Positions 1 to 64,000 of a stretch of 64,000 bases of DNA are shown one piece after another (position 1 is the first letter of the stretch; every line of letters begins with the position of its first letter). This stretch comes from Parcubacteria group bacterium GW2011_GWA2_42_14. Its GTDB lineage: Bacteria; Patescibacteriota; Minisyncoccia; Sungbacterales; GWA2-42-14. Below the pieces are notes generated by a model, which saw only the letters and a list, made by a program, of their open reading frames with translations, was not told the origin of the DNA and searched no databases. The translations under genes and the position numbers were made by a program. The stretch covers positions 72,958 through 136,957 of the forward strand of contig LCCV01000001.1 in the NCBI GenBank assembly GCA_000998135.1, written 5' to 3'.

Positions 1-182
1 CTGGCCTTATCCACCGGCTTATGGTCCAACTGCATTGATTCAAGGACCATTTCAAAATCAGTCGTTTTACCCTTAATATGAATGTTGTCGCCGTGTTCCA
101 GGCCTTCGTCTGAAATTTTTACCACAGCAACTCCTATTTTGTCATAATAATGCAAAACTTTTCCCGCTTCTTTTTCTTCCAT
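1..182 (-). CDS. Small EF-Tu-domain-2-like hypothetical protein; C-terminus truncated by the window edge (MEEKEAGKVLHYYDKIGVAVVKISDEGLEHGDNIHIKGKTTDFEMV...)
   Basis: ATG at 182 on the minus strand, open to the window edge. Resembles small beta-barrel 'translation elongation factor-like' proteins. Not in the ORF track because it is partial. Confidence 0.45.
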   Translation of the reverse strand, partial: MEEKEAGKVLHYYDKIGVAVVKISDEGLEHGDNIHIKGKTTDFEMVLESMQLDHKPVDKA

Positions 183-191
183 GTTTTTACA

Positions 192-282
192 TCTCTAATC
201 AATCGCTAATTTTATTCGCGAATAGTTCGACAAGCTCACCACAGGCATTCGCGGAATAATTCGAGATTGATTAGTGATATTA
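192..282. repeat. ~90-bp repeat element with terminal inverted repeats (ctaatcaatc...gattgattag) and inner inverted repeats ttcgcgaat/attcgcgaa. Further copies lie at 47462-47550 (reverse orientation) and 58506-58570 (reverse orientation, shortened).
   Basis: Direct comparison: the reverse complement of 192-282 aligns along its whole length with 47462-47550. The third copy shares both ends but has a shortened core. Confidence 0.7.
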
Positions 283-771
283 TATCTCTATAACTTTTTC
301 TTTTTTCACCAATTCTAAAACTTTTTCCACTAGTATTTTGGGGTCGGAATCATAAACTATTTTTCCTTCACCTCTGCGCGCTTTATCAACTATATTCTTA
401 ATCTCATCGGCAATACCCCCGGTTCCGGTCAAAACCCCGATGGGCTTATTATCTTCAAAAGCAATGGTAAATTCATTAAGGGTCCCCATACGCCCGCAGG
501 TAATTATTACGGCGTCGGCAGCGCGCGTCAACAAAAGATTTCTCCCCGAATAACCAAACCCGGTATAAACAATCAAGTCATGATAATCAACCGGGAGATT
601 ATAGGTCTTAATATGGTCAAACTCGTTATAAGCCGGGGACAAGCCGATTACAATTCCACCTTCTTCTTTGGCGCCAATTGCGGCCCAAAAAGGAGAGCCG
701 GTTGTGGCTCCGGTTACCAATACCGAATTATGCCTGGCAATTTCCCTGCCAAGTTCTTTGGTTATCTCCAA
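280..771 (-). CDS. LOG-family / TIGR00725-type Rossmann-fold nucleotide-binding protein
   Basis: 163-aa ORF with the PGGxGTxxE-like motif (CGRMGTLNEF) and a glycine-rich nucleotide-binding N-terminus (LVTGATTGS). Confidence 0.7.
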   Translation of the reverse strand: MEITKELGREIARHNSVLVTGATTGSPFWAAIGAKEEGGIVIGLSPAYNEFDHIKTYNLPVDYHDLIVYTGFGYSGRNLLLTRAADAVIITCGRMGTLNEFTIAFEDNKPIGVLTGTGGIADEIKNIVDKARRGEGKIVYDSDPKILVEKVLELVKKEKVIEI

Positions 772-919
772 AGCACTAGAAACGCAGTGTCCGGTTTCCG
801 CCGCGCCCGATACGGCAATTTTAAATTTTAGATGTGTGTGGGGAGTTGGCTTTATAAATTTGTCTAAATTTTGAGGTCCGATTGCGCCAGGACCGAAAAA
901 ATTTAGGTATAAATTTATA

Positions 920-1033
920 ACCCAGCACCAATTCTAAATAAAATCTATTGCATGGCTTTATGTAAGCCGCAGGCGATACCGCGGAAGAAGCTATTGCAGA
1001 TATTATTGCTTTTCCGGAATTCGGTGCTGGGTC
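920..1033. repeat. ~115-bp structured repeat with 14-15-bp terminal inverted repeats (acccagcaccaattc...gaattcggtgctgggt) and a conserved core tgtaagccgcRggcgataccgcg. A second copy lies at 17283-17397.
   Basis: The two copies share the termini and the core. The terminal stems differ between copies by compensatory changes (ACC/GGT versus CTT/AGG). This is either a MITE or a small ncRNA family. Confidence 0.55.
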
Positions 1034-1097
1034 ATTTATTAAGTTTCAATATTTTTATTATATCTTATTTAAATCCTTTCCACACTTGACAAATGCT

Positions 1098-1574
1098 TAA
1101 AAACCTATTATTATAAATTTAACGGCTCTTTGACCCAAACCCAAAAGGAATAAAAAAATGAGGGGATTATCCGGATACTCTAAACGGGGAATTTTGGGAA
1201 ATTTTTGGCAAGCCACAAGTCCGGCTGATTTCTGGAGCAAATGGAATCCGGGTGTGCACAATGGTTTTGTCATGTTTTTAAAGGGCTGGGCTAGGTTATT
1301 TGGTAAAAAAGCTATATTTTTGGCGGTCCCTTTCATTTTCCTTGTAAACGGATTATTTCACGACATAATAATTGTCCGGATAATTTCCGGAAATGACGGG
1401 TTCCCTTTTACCATGTTCTTTTCACTAAATTTAATAGTGGTATTAATTGAGAGAGGAATCAGAAAGATAACCCGAACAAAACTATTATTGCCGATTCCCA
1501 ATATCTTTAAAACACTTTTAACCTTTGTTTTGCTTGTAATTTTGTGGAAGATATCTATGTTTATTGCGAATTAG
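1098..1574 (+). pseudogene. MBOAT (membrane-bound O-acyltransferase, AlgI/DltB-like) C-terminal fragment
   Basis: The 138-aa ORF carries the MBOAT C-terminal signature (FWSKWNPGVHNGF, resembling FWRRWHISL) and hydrophobic helices. The frame closes with a stop at 1098-1100, so only about the last third of a ~450-aa enzyme is present. Confidence 0.5.
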
Positions 1575-1650
1575 ATGCCGGACACGATTCATTCGCAACC
1601 GGCTATTTTATTTTTGACTTCTTATTCCAAAATATGCTATCCTTAAATTT

Positions 1651-1932
1651 ATGAATACCCTTACTATCCCAAAAACGTTAACCCGGGGCGAAGAACTTAT
1701 TGTGATTCCTCGTAAAGAATATGAGGAGTTTTTGCGTTCAAAAAATGTAATAAGCCGTAATATTGTTGTAAAACGTTCGAAATCGTTCCGTGTTCCAAAA
1801 AAATACGAAAAATTTTATGATGAACTGGATAAAGAACTTACTAAGTCTCTAAAGGATTACTACGAAGGCAGGTATTACGGCCCTTTTGAAACAGCAAACG
1901 AACTTATTCAATCTTTACACCGTAAAAGATGA
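1651..1932 (+). CDS. Type II antitoxin (partner of the downstream RelE/ParE toxin)
   Basis: 93-aa ORF whose stop overlaps the toxin start (ATGA at 1929). N-terminal motif ELIVIPRKEYEEF is typical of antitoxins. Confidence 0.6.
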   Translation: MNTLTIPKTLTRGEELIVIPRKEYEEFLRSKNVISRNIVVKRSKSFRVPKKYEKFYDELDKELTKSLKDYYEGRYYGPFETANELIQSLHRKR

Positions 1933-2174
1933 AGTCCCGCACCACCAAACAATTTGAAGAAAATTACGCCTCGTTGCTAAAATCTCTTCAAAAGAAAACC
2001 GATAAACAATTAAGGTTCCTTTTGGCCGACTTAAATCATCCGTCATTGCACGCCAAGAAATATGACGAATCAACAGATATTTGGCAAGCCCGAATTGATA
2101 AAAAATACCGCTTCTATTTCAAAATTGACGGCAACACATATATCTTGATAAAGATAAAAACCCATAAAGATTAA
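1929..2174 (+). CDS. RelE/ParE-family type II toxin
   Basis: 81-aa ORF. The C-terminal YRFYFKIDGNTYILIKIKTHKD matches the RelE/ParE core; 4-bp overlap with the upstream gene. Confidence 0.7.
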   Translation: MKSRTTKQFEENYASLLKSLQKKTDKQLRFLLADLNHPSLHAKKYDESTDIWQARIDKKYRFYFKIDGNTYILIKIKTHKD

Positions 2175-2175
2175 C

Positions 2176-2211
2176 GCAATCGCCGCCTTTAAAGCGGCGA
2201 TTGTTTTTTAA
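2176..2211. terminator. Bidirectional rho-independent terminator (caatcgccgcctttaaagcggcgattg + T-run) between convergent genes
   Basis: Perfect 10-bp stem with a T-tract, directly after the toxin stop and facing the beta-CASP gene. Confidence 0.7.
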
Positions 2212-2219
2212 TCTTCTTA

Positions 2220-3578
2220 TCAAAGTTCGTGTTTCTCGCCAAATCTCGGCGCTTCCGCCCAAATACCGAAATTATCTTTTACCGTCTGCGCCAAACTCAT
2301 AGACGCGTCCGGCTCGCCCTGCACCACAAAAACTTTCTCCAATGAATCCTTTGTTTTGGCAATAAGATTGGTAAGTTCCAATTCATCCGCGTGCGCCGAA
2401 TAACCGTCAATAATACGGATTTCGGCTCGGACCTTCACCATCTGACCCCTGATTTTCACTTCTTTGGCATGGTCCAAAAGCCGCCTTCCCAAAGAACCGG
2501 CCGCCTGCCATCCTACAATCAATAAAATACTCGCCGGGTCAGGCAAATATCTTACGGCATGGTGCAAAATCCTTCCGCCTGTCATCATACCGGCTCCGGC
2601 CAAAACCATTTTAGGCGCCGGAACATTATTTATCTTTTTGGAGTCATCTTTGGACTCCACGAATTTCAAATGCTTGAAATCGAAAAGATGCTTATGCGCC
2701 CTTAAAAGCATTTTTATTTCATCCTTGTATAAATCCGGGTGGCGCTTAAAAACTTCGGTAACGCGGACAGCCAACGGAGAATCCAAAAACACCGGTATGT
2801 CGGGGATTCTTTTAAATTCCAGCATGGTGTTGATTTCAAATAAAACATCCTGAGTTCTTTCCGTGGCAAAAACCGGCATCATCAGCGTTCCCTTTCTTCT
2901 GGTAACATCCTCAATGGCGCGCTCCAGCATCATGGTTTTATCCATAGTATGCTTATGAATCCTGTTTCCATAAGCTGATTCAATAATCAAAATGCTGGCG
3001 TTGCGGATATCATCATGCAGGGGCAATAAAACGCTCGTGGTGGAGCCGACATCTCCGGTAAAAATTATGATTTTGCCGCCAATACTAAATTTTATAAATG
3101 AAGAACCGAGAATATGGCCGGAATTTAAAAGTTCAAAATAGCCCGCGTCTCCTATTTCAATTTTTTGGTAATAATCAACTTGCTGAAAAAGTTTTAATAC
3201 TCCGCGCACATCATCAATGGAATAAAGCGGTTCTTCTTTGTGAAATTTACATTCTTTTTCCATCAGCATAAGGGCATCGGTAAGCACGACCTCCATCAAA
3301 TCCTTGGTGGCAAGGGTTGAATAAATTTTTCCCCTGAATCCGTCGTGGTACAGCTTGGGAATACGGCCGATATGGTCAATATGCGCGTGAGTGACAATAA
3401 GTATTTCTATTAACTTAGGGTCAAAAGGAAAAGAATTTCGGTTTTTTTCATCGGCAAAACGCGAACCCTGAAAAAGCCCGCAATCCACAAGAATTTTGTG
3501 ACCGTCTATTTCCAGCAAATAACAAGCGCCAGTTACTTCCTGCGCCCCCCCAAAAAAAGATAGTGAAACATTTTTCAT
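2220..3578 (-). CDS. MBL-fold beta-CASP ribonuclease (RNase J / CPSF-like RNA-metabolising metallo-beta-lactamase)
   Basis: HAHIDHIGRIP (HxHxDH) motif plus the beta-CASP C-terminal region. Start chosen at MKNVSLSFFGG (ATG at 3578) rather than the upstream ORF-track Met. Confidence 0.8.
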   Translation of the reverse strand: MKNVSLSFFGGAQEVTGACYLLEIDGHKILVDCGLFQGSRFADEKNRNSFPFDPKLIEILIVTHAHIDHIGRIPKLYHDGFRGKIYSTLATKDLMEVVLTDALMLMEKECKFHKEEPLYSIDDVRGVLKLFQQVDYYQKIEIGDAGYFELLNSGHILGSSFIKFSIGGKIIIFTGDVGSTTSVLLPLHDDIRNASILIIESAYGNRIHKHTMDKTMMLERAIEDVTRRKGTLMMPVFATERTQDVLFEINTMLEFKRIPDIPVFLDSPLAVRVTEVFKRHPDLYKDEIKMLLRAHKHLFDFKHLKFVESKDDSKKINNVPAPKMVLAGAGMMTGGRILHHAVRYLPDPASILLIVGWQAAGSLGRRLLDHAKEVKIRGQMVKVRAEIRIIDGYSAHADELELTNLIAKTKDSLEKVFVVQGEPDASMSLAQTVKDNFGIWAEAPRFGEKHEL

Positions 3579-3603
3579 AACTTTACTAACTACAAATAAA
3601 TAC

Positions 3604-3757
3604 AAACTCATGACTTGGGTAGGCACATCTTGCCACTACCGAATGGAATATGACCATGACAGCAATATTTCTGAAGAAAAACGGGAGTTATGCGGTCAAT
3701 TCAGAGCCGATAAGGACCCCTTTTGCGTTGAGGTGGCATAAAGCGCCTACCCATGAC
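3604..3757. repeat. ~150-bp element closed by 17-bp imperfect terminal inverted repeats (tcatgacttgggtaggc...gcctacccatgactcatga), sitting in the 5' leader of the beta-CASP gene
   Basis: Long-range complementary ends seen directly. Either a MITE-like insertion or a structured 5' UTR / ncRNA. Confidence 0.4.
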
Positions 3758-4148
3758 TCATGAATACTTTAAGTATAAATGAAATTCGTACATTCGTAAA
3801 AATTCGTTCCAAACCCGCCCATTTCAAATTAAGATAATTCGTAAATGAAAAGGGCTCCGAAGAGCCCTCTATGAGAAAGAATAAGTGCTTTATATTTTAT
3901 AGCAAAGAACTAAGTATGTTTCTCGGCCTAAAAGGCCTTGAAACGCAAACGTATACGTCGTATATTAATTATAGCATATTTGGGGAAAGTAAAACAGGAG
4001 TTATCCACAGCGCACGTTCAAAAACATGCTTTTTGAAAACGCTCCAAATTACCAAATACTGCTTCGCTTCTTAAAAAATTTGATTTTTTACACCATATTT
4101 TATACAGATAGAATATCAGCTCTTTTAAATTTAAATACGGAAAACGGC

Positions 4149-5165
4149 ATGAAAGCAATACGCGTTTTACTATTAGTTTTAGCACTTGCTGGATGCGCGG
4201 TTTTATATAAACCTCCTCCTGATATAACGCCAAAAACAGTTAACTTCAAAGAAGAAATTCCGATATTCTCATACAAAAAGGTACCGCTTAACAAAACAAT
4301 AACGCCCGCCTGGAATTATGGCTCAAAAACGCATGACGTATTCAATTTATCTTTTGATTCGGCCATGCCTGGAGAATCAATCAAGGCGGAATATTGGAAA
4401 AACAAAGCCCCCGGAAGAAAAAAACTGATTATAGTTCTTCCCATTGCCGACAGTACGCGCTTTCCCGGAGAACACTATACCAACGTAATGACATCGTGGA
4501 ACGGCAATACCGAATTCAATGTGCTTTTACTTGAAGACACCAGAAAAATTTCCTGGCTGGAAGAATTAAGAAATTCCGAAGACGAAAAAGAATTTCTTGG
4601 ATGGATGCGCATCGTCTCAATCGCCATAAAAAATTATGTTGTTGACACAAGACGGCTGATTGACTGGGCGGAAACGCGGCAAGAATTAGATTCTTTAAAT
4701 ATCGGCATTATCGGCGCCTCCATCAGTTCCAATTTGGCCGCCTTAATTATGGCCGCCGATTCAAGAATTAAAGCCGGAGTGTTTGACAAAGGCGGAGGAA
4801 GTTTTGCCGATTTATTCAGCTATTCAAAACAGCAGGAACTTAAAGAAAGCCGGGAACTTGTCATGAAAAAATTCAGCTGGACGCGACAAAAATTTGATGA
4901 AAAAATCCGTCCGATTTTACAACCGGTTGAAGCAATTAATTGGGCCGGAAGAATTAATCCCCAAAAAGTTCTTTTCTTAAACGCCAAATATGATACCTGG
5001 ATTCCCAAATTTTCCATTGAAAATTTTTGGAACGCTTTGGGCAAGCCGGAACGGATAGAACATAAAACCGAACATAAAACCGCTTTTCTCTTGTCGCTGA
5101 CCCCTTTCGGAGGCCACTACGCTGATTTCAAAATTTTTAACCATTTCCAAAAAAATCTTCAATAA
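4149..5165 (+). CDS. Lipoprotein, possible alpha/beta-hydrolase fold
   Basis: Start at MKAIRVLLLVLALAGC (lipobox LAGC). The ORF-track start at 4026 is an upstream in-frame extension without a signal peptide. Contains an IGIIGASISSN nucleophile-elbow-like segment. Confidence 0.6.
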   Translation: MKAIRVLLLVLALAGCAVLYKPPPDITPKTVNFKEEIPIFSYKKVPLNKTITPAWNYGSKTHDVFNLSFDSAMPGESIKAEYWKNKAPGRKKLIIVLPIADSTRFPGEHYTNVMTSWNGNTEFNVLLLEDTRKISWLEELRNSEDEKEFLGWMRIVSIAIKNYVVDTRRLIDWAETRQELDSLNIGIIGASISSNLAALIMAADSRIKAGVFDKGGGSFADLFSYSKQQELKESRELVMKKFSWTRQKFDEKIRPILQPVEAINWAGRINPQKVLFLNAKYDTWIPKFSIENFWNALGKPERIEHKTEHKTAFLLSLTPFGGHYADFKIFNHFQKNLQ

Positions 5166-5195
5166 AAGTAGCACGACATCGTGCTATTTTTCAAT
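5166..5195 (+). terminator. Rho-independent terminator (agcacgacatcgtgct + T-run)
   Basis: Hairpin immediately after the lipoprotein stop. Confidence 0.65.
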
Positions 5196-5319
5196 ATCTT
5201 TACGGGTTAGTGTATGAAGATTATGTCTTTGAAAAAGATACCTATCCAAAGCGGATTTTAGTTTTCTTGTATGGTAAACTCAGCAATATAAAAAGATGGC
5301 AGTTGCCACCCAAAATATT

Positions 5320-5670
5320 TTAGTCATAAAGAGAAACGAGCCGCCCTACTACAGTAGCGGTAAATTCTTTTGGAAACAGATAGGCCTGTTTGTAGCTTTG
5401 TGACGAATAATCGCGGTCATAGGGAAGGTGTTGTCTTTCTCCGACTGGTTTGCCGTGCTTTTCAACAAACTTCTGCAGTTTCACCGCTTGGTAGCGAGCG
5501 CGCCACACGCTCTTACCGCAAGAGAACTTCAAGTCAGCTGCATCATCGCGGTCGTGGCCCAACGGCATACCTCCACCCCCAAAATCATAGCGGTAATACC
5601 GCGTGAGAACTACCATGACCCCTATTGCCTGTTTCCGGGATTTTACGGTCTTTGCGCTCTTTGTTTTCAC
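5320..5670 (-). CDS. Hypothetical protein (GC-rich, GTG start, GAGG Shine-Dalgarno) inside the GC-rich island
   Basis: 116-aa ORF. Atypical composition relative to its neighbours; no recognisable domain. Confidence 0.4.
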   Translation of the reverse strand: MKTKSAKTVKSRKQAIGVMVVLTRYYRYDFGGGGMPLGHDRDDAADLKFSCGKSVWRARYQAVKLQKFVEKHGKPVGERQHLPYDRDYSSQSYKQAYLFPKEFTATVVGRLVSLYD

Positions 5671-5824
5671 TTTCCGTTCCTCTCAATTCAATTGGGAAGT
5701 AGCTAATATAATTGGTTGCATAAAGATAAAAACTTGTCAAGCGGTTCCGATTTTTCTCTTTCTGCTTTTTGAGAAAATTTTCTACAATAAAAATTAGTAA
5801 AAAGAATCAAAACTGAATTAAAAA

Positions 5825-5896
5825 CGTCCCCACGGGGACTCGAACCTCGATTTCAGCCTTCGGAGGGCTGCGCTCTATCCATTGAGCTATGGGGAC
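5825..5896 (-). tRNA. tRNA-Arg (anticodon CCG)
   Basis: Cloverleaf folded by hand: acceptor GTCCCCA/TGGGGAC, D-arm GCTC..GAGC, anticodon stem CAGCC/GGCTG with loop CTCCGAA (anticodon CCG), 4-nt variable loop, T-arm CGAGG-TTCGAGT-CCCCG with one A.C mismatch. No CCA is encoded. Confidence 0.8.
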
Positions 5897-5944
5897 ATAT
5901 CTTAACCAACAACTTACAACATACAACCCGCAACATAAAAAAGC

Positions 5945-5975
5945 AAAACCGAGTGTATTGAATACTCGGTTTTGC
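5945..5975 (-). terminator. Rho-independent terminator on the minus strand (aaaaccgagtattcaatacactcggtttt + T-run), closing the structured region upstream of the tRNA
   Basis: 12-bp stem followed by GCTTTTTT on the minus strand. Confidence 0.65.
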
Positions 5976-6306
5976 CCTTATGAATAAATTCGATGGCTCA
6001 CGGGCGACCCTAGACCGATCCGCCACTGGCGGATTTAGGTCGGGCTTGCCTAACACATACAACCATCCAATGCCCAACAAAGTTACATTTTTATTGAGTA
6101 TTGGATAGCCCCGAACCCCATCGCCGGATACAGACCGCAAGACGCGGTCAATATAAGCGATTTAGGGTTCGGGTTTTCCGCGACTACTTGTCGCGGCTTT
6201 GGTCAGGGTGGCGCTGCTCCACATACTCCTTGGGAGTAACGACCTGACCGGTCTTTTAATCCACGGGCCGGCGGCGAAAATCAACGACGACTTTACGAGT
6301 TTTCAT
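5976..6306 (-). ncRNA. Unclassified GC-rich, highly structured region (nested hairpins). It contains an SRP-RNA domain-IV-like motif (GGTCAGGTCG...GGAGCAGCG) at 6201-6251.
   Basis: Nested perfect stems: GACCGC/GCGGTC, CCCGAACCC/GGGTTCGGG, CCGCGAC/GTCGCGG. The motif resembles the conserved SRP GUCAGGUCC...GGAAGCAGC but carries an extended apical hairpin instead of a GNRA tetraloop. A 16-aa ORF led by AGGAGA sits at 6256-6306. The assignment is uncertain. Confidence 0.3.
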
Positions 6307-6331
6307 CAGGGTCTCCTTTTTTTTCGGTTTT

Positions 6332-6517
6332 TTAGCCGAACATCCGGCCGAACATCCGGTTTATTCCCCAAAGTTCGATCCCTAGCAACTCCGGGAAATA
6401 CTTCTCCGGTTTGCCTGGCCACCACGCCGGATTCTCCAAATTCTCCAAACCCTGTATGCTACCGCTCATCAGATTCCACTTACGGTGCTCCAGAATCAGG
6501 AAATCAGACCAGTACAT
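6332..6517 (-). CDS. 61-aa hypothetical protein with a perfect Shine-Dalgarno (AAAGGAGG, 6 nt spacer). The C-terminus ends in a tandem 12-bp duplication (RMFGRMFG).
   Basis: MYWSDFLILEHRKWNLMSGSIQGLENLENPAWWPGKPEKYFPELLGIELWGINRMFGRMFG. The ORF-track 113-aa version is an upstream in-frame extension. Confidence 0.45.
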   Translation of the reverse strand: MYWSDFLILEHRKWNLMSGSIQGLENLENPAWWPGKPEKYFPELLGIELWGINRMFGRMFG

Positions 6518-6869
6518 CTGGCGCCTCCTTTCTTTTTTGGTTTGCTTGTTTCCTGGCTCAAATGGGGCTCCTCCCCCACACCCAAAATGGCATAAAAAAT
6601 TGCTATAAAATATAGGAGAAAAGTGATTGCTTAAAATAATCTTTAACCTTTTGATTATTGCAGTTATAACCATTGGCTATAATGCCATTTTAAGTGTGGG
6701 GGGATTCGCCGAGGAGGGTCGGGAATCTCTTAAGAACCCCATTTGAACCAGGAAAATTGCGTATAAAAGAGCTTTTTCCTTATGTTTTCATTATACACTA
6801 TTTTAAGAAGTTTGTCAAATCCAAAAACAAAATAAAAGCTACGGAAAATCCGTAGCAAAATTTTAAATG

Positions 6870-7484
6870 TTATGGAATAAACAACCTTACAGGATTAACT
6901 GCGTTCAAAAGGAATTCAAGAACGTTGCCGCCGAATCTCTTATTCACGCCAGGCACGTTTTTATCTTTTACCCCGCCGAAATCATTGTTGTATAAAATCT
7001 TATCGCGACAAACAATATAATACTCTCCGTCAGGCCCCGTGGTCAAAAGGTCTTGTTTGTTAAAATAAACCGCTTGCTTATTCTTCTTGGGGTCGCGAAT
7101 CGGATAAACTACGGTATAGTATCTATTGAACTCGCTGGAAAATTTTTCAATATCTTCCGGTTTATCTAATTTGATTTGGGGATTATCAACTCCTAAAATA
7201 TATTTTAATCCTTTGTTCCCTGGCAACTGAATTACGTTTTTGGCATCCGGGTCAAAACCAGCATCCTTAAGTCCAACAGGACAAGACGTCTCTCCCACCT
7301 TAAGATTTTCTTTCGCTTTATTTATAGCCTCATCCGCGGTCATAAACAATCCGGTCATTTCAGTACTCTTTTCGAAATTGGTATTAATACTGCCGGCGGT
7401 ATTACCCACACCCTTCATGGTGGCACAACCGGAAATCAAAACCACAAACAGAGGAATAGCCAAAAACGCATGCTTCTGTCTCAT
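6870..7484 (-). CDS. Lipoprotein (lipobox LISGCA), unknown function
   Basis: AAGGAG ribosome-binding site 7 nt upstream of the start. A terminator hairpin (gctacggattttccgtagc) follows at 6838-6856 on the minus strand. Confidence 0.7.
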   Translation of the reverse strand: MRQKHAFLAIPLFVVLISGCATMKGVGNTAGSINTNFEKSTEMTGLFMTADEAINKAKENLKVGETSCPVGLKDAGFDPDAKNVIQLPGNKGLKYILGVDNPQIKLDKPEDIEKFSSEFNRYYTVVYPIRDPKKNKQAVYFNKQDLLTTGPDGEYYIVCRDKILYNNDFGGVKDKNVPGVNKRFGGNVLEFLLNAVNPVRLFIP

Positions 7485-7606
7485 TTTTTACTCCTTTTTA
7501 GCACTTTTAGCGCTTTTCAAGGTTCACGTATTCTCACTGGTAAACTATTTTAAAAAAAAGTCAATACACTTTGGCATTGACATAAAAATTATTTATTGTA
7601 TAAAAT

Positions 7607-7780
7607 TTAGGGTGATTTTTCTGCTTTTGCTTCCTTTTTCCTAAAGCGCTCTGAAATTTCCCTTAATAATTCCTCAATTTTCTTTTCCGCCTCTTCTGTA
7701 TCCAAAAACTGCCGGCGGATTTCAGCTTTTTTTCTCCGCAAAAATTTGCGAATAGATTTTGGCAGTTTAGTTTTGGACAT
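7607..7780 (-). CDS. Small basic protein, 57 aa (MSKTKLPKSIRKFLRRKKAEIRRQFLDTEEAEKKIEELLREISERFRKKEAKAEKSP); not in the ORF track
   Basis: Open frame found by manual translation. Lysine/arginine-rich; weak ribosome-binding site. Tentative. Confidence 0.3.
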   Translation of the reverse strand: MSKTKLPKSIRKFLRRKKAEIRRQFLDTEEAEKKIEELLREISERFRKKEAKAEKSP

Positions 7781-8140
7781 TACTAAACCTTGTAACGTAT
7801 AACATGAAACATGAATGTTCCATGATTAATGTTATATACTTTATTATGACTTAATTACGACGACAAGTTTAAAATAGGCAACATTCTTGGCGGTTCCCGC
7901 CCCCTTAACAACCTTCATCGCTTCATCAACATCTTTATACGCCAACGGAGCTTCTTCGGCAAGTCCGAAAAAAATGCTGACCCTATGGCGTCTGGCCGAC
8001 GCCGGGCTATCCTTAACTATAACTTACCAGGTGTTGCACTTACTTATTGAACTCGCCTTGCATAATGTTGATTTTCATTCCGGTTCATGGTACTTATTAT
8101 GCACCTGACAAGTTCGTTGAAATCCATAAAAAGGCGCTAA

Positions 8141-9202
8141 ATGAACTCACAAAAAACCGGACAATACGCCCTAAACATAATTGAAAACGAATATGAAATC
8201 AAGGGGGGACTGATTGACTGCCACCAGCACCTTGACCGAAGAAATACGCTGAATAAAGAGGGTTACACGCTTATAGAAAACGGCGCGACCCTCAGACAAA
8301 AACAGGATTATATAGACGAATTCAAGCGAAAACCAGATTATAAAGCCGCTCTATACGATAGGATTTTAGAAGGCGTATCAGACATGGGGATTCAGGGCAT
8401 CAAAGGATGCAGAAGCTATATTGACGCTGACGCGACTATCGGTCTTGAGGCAATCAATGCCGCCCTTAAAGTAAAAGGACAGGCAATGAATCAAGGTTTT
8501 TATCTGCAGATTGCCGCTTCCCCGGTCAAAGGATTGTTTTTCAATGAAGACAGAATTCAATTTGAACTGGGATGCGAACTGGCAGATGTTATCGGCGTTA
8601 TTCCTTCAAGAGGAATCAAAATTCCCGACCCTACTCTGCCCTTTGACTACCAAACCCTTCAGGAAAATATGAAATATTTTTTTGAAGTTGCCTGGAGGCT
8701 CAAAAAACCCATTGATTTGCAAATTGACCAGGCCAATGACACGCGGGAATGGGAAAGCAAAATTCTTTGCGGAGTTGCCCGCGAATTTCGAAACCGCGGT
8801 TATACTCATTCCATTGCCACAACCCATTGCATTTCTCTTGGCGCTCAAACCCTTGTAGAAATCAAAAGAATTGCCAAAGAATTCAAGGCGCTCGGAATCC
8901 ACGTGATTGTCTGCCCGGGCGCGGCTCTTGATATGAAACAGGACCGAAAACAGCACGGCCCAACAAGAAATTCCATTGCTCCGGTTAAAGAACTGCTTGA
9001 AGAAGGGGTGGTGGTGGCTTTGGGAACAGACAACGTCAGCGATATTTTTATGCGATTTTCCAGCGGAGATTTCCGGACAGAAATTGAGAAACTAACCAAT
9101 GCCGTCCGCTGGCAAGAAGATCTTTCACTACTTGCCGACCTTGCCACAACCAATGGCCGTCTGGTGCTCGGCCTTCCCCTACCCCACGAAAAAGAGGAAT
9201 AA
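8141..9202 (+). CDS. Cytosine-deaminase (CodA)-like amidohydrolase
   Basis: IDCHQHLD aligns with CodA VEPHIHLD; FYLQIAAS with IDLQIVAF; SIATTHC with SHTTAMH; ALGTDNV with FGHDDV. The CodA HCDE histidine is replaced (QIDQ). Confidence 0.7.
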   Translation: MNSQKTGQYALNIIENEYEIKGGLIDCHQHLDRRNTLNKEGYTLIENGATLRQKQDYIDEFKRKPDYKAALYDRILEGVSDMGIQGIKGCRSYIDADATIGLEAINAALKVKGQAMNQGFYLQIAASPVKGLFFNEDRIQFELGCELADVIGVIPSRGIKIPDPTLPFDYQTLQENMKYFFEVAWRLKKPIDLQIDQANDTREWESKILCGVAREFRNRGYTHSIATTHCISLGAQTLVEIKRIAKEFKALGIHVIVCPGAALDMKQDRKQHGPTRNSIAPVKELLEEGVVVALGTDNVSDIFMRFSSGDFRTEIEKLTNAVRWQEDLSLLADLATTNGRLVLGLPLPHEKEE

Positions 9203-9205
9203 AAA

Positions 9206-10081
9206 ATGAGAGTTTTAATGTGTCCGCCGCTTTACTACGCGATTAATTGGGAAGATCCGGCAAAAAATCCGTGGATGAAAATGAATAAACAGCCGGATCG
9301 CGGCAAGGCCATCGCCCAATGGGGCAAACTATGGCATCTTTATGAATTTCTCGGCGCGAAAATCCGCACCCTTGAAACGGTTCCCTGTCTTGGGGACCAA
9401 ATATTTACCGCCAACATTGCCTGGAGCATGCCTATTTGGAGCGAAGAAGGAAATGAAAACCGAAGAACATTTATCATGGCCAATCTTGCTCCGGAACTCC
9501 GCAGGCCCGAAATAATTATCGCGGCGCGCTGGTTTGCCGAAAACCGTTTCAGCACTTATTTCCTGCCAGAAGAAATGCTTTTTGAAGGACAAGGAGATAT
9601 CATCACCACCAAAGAGGCCTATCTTTATTGCTACGGCGTAAGAAATTCGCTTGAAGCCATTGAAGAAATCAGGAAAGTATTCAATCTTAAAAAGCCAATT
9701 ATTCCGCTCCGATTAATTGACCCGCGTTTTTATCACGGGGATGTCTGCATACGCTATTCAAAACGGCGCGATGCTGTTCTTTTTTATCCCGGAGCGTTTG
9801 ACGCCGAAAGCGTAAAAGCCATTGAAAAATTAAAAGCAAAGAAAAAAGATGTTTCCCGCGAATTCATGGTGCAGGAACTTTTTGACGGAAGAAACTTCCC
9901 GCTTAACGGTTCTTACATCAATAATGTGGAAACCTTTCCTTGGAATGATGAGATTGAGGAATTTCCCCGAAACCTTAAGGGGTGGATTGAAAGAGACGGC
10001 GGCGAAGTGGTTACTCTTAACTTCAGCCAATTCGGGCTTTCCGGGGCAGGACATCGATGCGTTACTCTGTTTCTGGATTAA
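9206..10081 (+). CDS. Amidinotransferase / DDAH-like enzyme of the guanidino-group-modifying (pentein) superfamily
   Basis: C-terminal catalytic-Cys motif SGAGHRCVTL (G.GG.HC.T-like). Lies 4 bp downstream of the amidohydrolase, so probably the same operon. Confidence 0.6.
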   Translation: MRVLMCPPLYYAINWEDPAKNPWMKMNKQPDRGKAIAQWGKLWHLYEFLGAKIRTLETVPCLGDQIFTANIAWSMPIWSEEGNENRRTFIMANLAPELRRPEIIIAARWFAENRFSTYFLPEEMLFEGQGDIITTKEAYLYCYGVRNSLEAIEEIRKVFNLKKPIIPLRLIDPRFYHGDVCIRYSKRRDAVLFYPGAFDAESVKAIEKLKAKKKDVSREFMVQELFDGRNFPLNGSYINNVETFPWNDEIEEFPRNLKGWIERDGGEVVTLNFSQFGLSGAGHRCVTLFLD

Positions 10082-10159
10082 TATTAATTTAAGCAACACT
10101 CAGTGTTGTTTGGTTTATCAAAAAGTCAAGGAAAATGGCCAATTTTTGCCAAAATACTT

Positions 10160-10190
10160 GACTTTTTTCTTATTTTTGGTATAATATAAG
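10160..10190 (+). promoter_or_regulatory. Near-consensus sigma70-type promoter (TTGACT - 17 nt - TATAAT) upstream of a small lipoprotein operon
   Basis: ttgact tttttcttatttttggt ataata, seen directly. Confidence 0.55.
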
Positions 10191-10285
10191 TATAGCTGAA
10201 GGTAGCTTCGTAACTTGACAAATACGACCTAAAACACAAAAAACAGAAACCGGGTTCGAAAGATCCTGGAAACAGGAGGGATATC

Positions 10286-10408
10286 ATGTGGCTTTTACTG
10301 TTTCTTGCTGTATTGGCGCTGGTGGCGATAGTTTTTGGTATCGACAAAATAATCACTCTCCTCGAAGAAATCCTCGCCGAGCTGAAAAAGCTCAACGAGA
10401 AAAAATAA
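10286..10408 (+). CDS. 40-aa single-transmembrane peptide (MWLLLFLAVLALVAIVFGIDKIITLLEEILAELKKLNEKK)
   Basis: Strong Shine-Dalgarno AGGAGGG 5 nt upstream. GC-richer than its surroundings. The ORF track shows a different overlapping frame. Confidence 0.5.
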   Translation: MWLLLFLAVLALVAIVFGIDKIITLLEEILAELKKLNEKK

Positions 10409-10435
10409 CCCAAACCAACATCAAGGAGAAACTCC

Positions 10436-10624
10436 GTGATAAAGAAACTTGTCCGTGTATTCACTGTATTGTTTCTCGCAACTTCTCTTTCCGGGTGCCT
10501 TGCGTTCAACGCCGCATATCTCGCCGTACAGGGAGCGGCTATGATCTACGAAAAAACGTCGCGACCAGCCAAAACAAAACAAACACCGCCAGATTCTAAA
10601 ACAAACAAAGAGGAAACGAGATGA
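10436..10624 (+). CDS. Small lipoprotein, 62 aa (GTG start, lipobox LSGC)
   Basis: AAGGAGA Shine-Dalgarno 6 nt upstream. Its stop overlaps the next start. Confidence 0.55.
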   Translation: MIKKLVRVFTVLFLATSLSGCLAFNAAYLAVQGAAMIYEKTSRPAKTKQTPPDSKTNKEETR

Positions 10625-11127
10625 AAAGGATTTTTTCCACGGTTTGGATATTCGTAATCTTCGTAATCACGGTATTGCTTTTCTACGGCTGCGCCGGGGT
10701 GATAAGCGGTCCAAAGTACCAGCCCCCGACCGCCAACCTTTCTTTAGCAGTAGCCAGCTTTCTGAAGAGCAAGGAGGTGGCGATTTCCGGCGATAACAGC
10801 GCACGCGGAATCATTGCCGATGCCGTGCTTAATGCCGGCGGCATTCCGATAGAGCGCAAAAAGGCCGAAGTTGAAATCAAAGCGGACATTCGCAAGGATT
10901 CAAGCTCCGGCGGCTACAACCATGGCTACTCGCCGGTTCCGCTGGTTTCGTCCGGTCCGGCCTACCGGATAAAGGTAGAAATCTGGGTAAGCCAGAACGG
11001 GGCGGTGCGTTTTCACGGAGTAGGAGCGGAATCCTACTTCGACCCAGGGTCCATATCCAAAACCCTGGCCACCGAAAACGCAACGCGATACGCGCTTCGT
11101 AACCTGCGGGGGCGAGGCCCTCGATAA
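10621..11127 (+). CDS. Lipoprotein, 168 aa (lipobox FYGCAG), LpoB/CsgG-like fold possible
   Basis: Translationally coupled to the previous gene (ATGA). GC-rich. A terminator-like hairpin follows at ~11145-11190. Confidence 0.6.
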   Translation: MKRIFSTVWIFVIFVITVLLFYGCAGVISGPKYQPPTANLSLAVASFLKSKEVAISGDNSARGIIADAVLNAGGIPIERKKAEVEIKADIRKDSSSGGYNHGYSPVPLVSSGPAYRIKVEIWVSQNGAVRFHGVGAESYFDPGSISKTLATENATRYALRNLRGRGPR

Positions 11128-11230
11128 GCACCAACACCCCAAAGCGGGATGAGCCAACGAAAGCTCACTCCCGCCTCGGGGTTCTTTTTTATTCGTAAAT
11201 TTATACTTTATTTGCTAACCTTAAATTATA

Positions 11231-11797
11231 ATGAATGAACAAATTATAACAACAACAAGGGCCGTTAAAACCAAACGCCTTGCCTACGCTCTTGCAAAAA
11301 AAATCCTAAAAAACCGCCATCAAAAACCTGCGATCATTATTGCACTTTCCGGCAATCTCGGCTCAGGAAAAACAACCTTTGTTCAGGGATTTGCCAAAGA
11401 ACTCGGCATCAAAGAAATTCCCAAAAGCCCCACTTTCATTTTAATGCAAATTTTTCCAATACCGCCTAAAAGCTATAAGCTAAAAGCTAAAAGCTTAATA
11501 CACATTGACGCCTACCGCCTAGAAAAACCGAAAGAACTTATACATCTCGGTCTGAAAGAAATTCTTCGCGACCCGCACAATATTGTGATAATTGAGTGGG
11601 CAGAGAAAGTAAAAGCACTATTGCCCAAAGATGCAATTTGGATATCATTTAGGCATGCCGGAAAAGATAAACGCCACATTGCTATAAAATCCCAATATCA
11701 AAAATTTGCCCCCTCGGCAAATTCCGGGGCTTCGCCCGTCGAAAGCCAAATAGTTGGCTTTCGACCCAAATCCCAAACAAAATCAAAATCCAAATAA
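11231..11797 (+). CDS. tsaE: tRNA threonylcarbamoyladenosine biosynthesis protein TsaE, with a C-terminal extension created by an in-frame repeat
   Basis: P-loop GNLGSGKTTFVQGFAKELGI and the HIDAYRL motif. The last ~35 aa (KSQYQKFAPSANSGASPVESQIVGFRPKSQT...) are encoded by the repeat at 11691-11778. Confidence 0.8.
   Translation: MNEQIITTTRAVKTKRLAYALAKKILKNRHQKPAIIIALSGNLGSGKTTFVQGFAKELGIKEIPKSPTFILMQIFPIPPKSYKLKAKSLIHIDAYRLEKPKELIHLGLKEILRDPHNIVIIEWAEKVKALLPKDAIWISFRHAGKDKRHIAIKSQYQKFAPSANSGASPVESQIVGFRPKSQTKSKSK
11691..11778. repeat. ~90-bp palindromic repeat element (three internal hairpins, e.g. gtcgaaagccaaatagttggctttcgac) inserted in frame in tsaE. A second copy lies in frame in the Mur ligase at 25165-25253.
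   Basis: About 90% nucleotide identity between the two copies. Both are translated as ...QKFA(P/F)SANSGASPVESQIVGF(R/Q)PKSQT. Confidence 0.8.
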
Positions 11798-11868
11798 CCA
11801 AAAACAATTTGAATTTTGAAATTTGAATTTATTTGGGATTTAGTGCTTGGGATTTTGGATTTTTTTCG
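11765..11868. repeat. Imperfect palindrome built from aaatcccaaa / tttgggattt motif repeats. A related copy lies at 48976-49097, after ruvB.
   Basis: Shared blocks ttgaattttgaaa and ttatttgggattt. Both copies overlap gene ends or starts. Confidence 0.6.
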
Positions 11869-11869
11869 T

Positions 11870-14476
11870 ATGAAATACATAATTATAGATTCCAACGCCA
11901 TAATTCATCGGGCATTTCATGCTTTGCCCCCGTTTACCGCTCCCGACGGTTCTCCTACTGGCGCTGTTTACGGTTTTACTTCTATTCTTATAAAAATTCT
12001 CAAGGACTTGAAACCGGATTATGTCTTGGCCGCTTTTGACACGGCCGCCCCGACTTTCCGTCATATTGCCTATGAAAAATACAAAGCGCAAAGAGAAAAA
12101 GCGCCGGATGAGCTCTACGCGCAATTTCCCAAAACCAAGGAGGTGCTTGGCGCTTTTAATATCCCCATTTTGGAAAAAGACGGATTTGAAGCAGATGATA
12201 TAATCGGAACATTAGCCAAAAAAATTCCTCAAGAAGACAAAACGGCTGAAATTATAATTGTTACAGGGGATATGGATACATTTCAGCTCGTTAATAAAAA
12301 TGTTTCGGTATTTACCATGCGAAGGGGCATTACCGATACTGTTTTATACGACGAAAGGGCGGTTCGCGAAAGATTTGGCTTTGGACCCGAAACAATGATT
12401 GACTACAAGGCCCTAAGGGGAGACCCATCCGACAATATCCCCGGAGTTAAAGGAATCGGAGAAAAAACCGCGACCGAGCTTCTAAAAAAATATAAAAAAC
12501 TTGAAAATATATATAAACTTCTAAAAAAGAAAAAACTGAAAGAGTCTGCCTCTTTGCTGGAAAAACTAAAAGCATCAGAAAACGAGGCGATTCTTTCCAA
12601 AAATCTTGCAACAATAAATACGGCCGTTACCCTTAAAATATCTTTACAAAATTTGCCTCATCCCCAAACTGGGGCAACGCCGGAAATTAAAGCTGTATTA
12701 GAAAAATTCGGGTTTCGAAGCTTGCTGGCAAGATTGACAGGCGAAAAAAAGGAAGTAAAAAAGGAGGAGCAAAAACAGGCCCTGCCGTTTTCGGCCATGT
12801 CTCCGACAGCAAATTTAAAAACTGCGGACGGCCCCCAATTACAAAAACTCTTTCAAGCAAAACAAATTGCCATTATTTTTGATGAAACCAATGGATTGCT
12901 GCTTATTTCTGACGGAAAAAACGTTTTTAAAACAAACGCAAAAGATATTGCCAGAATCGAAAAAACCGTTTTAGAAAACTGCCAAAAAATTATTTTTGAT
13001 GCCAAACCCCTTATCAAAGAGTTTAAAAAACAGCATGGAATTCTTCTTGAAAATAATTTTTTTGACCTTAAAATCGCGGGTTTTCTTTTATATATTGACA
13101 CGCGGGAAATAACCCCGGAACGGCTTATTTCCGTGTATCTCGCCGAAATTACCGCAAGCCAACCGGAAGAATTGATTAAAAAATTTTTTCAACTCCGTGA
13201 AATTCTGGAAAAAAAATTAAAAGAAGAAAACGCCTGGTTTGTATTCTCGGAAATAGAATCGCCTCTTATTTCGATTCTTTCCCAAATGGAAAATAAGGGA
13301 ATAAAAATTGATACGGCTCATCTTAAAAAAGCCGCCTCTTTTTTCAAAAAAAATCTTGATAAGTTAACCGGAGAAATTTATAAAGAAGCCGGGGAAGAAT
13401 TTAATATTAATTCTCCGCAACAGCTTTCTGAAATCCTTTTTACAAAATTAGGCGTTAGCGCGGATAATAAAAAAATAAAAAGAACTGGAGGAGGAAAACT
13501 TTCAACTAACCAAGAACAATTATTGGAGCTGCAAAACTTCCATCCCATAATTAAAAAAATTATTGAGTATAGAGAGATTGCCAAACTCAAAACTACTTAT
13601 AGCGACACTCTTCCCGAACTCATCTCTAAAGACGGAAGAATTCACACAACTTTTGGCCAAACAGGAACCGTTACCGGACGCATGAGCTCCCGCGACCCCA
13701 ACCTACAAAATGTTCCCATAAAAACTCCGCTCGGGAAAGAAATAAGAAGGGCCTTTGTCGCTGAAAAAGGATTTATTTTTGCGTCTTTTGATTATTCGCA
13801 GCTTGAATTAAGAATTGCGGCTGAACTTGCCCAAGACCTTAAAATGATTGAGGCGTTTTCAAATGGGGTTGATATTCATAAACTTACCGCCGCGGAAATA
13901 AATAATGTTCCGCTTGAAAAAGTAACGCCGGAGATGCGAAGAGCGGCCAAAACCCTTAATTTTGGAATTCTTTACGGCATGGGCGTAAAAGCTTTTGCCA
14001 GGGGTTCGGGTTTTTCCGAAAGTGAAGCCAAAAAATTTTTTGAAGAATATTCCAGAGATTTTTCCGGAATTGAAGCTTATATAGAAAAAACAATAGAATT
14101 TGCCAAAGAAAAGGGATATGTGGAGACATATTACGGAAGACGGCGGTATCTGGAAGGCCTTCTTAGCGGAGGTTTTCGTGTGAAGAAAGAGGCCGAAAGA
14201 ATGGCTATAAATATGCCGATTCAGGGCACGGCGGCGGATATGGTAAAACTTGCCATGATTAGTGTTTCCAATATGTTAAAAAATAAGTATAATGAAAAAG
14301 ACATAAGAATGTTGCTGCAGATCCATGACGAACTTCTTTTTGAAATAGCCGATAAAAAAGACATTTCAGAATCGGTAATAAAAGATATAAAGAACGCAAT
14401 GGAAGGCGTTTGGAAAGGCAAAGTGCTGTTCAAGGTTGATGTAAAACTTGGAAAAAACTGGGCAGACCTTACTTAA
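11870..14476 (+). CDS. polA: DNA polymerase I (5'-3' exonuclease + 3'-5' exonuclease-like + polymerase domains)
   Basis: N-terminal MKYIIIDSNAIIHRAFH 5'-nuclease motif; C-terminal pol A motifs (RRAAKTLNFGILYG, QIHDELLFE). Start moved to ATG 11870; the ORF-track start 11816 lies inside the repeat. Confidence 0.9.
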   Translation: MKYIIIDSNAIIHRAFHALPPFTAPDGSPTGAVYGFTSILIKILKDLKPDYVLAAFDTAAPTFRHIAYEKYKAQREKAPDELYAQFPKTKEVLGAFNIPILEKDGFEADDIIGTLAKKIPQEDKTAEIIIVTGDMDTFQLVNKNVSVFTMRRGITDTVLYDERAVRERFGFGPETMIDYKALRGDPSDNIPGVKGIGEKTATELLKKYKKLENIYKLLKKKKLKESASLLEKLKASENEAILSKNLATINTAVTLKISLQNLPHPQTGATPEIKAVLEKFGFRSLLARLTGEKKEVKKEEQKQALPFSAMSPTANLKTADGPQLQKLFQAKQIAIIFDETNGLLLISDGKNVFKTNAKDIARIEKTVLENCQKIIFDAKPLIKEFKKQHGILLENNFFDLKIAGFLLYIDTREITPERLISVYLAEITASQPEELIKKFFQLREILEKKLKEENAWFVFSEIESPLISILSQMENKGIKIDTAHLKKAASFFKKNLDKLTGEIYKEAGEEFNINSPQQLSEILFTKLGVSADNKKIKRTGGGKLSTNQEQLLELQNFHPIIKKIIEYREIAKLKTTYSDTLPELISKDGRIHTTFGQTGTVTGRMSSRDPNLQNVPIKTPLGKEIRRAFVAEKGFIFASFDYSQLELRIAAELAQDLKMIEAFSNGVDIHKLTAAEINNVPLEKVTPEMRRAAKTLNFGILYGMGVKAFARGSGFSESEAKKFFEEYSRDFSGIEAYIEKTIEFAKEKGYVETYYGRRRYLEGLLSGGFRVKKEAERMAINMPIQGTAADMVKLAMISVSNMLKNKYNEKDIRMLLQIHDELLFEIADKKDISESVIKDIKNAMEGVWKGKVLFKVDVKLGKNWADLT

Positions 14477-14584
14477 ATGAATAATGAATTAAGAATTAAG
14501 AGATTTTAGACCATAATTCATAATTCCTAATTCTTGATTCCCAAAAGCTTTGCCTTTTAATTCCTTAATTGTTATTATCTAAAC

Positions 14585-15010
14585 ATGGCCGAATCAAACA
14601 CCCCTCCCGCACAAGGGGTAGAACAACCTAAACAAACCTCAATACTGGTGGTAGAAGACGACATTTTTTTGAGGAACCTAATCATTAAAAAACTGATGAA
14701 TGAGAATTATGTTATTTGGGATGCCACTGACGGGACATCCGCGCTAAAAGTGCTTGAAACCAAAAAACCGCACCTGATTCTACTTGATATTCTTTTGCCC
14801 GGCATCGACGGATTTGAAGTTTTGTCCCTACTGAAAAAAAACTCTGAACTCGCACAAATTCCGGTCATAATTCTTTCCAACCTTGGCTCCCAGGACGACA
14901 TTGAAAAAGCAATGAAACTGGGTGCTACCGATTATATTATCAAGGCCAATTTTACTCTTGAAGAAATAGCGGAACGGATAAAAAAGATTTTAGGAGAGAA
15001 ATACTTTTAA
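14585..15010 (+). CDS. Stand-alone response-regulator receiver (CheY-like REC) domain protein
   Basis: ILVVEDD...LILLDILLPGIDGFEV...DYIIK receiver-domain signature. Confidence 0.8.
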   Translation: MAESNTPPAQGVEQPKQTSILVVEDDIFLRNLIIKKLMNENYVIWDATDGTSALKVLETKKPHLILLDILLPGIDGFEVLSLLKKNSELAQIPVIILSNLGSQDDIEKAMKLGATDYIIKANFTLEEIAERIKKILGEKYF

Positions 15011-15107
15011 TAATTTAATCAACAAATAACGAATTCATTACGAATAAGCGAATAACGAATTCGTAATTCGTAAATTCGTACAAATTCGTTATTCGCTGAT
15101 AAATATA

Positions 15108-15914
15108 TTGCCGGAGTTACCCGAAGCAGAAACAATCGTAAAATATCTTAGGCCAAAAATCCGCGGCAAGCGGGTTTTAAAATTATGGTCAAACACGCCG
15201 CGGCTTTTCAGACAAGGAAAAAATCTTCATAAAATAAGCATCCTGATAAAAGGAAAAACAATTTTGGATACAACCCGAGTCGGAAAAAATATTGTTTTAG
15301 CTTTAAACAATCAATATAATCTCTATATCCATCTTATGATGACGGGTAAATTATTATGGAATTATTCCAAATTGAGAGAACGCCATATAAGATTTTCTAT
15401 GGAACTTAACGGCAAAAACACCCTGGCCCTGCACGATATCCGCAAATTCGGATGGATAAGATTAATTAAAAAAGAAAATTTTTCCGACGCGCGCGTAAAC
15501 AAGGACGCGCTTTCTATTTCATTTGAAGATTTTAAAAACTCGCTTAATTTACGAAAAATGAAAATAAAAAACGCGCTTTTAAACCAAAAAATTGTCCAAG
15601 GAATCGGCAATATCTACTCGGATGAGATTTTATGGTACGCTGGAATAGAACCGCTCCGGCCCGCAAACTCCCTGAATAGCAAAAAAATAAAAAGAATTTA
15701 TTCGGCCATGAAAAAGGTATTAAAAATGGCGATCCGGAAAGGCGGCACAAGTATGCGCGATTACCGAAAACCAAACGGAAAAAAGGGCGGATACTACCCA
15801 ATCCGCAGGGTTTACCAAAGAGAAGGAGAAAAGTGCGCGCGTGACGGCGCAATAATTAAACGAATTAAAATAGGAGGAAGGTCTGCGCATTTTTGCCCCT
15901 ATCACCAGACATGA
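15108..15914 (+). CDS. mutM: Formamidopyrimidine-DNA glycosylase (Fpg/Nei family), TTG start
   Basis: N-terminal (M)PELPE catalytic proline; C-terminal zinc finger CARDGAIIKRIKIGGRSAHFCPYHQ. Confidence 0.85.
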   Translation: MPELPEAETIVKYLRPKIRGKRVLKLWSNTPRLFRQGKNLHKISILIKGKTILDTTRVGKNIVLALNNQYNLYIHLMMTGKLLWNYSKLRERHIRFSMELNGKNTLALHDIRKFGWIRLIKKENFSDARVNKDALSISFEDFKNSLNLRKMKIKNALLNQKIVQGIGNIYSDEILWYAGIEPLRPANSLNSKKIKRIYSAMKKVLKMAIRKGGTSMRDYRKPNGKKGGYYPIRRVYQREGEKCARDGAIIKRIKIGGRSAHFCPYHQT

Positions 15915-15971
15915 AACATGAAACCTGAAACACGAAAAAACTCTGGTTTTATGCTTTATGCTTCATGATTC

Positions 15972-16907
15972 ATGATATATGTACTTTACGGCCCGGACAC
16001 CTACCGAAGCCGGCAAAAATTAAAGGAAATAATTGACGGATTCCGCAAAAAATATGGTTCGACTTCGCTCACCACAGGCGGAAATTTAAGTTTGGAAAAA
16101 TTTGATGCCGAAGAAAATGACTTTTCAAAAATCTCCGCCGCCGCGGAAAACCAATCGCTTTTCCAGGAAAAAAAACTCGTGGTTATTGAACGATTTTTTA
16201 CCTCAAAAAAGGTCGCTTATGAAACACTGAAAAAGAAGTTAAAATCGTGGCAGGAATCAAAAATAAATGTCTTTATTTTTTGGGACGAAAACGTGGCCAC
16301 CAAAAAAGAATTTAAAGAATTTTTGAAATTCGCCGAAAAGTCGCAGGAATTCAAAGAATTAACGCCGCAACAAACAAAATTATTTTTGGAAAAAGAAATG
16401 CTTAATCGCAAATTACGCCTGTCGGAAAAAGAAAAAACGGCCTTAATGAACCGCTTTAAAAATAATCTTTGGGGACTTGCTAATGAATTGGATAAAATAA
16501 CGCTTGGCTCGAACCTATCAACAGAAATTATCCTTAATAAAGAAGAAAAAATTTATAATTTCCTTGACGCTTTGATAGAAAGGCGCATAAACACTCCGCG
16601 GCTGCTTCTTTCTTTATACGAGGCCGGGGCCGAGGAACTCTATATTTTTGCCGCCATAGTCAATTCTTTCCGAAATCTTCTTTTGCTGAAAAAATATGCC
16701 GATAAACCGGCGCTGCTTTCTAAAATTGAAAAAGAGTTCGGAATTCATCCATATGTTTTCAAAAAACTTTTAGCCCAATCGCAAAGATATGGCCTAAAAA
16801 CTCTTACCATAATTTACAAAAAACTGCTGGAATACGATATTGCTTTAAAACTCGGCAAAACAAAACTAGAGTATATAGTTTTTGACCTAATGAACAAAAA
16901 ATTATAA
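15972..16907 (+). CDS. holA: DNA polymerase III delta subunit
   Basis: N-terminal MIYVLYGPDTYRSRQKL, typical of HolA. 311 aa. Confidence 0.7.
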   Translation: MIYVLYGPDTYRSRQKLKEIIDGFRKKYGSTSLTTGGNLSLEKFDAEENDFSKISAAAENQSLFQEKKLVVIERFFTSKKVAYETLKKKLKSWQESKINVFIFWDENVATKKEFKEFLKFAEKSQEFKELTPQQTKLFLEKEMLNRKLRLSEKEKTALMNRFKNNLWGLANELDKITLGSNLSTEIILNKEEKIYNFLDALIERRINTPRLLLSLYEAGAEELYIFAAIVNSFRNLLLLKKYADKPALLSKIEKEFGIHPYVFKKLLAQSQRYGLKTLTIIYKKLLEYDIALKLGKTKLEYIVFDLMNKKL

Positions 16908-16950
16908 ACAAAAGGCCCGGTCCCCAAAAAAGACCGAGTCTTGATTATTG

Positions 16951-17211
16951 CTATAGAGAATTAACTAATTTTGTCAATCTAGATTTTTTGCGGCTGGCGG
17001 CATTCTTCTTGATGACGCCGGTTTTGGCGGCTTTATCAAGGGCTTTATACAAAGCCGGAAGCAGTTTTTGCGCTTCGGCTTTTTTCTTTTGTTCCGCAAG
17101 TTTCCGTACATCCCGCGCCAACTTCTTAAGGGCACCGCTTTTTTTGAGGTTTTGGGCGCGCCTTTTCAACGACTGACGCAGAGCTTTTTTTGCTGAACGA
17201 GTTATGGGCAT
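16951..17211 (-). CDS. rpsT: 30S ribosomal protein S20
   Basis: MPITRSAKKALRQSLKRR... Basic, 86 aa. Start at the internal Met rather than the ORF-track extension. Confidence 0.85.
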   Translation of the reverse strand: MPITRSAKKALRQSLKRRAQNLKKSGALKKLARDVRKLAEQKKKAEAQKLLPALYKALDKAAKTGVIKKNAASRKKSRLTKLVNSL

Positions 17212-17282
17212 GCCAATTTTGCCCAAGAAAGCGAGTCCGAAGCATCGCAAGGGCGAAGCTTGATTGGCTTGCAAAATTGAGC

Positions 17283-17397
17283 ACCCAGCCTTAATTCTAA
17301 ATAATTACTCATGTCTTCCGTCAATGTAAGCCGCGGGCGATACCGCGATTCAACCTGTTGCGCACCTACAAACTAATTTTGGAATTAGGGCTGGGTA
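17283..17397. repeat. Second copy of the ~115-bp element with terminal inverted repeats (see 920-1033), located in the rpsT upstream region
   Basis: Shares the core tgtaagccgcgggcgataccgcg and the termini cccagcc...ggctggg. Confidence 0.55.
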
Positions 17398-17417
17398 GTC
17401 TTTATTTTTAAAATTAA

Positions 17418-17699
17418 TTATCTTCGATAAAGATTTTTATACGCCTTATCCCTTCTGTCAATATCGTAAAGAACAATCTCTTCTTTTTTGTAGTCAACCC
17501 AAAAGAACAATCGCCAATCTCCAATCCTAATTTTATGCAATCCTCTAAGGTCTGGCGGTAAATTTCCCATCGGGGCGCCGATGGTTTCTGGATTTAGCGC
17601 CAACTGATCAAGTTTTTCCGCAACTCTTGCCTTATCACCTTGAGTGAGCTTAGAAAAAGGACGCTCAAATGCGAAATGATGCCGGATGCTATAAGCCAT
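17418..17699 (-). CDS. RelE/ParE-family type II toxin
   Basis: KIRIGDWRLFFWVDYKKEEIVLYDIDRRDKAY, the classic RelE/ParE C-terminus. Confidence 0.75.
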   Translation of the reverse strand: MAYSIRHHFAFERPFSKLTQGDKARVAEKLDQLALNPETIGAPMGNLPPDLRGLHKIRIGDWRLFFWVDYKKEEIVLYDIDRRDKAYKNLYRR

Positions 17700-17898
17700 A
17701 TTTTGCTTTTAGTTTTTGCCAGTTTCCGAGGCGTCCACTATTATGCGCTACGCGTAAACGCCTCATTTTTTTAAGAAAATCTTGATTGGTAGCCAATAAA
17801 AAATCTTCCAGCTCGTCCTCTGCCACGCTAAATTTACGCCCTGCCTCTATAATATCCTCAAAGATGTGTTTGGGTATTTGTATAGTGGTTTTTGACAT
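17689..17898 (-). CDS. Antitoxin (ribbon-helix-helix-like) of the adjacent ParE/RelE toxin
   Basis: 11-bp overlap with the toxin. Start at MSKTTIQIPKHIFEDIIE. Confidence 0.6.
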   Translation of the reverse strand: MSKTTIQIPKHIFEDIIEAGRKFSVAEDELEDFLLATNQDFLKKMRRLRVAHNSGRLGNWQKLKAKYGL

Positions 17899-17935
17899 AT
17901 ACAACCATAATATCGAAATAAAATCTTTTGTCAAA

Positions 17936-18490
17936 TCACAACAATGATCTTGATTTTAATAAAACTCCTAAAAAGGAAACTACGGCCAGGGCCGACATTG
18001 TTAAGAACAAAATCTGAAATCCAAATTTTGAAACAACTAATCCGCCGATTACAGCCGCAACGGCAACGGTCAGATTTTCAATCAATTTCCAATCGGCATA
18101 TTCTTCAACATATCTGCCCTTATCAAGGTGTTCCGCAAAAATGGTATCAAATGAGGGGTTACCAACGGCCTCGCCCACACCAAGCAAAATTAGTAATAAA
18201 ATTAGTAAAATAAAATTATTCACAAATGCAAACAATAACCAAGCAATAGCTCTAATCAGATAACCGCTCATTAAAAGATATTCCTTTTCTATAATTCTGT
18301 CGCCAACTTTGGATATCAAAAAAGTGAAAACTGTTGTGGAAATAAGAAAAGTTGCCCAAGAAAGACTAATCACCAAAATACTCTTCTCAAAATTTTGAAT
18401 GAATACTGCATAAAGCGGCCCCAATAGTCCTCCAGCCAAAACAAAAATAGCATTATATAAAAATAAAACTTTTAATGCTTTATTGCCCAT
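17936..18490 (-). CDS. Membrane protein, about 6 transmembrane helices, MFS-half-like, 184 aa
   Basis: Hydrophobic helices throughout. Ends 2 bp before the toxin-antitoxin cassette and may be a truncated transporter. Confidence 0.45.
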   Translation of the reverse strand: MGNKALKVLFLYNAIFVLAGGLLGPLYAVFIQNFEKSILVISLSWATFLISTTVFTFLISKVGDRIIEKEYLLMSGYLIRAIAWLLFAFVNNFILLILLLILLGVGEAVGNPSFDTIFAEHLDKGRYVEEYADWKLIENLTVAVAAVIGGLVVSKFGFQILFLTMSALAVVSFLGVLLKSRSLL

Positions 18491-18534
18491 ATTTTAATGA
18501 TAATACGCTACGCCAAAATTACCAATGGGATAAA

Positions 18535-20583
18535 TCAAGGTTTTGAAATTTTCTTAATCTGATCCCTAATCCGCGCCGCTAACTCGAAGTTCATTTCCTT
18601 TGCAGCCCGCTTCATTTCTCTTTCCAGCGCTTTTAAAACATCTTTTTTCGGGCCTTGCGGAATCAACGGCGCCAACTCTTCCTCCTGACGCCCTTTTGCT
18701 TCTTCAAGCAGTGATTTTCTTATTTCTTTTTGAATTTGTTGGGGGGTAATGCTGTGTTCAGCGTTATAGTCAGCTTGAATTTGGCGACGACGTTCGGTTT
18801 CGCCCATCGCTCTTTTCATGGAATCGGTAACGGTATCTGCATACATAATTACTTCGCCGTTCAAATGGCGCGCGGCCCGACCGGTAATTTGTAAAAGGGT
18901 GCGCTCGTTTCGCAAAAATCCTTCTTTGTCTGCGTCCAATATCGCAATAAAAGAAACCTCCGGCAAATCAAGGCCTTCCCGCAATAAATTAATACCGACA
19001 ACAGCGTCATAATTTCCAAGACGCAGGTCTTTTAAAATTTCCGGCCGGTCAAGGGTTTTGATTTCAGAATGAAGATAAGTTGTTTTAATTCCCGCTTCGG
19101 CCAAATACTCGGCAATATCTTCGGCCAAACGCTTGGTTAAAGCCAATACAAGCGACCTCTCTTTTTTTGCAACGCGCTTTTTTATTTCGCGAATAACATC
19201 TTTGATTTGGCCTGCGGTTTTACGGACTTCAATTTTTGGGTCAAGAAGGCCAGTGGGACGGATTAGTTGCTCTGCTATCGCAACTTCCGACTTCCGACTT
19301 CCAGCTTCCAACTTTTTGCACACACTCATTTTTAGCTCGTAATCTGCTGGCGTTGCCGAAACATAAATAATCGGCCCGACTTTTTTGTTAAATTCCGGAA
19401 ATTTAAGAGGACGGTTATCTATTGCCGAAGGCAAGCGAAAACCGTATTCCACAAGGGTTTTTTTACGGGCAAAATCGCCTTCATACATTCCTCTTAACTG
19501 CGGAACGGTTGCGTGCGATTCGTCTATGAAACAGAGCCAGTTTTTGGAGACCGGGACTCCTAAGGAGTCCCGGTCTCCTTGTTGACCATAAGCATAATTA
19601 AAATAATCAATCAATGTATAAGGCGGGCTTCCCGGCTCGCGAAAAGAAAGGTGGCGCGAATAATTTTCAATGCCATTGCAATATCCAGTTTCTTTAAGCA
19701 TCTCCATATCAAAGTTGGTACGCTCGGCCAATCTTTGCGCTTCAAGAAGCTTTCCTGATTTTTTAAAATAGGCAACGCGCTCTTTTGCTTCCTGCTTGAT
19801 GTTTTTGATAGCAAGCTCCAGTTTTTGACGGGGAGTAACGAAGTGTTTGGCGGGGAAAATTTTAATAGGGTTTGGGGTATAGGGTTTAGGGTTTAGGGTG
19901 CCGACTTTTCTTACGGTAATTTTTTCAATGCTGTTGCCGGAAAATTCTACAACTATTATTTCTTCGCCGGAGGGAGAATGGATTTCAACCATATCTCCGC
20001 GGATACGGAATTCCCCTTGTCTGGGGTCAAAATCATTACGATGATACTGCAAAAGCACTAAATAGCGAGCAACTTCGCGTGGAGAAATTTTCTGGCCGAT
20101 TTTCAATTCGTTTGCCACTTTTTCATATTCTTCCGGGTCCCCAATTCCGTAAATGCAAGAAACAGAAGCAACAATAATTACATCATTACGAGTAAGTAAA
20201 CTTGCAGTTGAAGCATGACGCAAACCGTCAATCAATTCATTGATTTTGGCATCTTTTTCAATATAGGTATCGGTTGAAGGAATATAGGCCTCTGGCTGAT
20301 AATAATCATAATAAGAAACAAAATAATGCATCGCGCTCTCCGGAAAAAATTCCTTGAATTCCTGATACAATTGCGCGGCCAGGGTTTTATTGTGAGAAAT
20401 AACAAGCGTTGGTTTTTGCACGCGCTCAATCACGTTAGCCATGGTGAATGTTTTGCCCGAACCGGTAACGCCGAGGAGAGTCTGGCGCAACACCCCCATA
20501 TCCAAATTTGCCACGAGCTTTTCAATGGCTTGTGGTTGGTCCCCCATGGGTTTAAATTTTGAAACGAGTTTGAAGCTTGGCAT
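18535..20583 (-). CDS. uvrB: Excinuclease ABC subunit B (UvrB), carrying in-frame palindrome and simple-repeat insertions
   Basis: N-terminal KPMGDQPQAIEKLV; helicase motifs GVTGSGKT and FIDESHATVPQ; C-terminal UvrB/UvrC interaction region. Confidence 0.9.
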   Translation of the reverse strand: MPSFKLVSKFKPMGDQPQAIEKLVANLDMGVLRQTLLGVTGSGKTFTMANVIERVQKPTLVISHNKTLAAQLYQEFKEFFPESAMHYFVSYYDYYQPEAYIPSTDTYIEKDAKINELIDGLRHASTASLLTRNDVIIVASVSCIYGIGDPEEYEKVANELKIGQKISPREVARYLVLLQYHRNDFDPRQGEFRIRGDMVEIHSPSGEEIIVVEFSGNSIEKITVRKVGTLNPKPYTPNPIKIFPAKHFVTPRQKLELAIKNIKQEAKERVAYFKKSGKLLEAQRLAERTNFDMEMLKETGYCNGIENYSRHLSFREPGSPPYTLIDYFNYAYGQQGDRDSLGVPVSKNWLCFIDESHATVPQLRGMYEGDFARKKTLVEYGFRLPSAIDNRPLKFPEFNKKVGPIIYVSATPADYELKMSVCKKLEAGSRKSEVAIAEQLIRPTGLLDPKIEVRKTAGQIKDVIREIKKRVAKKERSLVLALTKRLAEDIAEYLAEAGIKTTYLHSEIKTLDRPEILKDLRLGNYDAVVGINLLREGLDLPEVSFIAILDADKEGFLRNERTLLQITGRAARHLNGEVIMYADTVTDSMKRAMGETERRRQIQADYNAEHSITPQQIQKEIRKSLLEEAKGRQEEELAPLIPQGPKKDVLKALEREMKRAAKEMNFELAARIRDQIKKISKP
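19546..19578. repeat. Perfect 33-bp palindrome (ggagaccgggactcc taa ggagtcccggtctcc) inserted in frame in uvrB and translated as GDRDSLGVPVS
   Basis: Seen directly. It lies just before the conserved FIDESH helicase motif. Confidence 0.8.
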
Positions 20584-20642
20584 TTTTATTATTTTTACTA
20601 ATATTAATACGCTTCATTGACAAAACAAAAAGGGCACAAAAG

Positions 20643-21215
20643 ATGAGAAAATTTAACGCAATCCTAGTAATCTCTTGTATCCTATTCTTAATTTTGGCGG
20701 TTGGATTGATTCCAATAAACTCTGCCTCCGCCAACGAACCTGGCCCCGACTTCAAAAACTGGACCAAGTCGCGTGAGTGGGTAGAACAAAATGATGTTGA
20801 TATCGTCAAAAGAACATTTCAAGGCCCGAGCAATCACGATAACGAAGTATTTACCCTTTCCCTAAGAACAGAAAAAAATGAAACCCTATTCAAAGAATGG
20901 GACTATAAACAAAAGGGTTCGATTAAATCCGCTCTCCGCCTCCCCAGCGGGGAATGGTTTGTGGGAGATACGGGGAAGAGGGTAGATATACATATGGAAC
21001 TAGGCCTGTTCGGTTACAATCTATTTATTCATGTGTTTAAGTTAGAAAATAAGTGGTTTGCAAAATGCAAGAAAGAAAATGAGGAAATGAAAAAGAAGCA
21101 AGCGTGGCCATGGAGTAAGGTTGAAAGCGAAGACTGCAACAAATTTCTCGATGATAAAAAATACAACGGTATGTATATTTCAATTCCGGTTCGAAAATAC
21201 GACTGGAAAGAGTAA
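20643..21215 (+). CDS. Secreted or membrane-anchored hypothetical protein
   Basis: Signal peptide or transmembrane anchor MRKFNAILVISCILFLILAVGL. A terminator hairpin (gccggtaccactgccggc + T-run) follows at 21225-21255. Confidence 0.5.
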   Translation: MRKFNAILVISCILFLILAVGLIPINSASANEPGPDFKNWTKSREWVEQNDVDIVKRTFQGPSNHDNEVFTLSLRTEKNETLFKEWDYKQKGSIKSALRLPSGEWFVGDTGKRVDIHMELGLFGYNLFIHVFKLENKWFAKCKKENEEMKKKQAWPWSKVESEDCNKFLDDKKYNGMYISIPVRKYDWKE

Positions 21216-21303
21216 TTTCGAACCCCTGCCGGTACCACTGCCGGCTTTTTGTTTGGCCTAAAAATGCTATACTAAAAGATAGATTCGTAATTCATAGGAA
21301 TAC

Positions 21304-21891
21304 ATGATTTCTATCATTGAAGGCACAATTGAGTTCAAGGCGCAAAAATCTGTGGTGGTAAAAACTGTAAGCGGGGTTGGTTATAAAATTTTTGCGCCCG
21401 AAGAAACTCTACATAAAATACCAGAAAAAGGGGCTTCCGTCAAATTGTGGACGCATTTATATGTTCGCGAAGATGCTCTTGAACTTTACGGATTTATTCA
21501 TTTTGCCGAACTTGAACTCTTTGAAACGCTCATTGGTATTTCTGGAATTGGTCCAAAGGGGGCTTTGGGCGTTTTAGGGATTGCCCCGGTTGATACTTTA
21601 AAAAAGGCCATTGCCACCGGAGACACTTCGTATTTAACCCGCGTATCCGGCATCGGCAGAAAGACCGCGGAAAAAATTGTTTTGGAATTAAAAGAAAAAA
21701 TGGCCGGCAAAGGAATTTCCACCATGGAAGCGCCGGAGCTCAAAGAAGAGGCTGACGCACTTGACGCCCTAATTCAACTCGGCTATTCACAGCGCGAAGC
21801 TCGCGAAGCATTGCAACAAGTGCCCAAAGAAATAACCGGAACGGAAAAACGCCTGAAAGAAGTACTAAAAATGTTAGGCTCGAAAAAATGA
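21304..21891 (+). CDS. ruvA: Holliday junction branch migration protein RuvA
   Basis: MISIIEGTIE...; the helix-hairpin-helix pair IGISGIGPKGAL and VSGIGRKTAEKI. Confidence 0.9.
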   Translation: MISIIEGTIEFKAQKSVVVKTVSGVGYKIFAPEETLHKIPEKGASVKLWTHLYVREDALELYGFIHFAELELFETLIGISGIGPKGALGVLGIAPVDTLKKAIATGDTSYLTRVSGIGRKTAEKIVLELKEKMAGKGISTMEAPELKEEADALDALIQLGYSQREAREALQQVPKEITGTEKRLKEVLKMLGSKK

Positions 21892-21907
21892 GTATTGACT
21901 GACTTTA

Positions 21908-21953
21908 GCAACACTCGGTGTTGCTTACTATAAGCAACACCGAGTGTTGCTAA
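21908..21953. repeat. Two tandem copies of the palindrome agcaacactcggtgttgct. A third copy (agcaacactcagtgttg) lies at 10096-10112. A terminator hairpin (aaccgcctattggcggtt) follows.
   Basis: Seen directly at gene 3' ends. Confidence 0.6.
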
Positions 21954-22065
21954 AACAAAACCGCCTATTGGCGGTTTACTACTGCGGACAATTAAATGTT
22001 ATGCAACGTAATATTATAGTGCTGAAGCCAGACGGCCTCCGCGGCCTCACCTGACGCAATAACGG

Positions 22066-22425
22066 CTAATTCATTGTTTTTAAGCATATCACAACCAATT
22101 CATACGTATGAAATTCCTTGGAAACAGAACCACCGGGAACCGCAAAAACAATCCGCGCCCACATGGTATCGGAACATTTCAAGCGAACAGGCGAGTGGAC
22201 ACCGCCGGTTAATTCATTGAATTCTTCCGGGGTTCGTATGGCAACCGTAACGCCGGGGTCATGGTTTCGCAAAAAAACTTCAGTCACATAACCAAGCCAT
22301 GGTTTCCCTTCGTCAACAGCGTGCTTAATGTCAATCGGGTCAAGCGTTATCAAAACCATGTTTCCCGGTTTAACCGGAAATTCATTCATTAAAATTCGCT
22401 CGCTTTCCGAAACGATTCCGCTCAT
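22066..22425 (-). CDS. Hypothetical protein, about 120 aa
   Basis: Start chosen at MSGIVSESERI. No confident domain assignment. Confidence 0.4.
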   Translation of the reverse strand: MSGIVSESERILMNEFPVKPGNMVLITLDPIDIKHAVDEGKPWLGYVTEVFLRNHDPGVTVAIRTPEEFNELTGGVHSPVRLKCSDTMWARIVFAVPGGSVSKEFHTYELVVICLKTMN

Positions 22426-22482
22426 TTTCCAACCGCTTTTTTTATTAAAGAAGGTATAACCAGCATAATAAAAATAAAAAAA

Positions 22483-23391
22483 ATGCAAGAGTTCGCAAAT
22501 TCAAAACCCAATATAACTCACTCTTTCTTGCAATCCTACGAATGGGAAAAATTGCAGGAAGCGCTAGGCAGAAAAAACTGGCGCATTGAAGGGCACTTGG
22601 TAATTCAGCACGACCTGCCGCAGGGTTTTAATTATCTTTACGCCCCGCACCTGCCGCATCTTACCGACCAATTTTTGCACCAAATCAGGAATATCGCGCT
22701 CCAAGAAAAATCGCTATTTCTTAAAATTGACCCGCACGGAAAAACCGAGGAATGGGAAATGGATATAAGGGGCTGGCAATTTTCTGATTTCCTGCAGCCG
22801 CAAAAAACAATCATTCTTGATTTAACCAAAACCGAAAATGAACTGCTGAAGGAAATGCATCCCAAAACCCGCTATAACGTGCATCTCGCGGAAAAACACG
22901 GCGTAAATGTTTTCAAATGTAAAACCCATGATATAAAAGAGCATCTTGATATGTTTTGGGACCTGCTTACCGAAACTGCCGGCCGCGACGTTTTCCATCT
23001 TCATGTAAAGCATTACTATCAAAAATTGCTGACACTGCAGGGGCAAAATTTTTCCAATCGCCTTGTTGTGGCCGAGCACCGCGGCAAAGCTCTGGCGGCT
23101 GCCATTATCAATTATTACCACGATACAGCCACTTATTTACACGGAGCATCTGCTTCAATCAACCGCGAAATAATGGCCCCGCACCTTCTGCATTGGAAAA
23201 TAATTCAGGACGCCAAAAAGGACGGTTTTAAAAAATACGACCTCTGGGGAATTGACGAAGAAAAATGGCCCGGTGTTACGCGATTCAAACTTGGATTCGG
23301 CGGACAGGTAATTGAATATCCGCGGTCAATAGACATTATTTTCAGACCGATGTGGTATAGAGCGTATAAAGTATTAAGAAAAATTGTTTAA
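22483..23391 (+). CDS. FemAB-family peptidoglycan bridge-formation aminoacyltransferase
   Basis: 302 aa with FemABX-like GNAT-duplication architecture (LTKTENELLKEMHPKTRYNVHLAEKHGV, ATYLHGAS, KYDLWGI). Confidence 0.65.
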   Translation: MQEFANSKPNITHSFLQSYEWEKLQEALGRKNWRIEGHLVIQHDLPQGFNYLYAPHLPHLTDQFLHQIRNIALQEKSLFLKIDPHGKTEEWEMDIRGWQFSDFLQPQKTIILDLTKTENELLKEMHPKTRYNVHLAEKHGVNVFKCKTHDIKEHLDMFWDLLTETAGRDVFHLHVKHYYQKLLTLQGQNFSNRLVVAEHRGKALAAAIINYYHDTATYLHGASASINREIMAPHLLHWKIIQDAKKDGFKKYDLWGIDEEKWPGVTRFKLGFGGQVIEYPRSIDIIFRPMWYRAYKVLRKIV

Positions 23392-23466
23392 TCAACCAAC
23401 AACCGACAACCCACAACTAACAACACATGTTGTAAGTTGTAAGTTGTAAGTTGTAAGTTACAAGGG

Positions 23467-23961
23467 TTGGCTTGGTGGGACCAATTAACTGAATTTTTAT
23501 ACAGGTCAAATCCGGGCAAGGAACCGGCCCCGCCTTCCAGTCCTCAAAATCTAATGGAAGCGGTCAGGCGCGTCTTTATAACAGAGGCCATTGACTGGCT
23601 TTATTTCGCCCTTTCTTTTTTTACTCAATTTTATTTCTGGTCAATCGCTTTTTTATTTTTTTCAGGCAGAGGTGGATATTATTTTATTTCAACCAAACTC
23701 TTAGGAGCTATTTCCGAACCATACTTGGGGGCCGTGGGTATTTACGTAATTTTAAAAGAAATCAGAAAAAGAAAAATAGCGCGGGAATCGCGCCATTACG
23801 GAGAAATATATGTGTGGCTATGGCTGATTTTGCTTCTTAGCAGTTCCTCTCTTGTATTGCTTACTAAAAATTTTCATTTTGATACTATTATGAGATTGAT
23901 TATAACCAACAGCTTGGCTTCGTTAGTAATTTATATTGCGGGAAAAATACATAGGCCATAA
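23467..23961 (+). CDS. Membrane protein, hypothetical
   Basis: Three to four hydrophobic helices. Confidence 0.4.
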   Translation: MAWWDQLTEFLYRSNPGKEPAPPSSPQNLMEAVRRVFITEAIDWLYFALSFFTQFYFWSIAFLFFSGRGGYYFISTKLLGAISEPYLGAVGIYVILKEIRKRKIARESRHYGEIYVWLWLILLLSSSSLVLLTKNFHFDTIMRLIITNSLASLVIYIAGKIHRP

Positions 23962-23999
23962 AACGAAATTTTCAATTTTTAATTTCCAAACAACTTTCA

Positions 24000-25427
24000 A
24001 TGAATCAATTTTTTGGTATTTTTAAAAAAATAATTCCGCGGTCATTAGCGGTTTTTTTTCGACCTGCTTATCACTACATTTTAGCATTGCTGGCGGCAAT
24101 TTTTTATTGGTTTCCTTCACAAAATCTTATTGTTATAGGTGTTACGGGCACCAATGGCAAATCAACCGTTGTGGAACTAATTCACGCGATTTTAACCGAA
24201 GCCGGATTTAAAACCGGCTCAATTTCGTCCTTGCGGTTTAAAATCGGAAACAAAGAACAACAAAACAAACTAAAAATGACCATGCCGGGAAGATTTGCCT
24301 TGCAAAAATTCCTGCGGGAAAGCGTTTCCGCCGGATGCGAATACGCAGTTTTGGAAGTAACTTCAGAAGGAATAAAACAATACCGCAACAAATTCATAAA
24401 ATTTGATGTAGCAGTTATAACTAATGTTACTCCGGAACATATTGAATCCCACGGAAGTTTTGAAAATTACTTAGCGGCAAAAATGAAGCTTTTTGAACAG
24501 GTTTCGTGTTCAAGACCCGACCTTTTTCGTTCAAGGTCGGGTCTTAACGACGGCGTTTTAATCATCAACAGCGACGACCCCAATGCCCAAAAATTTCTGC
24601 AATTCCCGGCTAATGTAAAATATGTTTATAATTCGGGTTTTATTAGTATAGAAAAAAATGGTTCCACACAAAAAATCTCGCTCACCGAAAAACTGGTAAC
24701 TCCGGAAAGAATAAGTTTTAAACTGCAAAATACGGTAATTTCTTCGCGCTTAATCGGCGAATTTAATTTTTATAATATTTTAGCGGCGGTTTCAATAGCC
24801 ATCTCTCAAAATATCGGCTTGGAAAAGATAAAAACGGCTTTGGCAAAAATTTATGGAATTCCTGGCCGTCTTGAATTTGTGCAAAAAAAACCATTTGCGG
24901 TAGTAGTGGATTATGCTCACACGCCAGACGCGTTGCGTAAGGTTTACGAAACATTAAAAGAAACATGTCTCATGTCCCATGTCCCCTGTCGCATGATTTG
25001 TGTTCTTGGTTCAGCCGGAGGAGGCAGAGACAAATGGAAAAGGCCGGAGATGGGTAAAATTGCCGCGGAGTTTTGCGATGAAATTATTTTAACCAATGAA
25101 GACCCCTACGATGAGAGCCCTCTCGATATTATAAAAGATATTGAGAAAGGGTTCTCGTCGAAATCCCAAATCCAAAAATTTGCCTTCTCGGCAAATTCCG
25201 GGGCTTCGCCCGTTGAAAGCCAAATTGTTGGCTTTCAACCCAAATCCCAAACCATAATTAATAGGCGGGAAGCCATACGCGAAGCCATAAAATCGGCAAG
25301 GGTTGGAGATACCGTTATAATTACCGGCAAAGGCGCCGAGCCCTACATCATGGGTCCGAATAACACAAAAATTCCCTGGGACGATAGAAAAATAGTTCAA
25401 GATATATTGGAAAATGTAAAAAAGTAA
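24000..25427 (+). CDS. Mur-ligase-family protein (MurE/MurF-like UDP-N-acetylmuramoyl-peptide ligase) with an in-frame repeat insertion at 25165-25253
   Basis: P-loop VIGVTGTNGKSTV; Mur ligase C-terminal domain (VGDTVIITGKGAE). The same repeat is found in tsaE. Confidence 0.75.
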   Translation: MNQFFGIFKKIIPRSLAVFFRPAYHYILALLAAIFYWFPSQNLIVIGVTGTNGKSTVVELIHAILTEAGFKTGSISSLRFKIGNKEQQNKLKMTMPGRFALQKFLRESVSAGCEYAVLEVTSEGIKQYRNKFIKFDVAVITNVTPEHIESHGSFENYLAAKMKLFEQVSCSRPDLFRSRSGLNDGVLIINSDDPNAQKFLQFPANVKYVYNSGFISIEKNGSTQKISLTEKLVTPERISFKLQNTVISSRLIGEFNFYNILAAVSIAISQNIGLEKIKTALAKIYGIPGRLEFVQKKPFAVVVDYAHTPDALRKVYETLKETCLMSHVPCRMICVLGSAGGGRDKWKRPEMGKIAAEFCDEIILTNEDPYDESPLDIIKDIEKGFSSKSQIQKFAFSANSGASPVESQIVGFQPKSQTIINRREAIREAIKSARVGDTVIITGKGAEPYIMGPNNTKIPWDDRKIVQDILENVKK

Positions 25428-25458
25428 AAACCCGCGAGAAATCGCGGGGTTTATTTTA
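25428..25458. terminator. Bidirectional terminator (aaacccgcgagaaatcgcggggttt + T-run) between convergent genes
   Basis: Seen directly. Confidence 0.7.
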
Positions 25459-25463
25459 AAAAA

Positions 25464-27677
25464 TTATGACTTGTTTTTAACAATTTCTTTGACTGCGTTT
25501 GCAATCCTGTCCGGCTGGGGTTCATAATGATGCCAATCCGGCGGCGGAGGATTATAGCATCTCGGCGGCCCGACGCGCACCAACGGAACAGAAAGGCGTT
25601 CAAAAGATTTTTGATTCTCATAAACGGTTGCCGCGATTTCCGCGCCGGTTCCGGCAAAAACCGGCTCTTCCTGAACAATTACCAGACCGCCGGTCTTGGC
25701 CACGGAAGAAATAAGCGTTTCCTTATCCAAGGGCGCGAACACGCGAATATCCAAAACCTCCGCCGAAATTCCTTCTTTTTCCAGCATATCCGCGGCCTCA
25801 AGGCACGAATAAACCAATCGGCCGTAAGCGGTAATCGTGACATCACGGCCTTCACGGGCAATTCTAATGCCGAAGTCTTCAATCGGCTTAGCTGCGGGGC
25901 GACGCGCTAAATCGCTTCTTACGATATTTTTTCTGATTTCCGCTTCCTTGCCGTCTATAACATATTTAAACTTCACTTCGCCCCGATATAAATTCTTGTC
26001 CTCAAAAAACAGTACGGGCTTATCGGAAGCGACAGCGGCCCAAAGCATGTCATAAAAATCCTGAACGGTTGAAGGGCACACGATTACAAATCCAGGCAAA
26101 TTCATAAAAGCCGGAGCTTCAAACTCGCGATGGCTTTCAATATAGCTTCCCCCGCCGTAAGGCAGGCGCACTACCACCGGCATCTTTACCAAACCGCCGC
26201 TTCTCTGGCGCATTCTCGGCAACTCAACGAAAACATGGTCCCCGCAGCCGTAAACAAAACCGGAATATTGAATTTCCACAATCGGCCTGAAACCGGCCAT
26301 GGCCCAGCCAATAGCGTGCCCCATAATTCCCCACTCATCAAGCGGAGTATCAATAATGCGATTTTTACCGAAAATCGCCTGCTGAGGAAGATGCTGAACA
26401 AGAATCTCCGATTCATACTTGGGTAAATGCTTCTTAATGAATTCTTCCGGCAGCGACACGGCAAGATTTACCGAACCGGCCGCGCCCACGTCTTCCCCCA
26501 TAACAACCACTCTCGGGTCATGAGTTAAAATATCATAGTGGGCAAAATTAATGGCATCGCGCGGCGTTGAGTCCGCGATTGTTTCCGGAGGAAAAGAAAC
26601 AGTTGAAAAATCGCGGTATTTTTCATCAACAAAAGATTTTTCGTTCAATTCAACGCTTTTTTCAATGGCTCCGGCGCCATTTATCTCTTTCAATGCCGCG
26701 TAAGTTTTCTTGGCAACCCCGATAACGAGCAATTCAATTTCCCGCGCGCGCATATCGTCTTTTTCCTTGTTCCATTCAATCCCCAGCCGTTTCGCGCGCT
26801 CACTCATCAAAAAAATCTTCATCCGCACCAAAGGGTCTTCCAAATCCCTGCGTTTTTTTTCCTCTTCCGGAATTTTAATAAGTTCGCCGACGGCGGTCGT
26901 ATGGCGGTCAAGCCGATAAGTTACCGCCTCAATCAGAGTAGCGCCTTCGCCGCCCATTGCCCTTTGGCGCGCCCGTTTGGCCGCGGCATAAACGGCAAAA
27001 GGGTCATTTCCGTCAACACGCTCCGAAGCGATGCCGTAAGCTACCGCTTTTTCGGCAAAGGTTTTCGTGGCCGTCTGCATTCTGGTCGGAGTAGAAATCG
27101 CCCATTGGTTATTTTCACAGATGAAAATCGTGGGAACCTTATGAACGCCGGCAAAATTCATTGCCGAATGGAAATCCGCCCGCGAAGTCGCGCCATCGCC
27201 GAAATAGGAAACGGACACGAGAGCCGGCTTGCCATGCTGAAAAAATTTTGCCCAAGCAAAACCAACGGCATGAGTAAGGTGGACGCCGACCAGAACATAG
27301 GGAATCATTGAATTATGCTCCAAATTATTTTCAACGGACTTAGTGTCAGCTATGCCGTAAAAAATCCTCCACATTGCCTCAATGGAAACTCCATGGGTAA
27401 AAGGGCCCGCTTGCGAACGCGTATACCAAAATATCCAATCCTCTGGCATCAAGGCATAAGCGCTTGCGACCTCGGCAGCTTCCTGCCCCTTGGGAGAAAT
27501 ATAAAGCGGCATATGCTTATCAACCTGCGCTTCCCGAGTCGCCCTCTTTTCAAAGGATCTCATTAAAAGCATATACTCATAAATCTTCACGCAATCGGCG
27601 GCCATAAGGCCGGTATCCATAAAAAGCTCTTCATTGATGGCGCCATCGGGCCTTAAAATCTGATACATTTCAGACAT
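25464..27677 (-). CDS. Fused alpha+beta E1 component of a TPP-dependent 2-oxo acid (pyruvate / branched-chain) dehydrogenase
   Basis: Alpha part with the TPP-binding GDGATSRADFHSAMNFAG; beta part with transketolase-like pyrimidine-binding and C-terminal domains. Start at MSEMYQ. Confidence 0.8.
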   Translation of the reverse strand: MSEMYQILRPDGAINEELFMDTGLMAADCVKIYEYMLLMRSFEKRATREAQVDKHMPLYISPKGQEAAEVASAYALMPEDWIFWYTRSQAGPFTHGVSIEAMWRIFYGIADTKSVENNLEHNSMIPYVLVGVHLTHAVGFAWAKFFQHGKPALVSVSYFGDGATSRADFHSAMNFAGVHKVPTIFICENNQWAISTPTRMQTATKTFAEKAVAYGIASERVDGNDPFAVYAAAKRARQRAMGGEGATLIEAVTYRLDRHTTAVGELIKIPEEEKKRRDLEDPLVRMKIFLMSERAKRLGIEWNKEKDDMRAREIELLVIGVAKKTYAALKEINGAGAIEKSVELNEKSFVDEKYRDFSTVSFPPETIADSTPRDAINFAHYDILTHDPRVVVMGEDVGAAGSVNLAVSLPEEFIKKHLPKYESEILVQHLPQQAIFGKNRIIDTPLDEWGIMGHAIGWAMAGFRPIVEIQYSGFVYGCGDHVFVELPRMRQRSGGLVKMPVVVRLPYGGGSYIESHREFEAPAFMNLPGFVIVCPSTVQDFYDMLWAAVASDKPVLFFEDKNLYRGEVKFKYVIDGKEAEIRKNIVRSDLARRPAAKPIEDFGIRIAREGRDVTITAYGRLVYSCLEAADMLEKEGISAEVLDIRVFAPLDKETLISSVAKTGGLVIVQEEPVFAGTGAEIAATVYENQKSFERLSVPLVRVGPPRCYNPPPPDWHHYEPQPDRIANAVKEIVKNKS

Positions 27678-27939
27678 TTTTGAGTCCCTATTGTTAAATG
27701 TCAAAAAACCGTATATTCCCTTAGTTACATATTTTTTGCAAAAAATCAACCCCGTAGTAGAATTTCGGCTATTTGCTTTTGCCGCTGCAAAAGCAAAAAT
27801 TTTCACAGCCTACTGCGTAATTTTCATAAAAACAGCAGCAGAGTTTTAACCCGTATGTTGCTGTACCTAATTTAAGCCGAAATTTCACTACGGGGTCAAG
27901 CCGTAAAAAATTCTGTAATTTGTCTAAAAATGTTTTAAA

Positions 27940-28878
27940 ATGTATGATAAAAAAGCTGCTATGTCAAATAAAATAGATTTACAAATACAATCAAACGTTT
28001 CAGACGGCAAATATTCCCCGGCTGAATTGGTGCGCCGAGCCAAATCACTCGGCCTTGAAACAATTGCCATAACCGACCACGATACTGTGGACGGAATACT
28101 AGAAGCATGGGAAGAAGGAAAAAATCAGAGAATAAAAGTGATACCGGGAATTGAGATGTCCTGCCGTTTTATGGAACACGGAATCCATATTCTTGGATTT
28201 GGAATTGACCGGAGAAACCCCGCTCTTGTTTCCCGCCTCAAAGAATTCCAGGAAGAACGCAAGAAAAAAACCGAACGTATAGTAGAATTACTTCAAAAAG
28301 CAGGATTTAAAATAACTTTTGAAGATGTTCAAAAAGAAGCAACCGGTTCAACCATGGCCCGCCCTCACATTGCTTTAGCCCTTCTTCATAATCCGGAAAA
28401 CAAAGAAAAACTCGGCTCGCTTAATACAGTACATAAAGTAATTGAGGAGTGGCTCGTTACCGGCAAACCGACTTATGTTGATAGGAAAGAAATTGAAACC
28501 AAAGAAGCAATTAAGTTGATCCATAATGCCGGCGGAGTCGCGATTTGGTCGCACCCCACAGTTTCCATACGCAACAACTTTCAAAAAACCGAAGAAGTGT
28601 TAAAAGCATTCATTTCCTATGATATTGACGGCTTAGAAGCATTTCACCCGGACTATTCCGAAGACGAAACAGAATTTTTAAACACTCTTACCGGACAATA
28701 CGGACTTCTGCGAAGCGCGGGCTCGGATTTTCACCGCGAACCCGGACCCGGAGAAACTACAGAAGGCGGAGATACGCTTGCCTCCTTCGAAACTTACGGC
28801 TTTGATATTTCCGACATCATCTCCAAACTTGAATCCGCCATTTTAAAGCGCCAGTTAAAATCCGAAATGCAAACATAA
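27940..28878 (+). CDS. PHP-domain phosphoesterase (TrpH / RNase AM-like)
   Basis: ITDHDTVDG PHP motif; additional His/Asp motifs (WSHPT, DGLEAFHPDY). Confidence 0.75.
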   Translation: MYDKKAAMSNKIDLQIQSNVSDGKYSPAELVRRAKSLGLETIAITDHDTVDGILEAWEEGKNQRIKVIPGIEMSCRFMEHGIHILGFGIDRRNPALVSRLKEFQEERKKKTERIVELLQKAGFKITFEDVQKEATGSTMARPHIALALLHNPENKEKLGSLNTVHKVIEEWLVTGKPTYVDRKEIETKEAIKLIHNAGGVAIWSHPTVSIRNNFQKTEEVLKAFISYDIDGLEAFHPDYSEDETEFLNTLTGQYGLLRSAGSDFHREPGPGETTEGGDTLASFETYGFDISDIISKLESAILKRQLKSEMQT

Positions 28879-29040
28879 AATCCGCCATGAATTTATTGAA
28901 GGACGGATTTTTTTAAAACAAATTGGCATTATGTTATTTATTTGCCGTTTCCAAGTCGCTTCTTAAACATTCGCGCGCGTATGTAAAATTTATAATAAAT
29001 CAATAAGGGTGTCCGGCACTATTTTTTATGACACCGTTTT

Positions 29041-29514
29041 CTACGGCTCTTTTATAAGACCGATTTCGTAATCACGATAACCGGCTTTGTGATAAAAATT
29101 TGTTGCCTTAGTATTTTTAGCAAGTACATATACTTTAATGTGTTCAATATCCTTAGACGCAGTAAGCTCTTCAGCCTTTTTCATCAAAGCTTCCCCAATA
29201 CCTCTATTGCGATATTGTAACAACACAACCAAATCGGAAATATACATATAGGTATGGTTTTTTACCGCAAGCGCGGCCTCTGGATCGACTTCAATCCATA
29301 AAGATATAAACCCAACAACTTCATTATCTTCCTCAGCAACAAATATCCACTGTTTATCTTTTCCTCTTTCTCGAAGCAGGTATTCCAAATATTTCTCGGC
29401 CATTCGCTTACCCTCCAGTCGGTCCGATTCTAACATTCGTTCAAAATCCTGCAATTCAATAATGCATTTTAACAACTTCTCTCTATCCGTATTTTTATAT
29501 TCTCGAATAATCAT
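29041..29514 (-). CDS. GNAT-family N-acetyltransferase
   Basis: Acetyl-CoA-binding motif LLQYRNRGIGEALM. Confidence 0.8.
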   Translation of the reverse strand: MIIREYKNTDREKLLKCIIELQDFERMLESDRLEGKRMAEKYLEYLLRERGKDKQWIFVAEEDNEVVGFISLWIEVDPEAALAVKNHTYMYISDLVVLLQYRNRGIGEALMKKAEELTASKDIEHIKVYVLAKNTKATNFYHKAGYRDYEIGLIKEP

Positions 29515-29975
29515 ACCCTACAATAAGAAAGCAGCAGCCTCGGCTCCCCATCGCCGTAATAATTATCTTTCCATGATTCAATAGCAAAACCGAGAGAAAG
29601 ATACAGCATTAAAGCGCGGGTATTGCGCGGATGCGTAACAAGGTCAATTCGTTTCATATTCTTTAACTTCTGAAGAATACGTTTACTTGCTTCGCGTCCG
29701 ATGCCTTGTCCTTGAAAACGCGGACAAATCACCAGCCCGCTTAAATACGCGTGACTCTGACCCTTCATTTCATACTGAACAGTTCCGGCTATTTTGCCGT
29801 CCTTTTTTATAAAATACACCTGATTGTTTTTGAGTTCTTCTTTTGCTTCGTCTTCACCCGTAATTCCTGAATACGTCTTTGGCCCCACAACACTTTTTTC
29901 GATGGCTAAATATTGGTTCACATCTTCCGGCGTTGCTAATACTAATGAAATTTTTTGATTGCCTTTTTTCATCAT
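29511..29975 (-). CDS. GNAT-family N-acetyltransferase
   Basis: ICPRFQGQGIGREASK motif. 4-bp overlap with the downstream GNAT. Confidence 0.8.
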   Translation of the reverse strand: MMKKGNQKISLVLATPEDVNQYLAIEKSVVGPKTYSGITGEDEAKEELKNNQVYFIKKDGKIAGTVQYEMKGQSHAYLSGLVICPRFQGQGIGREASKRILQKLKNMKRIDLVTHPRNTRALMLYLSLGFAIESWKDNYYGDGEPRLLLSYCRV

Positions 29976-30018
29976 AACTTTTTATTTTTATTTTGCCTCT
30001 CCGGCATAAAAAACTATT

Positions 30019-30540
30019 TTATAGTATCAAGGTTGTGGGGTTGTTCATAACATTATATTCGCACACCTTTACGCCTTCAAGTTTTGCGGTTTCGTCAATG
30101 GGAATTAGCGAGATTCCATCTGTGTCAAATGGCTTAATGCCTTCTTTAATAGAAATCGGAACTTCATGAAGAATAATTTTCTTAACCATGCCGTTTTTCA
30201 GTAAAAAATTATTTAACATTGGCCCGCTTGATACCAAGGCATCCGGCGCTAACACTAAAGCGTCTTTCGGAGAATGAACGACAATATATCCTTTCTTTGG
30301 AAGAAAATTCCGATTACCGCTTATTACTATTTTTTTAATTGGCAATTCTTCAAATGACCGGAAAAATTCTTTGCCGTAGTTCTGAATTGCATCATACGTT
30401 TTCCGGCCCATTATCAATGCTCCGTATTCCCGGCAAAGATTAAGAAAGTTCGGCCACAGATTGTCCGGAATAAAATCCTCACTTCCATCCTTTCGGGCAA
30501 TAAAGCCATCGGATGATATTACATTATATAAAGTCAGCAT
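30019..30540 (-). CDS. RibD C-terminal domain / dihydrofolate-reductase-like reductase
   Basis: MLTLYNVISSDGFIARKDGSEDFIP...IMGRKTY signature. Start at the internal Met. Confidence 0.7.
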   Translation of the reverse strand: MLTLYNVISSDGFIARKDGSEDFIPDNLWPNFLNLCREYGALIMGRKTYDAIQNYGKEFFRSFEELPIKKIVISGNRNFLPKKGYIVVHSPKDALVLAPDALVSSGPMLNNFLLKNGMVKKIILHEVPISIKEGIKPFDTDGISLIPIDETAKLEGVKVCEYNVMNNPTTLIL

Positions 30541-30547
30541 AATATTG

Positions 30548-30742
30548 TTAAATTCCCAAATTGCTGTAGGTATTGATAAATTGAGGGATGAGAAAAAATA
30601 GCCCGATAAGAGGAAAAACGACCACCGCCAGCGAAATAATAAGCGTCCAAAAAAAATACCGCCGCATCTGCCGAACCATCTTTGCATTTTCCTCGAGTTT
30701 TTTCTCAATCTCCTCAAGTTTTCGTAAAATTTCCTGTTCCAT
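30548..30742 (-). CDS. Small coiled-coil + transmembrane protein (~65 aa)
   Basis: MEQEILRKLEEIEKKLEE... followed by one transmembrane helix. Confidence 0.35.
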   Translation of the reverse strand: MEQEILRKLEEIEKKLEENAKMVRQMRRYFFWTLIISLAVVVFPLIGLFFLIPQFINTYSNLGI

Positions 30743-30789
30743 AATTTTGAAGGATAAAAAGACGCCTGACACTAATTCTTATAAAAATA

Positions 30790-31134
30790 CTATGCAAATA
30801 TTTTCCACGCGCCGTTCTCAAAATGCGCAACTGAGCGTGTCGCCACAGGCATTCCGTCGGCGTCAAAAAAGGCGCCGTGGATTGCTGTCCGCGATGCTTG
30901 ACCTTCCGGATAACGGCCCTTTCTCATATAAAAGTATTCGGTGTAGCCACCTTCTTCCGCGATTTTGATATTCCACAAATAAAGACCCTTCCCATCTTCA
31001 CGCGTTCTCACCTGCTCAAATTCTGCATTTTTCAACAACCGCTCAAAAACAGAGCGCACCTCTTCCATGGCCGGAACATGCTCCGGCCCACTCTCAAAAG
31101 AATTTATTTGTTCTGGTGGTCCTTCAAATGACAT
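30790..31134 (-). CDS. Hypothetical protein, 114 aa
   Basis: ORF starting at MSFEGPPEQ; no recognisable domain. Confidence 0.4.
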   Translation of the reverse strand: MSFEGPPEQINSFESGPEHVPAMEEVRSVFERLLKNAEFEQVRTREDGKGLYLWNIKIAEEGGYTEYFYMRKGRYPEGQASRTAIHGAFFDADGMPVATRSVAHFENGAWKIFA

Positions 31135-31144
31135 AATTTTATTT

Positions 31145-31830
31145 TTAATTATCTTTTTCAATATCTTCGTCAAAAAGGGTCCGAACCGCAAAAAACTGCA
31201 AATCGGATTTAATCAAAATCCTTTTTATATCGGTTTGGGCAATAAGTGAAATCAATGGATTGGTAGAATTTTTCGGAACAACCTCGTCCGGAATAGAAAA
31301 CCCTATGTATTCAATTGTTTTCTTTGCTCTATGCCTGATCCAATCAATTGCCGGTATTAAATCCGAATCCGAACTGACTATTATGGCAGTATCATATTTA
31401 TTATCAATTGCCCCCACTATTAAATCTGTGGCCAATTTCACATCAATACCCTTTTCTCTTAATCGTTCAATCTTAATCTTGTTAATGCCGAGTTGCAAAA
31501 GATTTTTATAATCGGCAACACGATTATCAATATATATTTCTTCTGTTCTTCTCTTTAATTTGCTGGTCTTTATTTTCCACTTATTATTTTTTAAAAATGT
31601 AAACAAGAAAGTCTGTTTAGCCATAGCTTCTTTGCTTCGCAAATCTCCTTCTCGTTCACTCACTGTTCCTGTATAGTATCTCTTGCCCATATCGGAAATA
31701 ATCCTGCCGTTAGCAAGAAAGACCGCAAACTTTTCAAAATCAAACTGCGTTTCGTCTAAATTGAGCTTTTCAAAACAAGATGGTAGAAATTACTGCCGTC
31801 AATATATATAGAAACCCGTTTTTTCTCCAT
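31145..31830 (-). pseudogene. NYN-domain (LabA/DUF88-like PIN-type nuclease) gene, disrupted by a -1 frameshift in an A4 run near 31768
   Basis: The N-terminal 24 aa, MEKKRVSIYIDGSNFYH (the canonical NYN start), are in one frame and stop at 31757. The remainder (LVGAIDNKYDTAIIVSSDSDLIPAI) continues in the -1 frame. One extra A would restore a ~225-aa protein. Confidence 0.6.
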
Positions 31831-32040
31831 TTTTCCATTATGCACTAAAAACGAAAACCTGCACACTACCGAAGTAGGCGCAGGCGACTTTCACTTACTT
31901 TATACACCCATCCTAATCTATTGTCAAGCGGTCAAAAAATCCTCATATTTACTGATTATAATACTGCTCTGTGGATAAAAAATATTCCGCCTCCTTCGCC
32001 AAAACCTCCGCCTTCACTCCCCGCTTCACCCAAGACCGCG

Positions 32041-32081
32041 CTCGTGCCGCGTAGCGAAGTTACTTCAAAGAGCGGTGCGAG
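32041..32081 (+). ncRNA. Candidate structured RNA hairpin: 10-bp stem (CUCGUGCCGC/GCGGUGCGAG) with two G.U pairs that form only in plus-strand RNA, and an inner GAAG-UUAC-CUUC mini-hairpin. Part of a non-coding gap at 31850-32260.
   Basis: Strand-specific pairing seen directly. A TATAAT at 31965-31970 and a perfect DnaA box (tgtggataa, 31978-31986) are nearby. Confidence 0.3.
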
Positions 32082-32260
32082 GCGAGAAAGTTTCAACGAA
32101 ATAGAAAGATACTTGAATAGAAAGGTACCTGACACCAATTTCCATAGTTTTATTTTTAATTTAGCTGATAAATATGAAATCCCGCCCCTTATACCAAAAC
32201 CGCGTACAGACAACAAAAAGGCGCTTGACATCAATTTTATTTACATTGTTTTTTGAAAGA

Positions 32261-32503
32261 TTAAAAACGGTAAGTACTTTCCTGTCGTCTTTCAATCATT
32301 AAAATAAATATTTTTCCATGCGCCACCAGGCGATAAACTATTCGAATATCGCTTTTTCGAACACGAAAAATATCTTCTCTTCCTTTGAGCTTCTTAATAT
32401 CAAGACCTTCTGTTTTTCCAGAAGAAAGCCGCTCAAGTATTTCCTTAGCCCATTCTCGCTCTTTTTGAGTAAGTTTTTGCAGCGCTTTTTCAATCTTGTC
32501 CAC
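32261..32503 (-). CDS. RelE/ParE-family type II toxin
   Basis: GREDIFRVRKSDIRIVYRLVAHGKIFILMIERRQESTY. Confidence 0.75.
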   Translation of the reverse strand: MDKIEKALQKLTQKEREWAKEILERLSSGKTEGLDIKKLKGREDIFRVRKSDIRIVYRLVAHGKIFILMIERRQESTYRF

Positions 32504-32509
32504 AAAAAT

Positions 32510-32728
32510 TTAGAGACATGATAGCAAGCCCCTCAAGCCGACACCGCCCTTTTTAATCTTAGTAAAGTCAATAACCGTCTCCCACAACCCAACATCATCG
32601 TCGGGCGGAGAAAGCTTAAATACGGGCCTTGAACGGCGCATAACGATAAAAGATTTCCCTTTTTGAACCTCGGAAATATAAATATCCGCATTTTCCCGAA
32701 GCTCTTTTAATCCAATAAGATTTCCCAT
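32510..32728 (-). CDS. Phd/YefM-family antitoxin
   Basis: LKELRENADIYISEVQKGKSFIVMRRSRPVFKL. Confidence 0.7.
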   Translation of the reverse strand: MGNLIGLKELRENADIYISEVQKGKSFIVMRRSRPVFKLSPPDDDVGLWETVIDFTKIKKGGVGLRGLLSCL

Positions 32729-32831
32729 AATACCCTAAGTTTACTCTTAGATAATCTTTAAGTCAAGCGCACCAAACCCCTTCCCCACGGCGTCTAATGT
32801 TGCGTATTTGCGATTGCGTTTAACATTGCTT

Positions 32832-33308
32832 CTACGTGTGTTTATCCGCCACCGTTGAGGCCCCGAATGAGTTCGGTTTGATTACCGCTTCAAAACCGTA
32901 TCCCTTTACCATTCCCACGACCGTATCAATCAATTCTCTGGTAGGCCCGTTTTCTCCCACATCAATATGCACCTGATTATCCCAAAAAGCTTCATCTCCA
33001 AGGCGGTCACGAAGCCGAGAGCGCACTTCCTGCGCCAAAGTTATGGAATTCATGGTTTCGGCATAAATTCTGTCGCGAAGGGTCAAAAAAACTTTGGGCT
33101 CGGCTTTAGTCCAAAAATGAATGGCTCCGTTCCCAACGCGCCAAACCGTAACCGCGGTAACCAACTCAACCGGACTTGAAGAAGCCGAATCCGAACCGAT
33201 TATAATATGGTACCACTTGCCGGGTTCGGCTTTTACAAATTCAATTACTTCGGTGATGACTTCATCGAGAGTAAGTATTCCTTTTGATTGACTATAAAAA
33301 TGTGACAA
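32832..33308 (-). CDS. YkuK-family (DUF458) RNase-H-like protein
   Basis: IIIGSDS motif; 158 aa, typical size. Confidence 0.5.
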   Translation of the reverse strand: MSHFYSQSKGILTLDEVITEVIEFVKAEPGKWYHIIIGSDSASSSPVELVTAVTVWRVGNGAIHFWTKAEPKVFLTLRDRIYAETMNSITLAQEVRSRLRDRLGDEAFWDNQVHIDVGENGPTRELIDTVVGMVKGYGFEAVIKPNSFGASTVADKHT

Positions 33309-33419
33309 GTAAACCGATGCAAATATACTAATGAATACTAATGATACAAATAATCATACGAATAACGGATTTGTATAGTTATTCGTATAATTCGTATGCA
33401 TTTGTATATTGGTATCGCA

Positions 33420-34241
33420 TTAAAATAATGAAGCTTGCAAATCCTGCGGGGCTTTGTAAAACTCATTTATTGGCTCGGCCGCGAGAATTCCTTCCATTTT
33501 GAATTTGCGAAGGCCTTGTCGAAGGTGGCAATACGCGGAAATTTCTTTACCGTTTATTCCATAAATATCTATCTTCCTTTTTTTCTTAAAATCCTCGCCC
33601 TTGGAGGCCTGCCTGGAAACATATTCAATGAAAAGCCGCTGGCGGTTCTTAAAAGCATTTTCAATGGTATTAAACAAAGAAAGTTCCGGCATTTTCTGCC
33701 AATTTACCGCAACCGCCCTTTTTTGTTTTTCATACAATGATTCAAAAAGAAGGTGGCCATGTTTTTTTCCGTATTCATACAGGTCGCGGGTCAATTCAAC
33801 ATCTTTCAAACAATATTTTTTTATATCGTCAATTCTGCCTTCTTTAAACCATTGAAGAGCTTGCAAGCCATCGGCGGATTTTTTCGCGCCAAGCGTTGCT
33901 CCGGCTAAACTTTGCAAAGACAAACGGTGGCCCAATTTTGTCGTAACATCTTCAAAAATATCAAGGGTCGGAAGCAAAGCAATATTTACATTTTTAAAAT
34001 ACGGCTGAAGCACCTGATAATCAAAACTTTTAGTGTTAAAACCTATTAAAAGTTCGGCATTCTCAATAGCTTCTTCAAACTGCGGAATTTCTCGCTCCTC
34101 ATACGCCTGAAATTTAGCGGTTTCATAAAAATAAGCGCCCACAACCGAGACGCCAAGAGCGCTAACATTATTCCTTCCCCCGACTTCATCAAATGATTTT
34201 TTTGTCTCTACGTCAAATACTATCTCTTTCATAATTTCCAC
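33420..34241 (-). CDS. DEDD-type 3'-5' exonuclease (DnaQ/PolB-exonuclease-like, YprB/COG3359-like) with a C-terminal extension
   Basis: Exo I IVFDVET; Exo II GFNTKSFDYQVL; Exo III YCLKDV. Confidence 0.6.
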   Translation of the reverse strand: MEIMKEIVFDVETKKSFDEVGGRNNVSALGVSVVGAYFYETAKFQAYEEREIPQFEEAIENAELLIGFNTKSFDYQVLQPYFKNVNIALLPTLDIFEDVTTKLGHRLSLQSLAGATLGAKKSADGLQALQWFKEGRIDDIKKYCLKDVELTRDLYEYGKKHGHLLFESLYEKQKRAVAVNWQKMPELSLFNTIENAFKNRQRLFIEYVSRQASKGEDFKKKRKIDIYGINGKEISAYCHLRQGLRKFKMEGILAAEPINEFYKAPQDLQASLF

Positions 34242-34269
34242 TCTATCACAGGGTTTTTAAAACTGCAAT

Positions 34270-34405
34270 GGCGGGGCCGTTGAATAATTAATTTTATTCC
34301 CTGAGCGAAGTCGAAGGGATACCATACTTAAGCCCAAAAGTTATCCTTCGATAAACTCAGGAAATAACTTTTGGGCGATTATTCAACGATCTCATGACGG
34401 GGCTT
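34270..34405. repeat. ~135-bp nested inverted-repeat element (cgttgaataat...attattcaacg outer; cccaaaagttat...ataacttttggg inner)
   Basis: Perfect 11-12-bp inverted repeats seen directly. Confidence 0.5.
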
Positions 34406-34491
34406 GTGTAATTTATGAAATTATGATACAGATAAAAAGCCGATTCAAAGCCCCCCTTAAACAAAACTAGAGGGCAAAGGAGGAAACGGCA

Positions 34492-35004
34492 ATGAAAAAA
34501 GCTCTTATTCTTGTTCTTTTACTTATCGGTCTTGCGATTATTGTCCCTGTAATATCGCTCGCTGAAACCGTGGCTGAAAAACCCAATTTGCCTGCTGGTT
34601 ATGAATCTTGGCCAAACAAATACGAAGGCAGCTGCCAAATAAAGCAAGATGAAGGGGTTAGCATGTCAGCATTTGTCAGAACTTTTCCTAAGGAAAAAAG
34701 GGTTGAAGTTGTCTTAACTCTGACGCAAGAAAAAAACTTGTTCTTTGCTACACATGCAATAGGGACAAAAAATGCACCAGATTTTATTAAGAGCTACATC
34801 AAAACTAATACAAAATGGCTAGATATAGATAATCTACCCAAAGGAGACCTGATCCTCATGGAAGAATTCAAACAAAAAAATCAGAAGTTAAACGAATATG
34901 TCGAATCAGTAATGACGAGTGGCGATTGTGGGGAAGATAACATAAAAGGGTTTAAAAAATTTTGGGAGCCTCAGTTTGAATTTGAATCTGGTTCACAAAA
35001 ATAA
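34492..35004 (+). CDS. Secreted hypothetical protein (signal peptide)
   Basis: AAAGGAGG Shine-Dalgarno. A terminator hairpin (aaatcccgcttccgcgggattt) follows at 35011-35035. Confidence 0.6.
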   Translation: MKKALILVLLLIGLAIIVPVISLAETVAEKPNLPAGYESWPNKYEGSCQIKQDEGVSMSAFVRTFPKEKRVEVVLTLTQEKNLFFATHAIGTKNAPDFIKSYIKTNTKWLDIDNLPKGDLILMEEFKQKNQKLNEYVESVMTSGDCGEDNIKGFKKFWEPQFEFESGSQK

Positions 35005-35142
35005 TATTTAAATCCCGCTTCCGCGGGATTTTGTATTGCCTTTATTTTAATTAGTTTCCGCGTAAATCCGCGTTACCATCTGCGTAAATCCGCTTCTACG
35101 AGCCGCAAATGCTGGCTGCAAAAAAATGAAAGTTGCCAAATT

Positions 35143-35568
35143 TTAATACCCATAGAGCAAATAATATTCAAGCGACCAAGAGCCCGAACCCCAAAACAAA
35201 AGTGCCAGTGCTGAAGCAAAATAAATCATATCAAGTTCCCATCCCTTGCCGTCTTTGAGAATATATGGCTCTTTGCCCCATTTAATTTTGGTCAATATAA
35301 CTAAAAATTGTATACAAACGGCCAAAGCCGCAAGCTCGGTTAAAAAACCGACAGCTATCATAATTCCTCCGACAAATTCGGTAAGACCTACGGGCCACGC
35401 CCAAAACCATCCGGGCTTGAACCCAAGCGTTTCCAGCCATCCGGAGAACTGCTCCTTCATCTTGAAAAGCTTGGGATAGCCGTGATAAATAAGGGCAATA
35501 CCTAAAGCAAGGCGCAAAACCAGGGGCGCCCAATCAGGGTCAATGGTGAATAAAAGAGAGGTTAACAT
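35143..35568 (-). CDS. DoxX-family membrane protein
   Basis: LVLRLALGIALIYHGYPKLF DoxX signature. Confidence 0.7.
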   Translation of the reverse strand: MLTSLLFTIDPDWAPLVLRLALGIALIYHGYPKLFKMKEQFSGWLETLGFKPGWFWAWPVGLTEFVGGIMIAVGFLTELAALAVCIQFLVILTKIKWGKEPYILKDGKGWELDMIYFASALALLFWGSGSWSLEYYLLYGY

Positions 35569-35857
35569 GAATCTTGAATCTTGAATCCTAAAACATAATT
35601 AATTTTTAACTATGTTTCATGATAAATGATTCATGGTTTATTGTTTTTATTATACTTCTCCCCGGCATTACCAACAACATTTTCTTATTAAGTTTTTTTT
35701 CCGGCTTTTTCAATTCTTCTTTTTGCCTCTTCAATATGGGTCTTTACCCATAAATCTTTGGTTTTTTTCTCCCGCTTCCTTTTAATCTCTCCGGGGTTTT
35801 TGGGATATTCTTTGGATTTTTCGCCCGTGAAAATATCCAATTGTTCAAATTTTTCTT

Positions 35858-36517
35858 TCATAATGATTTTAGCCATTTAATAACAATATCCATCAACTCC
35901 GAATGCGTTTCAAAAAGTTTGGTACCATGCCCCCCTTCATCAAAAAGCTTAAGCTCTCTAAAAATCTCTTCCGGCAAAACATCATAAAGCTTCTGAACCG
36001 TTTCATAAGAATAATCATCATCTTTGGCCGCTGTCAGATAAATTGCTTTGGTATGATAAACTTTTTTTACCAATTCATCGGTTTTAATTCCGCGATAATT
36101 CAAACCGGGCGATAAAAGAACCGCCGCAGCGGCATCCGCGTGCTCCGCCAAATATTGAAGCGATAAATTCGCCCCGATGGACGCGCCAACCAGATAAATT
36201 TCTTTTGCTCCTTTTGATTTTAAAAATTCTGCTCCGGCTTCAACGTCTAAAATAGATTTTTGATGGTCTTCGTCTTTGAAAAGCTGGTAGCCGGAAAGGC
36301 CCCCTTGCGATTCTCCATGCCCCCTTAAATCAATGGCCAGCCCCTGCCAGCCGGCCTGCTGGATTTTTTCGGCAAAAACCGCAAAACTTTTTCTTACGGC
36401 CGGCATCATGTGCAACATTAAAACGCCGATTTCATTCGGTTTGCTTACTTCAAAAAAATCTCCGACAATTTCAACGCCGTCTTCGGTTTTTAATTTTATA
36501 ACTTCTGATTTTGCCAT
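35858..36517 (-). CDS. Alpha/beta hydrolase (dienelactone-hydrolase / BAAT-like)
   Basis: GASIG nucleophile elbow; C-terminal catalytic His/Asp region. A possible N-terminal transmembrane anchor lies in another frame upstream. Confidence 0.7.
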   Translation of the reverse strand: MAKSEVIKLKTEDGVEIVGDFFEVSKPNEIGVLMLHMMPAVRKSFAVFAEKIQQAGWQGLAIDLRGHGESQGGLSGYQLFKDEDHQKSILDVEAGAEFLKSKGAKEIYLVGASIGANLSLQYLAEHADAAAAVLLSPGLNYRGIKTDELVKKVYHTKAIYLTAAKDDDYSYETVQKLYDVLPEEIFRELKLFDEGGHGTKLFETHSELMDIVIKWLKSL

Positions 36518-36719
36518 ATTTTTTTCTTCGGCGGGAACTGCTATCTTATCCCCGATGATTTCTTCCGGCTCCTTTCTTAAAAACAAAAACTCCCGCCATA
36601 ATTATTATAACAGCAATAGCAACAATAAGAAAATTTCTATTAAAAGGCATATTACCTTATTATTTTAATACAAAAAACTAATTCAAAAACAAAAGGCCCT
36701 TTCGGGCCAAAATCTATAA

Positions 36720-38792
36720 TTATTCTTCTTTCTTCGGCTTAATACCGAAGAAAAGGGCATACATCCTGCTGAAAAAATTATTGACGGCATCCATAGCCCT
36801 GAATCCAATAGCCGGTTTCCCGCGAAAATTTGTAAAAAATAGAATGGTGACAAGCGGGAGGATGAGCGAAATAAGTCCGACCGTTATCGTGAGCGGACCA
36901 AGATCATTATAGATGCCCGGTTTTACGATAACATTGTTATTATCATAAACGGGCTTAGTAATCACGAAGGTCTCGTTCAAGTATTTTGTGCCGAGGGTGG
37001 AGGCCGAAAGAGCTAAATTGGTAAATGAAGCCATTACGGCAAAATACGTCGCTTTGTATTTTGCGGGCGCCTCTTTAGAAATCCAGGCGAGCATTGGCAC
37101 CATCGCAAGCTGTCCGAAGGGAGATACCGCGACCGTATCTATGAACGCAATGGTTCTTGCCATGGCATATGGGTCAGAGGAAAAAAACGCCGCCAGCCAC
37201 TTATGCGCTCCGTACACAAGCCCCAAACTCGGCAAGAGAAAAACAGTGTACAAAAAGGTCAGAAAAACAAAAATCCACGTAAGAGATTTTTTAGCCATCA
37301 TGGGACGCAAAACAAAAAGTCCGAAAAGGCCGATAATGGAACTGGCTTGCCCTAGCGTTCCCATGAAATCTTCTTCAAACCGTAAAATTTCAATGTTGAA
37401 GAAACTCATACCGGCGCCGACGGATGGCGTCATGCGATACACGAAGATGACGATAGCGGTACCGATAAGAGTCCGCCGCGTTTCTTTCGGCAGCTCTTTC
37501 GTAACTCTTGCGATAAGCCAGGAAATAATTATAAATGAAACAGCAAAAAGCAGAGTATCGGCGTGCGCTGGCAGCCAAGCGCCGAGACCAAACGGCAAAT
37601 TATTGACATCAAGTCCGCCATCCGCAATAAAGCCGGACAACGGAACAATTTTGAGGTGCCGCTGATAAGTCAGAGACAGGAGGCCCAAGGGAACTACGAA
37701 ACACAATAACATGACGCTTCCGCCCATAATCCACCAGTTCAATTCTTTTTTTTCTTCCGACTCCGGATTGAGCATGGCAACGATCTGTTTCGAGGAGAAA
37801 CCGCGTTCCATAAACTCTTTCTTTTTCTTTCTTCGAATCATGGCCGCGATAACTACGCCGGCCATAGACATCAGGGGAATAAGCATGGCGAGCCAATAAA
37901 TCATTTCATACGACTTGACGCTTGCAAGCCAGCCGCCGGCAGAAAATTTGTAAGCAAAGAAGCTTGAGGCCACCCAATAAACGAAAAAGACAAAGATCCC
38001 AACGACAGCAACATACGCAAATAAAAAAACGATTCTTATAAAATTTATCCTTACTGCCTTAATCTTTCGCCCGATAACCCCACGGCGGTAAACCGCTATT
38101 GCTTCATAGATTGCTACCGCAAGAATCGATAAGAGGAGTACTTTGGTTAGAATAAAGCCGGTTTCTGGGGCTGGCATCTTAGCGAACCATCCGGCTGCGC
38201 CAGCCGTGATGAGCGCCCCAAAAAGAATCGCCGCACGCCCCAAAAGCTGCATAGTAGTATGTTCCGATTTTAGTTCTGCTTCTCCGACCGGTGTTCCGTC
38301 TTGCCCGACCCTTGACACGGCCTCAACAGTCATCGCGTCAGCGACCACATCCTGCAAAATATAGGCAAAAGGCGTTATGAGTGCCGCAACAATGTACCAG
38401 GTTTCCGCGCTCATATATTTCATAATGCCGTCAAAACGATTTCCCGTGAGCCCAACCATAACCGCAAAACTTAAACCCATTAAAACAGCGCCAAAAGCCA
38501 CGAAGACGGCCTTGAAACGCCAAAAACGGTCAACGAGATTGCCCAAGGGCATCTTAAACGCCCACCAGATACCGGCCCAATAACCCAATACCGCGAGAAA
38601 CGCGGCTTCCATCCCAAGGACTTTTGTAACAAAAAACGAGTCAACAACCCCGGTCAGCCCGGACACTCCCGCCGCAAAATAAACCATCAGAGGCGGCAAA
38701 TAACTTAACCGAATTGACTTAACCGGTATTACGAACTCATTAATCCAAATTTTTCTTATTGATTCTAGCGCGGCCTTCAAGAAAACAAGCAT
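36720..38792 (-). CDS. Polytopic membrane transporter (MFS superfamily, BT1 folate-biopterin-transporter-like), 690 aa
   Basis: At least 14 transmembrane helices; WAFKMPLGNLVDRFWRFK resembles the BT1 loop motif. Confidence 0.5.
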   Translation of the reverse strand: MLVFLKAALESIRKIWINEFVIPVKSIRLSYLPPLMVYFAAGVSGLTGVVDSFFVTKVLGMEAAFLAVLGYWAGIWWAFKMPLGNLVDRFWRFKAVFVAFGAVLMGLSFAVMVGLTGNRFDGIMKYMSAETWYIVAALITPFAYILQDVVADAMTVEAVSRVGQDGTPVGEAELKSEHTTMQLLGRAAILFGALITAGAAGWFAKMPAPETGFILTKVLLLSILAVAIYEAIAVYRRGVIGRKIKAVRINFIRIVFLFAYVAVVGIFVFFVYWVASSFFAYKFSAGGWLASVKSYEMIYWLAMLIPLMSMAGVVIAAMIRRKKKKEFMERGFSSKQIVAMLNPESEEKKELNWWIMGGSVMLLCFVVPLGLLSLTYQRHLKIVPLSGFIADGGLDVNNLPFGLGAWLPAHADTLLFAVSFIIISWLIARVTKELPKETRRTLIGTAIVIFVYRMTPSVGAGMSFFNIEILRFEEDFMGTLGQASSIIGLFGLFVLRPMMAKKSLTWIFVFLTFLYTVFLLPSLGLVYGAHKWLAAFFSSDPYAMARTIAFIDTVAVSPFGQLAMVPMLAWISKEAPAKYKATYFAVMASFTNLALSASTLGTKYLNETFVITKPVYDNNNVIVKPGIYNDLGPLTITVGLISLILPLVTILFFTNFRGKPAIGFRAMDAVNNFFSRMYALFFGIKPKKEE

Positions 38793-38861
38793 CTATTGTT
38801 TCCTTACGTTATGTCAAAGTACTGATATCTGCTATAACTCAAGCATGTTTTAGAATATCTG

Positions 38862-39326
38862 TCAAGGGCGGTTTTTGGGCAGTGCGTATGCCGCGACCCC
38901 AAAAGCAACGGCAACATTCAACGATTCCTTTTTCCCTTTCATTGGGATTTCTAAAACCTTGTCGCATTGCTTTAAAATTCTGGGCGGAATGCCGGAAACT
39001 TCATTTCCGAGAATTAATACCAGCGGTTTTTTAGGATTATATCGAAATTTTGATATGTCAATATGCCGGGAGCGGTTATTCTCAAGCGCTATAATCAAAA
39101 AACCTTCGCTTTTTAATTTTTTTATCAGGCGCGTTGTGGAAAAAACTTTTTCCCAGGGAATCAAATTTTCCGCGCCCAGCGCGGTTTTAGAAATTTTAGG
39201 ATGAGGTGGAGCGGGCGTGTATCCCGCCAAAAAAATTTTACCAATTCCAAAAGCATCGGAGGTGCGAAAAATGGAACCGACGTTTTCACGAGAACGTATG
39301 TTATGGCAAATTATAAAAAGTTTCAT
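38862..39326 (-). CDS. SpoU/TrmH-family RNA 2'-O-methyltransferase (TrmL-like)
   Basis: NVGSIFRTSDAFG, LILGNEVSGI and ESLNVAVAFGVAAY SPOUT motifs. Confidence 0.8.
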   Translation of the reverse strand: MKLFIICHNIRSRENVGSIFRTSDAFGIGKIFLAGYTPAPPHPKISKTALGAENLIPWEKVFSTTRLIKKLKSEGFLIIALENNRSRHIDISKFRYNPKKPLVLILGNEVSGIPPRILKQCDKVLEIPMKGKKESLNVAVAFGVAAYALPKNRP

Positions 39327-39402
39327 TGTTTTTTTGTAACCATAACTAAAAAATAGCGCAAGCTCAAAACAAATGCAAAAAGGCTAAAAAATTAGCCTTT
39401 TA

Positions 39403-40500
39403 CTATTTTGAAAAAATCCTGGAAATATCGTTGAACACCGCAAAAGCCATGATTAAGAGAAGTATGGCCAAACCGATTCTAAAGAATTTTTCCCGCGTCT
39501 TAATTGATACCGGTTTTCCGCGAACGGCCTCAATAAGCAAAAACGGAATATATCCTCCATCAAGCATAGGAATAGGCAGAAGATTCAAAATGCCCAGGTT
39601 AATGCTGAAAATGGCGGTAAAAAACATGATACCGATAAAACCGGCCGTACTGTAAGCGTTACTTCCGGCCTGACCTATCAAAATGGGCCCGCCCAAAGAA
39701 TCCTTAACGGCAAGCTGTCCCGTCATCAATTTCCAAAACCCCAACCCGACAATTTTCAGCATATTGCTCGTTATGTTAACACCTAATGGAACGGCAGAAA
39801 CAGGGTCTTTAATAAACACCGGATCGGCCGGCTGAATGCCGATAACATAACGCTTTTCACTTTCGCCAAATAAGTTTTTTGTATCCTTCAGCTCCGGAAC
39901 AACATGAATTTCAACCGCGGGAGGCATCCCTTTTGGCAGAACAAAAAAAATTAACTCTTTCTTTTCGTTATTTTTTATGAAATCCGTTAATTCTTCCCAT
40001 TTCCAAACCGAAGTGAACCCATTTCCACTTACGGGAGTTACGATTTCAACACCAATAACAATATCTCCTTTAACCAAACCGGATTTTTCCGCAGGAGAAC
40101 CTGCGACAACTCCGCCAATCTTGGTGGTAAGCGTCGGAATTCCATAAATAAGGTTAGCAAAAACAATAAGGACCAAAGCGAATAAAATGTTAAAAACGGG
40201 ACCGGCAAGACAAATAACAATTCTTTTCCAAACAGGTTTTTTATCAAATGATTTTCCGGAATTGACCGGCTTTTCATCATTATCGCCCTCGCCAGCCATT
40301 TTTACATAACCGCCAAGAGGCACAAGCGACAAAACGTATTCGGTTTCGCCCATTTTTTTTGAAAAAAGCGCCGGGCCAAAACCGATGGAAAATCTTTCCA
40401 CGCCGACACCAAACAATTTCGCAAAAACAAAATGGCCGAATTCATGAACCGCGATAAGAACACCGATAACCAAAACCGCAACAAGAATGCCTGTTATCAC
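39403..40500 (-). CDS. rseP: RIP metalloprotease RseP (site-2 protease, M50)
   Basis: HEFGHF zinc motif, PDZ-like middle region, LDGG motif. Confidence 0.85.
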   Translation of the reverse strand: MITGILVAVLVIGVLIAVHEFGHFVFAKLFGVGVERFSIGFGPALFSKKMGETEYVLSLVPLGGYVKMAGEGDNDEKPVNSGKSFDKKPVWKRIVICLAGPVFNILFALVLIVFANLIYGIPTLTTKIGGVVAGSPAEKSGLVKGDIVIGVEIVTPVSGNGFTSVWKWEELTDFIKNNEKKELIFFVLPKGMPPAVEIHVVPELKDTKNLFGESEKRYVIGIQPADPVFIKDPVSAVPLGVNITSNMLKIVGLGFWKLMTGQLAVKDSLGGPILIGQAGSNAYSTAGFIGIMFFTAIFSINLGILNLLPIPMLDGGYIPFLLIEAVRGKPVSIKTREKFFRIGLAILLLIMAFAVFNDISRIFSK

Positions 40501-40571
40501 AGCGCTACTCCATAAGAATTGTAAAGGATACTAAATAAGCGGTAACACGCTATTGAAATTTCTGCAAATTT

Positions 40572-41723
40572 TTAAATTTCGCCGTTTTTGATTCTCTCCC
40601 GGATACCGGCCACGAGATTATTTATAAAATAAAGATTGTGAATGCTTGCCAATCGATAAAAAAGCAATTCTTTTTCTTTGTATAAATGGCGTAAATACGC
40701 TCGGTTAAAATTTTGGCAGGTATAACAACCGCAACCTTCTTCAATTGGTAAGAAATCCTGGCGATATTCAGATTTTTGGATAGAAATTCTTCCTCCTTTT
40801 ACGTATAAAGTACCGTTTCTTGCTTCTCTGGTTGGCGCCACGCAATCAAAAGTATCCACGCCAAGTTTTACAATTTCCGGAATATCTTCAGGGTAACCGA
40901 TGCCCAAAAGATGACGGGGTTTATTGTCAGGCAGGCGCGTATTTATAAATTCAATAAGTTCAAACATCCGTTCTTTGGTTTTTCCCATAGCGCCCCCAAG
41001 GCCGAAGCCGTCAAACGGCAAATTGCTTATAGTTCGCACCGATTCTTCACGCAAATCATTCCACTCTCCTCCCTGAACAATTCCCCAAAGAGCTTGGTCG
41101 TTTCGGGTTTTTGCTTTAATACAGCGCTCGGCCCATCTATGCGTCCTGCCCATCGCTTCTTTTACGTATTCTTTTGAGGCCAACGGCGAAGTGCACTCAT
41201 CAAAAGAAAACATTATGTCAGCCCCGATTGCTTCTTGAATTTCAATTGATTTTTCCGGAGTTAGAACTGTTCTCTTGCCGTCGGGCAGGCGAAAAACAAC
41301 GCCCTCATCCAAAATTTTAATATACTGTGATTCTTTAATGGATTCGGCCTTGACCATTTTTTGCAAATCCTCTCCGGGAAACAAGGTAGAATATCTGCCG
41401 ATTTCATGGTCTTTGCCAAACCCGAGACTGAAAACCTGAAAACCGCCGGAATCAGTCATGGTAATACCTTGCCATCGCATAAAATTATTTAAACCTCCGG
41501 CTTGTTTAATAACTTCATGTGTTTTTGAAGTATAAAGATGGTAAGTATTGGCAAGAACAATTTGCGTTCCGACTCTTTCCAAATCATCCGGCCCCAGCGC
41601 CTTAACCGTAGCTTTCGTCCCCACCGCCACAAAACACGGCGTTTCAATTTTTCCGTGCGGAGTTTCCAAAACCCCGACTCTGGCCAACGATTTTTCCGAT
41701 TTATGAGTAATTGAAAATTGCAT
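40572..41723 (-). CDS. tgt: Queuine tRNA-ribosyltransferase
   Basis: TGT fold with the zinc site CGCYTCQNF...H. Start at MQFSITHK. Confidence 0.9.
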   Translation of the reverse strand: MQFSITHKSEKSLARVGVLETPHGKIETPCFVAVGTKATVKALGPDDLERVGTQIVLANTYHLYTSKTHEVIKQAGGLNNFMRWQGITMTDSGGFQVFSLGFGKDHEIGRYSTLFPGEDLQKMVKAESIKESQYIKILDEGVVFRLPDGKRTVLTPEKSIEIQEAIGADIMFSFDECTSPLASKEYVKEAMGRTHRWAERCIKAKTRNDQALWGIVQGGEWNDLREESVRTISNLPFDGFGLGGAMGKTKERMFELIEFINTRLPDNKPRHLLGIGYPEDIPEIVKLGVDTFDCVAPTREARNGTLYVKGGRISIQKSEYRQDFLPIEEGCGCYTCQNFNRAYLRHLYKEKELLFYRLASIHNLYFINNLVAGIRERIKNGEI

Positions 41724-41845
41724 ATAACAAACAATAGGGTATTTTTTAAACAACAGCAAACAAAAAACCCGCAAAAAATTACGGGCATAAAAATACTCCA
41801 GTTCAGCACTATTGAAAGATTTCTAAATATATCCCTGACAATCGA

Positions 41846-42160
41846 TTAAAACATTCCGTGTCGGCGAAGCTTCAAACGCAATAACTCTTCCAGAATTTCA
41901 ATTTGTCCGTCTGAAAACAGCTTAGAACCACGAAATCTTCCAATCGCCTCCTTAATCTCTTCCTCATCAACCCCGCGCTCCGAAGACCCTGCTGACGTAG
42001 TCAAATCTAAATCCGTTTCAAGAACCGCCCGGACAAATTTTTTCTGTGTGTCGGTAAAAGCGCCCCTGCGAGAAAGCTCCGACATTACCTCGTCCACCCC
42101 CCTTGAAGAAATATGCGGTTTTATTACATCAAAAAGACCCATAAATACCATAAATTCCAA
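41846..42160 (-). CDS. Hypothetical protein
   Basis: ORF only. Confidence 0.35.
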   Translation of the reverse strand: MEFMVFMGLFDVIKPHISSRGVDEVMSELSRRGAFTDTQKKFVRAVLETDLDLTTSAGSSERGVDEEEIKEAIGRFRGSKLFSDGQIEILEELLRLKLRRHGMF

Positions 42161-42304
42161 AACATAAAATACAAATTATAAAAATTGTATTTTGCGCCCT
42201 AAAAAAGCATTATTAAAAGCACGATTATAATCAATATCCGTTTGTTATTATTATATACCATGCGTTTTTAAATTCAATACAACCACTCTTACCACTCTAC
42301 CACC

Positions 42305-43138
42305 CTACCTAACTTCGTACGTTACACTCACCGTCACTTTCACCTCATTTTGGCCCGGCTCTATGGACGGCGCCGGCGCGGGCATATCCCCCCCTCCTTT
42401 CCCAAACGCCTCCATGGTACGCGCGTAATAAATCGGCGGATATCCTCCAGATTCGGAAAAGCCGGTAATTTTAATCAGGCGCACGCCGAGATCGCGCGAA
42501 AGTTTCTTAGCTGATTCTTTTGCCCTTTCAATGGCAATTTTCTTGGCTTCTTCTTTTAATTTATTTTCATCGTCAATGGAAAACGACGGCCCATTAACCT
42601 CATTTGCCCCGGCGCTTACAACTCCGTCAAGAATATTGCCCACACTATCAAGATTTCTAACCCTTACCTCAAGAGTTGAAGATACCTCATACCCGACGAT
42701 CTTGGGCGGCTCTGGCGGGAGGCAGGGATAAAGCGCTCCTCCAATCAAAGGACAAGGCCGATTATCATACTGATACTGCGGATTAACATTATAATACCTG
42801 GTTTTAATGTCTTTAGCTTCCACGCCATTTTCTTTTAAGAACGCAATAACGTTATTGTATTTTTGGGTATTTTCGTTTTGCGCTGATTTAAGGGTTTTTT
42901 CCTGGCTCCTCACCCCGACCGATAAAACCGCGATATCCGGCACGGCATAAACCGTTCCTTCGCCGGAAACGGAGATTTGAAATTTTTCCGACTCGCGAAC
43001 CGATTTCCACGCATCAACGCCCAAAGCGCCGTAATAAAAGGTATAAACTGCCGCAAAAACGATTACTAAAACAATTAAAAGAATAAAAAGGCGTTTAACG
43101 AGTTTTTTCTGATTATCGCTTAATTCTTGGTAAATCAT
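42305..43138 (-). CDS. SIMPL-domain (DUF541) membrane-anchored protein
   Basis: N-terminal transmembrane helix plus the SIMPL family pattern. Confidence 0.65.
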   Translation of the reverse strand: MIYQELSDNQKKLVKRLFILLIVLVIVFAAVYTFYYGALGVDAWKSVRESEKFQISVSGEGTVYAVPDIAVLSVGVRSQEKTLKSAQNENTQKYNNVIAFLKENGVEAKDIKTRYYNVNPQYQYDNRPCPLIGGALYPCLPPEPPKIVGYEVSSTLEVRVRNLDSVGNILDGVVSAGANEVNGPSFSIDDENKLKEEAKKIAIERAKESAKKLSRDLGVRLIKITGFSESGGYPPIYYARTMEAFGKGGGDMPAPAPSIEPGQNEVKVTVSVTYEVR

Positions 43139-43268
43139 TATTATTTAATCCTGAAACATGAATCATATAACATGCTATTAAATACAGATTATATGTTTCA
43201 AGTTTCAAGATACAGGTTTCAACCCCAATGATAACACAATATAAAAAAAGAAACAAAAGGAGCTGCCA

Positions 43269-43697
43269 TTAAGTAGCTCCGCTATTTTTTACTCTGTCTT
43301 CAAACCTCTTTATCATTTCCGCGGCCAAGATTTCTATTTCGGAACGGGAATGCTGTCTGAATATTTCTATAAACATCCTTTCGCGAGCCGGATGCTTTAT
43401 ACTTATGTCCCTCAAAATCTTGGTATCAAGGGTAAAAAAGAAACAAATCAATGATGGAAAATATAAGTCACTTAATTTAATTGCGTAATTAAGAAGTTCC
43501 GGATCTTTCATCCGGTTCAAAATTTTTCCTTTTTCAAAAATATTTTTTCGATTGCCCAAAAAAACTAATTTAGCATTCCCCCTTAACGGGCTGAGGTGTT
43601 TTATCAACCTTCTTTTAGGCATATTAACATCAAAAAAAATAATGTATTTGGGAACCGGCCGATTTGAACAGATCTCTCTTCCGTCAGAACCGTCCAC
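43269..43697 (-). CDS. Hypothetical protein
   Basis: ORF only; degenerate receiver-like N-terminus possible. Confidence 0.35.
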   Translation of the reverse strand: MDGSDGREICSNRPVPKYIIFFDVNMPKRRLIKHLSPLRGNAKLVFLGNRKNIFEKGKILNRMKDPELLNYAIKLSDLYFPSLICFFFTLDTKILRDISIKHPARERMFIEIFRQHSRSEIEILAAEMIKRFEDRVKNSGAT

Positions 43698-44547
43698 GGC
43701 AACCTTCTTTTATCAAAAGAGCTTTAAGTTGAGCGTAGCAAAATAAAAAAATTTGTCAACCCCGTTAGAAGTCCGGCAGAGCACAAATTTTTGCAAGACA
43801 ATAAAAAGCAAAGTATCTCGCGCCTTACGCCTTCATTAAACAATAGCACAACTTGGGCTTCTGATAAGGCCGGGGGCATAATCATGAACACTTACCAATT
43901 TAAACATAAATATCACGAATATTATTCGTGATATTTATAGGGTATTCGCGTATATTAATATCGCTAATCAAACCTTTCCTCCGCAATATGCCTTTTTATT
44001 TCCAAAGCCAGCATTTTTACGTGCTTTTCATCATCCCGTTCAAGAGTTAACCAGAGAATTGAACAATGTTTACAGCCCTTCGACACTTTTTTATAATGAT
44101 TTTTGTATCTCCATAGCGCGTCGTTTTTTTCTGAAAGCGCGTGTACAAGGTCATGATTCCAGTCTTTCATCATTTTTTTAGAAGCTGATTTAACGCTGAT
44201 AAGTACGCGGATTTGACGCTAATTTTTTCAGCGTGTTTTCAGCGTACTCAATCAGCGTTGTTCTGCCTCTATAAATTTTTTAATAATAAACAGCTTATAA
44301 TCAAATAATAAAAAATTTACACGACAATAACAATGTGTTGTTTTATAAAAACTATCCACAGCCAACATTGACCATACAATACAGAAGCACTACCAATAGA
44401 ACTATGACATCGGGAAAGAAAATTCAAAACATAAAATCCTAAATCTTAATTTGAAACCCAAATATAGTATATTAAACAAGTTAAGTGAATTAAGTAAATT
44501 AAGCTTAACCCGCTTAACTCGCTTAATTAACTTAATAAGCTATAACA

Positions 44548-45690
44548 ATGGATTACAACCCAGCCATACAACTCCTTAAAAAAAGCCGCTTTATAGGAAT
44601 AGCGGTTTATGAAAGGGGGGGAGGAGATGAAATGGGTTCGGCTTTGGCTATTGCTTCCATCCTTAAAAAAGCCGGCAAAACCGTTAGTTTTCTCTTTTCC
44701 GGCGTTATTGAAGAAAAATGGAAAGCTTTATTCATGGCGCCAAACACCTTGCCAATGGCAGAACCGCAAAACAACAACGAACATATTCACGATTTTATTA
44801 TTGCCATAAACTCCAAAGAATCGCCGGTCGGAGAAATAAAATATGAAATGAAGCAAAATAATGAGCTTTTTATAATTCTTTCGCCTCAAAAAACATCCAT
44901 TAAAAAAGAACATGTTAAATTCATAGAGGACATTCCGGCTTATGATTGCCTCATATCCATTGGAATCGAGAGTCCGGAACATTTTGGCAAAGAATTCGAA
45001 GAAAATCCCCTTCTTTTTTATGAAAAACCAATTATCAACATTGATACTTCTCCCCGAAATGAACATTTCGGAGAAATTAATCTCGTAGATATAACCAAAA
45101 GCTCTAACGCTGAGATTACCTACGAACTATTTGATAATCTAGCCGGGGAAAAAATCGGACCGCTCGAGGCCACAAGAATCCTTGCCGGAATCATAGAAAA
45201 AACTGACAACTTCAAAAACCATAAAACAACGCCCCGTGTTCTTGAAATCGCTTCCTTCCTTATGGAAGCCGGGGCAGACAAAGAATCGATTATAAAAATA
45301 CTTTATAAAACAAGGCCTCTTAATTTGCTTCAGCTTTGGGGCAGAGCATCCATTCGTTCACGGTTTGACGCTCAAACAGGAATTCTATGGACATTTCTAC
45401 CTAAAGACGACTTTGAAAAAACAGGAACCAAAACCCAGGATATCCATTTTGTGATTGAGCACATGAAAGAGTATTTTAAAAGCCCGAAAATTCACGCGCT
45501 TCTTTTTGAAAACCCGAGGAAAAACCACGTCAGAGCAATTATAAAATCCGAACCGGAAACAATTAAAGAAGTCGCCGCCAAAGAGCCCGGCGAAGAAAAA
45601 AACGGCGTTTTGTTCCTTAAAAATGGTTTTACAAGTTTCCCGGAAGCGGAAAACTATGTTGATAACATTCTAAAGAGGTTGGAAACATAA
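44548..45690 (+). CDS. DHH-family (NrnA-like) phosphoesterase homolog with degenerate catalytic motifs
   Basis: N-terminal GD..GS motif retained, but the DHH motif reads IDTS. Probably inactive. Confidence 0.55.
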   Translation: MDYNPAIQLLKKSRFIGIAVYERGGGDEMGSALAIASILKKAGKTVSFLFSGVIEEKWKALFMAPNTLPMAEPQNNNEHIHDFIIAINSKESPVGEIKYEMKQNNELFIILSPQKTSIKKEHVKFIEDIPAYDCLISIGIESPEHFGKEFEENPLLFYEKPIINIDTSPRNEHFGEINLVDITKSSNAEITYELFDNLAGEKIGPLEATRILAGIIEKTDNFKNHKTTPRVLEIASFLMEAGADKESIIKILYKTRPLNLLQLWGRASIRSRFDAQTGILWTFLPKDDFEKTGTKTQDIHFVIEHMKEYFKSPKIHALLFENPRKNHVRAIIKSEPETIKEVAAKEPGEEKNGVLFLKNGFTSFPEAENYVDNILKRLET

Positions 45691-45799
45691 AATGGTATAA
45701 TAAAAGCGACCCCAATATACAAATTACACTCGAATGGCTCGAATAAACTAAACCGGTATTAGAGTCATTCGGGTGAATTAGAGTATTAGAGTCGCCCTT

Positions 45800-47461
45800 A
45801 TGGTAACTTTTGAAGAATCAAAACAACAAAAAAAACTGGGGGAAATCAGAAAAAAAGAAGAAGAAGATACGATAAAAATTATCGCAACCAAATACAAACT
45901 GCCCTATCAAAATCTTCTTACGATTCCCGTTGACATCGATGCTTTAAGAATCGTACCCATAGAAGACGCTAAGGCGGGAGGACTTGCCGTGGTGCAGCGC
46001 GTAGGCAAAAATCTCCAGATTGCGGTAAGAAACCCGACTAAAAACGAAACTAAAAAAATTTTGGAAGACCTGACGCGCCAGCGCTTCACTTATACTCTTT
46101 TTATGGTTTCCGGACAAGGACTGGAACATGCATGGGAAATGTATAAACAGATTCCAAAAGAGCTTGTGGTTATCGAGGGGGAAATAAAAATTTCCGAAGC
46201 AAAAATAGAAGAATTCGAAAAAAACATCCGGTCATTTGAGGCCATCAGCAAACTTCTTGAATACGTTTCGGAAAAATCAATTACCGAAGCACTGGAAATC
46301 ATTATCGGAGGATCATTAGCTATTGATGCTTCCGACGTACACGTCGAGCCCCAGCCGGAAGGGGCGCGGCTCCGCTATCGCCTTGACGGAACATTGCACG
46401 ACCTGACAATTATCACCAAGACCATGTATAAATTTATTCTGTCAAGGATTAAGCTCACTTCCGGCCTTAAAATCAACGTACATAACCAGGGACAGGACGG
46501 ACGATTTACCATAAAAATGCGGGAAGCAGAAGTGGAAGTTCGCACCTCCACCCTGCCCGGACCTTACGGAGAAAATATCGTTCTTAGAATTCTGAACCCG
46601 AAAACCATTTCGCTTGAACTCGAAAATCTCGGCATGCAGCCCTGGGTTGAAGAACAAATGGCCGAAGAGATTGCCAAGCCAAACGGAATGATTTTAACCA
46701 CCGGCCCCACCGGCTCTGGCAAAACCACAACGCTTTACGCCTTCTTAAAAAAAGTTCACAACCCGGAAATCAAAATCATAACGCTCGAAGACCCGATTGA
46801 GTATCACCTAAAAGGCGTCGAGCAAACACAAATTGACGCCAAGCGCGGATATGACTTCGCCTCCGGGTTGCGCTCAATTCTGCGACAAGACCCTGACGTA
46901 ATACTTTTAGGAGAGATACGGGATATTGAAACGGCGGAAACTTCAATGCACGCGGCACTTACCGGACACTTGGTATTTTCCACCATACACACGAACAACG
47001 CCGCAGGAACAATACCGCGCCTTATTGACATAGGCGTAAGACCAAATATCATTGCCCCGGCCATAAATGTTGTTATGGCCCAACGACTTCTCCGGAAACT
47101 TTGCGTCGCCTGCAAAAAAGAACATTCGCTTAGCGCGGCAGAACTAAAATTGACCAAGGAAGAAATAGAAAATCTCCCAGAAAATATTAAAAAACCGGAC
47201 ATTAAAAGCGCGAAAATTTATGAACCGAGCATCGCTGGATGCGAACGATGCCGAAATACTGGCTATAAGGGCCGTATCGGCGTTTTTGAGATATTTTTAA
47301 TAAACGACAGCGTCGAGGGATTAATATTAGCTTCTCCTTCAGTAAGCGAAATTAAAAAAGCCATGTTTGACCAAGGACAAATCACCATAAAACAAGACGG
47401 GACATTGAAAGTATTGGCGGGAATAACGGATTTTGAGGAACTGAAGAAAGTAGTCGGATAA
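45800..47461 (+). CDS. GspE/PilB-family type II/IV secretion ATPase
   Basis: Walker A TTGPTGSGKTT; the Asp/His boxes; C-terminal tetracysteine (CVACKK...CERCRNTGYKGRIGVFE). Confidence 0.85.
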   Translation: MVTFEESKQQKKLGEIRKKEEEDTIKIIATKYKLPYQNLLTIPVDIDALRIVPIEDAKAGGLAVVQRVGKNLQIAVRNPTKNETKKILEDLTRQRFTYTLFMVSGQGLEHAWEMYKQIPKELVVIEGEIKISEAKIEEFEKNIRSFEAISKLLEYVSEKSITEALEIIIGGSLAIDASDVHVEPQPEGARLRYRLDGTLHDLTIITKTMYKFILSRIKLTSGLKINVHNQGQDGRFTIKMREAEVEVRTSTLPGPYGENIVLRILNPKTISLELENLGMQPWVEEQMAEEIAKPNGMILTTGPTGSGKTTTLYAFLKKVHNPEIKIITLEDPIEYHLKGVEQTQIDAKRGYDFASGLRSILRQDPDVILLGEIRDIETAETSMHAALTGHLVFSTIHTNNAAGTIPRLIDIGVRPNIIAPAINVVMAQRLLRKLCVACKKEHSLSAAELKLTKEEIENLPENIKKPDIKSAKIYEPSIAGCERCRNTGYKGRIGVFEIFLINDSVEGLILASPSVSEIKKAMFDQGQITIKQDGTLKVLAGITDFEELKKVVG

Positions 47462-47562
47462 TCGCTAATCAGTCGCGAATTACTTCGCGAATGCCTGTGG
47501 CGAGCTTGTCGAACCATTCGCGAAAAAAATTCGAGATTGATTAGAGATATAAAAAATCGCCT

Positions 47563-47713
47563 CCTAAAGCTGTGGGCAATTACTCCGGTTTGGGAACGCG
47601 GAGGTCAGGATTTTAGCGTGAAATAAACCAGTCGTAACCGGTTTACCCAACGTTGAAAAACCCCCATTAAGGCTAAAAGGTATTTAAAACCTTAATTGCC
47701 CACAGCCTTAGGA
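47563..47713. repeat. ~150-bp element bounded by 18-bp inverted repeats (cctaaagctgtgggcaatt...aattgcccacagccttagg)
   Basis: Seen directly. Intergenic, between pilB and ruvB. Confidence 0.5.
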
Positions 47714-47964
47714 GACGAGTTTATTAGACGCCATGTTAGACGCCCTTTTGGCGTTATAATGGCGTATGAAATTCCCCAATTAGGGATTTCTGGCGTACCA
47801 ATTGGCTTCTATCAAATAGAAAGAGGCCCTCCCCGGCCCCCCCTTATAACGCTTTAAAATTGCTATTGTGGTATGATTATAGCAAAGTCATTATTTAATG
47901 TCAATAGCCGCCATAACTTACAACCTATAACGCTAAAATGTTGTTGGTGGTTGGTTGTTGATAA

Positions 47965-48975
47965 TTGGTTATGATAACCGCCCCCAAGCAAAAAAATGAA
48001 GACAAAAATCTTGATTTAACCCTTCGCCCCCAGAAGTGGGATGAATATATTGGCCAAAAAAATATCAAGGACAATTTAAAAATTCTGATACAGGCCGCTG
48101 CGCAAAGGGGCCAGCCGATTGAACATGTCCTTTTATACGGTCCGGCCGGACTCGGGAAAACATCGCTTGCCCATTTAATCGCGCGGGAAATGAATACCAA
48201 CATCCGGGTAACATCCGGCCCCGCGATTGAACGCGTAGGAGATCTTGCTTCCATCCTTACCAATCTTATGCCCAACGACATTTTATTCGTTGATGAGGCA
48301 CATCGGCTTAATAAAATGATTGAGGAGGTGCTTTATCCGGCAATGGAATCACGCACTCTTGATATAATCATCGGCAAAGGGCCTTCGGCTAAAACAATCC
48401 AGCTTGACCTTCCGCCGTTTACCCTTATTGCGGCAACGACAAGAATAGGACTTTTATCGGGCCCGCTTCGTTCCAGATTCGGAGGAATATTCCGCCTGGA
48501 TTTTTACAAGGAAGAGGATATCCAAAAAATTCTTGAGCGCTCCGCTTCCCTTCTTAGAATTACGCTTGAGCCGGAGGCAAAAAAATTAATTGCCAAATCC
48601 TCCAGATTCACTCCACGGGTCGCCAACCGCCTTTTAAAAAGAGTGCGCGATTGGGCAGAAGTTCACGGCACCGGCGTTATTACGACTGAAGCCGCGAATA
48701 AAGCCTTGGCCTTACTCGAGATTGACGAACAAGGGCTTGAGCCCACGGACAGAAAAATAATTGACGCCATCATTAAAAAGTTCCATGGAGGACCGGTAGG
48801 ACTTCAGGCCCTGGCCGCGGCCACATCCGAAGAGGAAGAAACCATTATTGAGGTTTATGAACCGTATTTAATGCAAATCGGCTTTATAGAAAGAACCCCG
48901 CGGGGACGAGTCGCAACCCATATGGCCTATAACCACTTAGGACTTGTGCCGCCGGCGCAAGGACAGTTAGTATAA
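47965..48975 (+). CDS. ruvB: Holliday junction DNA helicase RuvB
   Basis: AAA+ motifs [11 protein letters not shown] and [10 protein letters not shown]; sensor and winged-helix C-terminus. Confidence 0.95.
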
Positions 48976-49104
48976 AAAATCCAAAATCCAAAGCACTGAA
49001 TCCCGAATAATATCAAAATCACAATAACCGAAAGGCGGGTTTTGAATTTTGAAAATTGGAGCTTATTTGGGATTTGGGATTTTGAAATTGGGATTTTAAC
49101 AAAA

Positions 49105-49299
49105 ATGTTTTACATTTTTCTCTCTATCTTTATTGCATTTACCGCTATCTGGGGTTTTTTCGCCACCTCCACCATTTATCACCTTAAACAATATTCTTTA
49201 CCCGGCTGGAGCGCTTACAAATTAGCCATGCCGACCTTTTTCCTGATATCCGCGGCTTTCTTTGGTTTCGCGGTTTATTTTTTGTTTCAAATTTCCTAA
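49105..49299 (+). CDS. Small two-transmembrane-helix membrane protein (64 aa)
   Basis: Start at MFYIFLSIF. The ORF-track start lies inside the repeat. Confidence 0.35.
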   Translation: MFYIFLSIFIAFTAIWGFFATSTIYHLKQYSLPGWSAYKLAMPTFFLISAAFFGFAVYFLFQIS

Positions 49300-49469
49300 G
49301 CAATGATGCCAATGCAATGCGAATTTAATGCGAACCTGGCGAATTGCGAATAACTATTCTTCAAACCGAGCTGAGAAGTTCACCTATTCGATAAACTCAG
49401 AACAGATATTAATGTAAAGTTCTCGACAAGCTCGAACAGTATTCGTAATTTGTAGATTAGCATCACAGC

Positions 49470-50003
49470 ATGATTAAACTAAATCCTGATGAAAAAATTT
49501 TAATGGTTATACGGCGTCACTGGTTCGTTATGGTCGGACCGGTGGTTCTTTTGATTATTTTGCTTGTTTTTCCTTCTATTTTTTTAACTACAGTTCCCTA
49601 TTTTTATCCGGCCCTAAACAATAGTCCAGAAATTCAACCAATGATTAATTTTTCTCTGGCTCTTTACATTTTAACCGTTATCCTGTATCTATTTATCTGG
49701 TGGTCTGACTATTATCTTGATATCTGGATAATAACCAATAAAAGATTGGTTGATATTGAACAAAAAGGGCTATTCAACAGGCACATTTCCGAAATGAATG
49801 TAGAAAATATTCAAAACGTCACATTGCAAATTGAAGGTCTAATTCCGACACTTCTTAAATTCGGCAACCTGCTGGTGGAAACGGCCGGAGAGGGACAGTT
49901 TAAAATAAAAGACGCGCCGAATTTGTATGAGGCAAAAGATTTACTTTTGAGATTTTCAAACCACCATACCAACCAACAACCCACAACCAACAACCCACAA
50001 TAG
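49470..50003 (+). CDS. Bacterial PH-domain (YdbS/YdbT-like) membrane protein
   Basis: Two N-terminal transmembrane helices then a bPH_2-like region. The C-terminal tail (QQPTTNNPQ) is encoded by (caacc)-type repeats. Confidence 0.55.
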   Translation: MIKLNPDEKILMVIRRHWFVMVGPVVLLIILLVFPSIFLTTVPYFYPALNNSPEIQPMINFSLALYILTVILYLFIWWSDYYLDIWIITNKRLVDIEQKGLFNRHISEMNVENIQNVTLQIEGLIPTLLKFGNLLVETAGEGQFKIKDAPNLYEAKDLLLRFSNHHTNQQPTTNNPQ

Positions 50004-50043
50004 GTGTTATAAGTTATTAGTTGTAAGTTGTAAGTTATGAGGA

Positions 50044-50787
50044 ATGTCCGGACATTCTAAATGGGCGCAAATAAAACACAAAAAGGCCTTGACCGACGCC
50101 AAGAAGGGAAAGGCCTTTTCCAAAATATCCAGAATGATTACGGTCGCGGTAAAAGAAAAACAAAACCGCGACCCCTCGACCAATTCCAAATTAAGAACCG
50201 CTATTGAAAAAGCAAGATCTCTTGGTATGCCCGGAGAAAACGTGGAACGGGCAATGGCCAAAGGACTTGGCGAAGGAAAAGAAGGAGAAGGGCTCAAAGA
50301 AGTTTTGTATGAAGCTTTCGGCCCTGAGGGAACAGCATTGATAATTGCCGGCATTACCGACAACAAAAACAGGACAACCGCAGAAATAAAACACCTTCTT
50401 TCCGAACACGGCGGGCGCTTGTCCGAAAAAGGAAGCGTGGAGTGGATGTTTAACCATGTCGCGGCATTTGATTTTAACGCGAAGGACTTCTTAAAAACAG
50501 AAGAGGCTGAGCTTTTTCTAATTGATGCCGGAGCAGAAGACATTTCTAAAAACGATTCATTAATGACGGCTTACGTATCCCCGCAATCATCAGATATTTT
50601 TAGAAAAAAACTTGAGGCCAAATCCATAAAACCCAAAGAAGAATATTTTGACTATATGCCCAAAAACAAACTCTCTTTATTAAATGAGGAAACAAAGCAA
50701 AAGGTAATCGGCCTTATGGATGCCCTGGATGATAATGATGACGTGCAGGAGGTTTATACCAACATAGAGATAGAACATGAAACCTGA
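50044..50787 (+). CDS. yebC: YebC/PmpR-family transcriptional regulator
   Basis: MSGHSKWAQIKHKK N-terminus. Confidence 0.9.
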   Translation: MSGHSKWAQIKHKKALTDAKKGKAFSKISRMITVAVKEKQNRDPSTNSKLRTAIEKARSLGMPGENVERAMAKGLGEGKEGEGLKEVLYEAFGPEGTALIIAGITDNKNRTTAEIKHLLSEHGGRLSEKGSVEWMFNHVAAFDFNAKDFLKTEEAELFLIDAGAEDISKNDSLMTAYVSPQSSDIFRKKLEAKSIKPKEEYFDYMPKNKLSLLNEETKQKVIGLMDALDDNDDVQEVYTNIEIEHET

Positions 50788-50848
50788 ATCATGTAACATG
50801 ATAGTTAAAAATTGTGTTTCCTGGTTCATGATTTATGATTCATGATTC

Positions 50849-51328
50849 ATGATTATTTTAGGAGTTGACCCCGGAACCACTACTGTAGGTTACTGCCTCT
50901 TGCAAAAAAACGGCAGAGCTCTTAAATTGGTTGAAGCCGGCGCGATTAAAACGGTGCCCAAATCGGAACAAGCGGAAAAAATCCTTATAATCTCCAATAA
51001 ATTGAAGGAAATAATAGATATCCACAGGCCAAGTATTTTAGCTATTGAAAAGGTCTTCTTTTTTAAGAATAATAAGACAGCGATGTCGGTTGCCGAAGCC
51101 AAAGGAGCCATACTCTTGACAGCCAAAAATTTAGGCCTTAAAGTGTATGAATACACGCCCCTTGAAGTAAAAATGGCTCTAACCGGCTACGGAAGAGCGG
51201 ACAAAAAACAGGTTGAATATATGGTTAAAAACGTCCTTAAGCTCGAAACAGCGCCCAAACTTGATGACATAACCGACGCTATGGCCATAGCCATTACTTG
51301 CGCCAATAGTATTGCCAATTTGCAGTAA
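50849..51328 (+). CDS. ruvC: Crossover junction endodeoxyribonuclease RuvC
   Basis: MIILGVDPGTTTVGY; catalytic Asp/Glu pattern. Confidence 0.9.
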   Translation: MIILGVDPGTTTVGYCLLQKNGRALKLVEAGAIKTVPKSEQAEKILIISNKLKEIIDIHRPSILAIEKVFFFKNNKTAMSVAEAKGAILLTAKNLGLKVYEYTPLEVKMALTGYGRADKKQVEYMVKNVLKLETAPKLDDITDAMAIAITCANSIANLQ

Positions 51329-51558
51329 AAAATAACAGTGCCCCGCACCAATTTCAGCCATGATTAACAATTACATTGCTTTTGCCCGAATCGCCTGCGG
51401 CTTACACCAATTTATTCAAACAACATCTTAAAATTGGTGAGGGGTTCTCATAATTTTAACTAAATTTTGTTCGCCTCTTGGCTCCAAAATTTAGAAAATT
51501 ATGGAAAAAGGTCGATAAGAATATTTAAATATTATAGATTTAAATATTTCATTCAAAT

Positions 51559-51687
51559 ATGTACTACAATACATTTAACCAAGGAGATGATGACTTAAAC
51601 GAAAACGTTGACGACGACAAGCTTGATGATGAAGAGGATCCGGAAAAGGATGAGGAAGATTTTGGATTGGAGTCGGAAGACGAATAA
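51559..51687 (+). CDS. Highly acidic 42-aa peptide (MYYNTFNQGDDDLNENVDDDKLDDEEDPEKDEEDFGLESEDE)
   Basis: Found manually. Followed by a hairpin terminator (atgcccctccgcatgtatgcggatgggcat + T-run, 51694-51736). No clear Shine-Dalgarno. Confidence 0.25.
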   Translation: MYYNTFNQGDDDLNENVDDDKLDDEEDPEKDEEDFGLESEDE

Positions 51688-51756
51688 CAGATGAAACTAA
51701 TAAAATGCCCCTCCGCATGTATGCGGATGGGCATTTTAATTTGCTTATTTGGACAT

Positions 51757-52956
51757 TCAAAGCACCCGCACGAACTTTTTCTTGCCAACTTTTAAAACTT
51801 GCCCGCTTGAGGGTGCTACGACAAATTTCGGATCTTTTCTCGTCTTTCCATCAATATCAATCGCGCCCGCCAAAACCAATCTCCGCGCCTCTGCCTTTGA
51901 CTTGGCTAAACCTTGTGAAAAAATAAATTCCACCAATACCGTGTTTCCTTTTATCCTAACCCCGGGAACACCGGAATCTTTGATGCTTTTTTCAGAAAAT
52001 CTTTTTACAAATTCTTGTTCGGCAAGCTTTGCTTTTTCTTCTCCGTAAAACTTCTTTACAATTTCAAAAGCAACGCGAGCTTTTGCAATCCTCGGCCCTA
52101 AGGCCATAATCTTGTCCTTTTCAACAAGAGGAATTCTTGTATTATTGATAAAAAACAGTTCAATCATTTCGTCCGGCTGGGCCATAATCGCGCCGAACAT
52201 TTCGTTTGGCGGAGAAGATAAAAGTACTCCAGTTCCTTTGCTTTTTGACATTAACTCGCCGGTTTTCGGATTAGCCATTAAATTCACAACAATGATAAAC
52301 TTATCTTTATTTTTCAGCCGTTTCATCAGCGTGCGCCCGGCTAAAGCGTTAAATATCTGATCCGTACCGCACAATTCAATATCAACATCTATTGCTACGC
52401 TGTCATATCCCTGCATAAGCGGATATAAAAATTCGTGCAAATAAATTGGGATATTACTCTCCAGCCGTTTTTCAAACATATCCCGCTCAATCATTTGCTG
52501 AACAGTAAAATGCGCGGCCAGGAAAATAACATCTTTCAAAGATAATTTTGAAAGCCACTCGCTGTTAAAAAGGATGCGTGGCGGATTTTCCTTATTATCA
52601 AAATCCATTAAAGGTTTAATTTGGGAAATCCAGCCCTTAACATTTTCTTTTACCTGTTTCTCGCTTAACTGCGGCCTGGTATCACTCCTGTTGGCTGGGT
52701 CTCCAATTTGAGCCGTTAAGTCGCCGAAGAGGATAAATACTTCGTGCCCAAGCTGACGCAACTCCTCAAGAAGCATGTAGTTCTTTGCGTGACTCAAATG
52801 GAGAGCGCTTGAGGTCGGATCAGCGCCAATATAAATTTTCAGCCTCTCACCAGATAATAAACGACTAAACAACTCTTCTTTGGTAGGAATAACATCGACC
52901 ACAATGCCGCGATTGAAAATTCTATCTATTAAATTTTTATCAGTAATGATTTTCAT
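51757..52956 (-). CDS. tyrS: Tyrosyl-tRNA synthetase with a C-terminal S4 domain
   Basis: GADPTSSALHLSHAK (HIGH region), KTGELMSKSKGT (KMSKS), C-terminal S4-like RRLVLAGAIDIDG. Confidence 0.85.
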   Translation of the reverse strand: MKIITDKNLIDRIFNRGIVVDVIPTKEELFSRLLSGERLKIYIGADPTSSALHLSHAKNYMLLEELRQLGHEVFILFGDLTAQIGDPANRSDTRPQLSEKQVKENVKGWISQIKPLMDFDNKENPPRILFNSEWLSKLSLKDVIFLAAHFTVQQMIERDMFEKRLESNIPIYLHEFLYPLMQGYDSVAIDVDIELCGTDQIFNALAGRTLMKRLKNKDKFIIVVNLMANPKTGELMSKSKGTGVLLSSPPNEMFGAIMAQPDEMIELFFINNTRIPLVEKDKIMALGPRIAKARVAFEIVKKFYGEEKAKLAEQEFVKRFSEKSIKDSGVPGVRIKGNTVLVEFIFSQGLAKSKAEARRLVLAGAIDIDGKTRKDPKFVVAPSSGQVLKVGKKKFVRVL

Positions 52957-53172
52957 GTTTTAATTTAATTAAACCGCCCACTCTAACACTTTCAAATTCA
53001 ATTACTTCTTCGGCTCGCGCTTCCAAAAAACTTTTTAATTTTTAGATTCATAAAAACCGCGATAAAAGCTATCCTGATATACTATATTAAGCACCGACTA
53101 TTAAAAGCATACCATTTTATGAAAAACTACTCAATTGCGCTTTGGCATAAAAATTGCTATAAATAATAAATA

Positions 53173-55680
53173 ATGAAGCGTCTCATCTTTTTTATTTTTG
53201 GCATGTCCCTACTCGGCCTTTCTCTGGCCGGCCTTTTTGTAATTTTCATTGCCCGCGGCCTGCCGGATCCGGCTAAAATTACCGAGCGTCAGGTTGCCGA
53301 ATCAACCAAAATTTTTGACCGCACCGGAAAAATAATACTTTATGAAATACACGGAGAAGAAAAAAGAACCGTAATTCCGCTTGAAGAAATGCCGGAAATC
53401 ATAAAACAGGCAACCATTGCCATAGAAGACGCGGATTTTTATAAACACTCTGGAATAAGTTTAAGAGGAATTGCGCGCGCAATTTTTATTGATATTCTAC
53501 GAAAGGGTTTTGTTCAGGGCGGCTCCGGCATTACCCAGCAACTCGTAAAAAACTCTTTTTTGGGAAGAGAACGAACTATCACCAGAAAAATAAAAGAAGC
53601 AATACTGGCTATACAACTTGAACGAAAATACACCAAAGATGATATCTTGGAACTTTACTTAAACCAAATTCCGTACGGAAGCAACGCTTACGGAATTCAG
53701 GCGGCATCCCGCACATTTTTCGGAAAAGACGCCAAGGACTTAACACTGGCAGAAGCTGCCGCTCTGGCTTCGCTTCCCAAAGCGCCGACCTATTATTCTC
53801 CTTACGGCTCGCGCAAAAATGAACTAATGGCAAGAAAAAATTACGTGCTGGACCGAATAATAATCGCCGGGCATATAACCGCGGAAGAAGCGGAAATTGC
53901 CAAAAAAGAAAATATAAATTTCTTGGCTCCCCGCCAAAATATCAGAGCGCCGCACTTTATCATGCTGGTTCGGGAATATTTGAACGAAAAATACGGCGAT
54001 GATATTGTGGAAGCGGGCGGACTTAATGTGATTACAACTCTTGACTGGGAACTTCAGGAAATGGCGGAAAATATTGTTAAAGAGGGTGCTACAAGAAACG
54101 AAAAACTAATCAAGGCGCATAATGCGGCCCTTGCGGCTTTAAACCCAAAAACCGGAGAAATTCTGGCCATGGTAGGGTCCAGAGATTATTTTGACATAGA
54201 AAACGAAGGAAATTTTAATGTGGCAACCGCGTTTAGACAACCTGGTTCAGCATTCAAACCTTTTGTCTATGCCGCGGCCTTTAAAAAAGGATTCACGCCC
54301 GATACCGTGCTTTTTGACGTTCCAACGGAATTCAATCCTGGATGTGGTTCAGGAGCGACCTCAACCGTTATAGGCGATAGAATTCTTAGGCCCAACGAAG
54401 AGCCGGCAGAATACGAAAAATGCTACCATCCTGGAAACTATGATGAAAAATTCCGGGGACCGGTAACACTTCGCCAAGCTATTGCCCAATCAATAAATGT
54501 CCCGTCAGTAAAACTTTTATATCTTACCGGAGTAAACGATGCCATTGAACTTGCCCGGGGACTGGGAATCACGTCTCTTACCGACCCCAAACGATATAGT
54601 TTATCTTTGGTGCTTGGCGGAGCCGAGGTTCAGTTGCTCGAAATGCTCAGCGCTTACGGAGTTTTTGCCAACGACGGCATACTTGCCCCAAAAACATTCA
54701 TTCTGGAAGTAAAAAGCGGTGAAGAAATACTTGAAGAAAAAAAAGACGAGCCAAGAGCGGCCCTGGATACCAACATTGCCAGAACAATCAATGATGTTTT
54801 ATCAGACAATGAAGCCCGCATCGGCGTTTTTCAAAGATATTCAAGCTTGTATTTTTCCGACAGGCAGGTGGCTGCCAAAACAGGAACCACCCAGGAATAC
54901 CGCGATGCCTGGACAATAGGATATACCCCCAGTATTGTTGCCGGTGTTTGGGTTGGGAATAATGATAATACGCCGATTCAACAAAAAGGGTCTGGTGTTT
55001 TAGCGGCAGCGCCAATTTGGCACGCTTTTATGGCTTCAGCCACGGCCAAAATGCTTCCCGAAGAATTCCCCAGGCCTGAATACCAAAGACCGGAAAAACC
55101 GATTTTGCGCGGACTTTGGCAAGGAGGAGAAATTGTAAAATTAGACAAAATTTCCAAAAAACTTGCTTCCACCTCAACTCCACCGGAATATATTGAAGAC
55201 GTGGCCATAGGAGAACCGCATGATATTTTATACTGGATTGATAAGGATAACCCCACGGGAGACAAACCGGAAAATCCGGAAAAGAATTCGCAATACGAAA
55301 ATTGGGAATGGGCCTTTCAGGAATGGCTGAAAACATCGGGGTTTAAGCAAATGAGCAGGGAAGAATTGCCCAAAGATTACGACGATGTTCACACTGAAGC
55401 CAATCGGCCGGTTATCACTAAAATTTCCCTGGAAGAAGCAACCAGCACCATCCCAGAAGCCACCAGCACTTTAAAATTAATCATCTCAATAAAATCCAAT
55501 TTTTCTTTAAAAGAAATAGATGTTTTTTCCAATAATGAACTAGTTCAAAGTTTTTCCTTGCCAGAAAAAGATAAGCCGTATGAAATCATTATCCACAAGA
55601 TCGAGGGCGCGGAAGAATTTCCTCAAATAAAAATTAAAGCATACGACAATGTGGGGAACTGGAACGAATTAATTTTATAG
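53173..55680 (+). CDS. Class A penicillin-binding protein (PBP1A-type transglycosylase/transpeptidase) with a C-terminal extension
   Basis: Glycosyltransferase motifs (EDADFYKH, GGSGITQQLVKN); transpeptidase SAFKPF, SINV, KTGTT. Confidence 0.9.
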   Translation: MKRLIFFIFGMSLLGLSLAGLFVIFIARGLPDPAKITERQVAESTKIFDRTGKIILYEIHGEEKRTVIPLEEMPEIIKQATIAIEDADFYKHSGISLRGIARAIFIDILRKGFVQGGSGITQQLVKNSFLGRERTITRKIKEAILAIQLERKYTKDDILELYLNQIPYGSNAYGIQAASRTFFGKDAKDLTLAEAAALASLPKAPTYYSPYGSRKNELMARKNYVLDRIIIAGHITAEEAEIAKKENINFLAPRQNIRAPHFIMLVREYLNEKYGDDIVEAGGLNVITTLDWELQEMAENIVKEGATRNEKLIKAHNAALAALNPKTGEILAMVGSRDYFDIENEGNFNVATAFRQPGSAFKPFVYAAAFKKGFTPDTVLFDVPTEFNPGCGSGATSTVIGDRILRPNEEPAEYEKCYHPGNYDEKFRGPVTLRQAIAQSINVPSVKLLYLTGVNDAIELARGLGITSLTDPKRYSLSLVLGGAEVQLLEMLSAYGVFANDGILAPKTFILEVKSGEEILEEKKDEPRAALDTNIARTINDVLSDNEARIGVFQRYSSLYFSDRQVAAKTGTTQEYRDAWTIGYTPSIVAGVWVGNNDNTPIQQKGSGVLAAAPIWHAFMASATAKMLPEEFPRPEYQRPEKPILRGLWQGGEIVKLDKISKKLASTSTPPEYIEDVAIGEPHDILYWIDKDNPTGDKPENPEKNSQYENWEWAFQEWLKTSGFKQMSREELPKDYDDVHTEANRPVITKISLEEATSTIPEATSTLKLIISIKSNFSLKEIDVFSNNELVQSFSLPEKDKPYEIIIHKIEGAEEFPQIKIKAYDNVGNWNELIL

Positions 55681-55692
55681 TTGCAAAAAAAC

Positions 55693-55722
55693 ATAATTTT
55701 AAATCCCGCGAAAGCGGGATTT
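55693..55722. terminator. Terminator hairpin (aaatcccgcgaaagcgggattt + T-run), same motif family as 35011-35035
   Basis: Seen directly. Confidence 0.65.
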
Positions 55723-55746
55723 TTTATTTTAAATAAATTATAAATA

Positions 55747-56847
55747 TCATAAATTCCTAATCGGCATTAACACATATATCAAAGATTCATCCGTTTTGGA
55801 GCGGAGAAGGGCAGGAGAAGATTCCCCGGAAACTCCAATAAAGATTTCTTCGTCTTGAATGGATTCCAGACCGTCCAAAAGATATCGGAAATTAAAACTC
55901 AAATTCACCGGCTTACCTGTAAATTTTTTCAATTTTATTTTAGAACTCATGGAGCCAAGTTCTGAATTGGAAGACTCAACTGTTAAAAATTCTCCTGAAA
56001 ATTTCAAAATAATATCATTAAGCTTGCTTGATAAAACAGAAGCGGCTCTTATTTTCTGAATCAATTCAGATTTTTCAATAAGCGCGGTTGATTCAAAATT
56101 TTTAGGAATAATTCCTGCGTACTCAGGAAAAATTCCATCAATCAGTCGAGATGTTATAACTTGATCCCCTACAATAAATACAACCTGATTGTCGGAATAA
56201 GTAATAATAACCTCATCTCCTTCCTCAAAAAATAATCTAGCTAGTTCTTCAACTGTTCTAACCGGAACCACAAAAGACGATTTAGTTTCATCGGAACTTG
56301 CCAAAGTTATTGTTTTTTCAGCAAGACGAAAGGTATCTGTTGCAACCAACTTTAACTTTTTTCCTTCAATTTTTAAAAGCACACCTGAAATTTCCGGTTT
56401 TAATTCTGAACGGGAAACAGCAGTAATAACACTTTTAATTCCGTCAACTAATAATAAAAACGCGGAATTTAATTTTTTACCGCCTTTTATTTTAGGAATA
56501 ATCGGAAAATCTTTGGAAGGATTACCATTTATGGTTATTTTTGAATTTTCGGAATTAATTAAAAGTATATTATTCTTTTCTTCAATGATAATGTTTTCTT
56601 CTTGAATGGTTTGAATTACTGTTGAAAGAATTTTTGCCGGAACAGTTATTATTCCTTCCTGAACAACTTTACAGGAAAAATCAGATTCTATGGCCATTTC
56701 AAGATTGGTGGCTATAATAGAGCATTTTTTTCCTTTTGCTTCAATTAACACATTTCCTAAAATAGGAAGATTAATATTTTTTCCGGTAAACCTTTCTGCT
56801 TGTATTACAATATTTTTAAAATTATTTCTTAAGGAAATTATTTTCAT
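55747..56847 (-). CDS. dnaN: DNA polymerase III beta sliding clamp
   Basis: Three-domain clamp, 366 aa, immediately downstream of dnaA. Confidence 0.9.
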   Translation of the reverse strand: MKIISLRNNFKNIVIQAERFTGKNINLPILGNVLIEAKGKKCSIIATNLEMAIESDFSCKVVQEGIITVPAKILSTVIQTIQEENIIIEEKNNILLINSENSKITINGNPSKDFPIIPKIKGGKKLNSAFLLLVDGIKSVITAVSRSELKPEISGVLLKIEGKKLKLVATDTFRLAEKTITLASSDETKSSFVVPVRTVEELARLFFEEGDEVIITYSDNQVVFIVGDQVITSRLIDGIFPEYAGIIPKNFESTALIEKSELIQKIRAASVLSSKLNDIILKFSGEFLTVESSNSELGSMSSKIKLKKFTGKPVNLSFNFRYLLDGLESIQDEEIFIGVSGESSPALLRSKTDESLIYVLMPIRNL

Positions 56848-57112
56848 TTTTTTAAAGCTATATTTTATATTTATATATTTAAACTATTATTGTTATTAGA
56901 TATTCAATTTTTGTTAATTAGTATAAAAATCATTTATTTATTTCATTTTTTGATTTTTTATCTTGTGTTTAAGATATAAAAGATATTGTTGATAACTTAT
57001 ATATAAATTTTTAACTTATTTTATATATATACATTTTACGGATTAAATTAATAAGTGTTGCTCAGGAGATTACCATGTTTTTACTATAGTGATTAACATA
57101 TTTATCAACATA
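56848..57112. promoter_or_regulatory. Putative chromosomal origin (oriC): an extremely AT-rich dnaA-dnaN spacer with DnaA-box-like 9-mers (tgttgataa at 56987-56995; ttatcaaca at 57102-57110)
   Basis: Classic dnaA-dnaN context, a ~110-bp run of nearly pure A/T (a DNA-unwinding-element candidate), and near-consensus TTATC[CA]ACA boxes. Another box-like TTATCCATA lies upstream of dnaA at ~58541. Confidence 0.5.
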
Positions 57113-58504
57113 TTACGAAGTATACATTTTTTCTTTTATAATTTTTATTTCTTCTTCTAAATCCAAATTAGATTTAATATTAGACAATATTTTTTTATAA
57201 GCATGAATGGCCGTAGTGTGGTCTTTTTTTCCTATTTTTTCTCCAATAAAAGGAAAAGAACATTTTAATTCTTCTCTTAAAAGATACATGGCTATTTGTC
57301 TTGGTTTCACGACTTCTTTTTTTCTTGATTTGTTCAGTATTTCTTTTTCGCTCAATTCATAAAAATCAGCCACGGTTTTAATGACTTTTTTAGGAGTGAC
57401 AAATTTTCTCGGAGCATAAATTATTTGGCTTATAATTTTTTTTACATACTCAAGTTCGGGTACGCAATTATTCATTTTTGCCGTAAGAACTATACGGTTT
57501 AGCGCTCCTTCTAATTCTCTGATGTTATTTTTTATAGTTCTGGCAATATAATCAAGAATATCTTCCGGAATTACTATGCCGGTTTTTTCCATTTTAATTT
57601 TAAGAATCGTCAGTTTGGTTTCATAATCAGGTTCTCCTATGTCCGCAATCATACCTCCTTCAAAACGAGATTTGAGCCTAGCTTCCAGTGTCGCGATTGC
57701 CGCCGGGGGTCGGTCTGAAGATATTATTATTTGTTTATTTTTTTCATATAACGCGTTAAAGGTATGGAAGAATTCTTCCTGCATTTTTTCCGTCCTGGCG
57801 ATGAATTGAATGTCATCCATTATTAAAAAATCATAAGCCCGATATTTTTCTTTTAATTGATTCATTTCCTGGTTTTTTAGGGCTTCCACTATTTCGCCCA
57901 TGAATTTTTCGGAAGAAACGTATTTTACTTTAGCTTTGGGATTCTGTTTTATTATTTCGTTTCCTATCGCTTGTATCAAGTGTGTTTTACCTAGTCCCAC
58001 TCCGCCATATAAAAAGAGCGGGTTATAAATTCCCGGCTTTATTACTATTGACTTTGCCGCAGCATGCGCCAGTTCGTTAAATGAGCCCACGATGAAAGAA
58101 TCAAAAGTATATTTGGGATTGAGGCTTGTTTCAGGGTTTATATTCAGGTCTTTAAGTTCGAATTCGGAAGAAAAAGATATGTCGTTTGCTGGTTTTACGG
58201 AAACCCTGGCAATTGTAGGCAAACCGTATTTGGTGTCGTTTTTTTGTGTTGCAAGCTGTTTTGTTCCGATTACGTAACTCACTTCTTTTACTTGGGAATT
58301 TATATTTCTAACAGCTCTTAATACGAATTTATTGTATTTATTTTCCAGCCATTCTTTTACAAATCCGTTAGGAACGGAAACAGAAACCCTATGGCCGTCC
58401 ATTTCAATTGCAGAAGTGTCTTTGAACCAAGTAAGAAAGGCCGCCCGGCTTATATTGAGTTCTATTTCGGCCAAAGCCGTTTTCCATAAATCATTAAGCT
58501 CCAT
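57113..58504 (-). CDS. dnaA: Chromosomal replication initiator DnaA
   Basis: AAA+ motifs GGVGLGKTHL and LIMDDIQF; C-terminal DnaA-box-binding domain. Confidence 0.95.
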   Translation of the reverse strand: MELNDLWKTALAEIELNISRAAFLTWFKDTSAIEMDGHRVSVSVPNGFVKEWLENKYNKFVLRAVRNINSQVKEVSYVIGTKQLATQKNDTKYGLPTIARVSVKPANDISFSSEFELKDLNINPETSLNPKYTFDSFIVGSFNELAHAAAKSIVIKPGIYNPLFLYGGVGLGKTHLIQAIGNEIIKQNPKAKVKYVSSEKFMGEIVEALKNQEMNQLKEKYRAYDFLIMDDIQFIARTEKMQEEFFHTFNALYEKNKQIIISSDRPPAAIATLEARLKSRFEGGMIADIGEPDYETKLTILKIKMEKTGIVIPEDILDYIARTIKNNIRELEGALNRIVLTAKMNNCVPELEYVKKIISQIIYAPRKFVTPKKVIKTVADFYELSEKEILNKSRKKEVVKPRQIAMYLLREELKCSFPFIGEKIGKKDHTTAIHAYKKILSNIKSNLDLEEEIKIIKEKMYTS

Positions 58505-58680
58505 AATCTCTAATCAATCTCTAATTTTTCCGCGAATTATCCATAATTCGCGATTATTTGAGATATCTTATTAACGGGTAATTCGAGATTTTCAAAACAC
58601 CTTTGTATTATAAATTGAATACGCAATACGGCAAAATTTCATAAACTGAATAATATGTTGAGAGACTGTTAATAACTCAA

Positions 58681-58760
58681 CCGACAACTTATAACCTACA
58701 ACCAATAACACGTTTCGCCGTTTAGCTGTTATGGGTTGTCAGTTGTCAGTTGTTAGTTTA
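58681..58760. repeat. Palindromic (acaac...)n / (gttgt...)n motif repeat flanking rpmH on the 5' side. A partner lies at 58910-58968, with family members at 23393-23465, 49961-50037, 47914-47972 and 5897-5940.
   Basis: The left half is tandem caac/acaac-type units and the right half is their reverse complement (gttgtaagttgtaag). Confidence 0.65.
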
Positions 58761-58770
58761 TATTATATGT

Positions 58771-58908
58771 ATGTCTATCACGTATCAGCCAAAAAAGAGA
58801 AAAAGAAAAAAGGTTCATGGATTTTTGAAAAGGATGGCCACGCCGACAGGAAGAAGGGTATTAAACCGGAGAAGGGGGAAAGGGAGAAAGAAGATTACTG
58901 TGGTATAA
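58771..58908 (+). CDS. rpmH: 50S ribosomal protein L34
   Basis: Manual translation gives [45 protein letters not shown] (compare E. coli [44 protein letters not shown]). The ORF track lists a different, overlapping frame (58731-58913). Confidence 0.85.
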
Positions 58909-58975
58909 ACTAACAACTAACAACTCACAACCAACAATGCGTGTTGTAAGTTATGGGTTGTAAGTTACGAAAAGT

Positions 58976-59329
58976 TTGGCTCTTCCCAGGCAATTCAGAT
59001 TAAAAAGAAAAGACGTCAGAAATGTTTTTATGGGTTCGCGCAGATTTTCTTCTGTCATCGGCACTTTTTTTTTGAAAAAGAATGGTTTTTTGTTTAATCG
59101 GTTTGGTTTTGCCGTGCCGGTCTCAGTGTCAAAAAAATCCAACGCAAGGAACAGGATAAAAAGAATGGCGGTCGAATGGACGTGTGCGCATTTTCGTGAA
59201 GTTGCCGGCGGCTTTGATGTTTTGGTCATTTTCAAAAAAGAAGTTGTAAATTTGAACAAAAAGGAATTTTATAAGCATCTGCGGGCGTCTTTTATTAATG
59301 CAGGGATTTTTAAGGGCTCTGCTCGTTAA
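58976..59329 (+). CDS. rnpA: Ribonuclease P protein component (TTG start)
   Basis: Basic N-terminus with RLKRKDVRNVF; the conserved rpmH-rnpA-yidD-yidC gene order. Confidence 0.8.
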   Translation: MALPRQFRLKRKDVRNVFMGSRRFSSVIGTFFLKKNGFLFNRFGFAVPVSVSKKSNARNRIKRMAVEWTCAHFREVAGGFDVLVIFKKEVVNLNKKEFYKHLRASFINAGIFKGSAR

Positions 59330-59404
59330 TTAACCACTAACAACCTCTTGAATCGTTGCGAATCGCAAGCAAGATTTATTCGAAAAAAATCAAGGACAAA
59401 ATTA

Positions 59405-59671
59405 ATGAATTATCAGAGAAATATGTTTTTAGCAATCATTATTAATTTAATAAAATTTTACCAAAAAATATTTTCTCCAGACCACGGGATTTTTAAAAAT
59501 GTTTTTGGATATTCAAGGTGCAGATTTTATCCTTCTTGTTCAGTTTATACACTTGAAGCTGTCAGTCAATATGGACTTTCTCTCGGTATTATGTTATCGC
59601 TAAAGAGAATTTTCAAATGCAATCCATTCAATGAAGGAGGTTATGATCCGGTAGTAAGGCGATTCGAATGA
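59405..59671 (+). CDS. yidD: Membrane protein insertion efficiency factor YidD
   Basis: CRFYPSCSVY motif. Start at MNYQRNMF. Confidence 0.85.
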   Translation: MNYQRNMFLAIIINLIKFYQKIFSPDHGIFKNVFGYSRCRFYPSCSVYTLEAVSQYGLSLGIMLSLKRIFKCNPFNEGGYDPVVRRFE

Positions 59672-59765
59672 CTCAAATTTTGCACGCGAATGACTCGAAT
59701 ATTTATGGCGGGTTAGGTTGAGTTATTAGAATCATTCGGGTGTCATTTGTATATTAGAGTCGCTT

Positions 59766-60494
59766 TTGATTTTGAATCCACTAATGCTTATCTATAATGA
59801 AGTTATTTACAGGCCGTTTTTAAACGGTCTTATTTTAATTTATTCGTTTTTGCCCGTACACGATATGGGTTTGGCAATTGTTATTTTTACCGTTTTGATA
59901 CGCGTTCTTATTTATCCTTTAAGCCATTATTCTTTGAAGGCCCAGAAAAAAATGGTTGTTATTCAGCCAAAAATCAAGGAAATTCAGGAAAAATACAAAG
60001 ATAAAAAAGAAGAACAGACACGCCGCATAATGGAATTATATAAGGAGCATAAAACCAATCCTTTTTCCGGATGCGTTTTGCTGATTTTGCAGTTGCCGGT
60101 TTTTATAGCCCTTTTTCAGGTTTTTCGTTATGGTTTTGATGTTTCATCTTTTTCATATCTTTATTCTTTTATGCCCCACCCGGACTCTATCAACCCTCTT
60201 TTTTTGGGAATTATTGATGTTACCAAAAGAAATATTTTTTTGTCGGTTCTTGTCGGGGCAAGTCAATATGTTCAAGCATTAACTATGCCGCAGCCCCAAA
60301 TTGGTGGCGGAGAGCAGGGTTCAAGTTTTGCCGGCGAATTTAGCAAAGCGATGCAGGCCAATACGAAATATATGCTGCCGATATTTATGGCATTTATTTC
60401 GTTTTCACTACCTTCGGCTTTGGCTCTCTACTTTACAGTTTCCAATGTTTTTGTTATACTGCAGCAGATGATTGTAAATAGAAAAACACAATGA
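59766..60494 (+). CDS. yidC: YidC/Oxa1-family membrane protein insertase (short form)
   Basis: Five transmembrane helices; conserved YidC core in synteny with yidD. Confidence 0.85.
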   Translation: MILNPLMLIYNEVIYRPFLNGLILIYSFLPVHDMGLAIVIFTVLIRVLIYPLSHYSLKAQKKMVVIQPKIKEIQEKYKDKKEEQTRRIMELYKEHKTNPFSGCVLLILQLPVFIALFQVFRYGFDVSSFSYLYSFMPHPDSINPLFLGIIDVTKRNIFLSVLVGASQYVQALTMPQPQIGGGEQGSSFAGEFSKAMQANTKYMLPIFMAFISFSLPSALALYFTVSNVFVILQQMIVNRKTQ

Positions 60495-60613
60495 TGCCAA
60501 TCTATAAATGAAATGTTAACTCTATAAATTATGAATTAGTTTTTCCTACAAATTACGAATTTTGCCGAATTACGAATTCGTAATTCGAATCCATTCATAA
60601 TTTATAGGATAAT

Positions 60614-61060
60614 ATGGAGCAGGCAAAAGAAAAAATTAAAGAGATGCTTACTATAATCGGAATTAATGCGGAGGTTGAAATTAAAGAACCGGGCGGATTT
60701 GAAACCGCCCATTTGGCAATTACGACAGATGATGCCCGGCTTTTGATAGGGCAAGGCGGTCAAAATTTACATTCATTTGAACATATTCTCAAAAGAATTC
60801 TTCATAAGAAACTTGGAACACTTCCCGCGTTTTATATTGATGTGAACGGATACAGGATGAACCGCATGGAAGAGTTAAGGGAAGAAGCAAGAGGCGTAGC
60901 CAAGAAAGTCAGGCTTTATCGCAAGGAAATTTGCCTTAGGCCGATGAATTCTTTTGAGAGAAGGGTGGTTCATACGGTTTTGGCTGAGTACCCCGATATT
61001 ACTACGGAGTCGGTCGGTGAAGATTTAAGTAGGGCGGTGGTTATTAAGCCGCTTCCATAA
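60614..61060 (+). CDS. Jag/KhpB RNA-binding protein (KH + R3H)
   Basis: C-terminal R3H (ICLRPMNSFERRVVH); downstream of yidC. Confidence 0.8.
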   Translation: MEQAKEKIKEMLTIIGINAEVEIKEPGGFETAHLAITTDDARLLIGQGGQNLHSFEHILKRILHKKLGTLPAFYIDVNGYRMNRMEELREEARGVAKKVRLYRKEICLRPMNSFERRVVHTVLAEYPDITTESVGEDLSRAVVIKPLP

Positions 61061-61236
61061 AATTTTCAATAAATTATTAAATTTATAAATTTTCAAACAC
61101 ACCGCGCCTCGTAATTGAAAACTAAATCGATTAAACTGTTTTAAAATTTTTTGTCTTATTACGCCAGAAACTGAAGGTTTCGGCATTGCTTTTTGAGACT
61201 GTTGCCGAATGACCCTTTTCCATTTAATTGTAATTT

Positions 61237-61270
61237 AAAAGCCCGCATTAATATGCGGGCTTTTGTTTTA
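61237..61270. terminator. Bidirectional terminator (aaaagcccgcattaatatgcgggcttttg) between jag and the convergent TolB-like gene
   Basis: Seen directly. Confidence 0.7.
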
Positions 61271-61290
61271 ATGCTATTATTGATAGATTC

Positions 61291-62472
61291 TTACAGCTTT
61301 AATCTCCACAATGTTTCGTCGTTTTTATCCTGGAAGAACAAAAATTGGTTATCCTGTGAAAGAAAAAGGTTGAACGCGTCAAAATTTTTCTCAGTATATA
61401 CTTCTTTTATTGAAATATTTCCCGATTGGCTATTGGCGGTATCGATTTGAACAAACCGGTCCTGGAAGAAACCGGTTCCCATGTACCAGTCGTCCGGCAG
61501 AATTCCGAAAAGGGTTATATTTTTTGGGACGGCGCAAAAAATTGAGGAGCCGTCCTTTTTAAAGACGCATTTTTCCGGAAGAGTCTGGGTTTCTATTTCT
61601 TGCGAATCGCTTCCGTCAATTTTGGAAAAATAAAGTTTGAGGTTTTTGCCCGAAGAGTTCGTTCCGGCAAAAAGCATGTTTTGTGCGTCTGGTGAGGGAA
61701 GAATTGTTAACCCGTAACTTTCAGTGAATATTTTGTTGAAAGTTTTTTTTGTCCTGTCGTAATAGAATAAAATTCCCGGAGCAGCCCCTGAAGGGCGCGA
61801 TGCCAGAAGTATTTTATCTTTGCTTGTCCAAAAAATATTAAAGTCCGGAATTGGTGTTGCATAAACTACTGCCGGTTTCTGGGCTTTATCGTCGGTGATG
61901 GTCAGATTAAATGACTCTTTTTGGTTGATGAAGTAAGCAATTTCTTTGCCGTCCGGGGACCAGCCGGTTGTGGTAACGCTTGCGGGGAGGAAAATAACTC
62001 CGCTGGTTGCGGTTGAACTTATGAATCTTTTCGCGGTCCCGGATTCAATATAGGTCAAAATTGCCGCTTCTTTATCAGGATTTTGCCACAAGGCCTCCAG
62101 TAGGCCGAGTATGGTGATGGTAGAAAGTTTCTCCTCATTTTTGCCGTCAAGCCCGACTGCTTCAAGGTTTCCGCCGGCCTTAGCGTAATAAAGAATTTTG
62201 GTTCCGTCTTGGGAAAGCGCCGGCGAAATAATCGGTTTGGAAACTATTTGAATAAGTTTTTGCTCTCTTTCCAATTCTTCTCTGGTTTTGGGCAGTTTAG
62301 GGGGTGTAGGCGGTGTTATGGTTATGCGGCGGGTTCCCGGTATGGGCAGTCCTCCGAATAAATCATTTATAGCTTTATCTCCCCCGCCGTAGAAATAATA
62401 ATAAGCCAGTCCTCCGAGGACAAGGAGGCCGGTTATGGCGCTGGTAATTTTGATGAGTTTTTTTCTTTCCAT
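61291..62472 (-). CDS. TolB-like periplasmic beta-propeller (PD40 repeats) protein
   Basis: N-terminal transmembrane or signal segment; repeated DGxK(I/E)... PD40 motifs (DGTKILYY, SPDGKEIAYF). Confidence 0.65.
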   Translation of the reverse strand: MERKKLIKITSAITGLLVLGGLAYYYFYGGGDKAINDLFGGLPIPGTRRITITPPTPPKLPKTREELEREQKLIQIVSKPIISPALSQDGTKILYYAKAGGNLEAVGLDGKNEEKLSTITILGLLEALWQNPDKEAAILTYIESGTAKRFISSTATSGVIFLPASVTTTGWSPDGKEIAYFINQKESFNLTITDDKAQKPAVVYATPIPDFNIFWTSKDKILLASRPSGAAPGILFYYDRTKKTFNKIFTESYGLTILPSPDAQNMLFAGTNSSGKNLKLYFSKIDGSDSQEIETQTLPEKCVFKKDGSSIFCAVPKNITLFGILPDDWYMGTGFFQDRFVQIDTANSQSGNISIKEVYTEKNFDAFNLFLSQDNQFLFFQDKNDETLWRLKL

Positions 62473-62603
62473 AGCTTTACGAATTACGAATTTTTACCTA
62501 GTCCGTTAAACGGGTTAGGACGAATTTAAGAATCGATATATTCTAACTTTAATATTCGTACATTCGTACTGATTAGTAATTCGTAAATATTTATTAATAC
62601 ATA

Positions 62604-63032
62604 TTAGGGTTTCAAATATTTACTTAAGTCTAGATTAGTAAATCCCTTGACCAAGTCCGGATTTATGGTATAAAGCAGAACATAAGAAAATGCCGCGAGC
62701 AAAAGGCCGTAAATGGCGTTTGAAATCCAGCCCTTGGCTTCTCCAAGTTTTGAAGGGTTGCCTGCGGCAACTATATAAAGAACTCCGCCGTAAACCATTG
62801 CTCCTAAAGCCGCAATTCCCACCAAGCCCAGAAGGTATTGGTAGAGATTGTCAAGATAGCCGGAGTAGCTTAGCGCCAAATACGGCGAGGCCGTTTGGGC
62901 CGTTGCTTCAACAACCACGCATTCTCCCTGGGTTTTGGTTGGGCAGGTGTTTTTGGCGTAAGAAATTTGTACCAACAGAACAGCTGACAAGATAAGTATG
63001 AGAAAAATTGTAATGTGTTTAAATATCTTCAT
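62604..63032 (-). CDS. Pilin-like / VirB2-TrbC-like small secreted two-helix membrane protein
   Basis: Signal peptide, Cys pair, two long hydrophobic helices (LGLVGIAALGAMVYGGVLYIVAAG). Confidence 0.4.
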   Translation of the reverse strand: MKIFKHITIFLILILSAVLLVQISYAKNTCPTKTQGECVVVEATAQTASPYLALSYSGYLDNLYQYLLGLVGIAALGAMVYGGVLYIVAAGNPSKLGEAKGWISNAIYGLLLAAFSYVLLYTINPDLVKGFTNLDLSKYLKP

Positions 63033-63247
63033 AATTTCTAATTAACCCAATTTCTAATTACCTGATAAAATACCGTAAGAATTTCTAATTGTCTAATTCA
63101 CCTAATTTCTAATAAAATAACCAAATTCCAAAATTTTAAATTAAGTATTTAAGAATTAGAAATTTTATTAGGTGAATTAGGTAATTAGGAATTAGGTGAA
63201 TTTTCATCATGGTTAATTAGAATAATAATTAGGTTTTTTTGGATTTT

Positions 63248-64000
63248 TCATCTATATCTCAGTCGAAAGGAGCTTGATACCGTTCCCCCGTTTCTAATTT
63301 TTTTATTTTCAACATTTAGCTGGATAAATTGTTCCGGAACGGAGCCGCTTTCAGAGCGTACGGAAAGGATGTTTGGCGAAGCGGGCTCTTTTGACGGCAC
63401 ATTTCTACTCCCCAGCTGCCATTGATAAGAAAGGTCGGACTCCGCGGTTGGCGGAAAAAAGAATAATTCAGCTATAAAATCAAGGATGGAAGCCGGAGCC
63501 GCCTCCAGAAAATCAATGTTTTTAGAAAAATCAATCCCTTCTAAAGGTTTAATTTGATAAAATTGGACTTTGGGCGTTACCGCGCTTATAGATACCGTTT
63601 TTTCTTTTTTAATGGCGCCGGACATATTTTCGGCCCTCACTGTAATGTTTTCCGTTATACCTTGAAACTGCGGAGAAAATACATAAGTTGACTTGCCGAA
63701 ACCGGATTTATTAACAACCGGCCCGTCATTGAATAACCACTTATAAATAAGATTGTTGGCGGGAATACCGGTTATTTCCGGAAGGGCGAGGATGGTTACT
63801 TTTGAATGAATAGAAGGCAGCGCTTTGCCCTTATACCATTGCGGAGTTATGGCATCGGTCCACCAGTAATAGGAAAGGTCATTTACGCGGATGGTCAGCG
63901 ATTGGGAATTGGTTGTTCCTTCCGGAAGCGTTATGTTTACCCGCACCCGATAGCTTTCGCCGAGTTTTCCTGTTTCCAAGTCAAAACTTTTTTCGCCGAT
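63248..64000 (-). CDS. Large secreted or surface protein (C-terminal part only; the N-terminus lies beyond the window)
   Basis: The ORF is open to the window edge on the minus strand. Confidence 0.5.
   Translation of the reverse strand: MGEKSFDLETGKLGESYRVRVNITLPEGTTNSQSLTIRVNDLSYYWWTDAITPQWYKGKALPSIHSKVTILALPEITGIPANNLIYKWLFNDGPVVNKSGFGKSTYVFSPQFQGITENITVRAENMSGAIKKEKTVSISAVTPKVQFYQIKPLEGIDFSKNIDFLEAAPASILDFIAELFFFPPTAESDLSYQWQLGSRNVPSKEPASPNILSVRSESGSVPEQFIQLNVENKKIRNGGTVSSSFRLRYR

Follow-up and report, generated by a model that had tools for sequence, protein, structure and literature searches.

Heptamer palindromes flank rpmH and recur along the window

The positions shown above, 58681-58975, belong to a 64-kb stretch of DNA, hereafter the window, from Candidatus Sungbacteria (CPR/Patescibacteria), a groundwater bacterium with a tiny genome. 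They hold rpmH and an imperfect palindrome on each side of it (palindromes are listed without a strand throughout).

58681-58758: ACAACNN/GTTGTNN heptamer palindrome in the divergent dnaA<->rpmH spacer, 12 nt upstream of the rpmH ATG
58771-58908, + strand: rpmH (ribosomal protein L34), with a palindrome on each side
58908-58966: ACAAC palindrome that fills the rpmH->rnpA spacer and is conserved in the sister species L091

The arms of the dnaA-rpmH palindrome lie at 58684-58710 and 58727-58753, and its RNA fold reaches -27.8 kcal/mol, with z scores of -5.55 (+ strand) and -4.76 (- strand). Those of the rpmH-rnpA palindrome lie at 58908-58931 and 58943-58966 (z = -2.2 on the + strand and -3.9 on the - strand), and the copy in the sister species carries an insertion in its loop. 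An exact-protein look-up of this L34 found no record.

Imperfect palindromes fill 22 spacers, or 2.9% of the window, and are present in about one-third of the gene gaps. Each consists of a left arm that forms a degenerate tandem array, with period 7 in most cases, and a right arm that is its reverse complement, giving a hairpin-forming element of 40 to 200 bp. They constitute a real, lineage-wide, and fast-evolving class of REP-like repeats. The other heptamer-family and related palindromes of the window are listed here with their folding z scores, which refer to the + strand unless stated and to the interval in parentheses.

7798-7836: short CATGAAA-family palindrome in a divergent spacer, z = -3.4 (7790-7840)
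11768-11868: AAATCCC/GGGATTT palindrome in the tsaE/polA spacer, weak, z = -1.7 (11760-11870)
14479-14540: GAATTAA/TAATTCN palindrome in the spacer that separates polA from a response regulator gene, z = -2.4 (14475-14545)
15044-15100: ACGAATT-family palindrome in the spacer that separates this response regulator gene from fpg, z = -5.6 (15035-15105)
15910-15974: CATGAAA palindrome in the fpg/holA spacer, z = -3.9 (15900-15980)
23393-23465: ACAAC palindrome between a femAB-like gene and g23467, z = -4.9 (23390-23468)
33315-33417: palindrome with 45-bp arms and weak periodicity, a minus-strand gene on either side, z = -4.2 (33285-33425)
35567-35641: TGAATCT/ATTCATG palindrome upstream of a doxX-like gene
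43148-43222: CATGAAA-family palindrome, a minus-strand gene on either side, z = -4.2 (43140-43225)
44463-44541: TTAAG-unit palindrome with a period of ~9, ending 6 nt upstream of g44548, z = -5.4 (44455-44545)
45722-45779: CTCGAAT-family palindrome, copy 1
47914-47972: ACAAC/GTTGNTG palindrome upstream of ruvB, weak, z = -1.3 (47905-47975)
48976-49097: AAATCC/GGGATTT palindrome between ruvB and a small membrane-protein gene, z = -4.2 (48970-49100)
49300-49468: long AATGCGA-type palindrome, imperfect, in the small gene/bPH spacer
49961-50037: ACAAC palindrome in the bPH/yebC spacer, its left arm encoding the bPH tail
50776-50851: CATGAAA/TTCATGA palindrome in the yebC/ruvC spacer, z = -2.3 (50770-50856)
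59683-59742: CTCGAAT-family palindrome, copy 2, in the yidD/yidC spacer
60541-60612: ACGAATT-family palindrome in the yidC/jag spacer, z = -5.1 (60525-60613)
62476-62587: ACGAATT-family palindrome, a minus-strand gene on either side, z = -3.4 (62465-62605)
63037-63243: nested AATTTCT/ATTAGGN palindrome of ~200 nt between a pilin gene and g63248, z = -5.6 (63033-63247)

Among the loci cited as palindromes in the initial annotation, those at 7790, 15040, 15900, 23393, 33290, 43140, 44460, 48976, 50790, 60530, 62470, and 63040 and the pair at rpmH fold as hairpins with periodic arms, as does the locus at 14475-14545; those at 11765-11868 and 47914-47972 fold weakly, and the one at 49961-50037 folds well on the - strand only. 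For this bPH-yebC element (49955-50043), z is -5.9 on the - strand and about -1.0 on the + strand; its sense strand folds no better than shuffled sequence (z = -0.95). Two further loci were cited in error: 5897-5940 (+ strand, beside tRNA-Arg) is a solitary direct ACAAC array with an MFE of 0, and 3770-3850 holds direct AATTCGT copies only (z = -1.7).

Period-7 inverted arrays exceed chance expectation

We compared the window with 12 second-order Markov simulations. It contains 45 hairpins, of which 18 have periodic arms and 10 have period-7 arms under a strict test, while the simulated means are ~12, 2.3, and 0.17, respectively; the inverted tandem-motif spacers claimed from the letters alone are thus borne out and far outnumber what simulated sequence gives. 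The autocorrelation at lag 7 peaks at 0.32 in intergenic DNA versus 0.26 in coding sequence, and 7 is also the modal TRF period (228 arrays). Adjacent TRF arrays with matching motifs form 14 inverted pairs and no direct pair. Across the window and 80 related loci, 47 periodic-arm hairpins have period 7, and each other period from 3 to 12 accounts for at most 5. The strongest folds reach z = -7.4, and folding is seen on both strands.

The elements occupy stop-to-start junctions

All of the palindromes are intergenic and none lies within coding sequence, in genomes that are 85% coding. Of the window's 45 co-directional junctions, 18 hold one, as do 3 of the 13 divergent junctions and none of the 13 convergent junctions (21 of 71 in total), and the difference between convergent and co-directional occupancy is significant (p = 0.005); the raw rates in the pooled clade data are 4.0% of co-directional versus 2.5% of convergent junctions. 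The architecture is systematic, as had been proposed: it fills 21 of 71 junctions here and recurs across the Sungbacteria clade, and its extragenic position within gene strings and its genome-specific families agree with the REP-like character suggested for it. Of the 21 occupied junctions, 18 are co-directional.

The palindromes run from one stop codon to the following start codon, with ends that typically fall within 30 nt of the former and within 40 nt of the latter, and in spacers that exceed the element in length, the palindrome usually lies next to the downstream start codon. This holds for two divergent spacers as well, in which the palindromes ending at 58758 and 44541 precede start codons at 58771 and 44548. 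The upstream stop codon often lies within the 5' arm and the start codon at or within the 3' arm: the yebC TGA (50785-7) is part of the left arm and the ruvC ATG (50849) is part of the last right-arm unit of the yebC-ruvC palindrome, and the tsaE-polA palindrome ends 1 nt before the true polA ATG (11870).

At the convergent junctions, the hairpins are of the ordinary kind, GC-rich and trailed by T runs, and several such hairpins were mapped in the window.

51701-51738: canonical bidirectional terminator-like hairpin at the convergent ruvC>|<tyrS junction
21904-21954, 55701-55722, and 61236-61265: other canonical terminator-like hairpins

The palindrome stems are AT-rich with periodic mismatches and lack a T tract, and a terminator consensus scan reported, among the palindromes, only the - strand of 49980-50027 and no sense strand. 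Membership in the intrinsic terminator class was rejected on the lack of a GC-rich stem with a T tract and on the occupancy of convergent versus co-directional junctions (0/13 versus 18/45, p = 0.005).

Neither strand of the elements stands out. Sense and antisense folding energies are alike (-22.7 versus -23.8 kcal/mol, p = 0.39), G.U-type and A.C-type mismatches number 20 and 28 with no sign of sense-RNA selection, and the leading and lagging strands show no asymmetry (-23.8 versus -23.8 kcal/mol; 51 versus 46 mismatches). Three ACAAC elements fold better on the - strand, a pattern that is not general. The one polarity observed is compositional, in that 51 of 69 elements have an A-rich 5' arm and a T-rich 3' arm and 18 have the opposite arrangement, as compared with 175 of 242 among other hairpins. 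Promoter-like sites are not enriched (61 versus 50.6 ± 6), no sharp -10 peak is visible upstream of start codons, and Shine-Dalgarno-like motifs are rare there in this clade. Only the rpmH case looks suggestive of a promoter or a leaderless transcript. A search of the whole window against Rfam 15 at the gathering score matched only tRNA-Arg.

A few motif families recur within each genome

Each locus had initially been thought to use a different motif. Instead, a few families recur within a genome: identical heptamers are common to 9% of within-genome pairs versus 0.4% of between-genome pairs, a ~24-fold difference (permutation p < 2e-4). There are many motif families per genome, and they are AT-rich (ACAAC, CATGAAA, ACGAATT, GAATTAA, AAATCCC, and others), with G3 runs confined to the GGGATTT family. 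Single-linkage clustering of the heptamer units was uninformative, collapsing them into one cluster. No single core dominates among them.

The heptamer families lack uniform copies. Members of the ACAAC, CATGAAA, and ACGAATT families have the repeated unit in common and differ in their loops, ends, and lengths, and a REP or REPIN consensus of 20 to 40 nt was rejected as a description of them, as copies share the 7-nt unit and not loops, ends, or length. End-to-end similarity is found only in the CTCGAAT family, whose two copies have ~90% identical arms and unrelated loops, and in three copies of a dispersed palindromic repeat of ~100 nt, ATCTCTAATCAATC...GATTGATTAGNGAT, which we call family A.

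190-275, + strand: family A, copy 1
47455-47550, - strand: family A, copy 2, directly after a PilB/T2SSE-like gene
58505-58600, + strand: family A, copy 3, directly upstream of dnaA and conserved in L091

Inverted ends of 14 nt bound family A, two copies of which share ~88% identity across 100 nt, and the family also occupies other junctions in L091 and in a further relative, L001. No clear case of a target-site duplication was seen around its copies, and no RAYT, transposase, or reverse transcriptase domain was detected among the ~70 open reading frames of the window.

The palindromic form outlives the motif

The useful sister species L091 was found through RuvC homologs (88% identity), and a DnaA-based scan of metagenomes for closer relatives returned a best match of at most 75% identity. 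Between this species and L091, 3 of 8 elements are conserved and 5 are replaced, with a different family at the same junction in the sister species. The yebC-ruvC spacer is filled with CATGAAA units here and with ACAAC, AGAACTT, GACAAGT, AGCTAAA, and AATTTTC units in the relatives L003, L017, L021, L022, and L031, respectively. The suggested comparison of orthologous spacers thus gave a positive answer, as at this junction, where the palindromic tandem-unit form is kept with six different motifs. In many relatives, the yebC-ruvC, yidD-yidC, yidC-jag, bPH-yebC, and ruvB-small gene junctions measure -4 to 20 nt, and in others, these five are filled by palindromes with different motifs; the ruvB-small gene junction is 5 to 20 nt in most relatives and has a palindrome inserted here. 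The elements turn over faster than coding sequence while retaining their form.

At the level of the species, ten independent assemblies with 99.9 to 100% identity (NCBI, ENA, and JGI) show no indel and two single-nucleotide polymorphisms in the five palindromes covered. A phase-variable locus was accordingly rejected, there being no change in unit number among these assemblies. Some elements have one perfect and one degenerate arm, as in the relative L025 and in the palindrome at 23393-23465, whose left arm is degenerate and whose right arm comprises 4.4 GTTGTAA copies at 100% identity (23429-23459), and they point to recent slippage within one arm. At positions where both arms deviate from their own consensus, the variants are complementary in 82 cases and not in 21 (unit-permutation control, 37.7 ± 5.7), a comparison subject to ascertainment bias because the elements were found by complementarity. 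In the rpmH-rnpA element, the ACAAC/GTTGT cores are kept between this species and its sister and the inter-core positions differ; this contrast is a hint only, since its p value depends on the alignment register (2e-7 in register and ~0.02 as estimated with the MAFFT register).

Relation to known intergenic repeats

In mRNA, REPs form hairpins that influence transcript stability and gene expression. Like the elements described here, the REPs and BIMEs of enterobacteria and pseudomonads and the REPINs (PMC3116915) are extragenic imperfect palindromes that lie in gene strings and form genome-specific families in many copies. However, REPs span 20 to 40 nt, follow a single conserved consensus, and are linked to a RAYT transposase (PMC3116915), whereas the present elements are 40 to 200 nt long with arms of 7-nt units, several families share only the unit, and the ~70 open reading frames of the window include no RAYT. 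Rho-independent terminators also place a stem-loop at a gene boundary, A-rich on its 5' side and T-rich on its 3' side, but they have a GC-rich stem and a T tract, and canonical ones occur separately in the same window. The heptanucleotide repeats of cyanobacteria (STRR of Calothrix/Nostoc and GGGGAYT of Nostoc PCC 7120) are likewise intergenic, in tandem, and strongly over-represented, with several families per genome, although few of the Nostoc arrays form inverted-repeat pairs. In marine Beggiatoaceae, TAACTGA arrays are similarly concentrated in intergenic DNA just before start codons, where they have been proposed to act post-transcriptionally or on translation (MacGregor 2015, PMC4679880), but they consist of a single motif in direct repeats (one inverted among 170 sets) with no hairpin. 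TIGR arrays (TIGR-Tas, PMC12045711) alternate two 8- to 12-nt repeats separated by 9-nt spacers in a ~36-nt unit beside a Nop-domain Tas gene; this assignment was rejected, as the elements here have 7-nt units in inverted halves dispersed over 21 junctions and no Nop-domain protein is found in the window.

The closest precedent is the inverted GGGAATC heptamer pairs of Xanthomonas campestris and X. axonopodis, which number 70 to 75 cases per genome; the positions and type of the repeats, single or inverted pair, are conserved between species while length and sequence vary (Rehm et al. 2015, PMC4692102). As in the window, the tandem heptamers of Xanthomonas are intergenic and either perfect or heterogeneous ((GGGANTN)n), and the paired arrays, close to each other on opposite strands, are able to fold into a stem-loop or cruciform. 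The palindromes of the window share the 7-nt units and the close, convergent arrangement of same-motif arrays, and the GGGATTT/AAATCCC family even fits the (GGGANTN)n pattern. The differences are that Xanthomonas uses one G-rich motif genome-wide with G-quadruplex potential, whereas many AT-rich motifs, mostly without G tracts, are used here; that the motif is replaced at orthologous junctions; and that the elements sit at the stop-to-start junctions of a streamlined CPR genome.

Origin and possible roles

Among known genomes, those of CPR bacteria rank with the smallest and the most densely packed with genes. It is unexpected that such a streamlined genome should carry ~3% of fast-evolving hairpin DNA at one-third of its junctions, and this load has to be accounted for either by a function or by a mechanism that generates it strongly. 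We tentatively favor, with a probability of roughly 45%, the interpretation that these are REP-like intercistronic palindromes whose arms consist overwhelmingly of 7-nt tandem units and which characterize CPR genomes of the Sungbacteria type. Replication slippage may have multiplied a short unit within a tight junction, and intrastrand template switching (inverted copying), selection for pairing, or the two together may have created the opposite arm or maintained its complementarity, with arrays occasionally copied between loci. A bias toward 7 nt is known in prokaryotic simple sequence repeats, among which heptamers are the commonest long class. The elements may persist in gene strings because a self-folding insert would be tolerated at an operon junction, where the base of the hairpin would keep the upstream stop and downstream start adjacent while separating the cistrons; any effect would probably be that of a REP-like hairpin in a polycistronic mRNA, acting on stability or coupling, rather than that of an intrinsic terminator. 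The inverted heptamer pairs of Xanthomonas (PMC4692102) are a precedent for such elements. Against the interpretation, three of the window elements lie in divergent spacers, to which operon arguments do not apply, the genome-specific families and the ~88% identical copies over 100 nt would equally fit a mobile element, and there is no sign of sense-RNA selection, the bPH-yebC sense fold included.

Non-autonomous mobile palindromes of the MITE, REPIN, or REP type, moved by a transposase encoded elsewhere and with arms later remodeled by slippage, are an unlikely alternative to which the genome-specific families, the dispersal of family A within the window and in L091 and L001, the similar CTCGAAT arms, the exchange of families at sister-species junctions, and the lack of strand asymmetry expected of a DNA-level element all lend some weight; yet ACAAC, CATGAAA, and ACGAATT copies share the unit only, no clear combination of terminal inverted repeats with a target-site duplication was seen, and the relevant enzyme domains are absent from the ~70 window open reading frames. 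Somewhat less probable still is that the palindromes are a functionless mutational by-product of a lineage-specific quirk of slippage and fold-back synthesis with no selection on the fold. Complete strand symmetry, rapid replacement between sister species, the many relatives without elements at the same junctions, and the existence of solitary arrays (5897-5940) are consistent with this, but a genome that is 85% coding and presumably biased toward deletion nonetheless devotes 2.9% of the window to palindromes, convergent window junctions are empty, the polarity is skewed (51 versus 18), and the rpmH-rnpA cores are conserved between sisters (at the register-dependent p values given above). We also doubt the terminator reading suggested in part by the initial annotation, under which the elements would be an unusual class of intrinsic terminators that are AT-rich, lack a T tract, and may act in both directions. 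Their strong hairpins (z to -7.4), folding on both strands, and canonical polarity (51/69 versus 175/242) would fit, but they are missing from all 13 convergent window junctions, where canonical GC-rich hairpins with T runs are found, and they interrupt the conserved strings rpmH-rnpA-yidD-yidC-jag and yebC-ruvC, whose orthologous junctions overlap or span 0 to 20 nt; stop codons in the left (5') arm, start codons at or in the 3' arm, and three divergent spacers add to the case against termination.

A bolder and improbable proposal is an unprecedented class of self-propagating DNA, in which a clade-specific activity would write tandem heptamers together with their complement into stop-start junctions and copy unit families from locus to locus without a conventional transposase, the hairpins serving as operon punctuation. 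Candidate writers would include a polymerase, a primase, a nuclease, and a protein reading a 5+2 heptad, and if the proposal were true, such punctuation would serve ultra-small genomes that make little use of Shine-Dalgarno sequences. It is highly improbable that the arrays are cis-regulatory, bound heptamer by heptamer by a single-strand-binding protein of the cold-shock-domain type that sets downstream translation initiation: the elements do abut downstream start codons, divergent cases included, Shine-Dalgarno-like motifs are rare, and a precedent exists (PMC4679880), but the inverted arrangement would go unexplained, there is no sense-strand bias, and the many unrelated motifs per genome make sequence-specific recognition unlikely. 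Scarcely any weight can be given to contingency loci, phase variable through unit number, or to an assembly artifact; short tandem units close to starts do resemble phase-variable simple sequence repeats, but five palindromes show no indel across ten assemblies, and the agreement of those assemblies rules out the artifact.

Whichever mechanism applies, the clade offers a natural series of empty junctions, fillings with different motifs, elements with one recently homogenized arm, and dispersed copies. This series bears on how REP-like palindromes are born from simple repeats and on why 7 nt is favored in prokaryotes.

Arrays extend into annotated coding ends

The coding ends that had been attributed to the arrays are explained by them in each case. 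In the bPH-yebC palindrome, the left arm supplies the codons of the bPH tail HHTNQQPTTNNPQ*, the 18-codon N-terminal extension of polA is a read-through of the right arm that precedes the true start MKYIIID at 11870, and the gene at 49105 truly starts at 49105, its N-terminal extension being of the same origin. Since the arrays are often free of stop codons in one frame, they produce false N-terminal extensions, as in polA and the 49105 gene, and lineage-specific C-terminal tails, as in bPH and YebC. Such extensions and tails degrade gene calling in metagenome-assembled CPR genomes.

Heptamer-armed palindromes in intergenic spacers

The rpmH gene lies between two palindromes, each with a left arm of ACAACNN units and a right arm of GTTGTNN units:

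58771-58908, rpmH, with an imperfect palindrome on either side
58684-58710 and 58727-58753, arms of the palindrome upstream of rpmH; z = -5.55 (+ strand), -4.76 (- strand)
58908-58931 and 58943-58966, arms of the palindrome downstream of rpmH; z = -2.2 (+ strand), -3.9 (- strand)

Both form far more stable folds than their dinucleotide shuffles (z compares RNA folding energies with these shuffles), and in the predicted stems 5-bp helices alternate with small internal loops formed by the two variable positions of a unit. The initial annotation described this architecture, a tandem-unit arm followed by its reverse complement, at many other spacers, and we recovered it at nearly all of them (z, -2.3 to -5.6). 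The exceptions are 5897-5940, a solitary direct array, and 3770-3850, which holds direct copies only. A tRNA-Arg(CCG) on the minus strand (window 5824-5940) adjoins a direct ACAACNN array without an inverted partner. A promoter-like TTGTCA, a 17-nt gap, and TATATT at 58736-58771 end 6 nt 5' of the rpmH ATG, with the TTGTCA inside the palindrome's right arm. The rpmH mRNA may thus be leaderless or near-leaderless, its promoter partly repeat-derived.

The pattern exceeds chance by a wide margin. Intergenic self-similarity peaks at lag 7. Of the 45 hairpins in the window, 18 have periodic arms and 10 have arms of period 7; the corresponding means in second-order Markov simulations are ~12 hairpins, 2.3, and 0.17. 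In the window and 80 related loci taken together, 47 periodic-arm hairpins have period 7, and no other period from 3 to 12 is represented by more than 5. Our curated list holds 22 elements (1,878 nt, 2.9% of the window), with none inside a gene. Period-7 arrays in the uvrB coding sequence (19281-19314, CAACTTC x4.9; 19866-19899, TAGGGTT x4.9) would encode 7-residue peptide repeats.

Placement at stop-to-start junctions

Elements occupy 18 of 45 co-directional and 3 of 13 divergent junctions in the window but none of the 13 convergent ones (co-directional versus convergent, p = 0.005). This distribution does not support the earlier reading of the palindromes as terminators. What the convergent junctions have is ordinary terminator-like hairpins, their GC-rich stems flanked by A and T runs:

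21904-21954, terminator-like hairpin, convergent junction
51701-51738, terminator-like hairpin, convergent junction
55701-55722, terminator-like hairpin, convergent junction
61236-61265, terminator-like hairpin, convergent junction

The palindrome usually fills the whole spacer. At yebC-ruvC, the second left-arm unit contains the yebC TGA and the last right-arm unit the ruvC ATG, while the tsaE-polA element ends 1 base 5' of the true polA start. Some arrays are free of stop codons in one frame and so also produce lineage-specific C-terminal tails, such as HHTNQQPTTNNPQ before the stop of bPH (a gene beside yebC), and spurious N-terminal ORF extensions, as the initial annotation had noticed. 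At 50825-50854, (NNNATGA)n arrays form mini-ORFs of 5 codons, each with a TGA that overlaps the ATG two units further on; the final one overlaps the ruvC start codon as ATGA.

Gain and replacement among relatives

DnaA, encoded on the minus strand at 57113-58504, shares 80% identity with its counterpart in Candidatus Sungbacteria bacterium RIFCSPLOWO2_01_FULL_47_10, and its further matches are all metagenome-assembled Sungbacteria/Parcubacteria, which places the window in a genome of the Candidate Phyla Radiation (CPR; Patescibacteria). GC skew switches sign at ~57 kb, beside the AT-rich dnaN-dnaA spacer (56850-57110, GC ~0.29, with 27-nt tandem repeats at 56838-56904), which is probably the replication origin. 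The surrounding gene order (T2SSE, ruvB, small gene, bPH, yebC, ruvC, tyrS, pbp, dnaN, dnaA, then rpmH, rnpA, yidD, yidC, jag) is kept across dozens of related loci, so orthologous spacers can be compared.

Within the Sungbacteria clade the palindrome architecture is common; other Parcubacteria have it less often. Among related loci from other genomes, the yebC-ruvC junction measures only -1 to 20 nt in L005-L009, L012, L013, L019, L033, and L040. In other species it carries heptamer palindromes of differing units (CATGAAA in the window, ACAAC in L003, AGAACTT in L017, GACAAGT in L021, AGCTAAA in L022, and AATTTTC in L031), in agreement with the prediction that motifs are replaced while the palindromic form is kept. 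The yidD-yidC, yidC-jag, bPH-yebC, and ruvB-small-gene junctions likewise show tight spacers or differently built palindromes. The elements are thus lineage-specific fillings of once-tight stop-start junctions, gained repeatedly.

No length change was found in the five palindromes covered by 10 independent same-species assemblies (99.9 to 100% identical). Their constant length rules out hypervariable loci, and the agreement of the assemblies rules out an assembly artefact. Eight positions can be compared with the sister species (L091; RuvC 88% and coding DNA ~80% identical). At five of them its element is a different one, including a period-10 palindrome at bPH-yebC, and it keeps three: the AAATCC element downstream of ruvB, the ACAAC element between rpmH and rnpA, and the copy nearest dnaA of a dispersed repeat, family A. 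Element turnover thus outpaces coding divergence but is slow over population time scales. The sister-species version of the rpmH-rnpA ACAAC palindrome has a 34-nt insertion in its loop (L091 13490-13525), which contains a small GC-rich hairpin (AGCC TTCG GGCT) followed by TTT; a terminator-like hairpin is thus nested within the heptamer palindrome.

Origin of the arms and rival explanations

The claim that each locus uses its own motif holds only in part, as identical heptamers recur within a genome. When heptamers are matched in any rotation and on either strand, an identical one is shared by 9% of element pairs within genomes versus 0.4% of pairs between genomes (22% versus 5.7% with one mismatch; permutation p < 2e-4). 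Two families are dispersed, of which family A is a ~100-nt palindromic repeat (ATCTCTAATCAATC...GATTGATTAGNGAT):

190-275, 47455-47550, and 58505-58600, family A in the window, two of the three ~88% identical
L091 3440-3550 and 13005-13100, family A in the sister species

Family A also fills the yebC-ruvC spacer of both L091 and L001; the junctions that its copies occupy differ in two related species. The two CTCGAAT-type copies have ~90% identical arms and unrelated loops. Some copying between loci therefore takes place, as mobile MITE/REPIN-like elements, a main rival, would also produce; none of the ~70 window ORFs scanned encodes a transposase, a reverse transcriptase, or a Nop-domain protein. 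Pure mutational debris, unusual terminators, and protein-binding regulatory arrays are the other main rivals.

Unit variants are mirrored between the arms. Where both arms deviate from their own consensus unit, 82 positions are complementary and 21 are not, compared with 37.7 +/- 5.7 complementary positions when right-arm unit order is permuted, a test with some ascertainment bias because complementarity is how elements were found. The palindrome thus amounts to more than a pair of independent arrays with complementary motifs; either its arms are copied from each other or their pairing is maintained. In some elements a perfect arm faces a degenerate one (23429-23459; also L025), which marks recent slippage inside a single arm. 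Between the sister species, the ACAAC/GTTGT cores of the rpmH-rnpA element are nearly unchanged and the two inter-core positions differ, a contrast whose strength varies with alignment register.

A selected sense RNA hairpin should fold better in sense, with mismatches leaning to G.U. Sense and antisense energies do not differ in favor of sense (-22.7 versus -23.8 kcal/mol, p = 0.39), and mismatches show no G.U excess (20 G.U-type, 28 A.C-type). Of 69 elements, 51 combine an A-rich 5' arm with a T-rich 3' arm (p = 9e-5), the same bias as in ordinary hairpins of these genomes (175/242). The elements show no leading/lagging bias. Promoter-like sites are not enriched; Shine-Dalgarno-like motifs upstream of start codons are rare, and no Rfam family matches the palindromes.

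The best-supported account has three layers. The elements form a class of REP-like palindromes that extends across the clade. They are strictly extragenic, have arms of heptamer repeats, are inserted in stop-to-start junctions, and differ from canonical terminators; they evolve quickly and belong to genome-specific families. Replication slippage would multiply the units, the 7-nt preference agreeing with the known prokaryotic excess of heptamer simple sequence repeats (PMC4679880, PMC4692102); intrastrand template switching would create or correct the mirror arm, and arrays would now and then be copied between loci. More tentatively, gene strings might retain the elements because an insert that folds on itself holds stop and start codons adjacent and isolates neighboring cistrons, and any effect would be like the one that REP hairpins have in a polycistronic mRNA. 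The pattern itself is striking and clean; the function proposed for it is tentative.

The nearest precedent is the intergenic GGGAATC heptamer arrays of Xanthomonas, which form 70 to 75 close inverted pairs per genome; from species to species they keep their position and type but vary in length and sequence (PMC4692102). Unlike Xanthomonas, the window genome, from a CPR lineage, uses many AT-rich motifs, exchanges them at orthologous junctions, and carries them at operon-type junctions. Literature searches found no description of such palindromes for CPR, and the TIGR arrays that occur as a repeat system in CPR do not fit.

Candidate small RNA and toxin genes

The interval between the PilB-like gene and ruvB holds a candidate unannotated small RNA gene:

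47556-47722, hairpin of ~165 nt (GCTGTGGGCAATTA ... TAATTGCCCACAGC), ~90% conserved in the sister species
47904-47876, minus strand, promoter-like site upstream of the hairpin (perfect TTGACA-17-TATAAT plus extended TG), also conserved

The neighboring spacer elements are replaced in the sister species, and no Rfam family matches the hairpin. The window also contains two small ParE-like toxin genes (1929-2174 and 17418-17699) and a weak Phd/YefM-like antitoxin match at 32510-32728.
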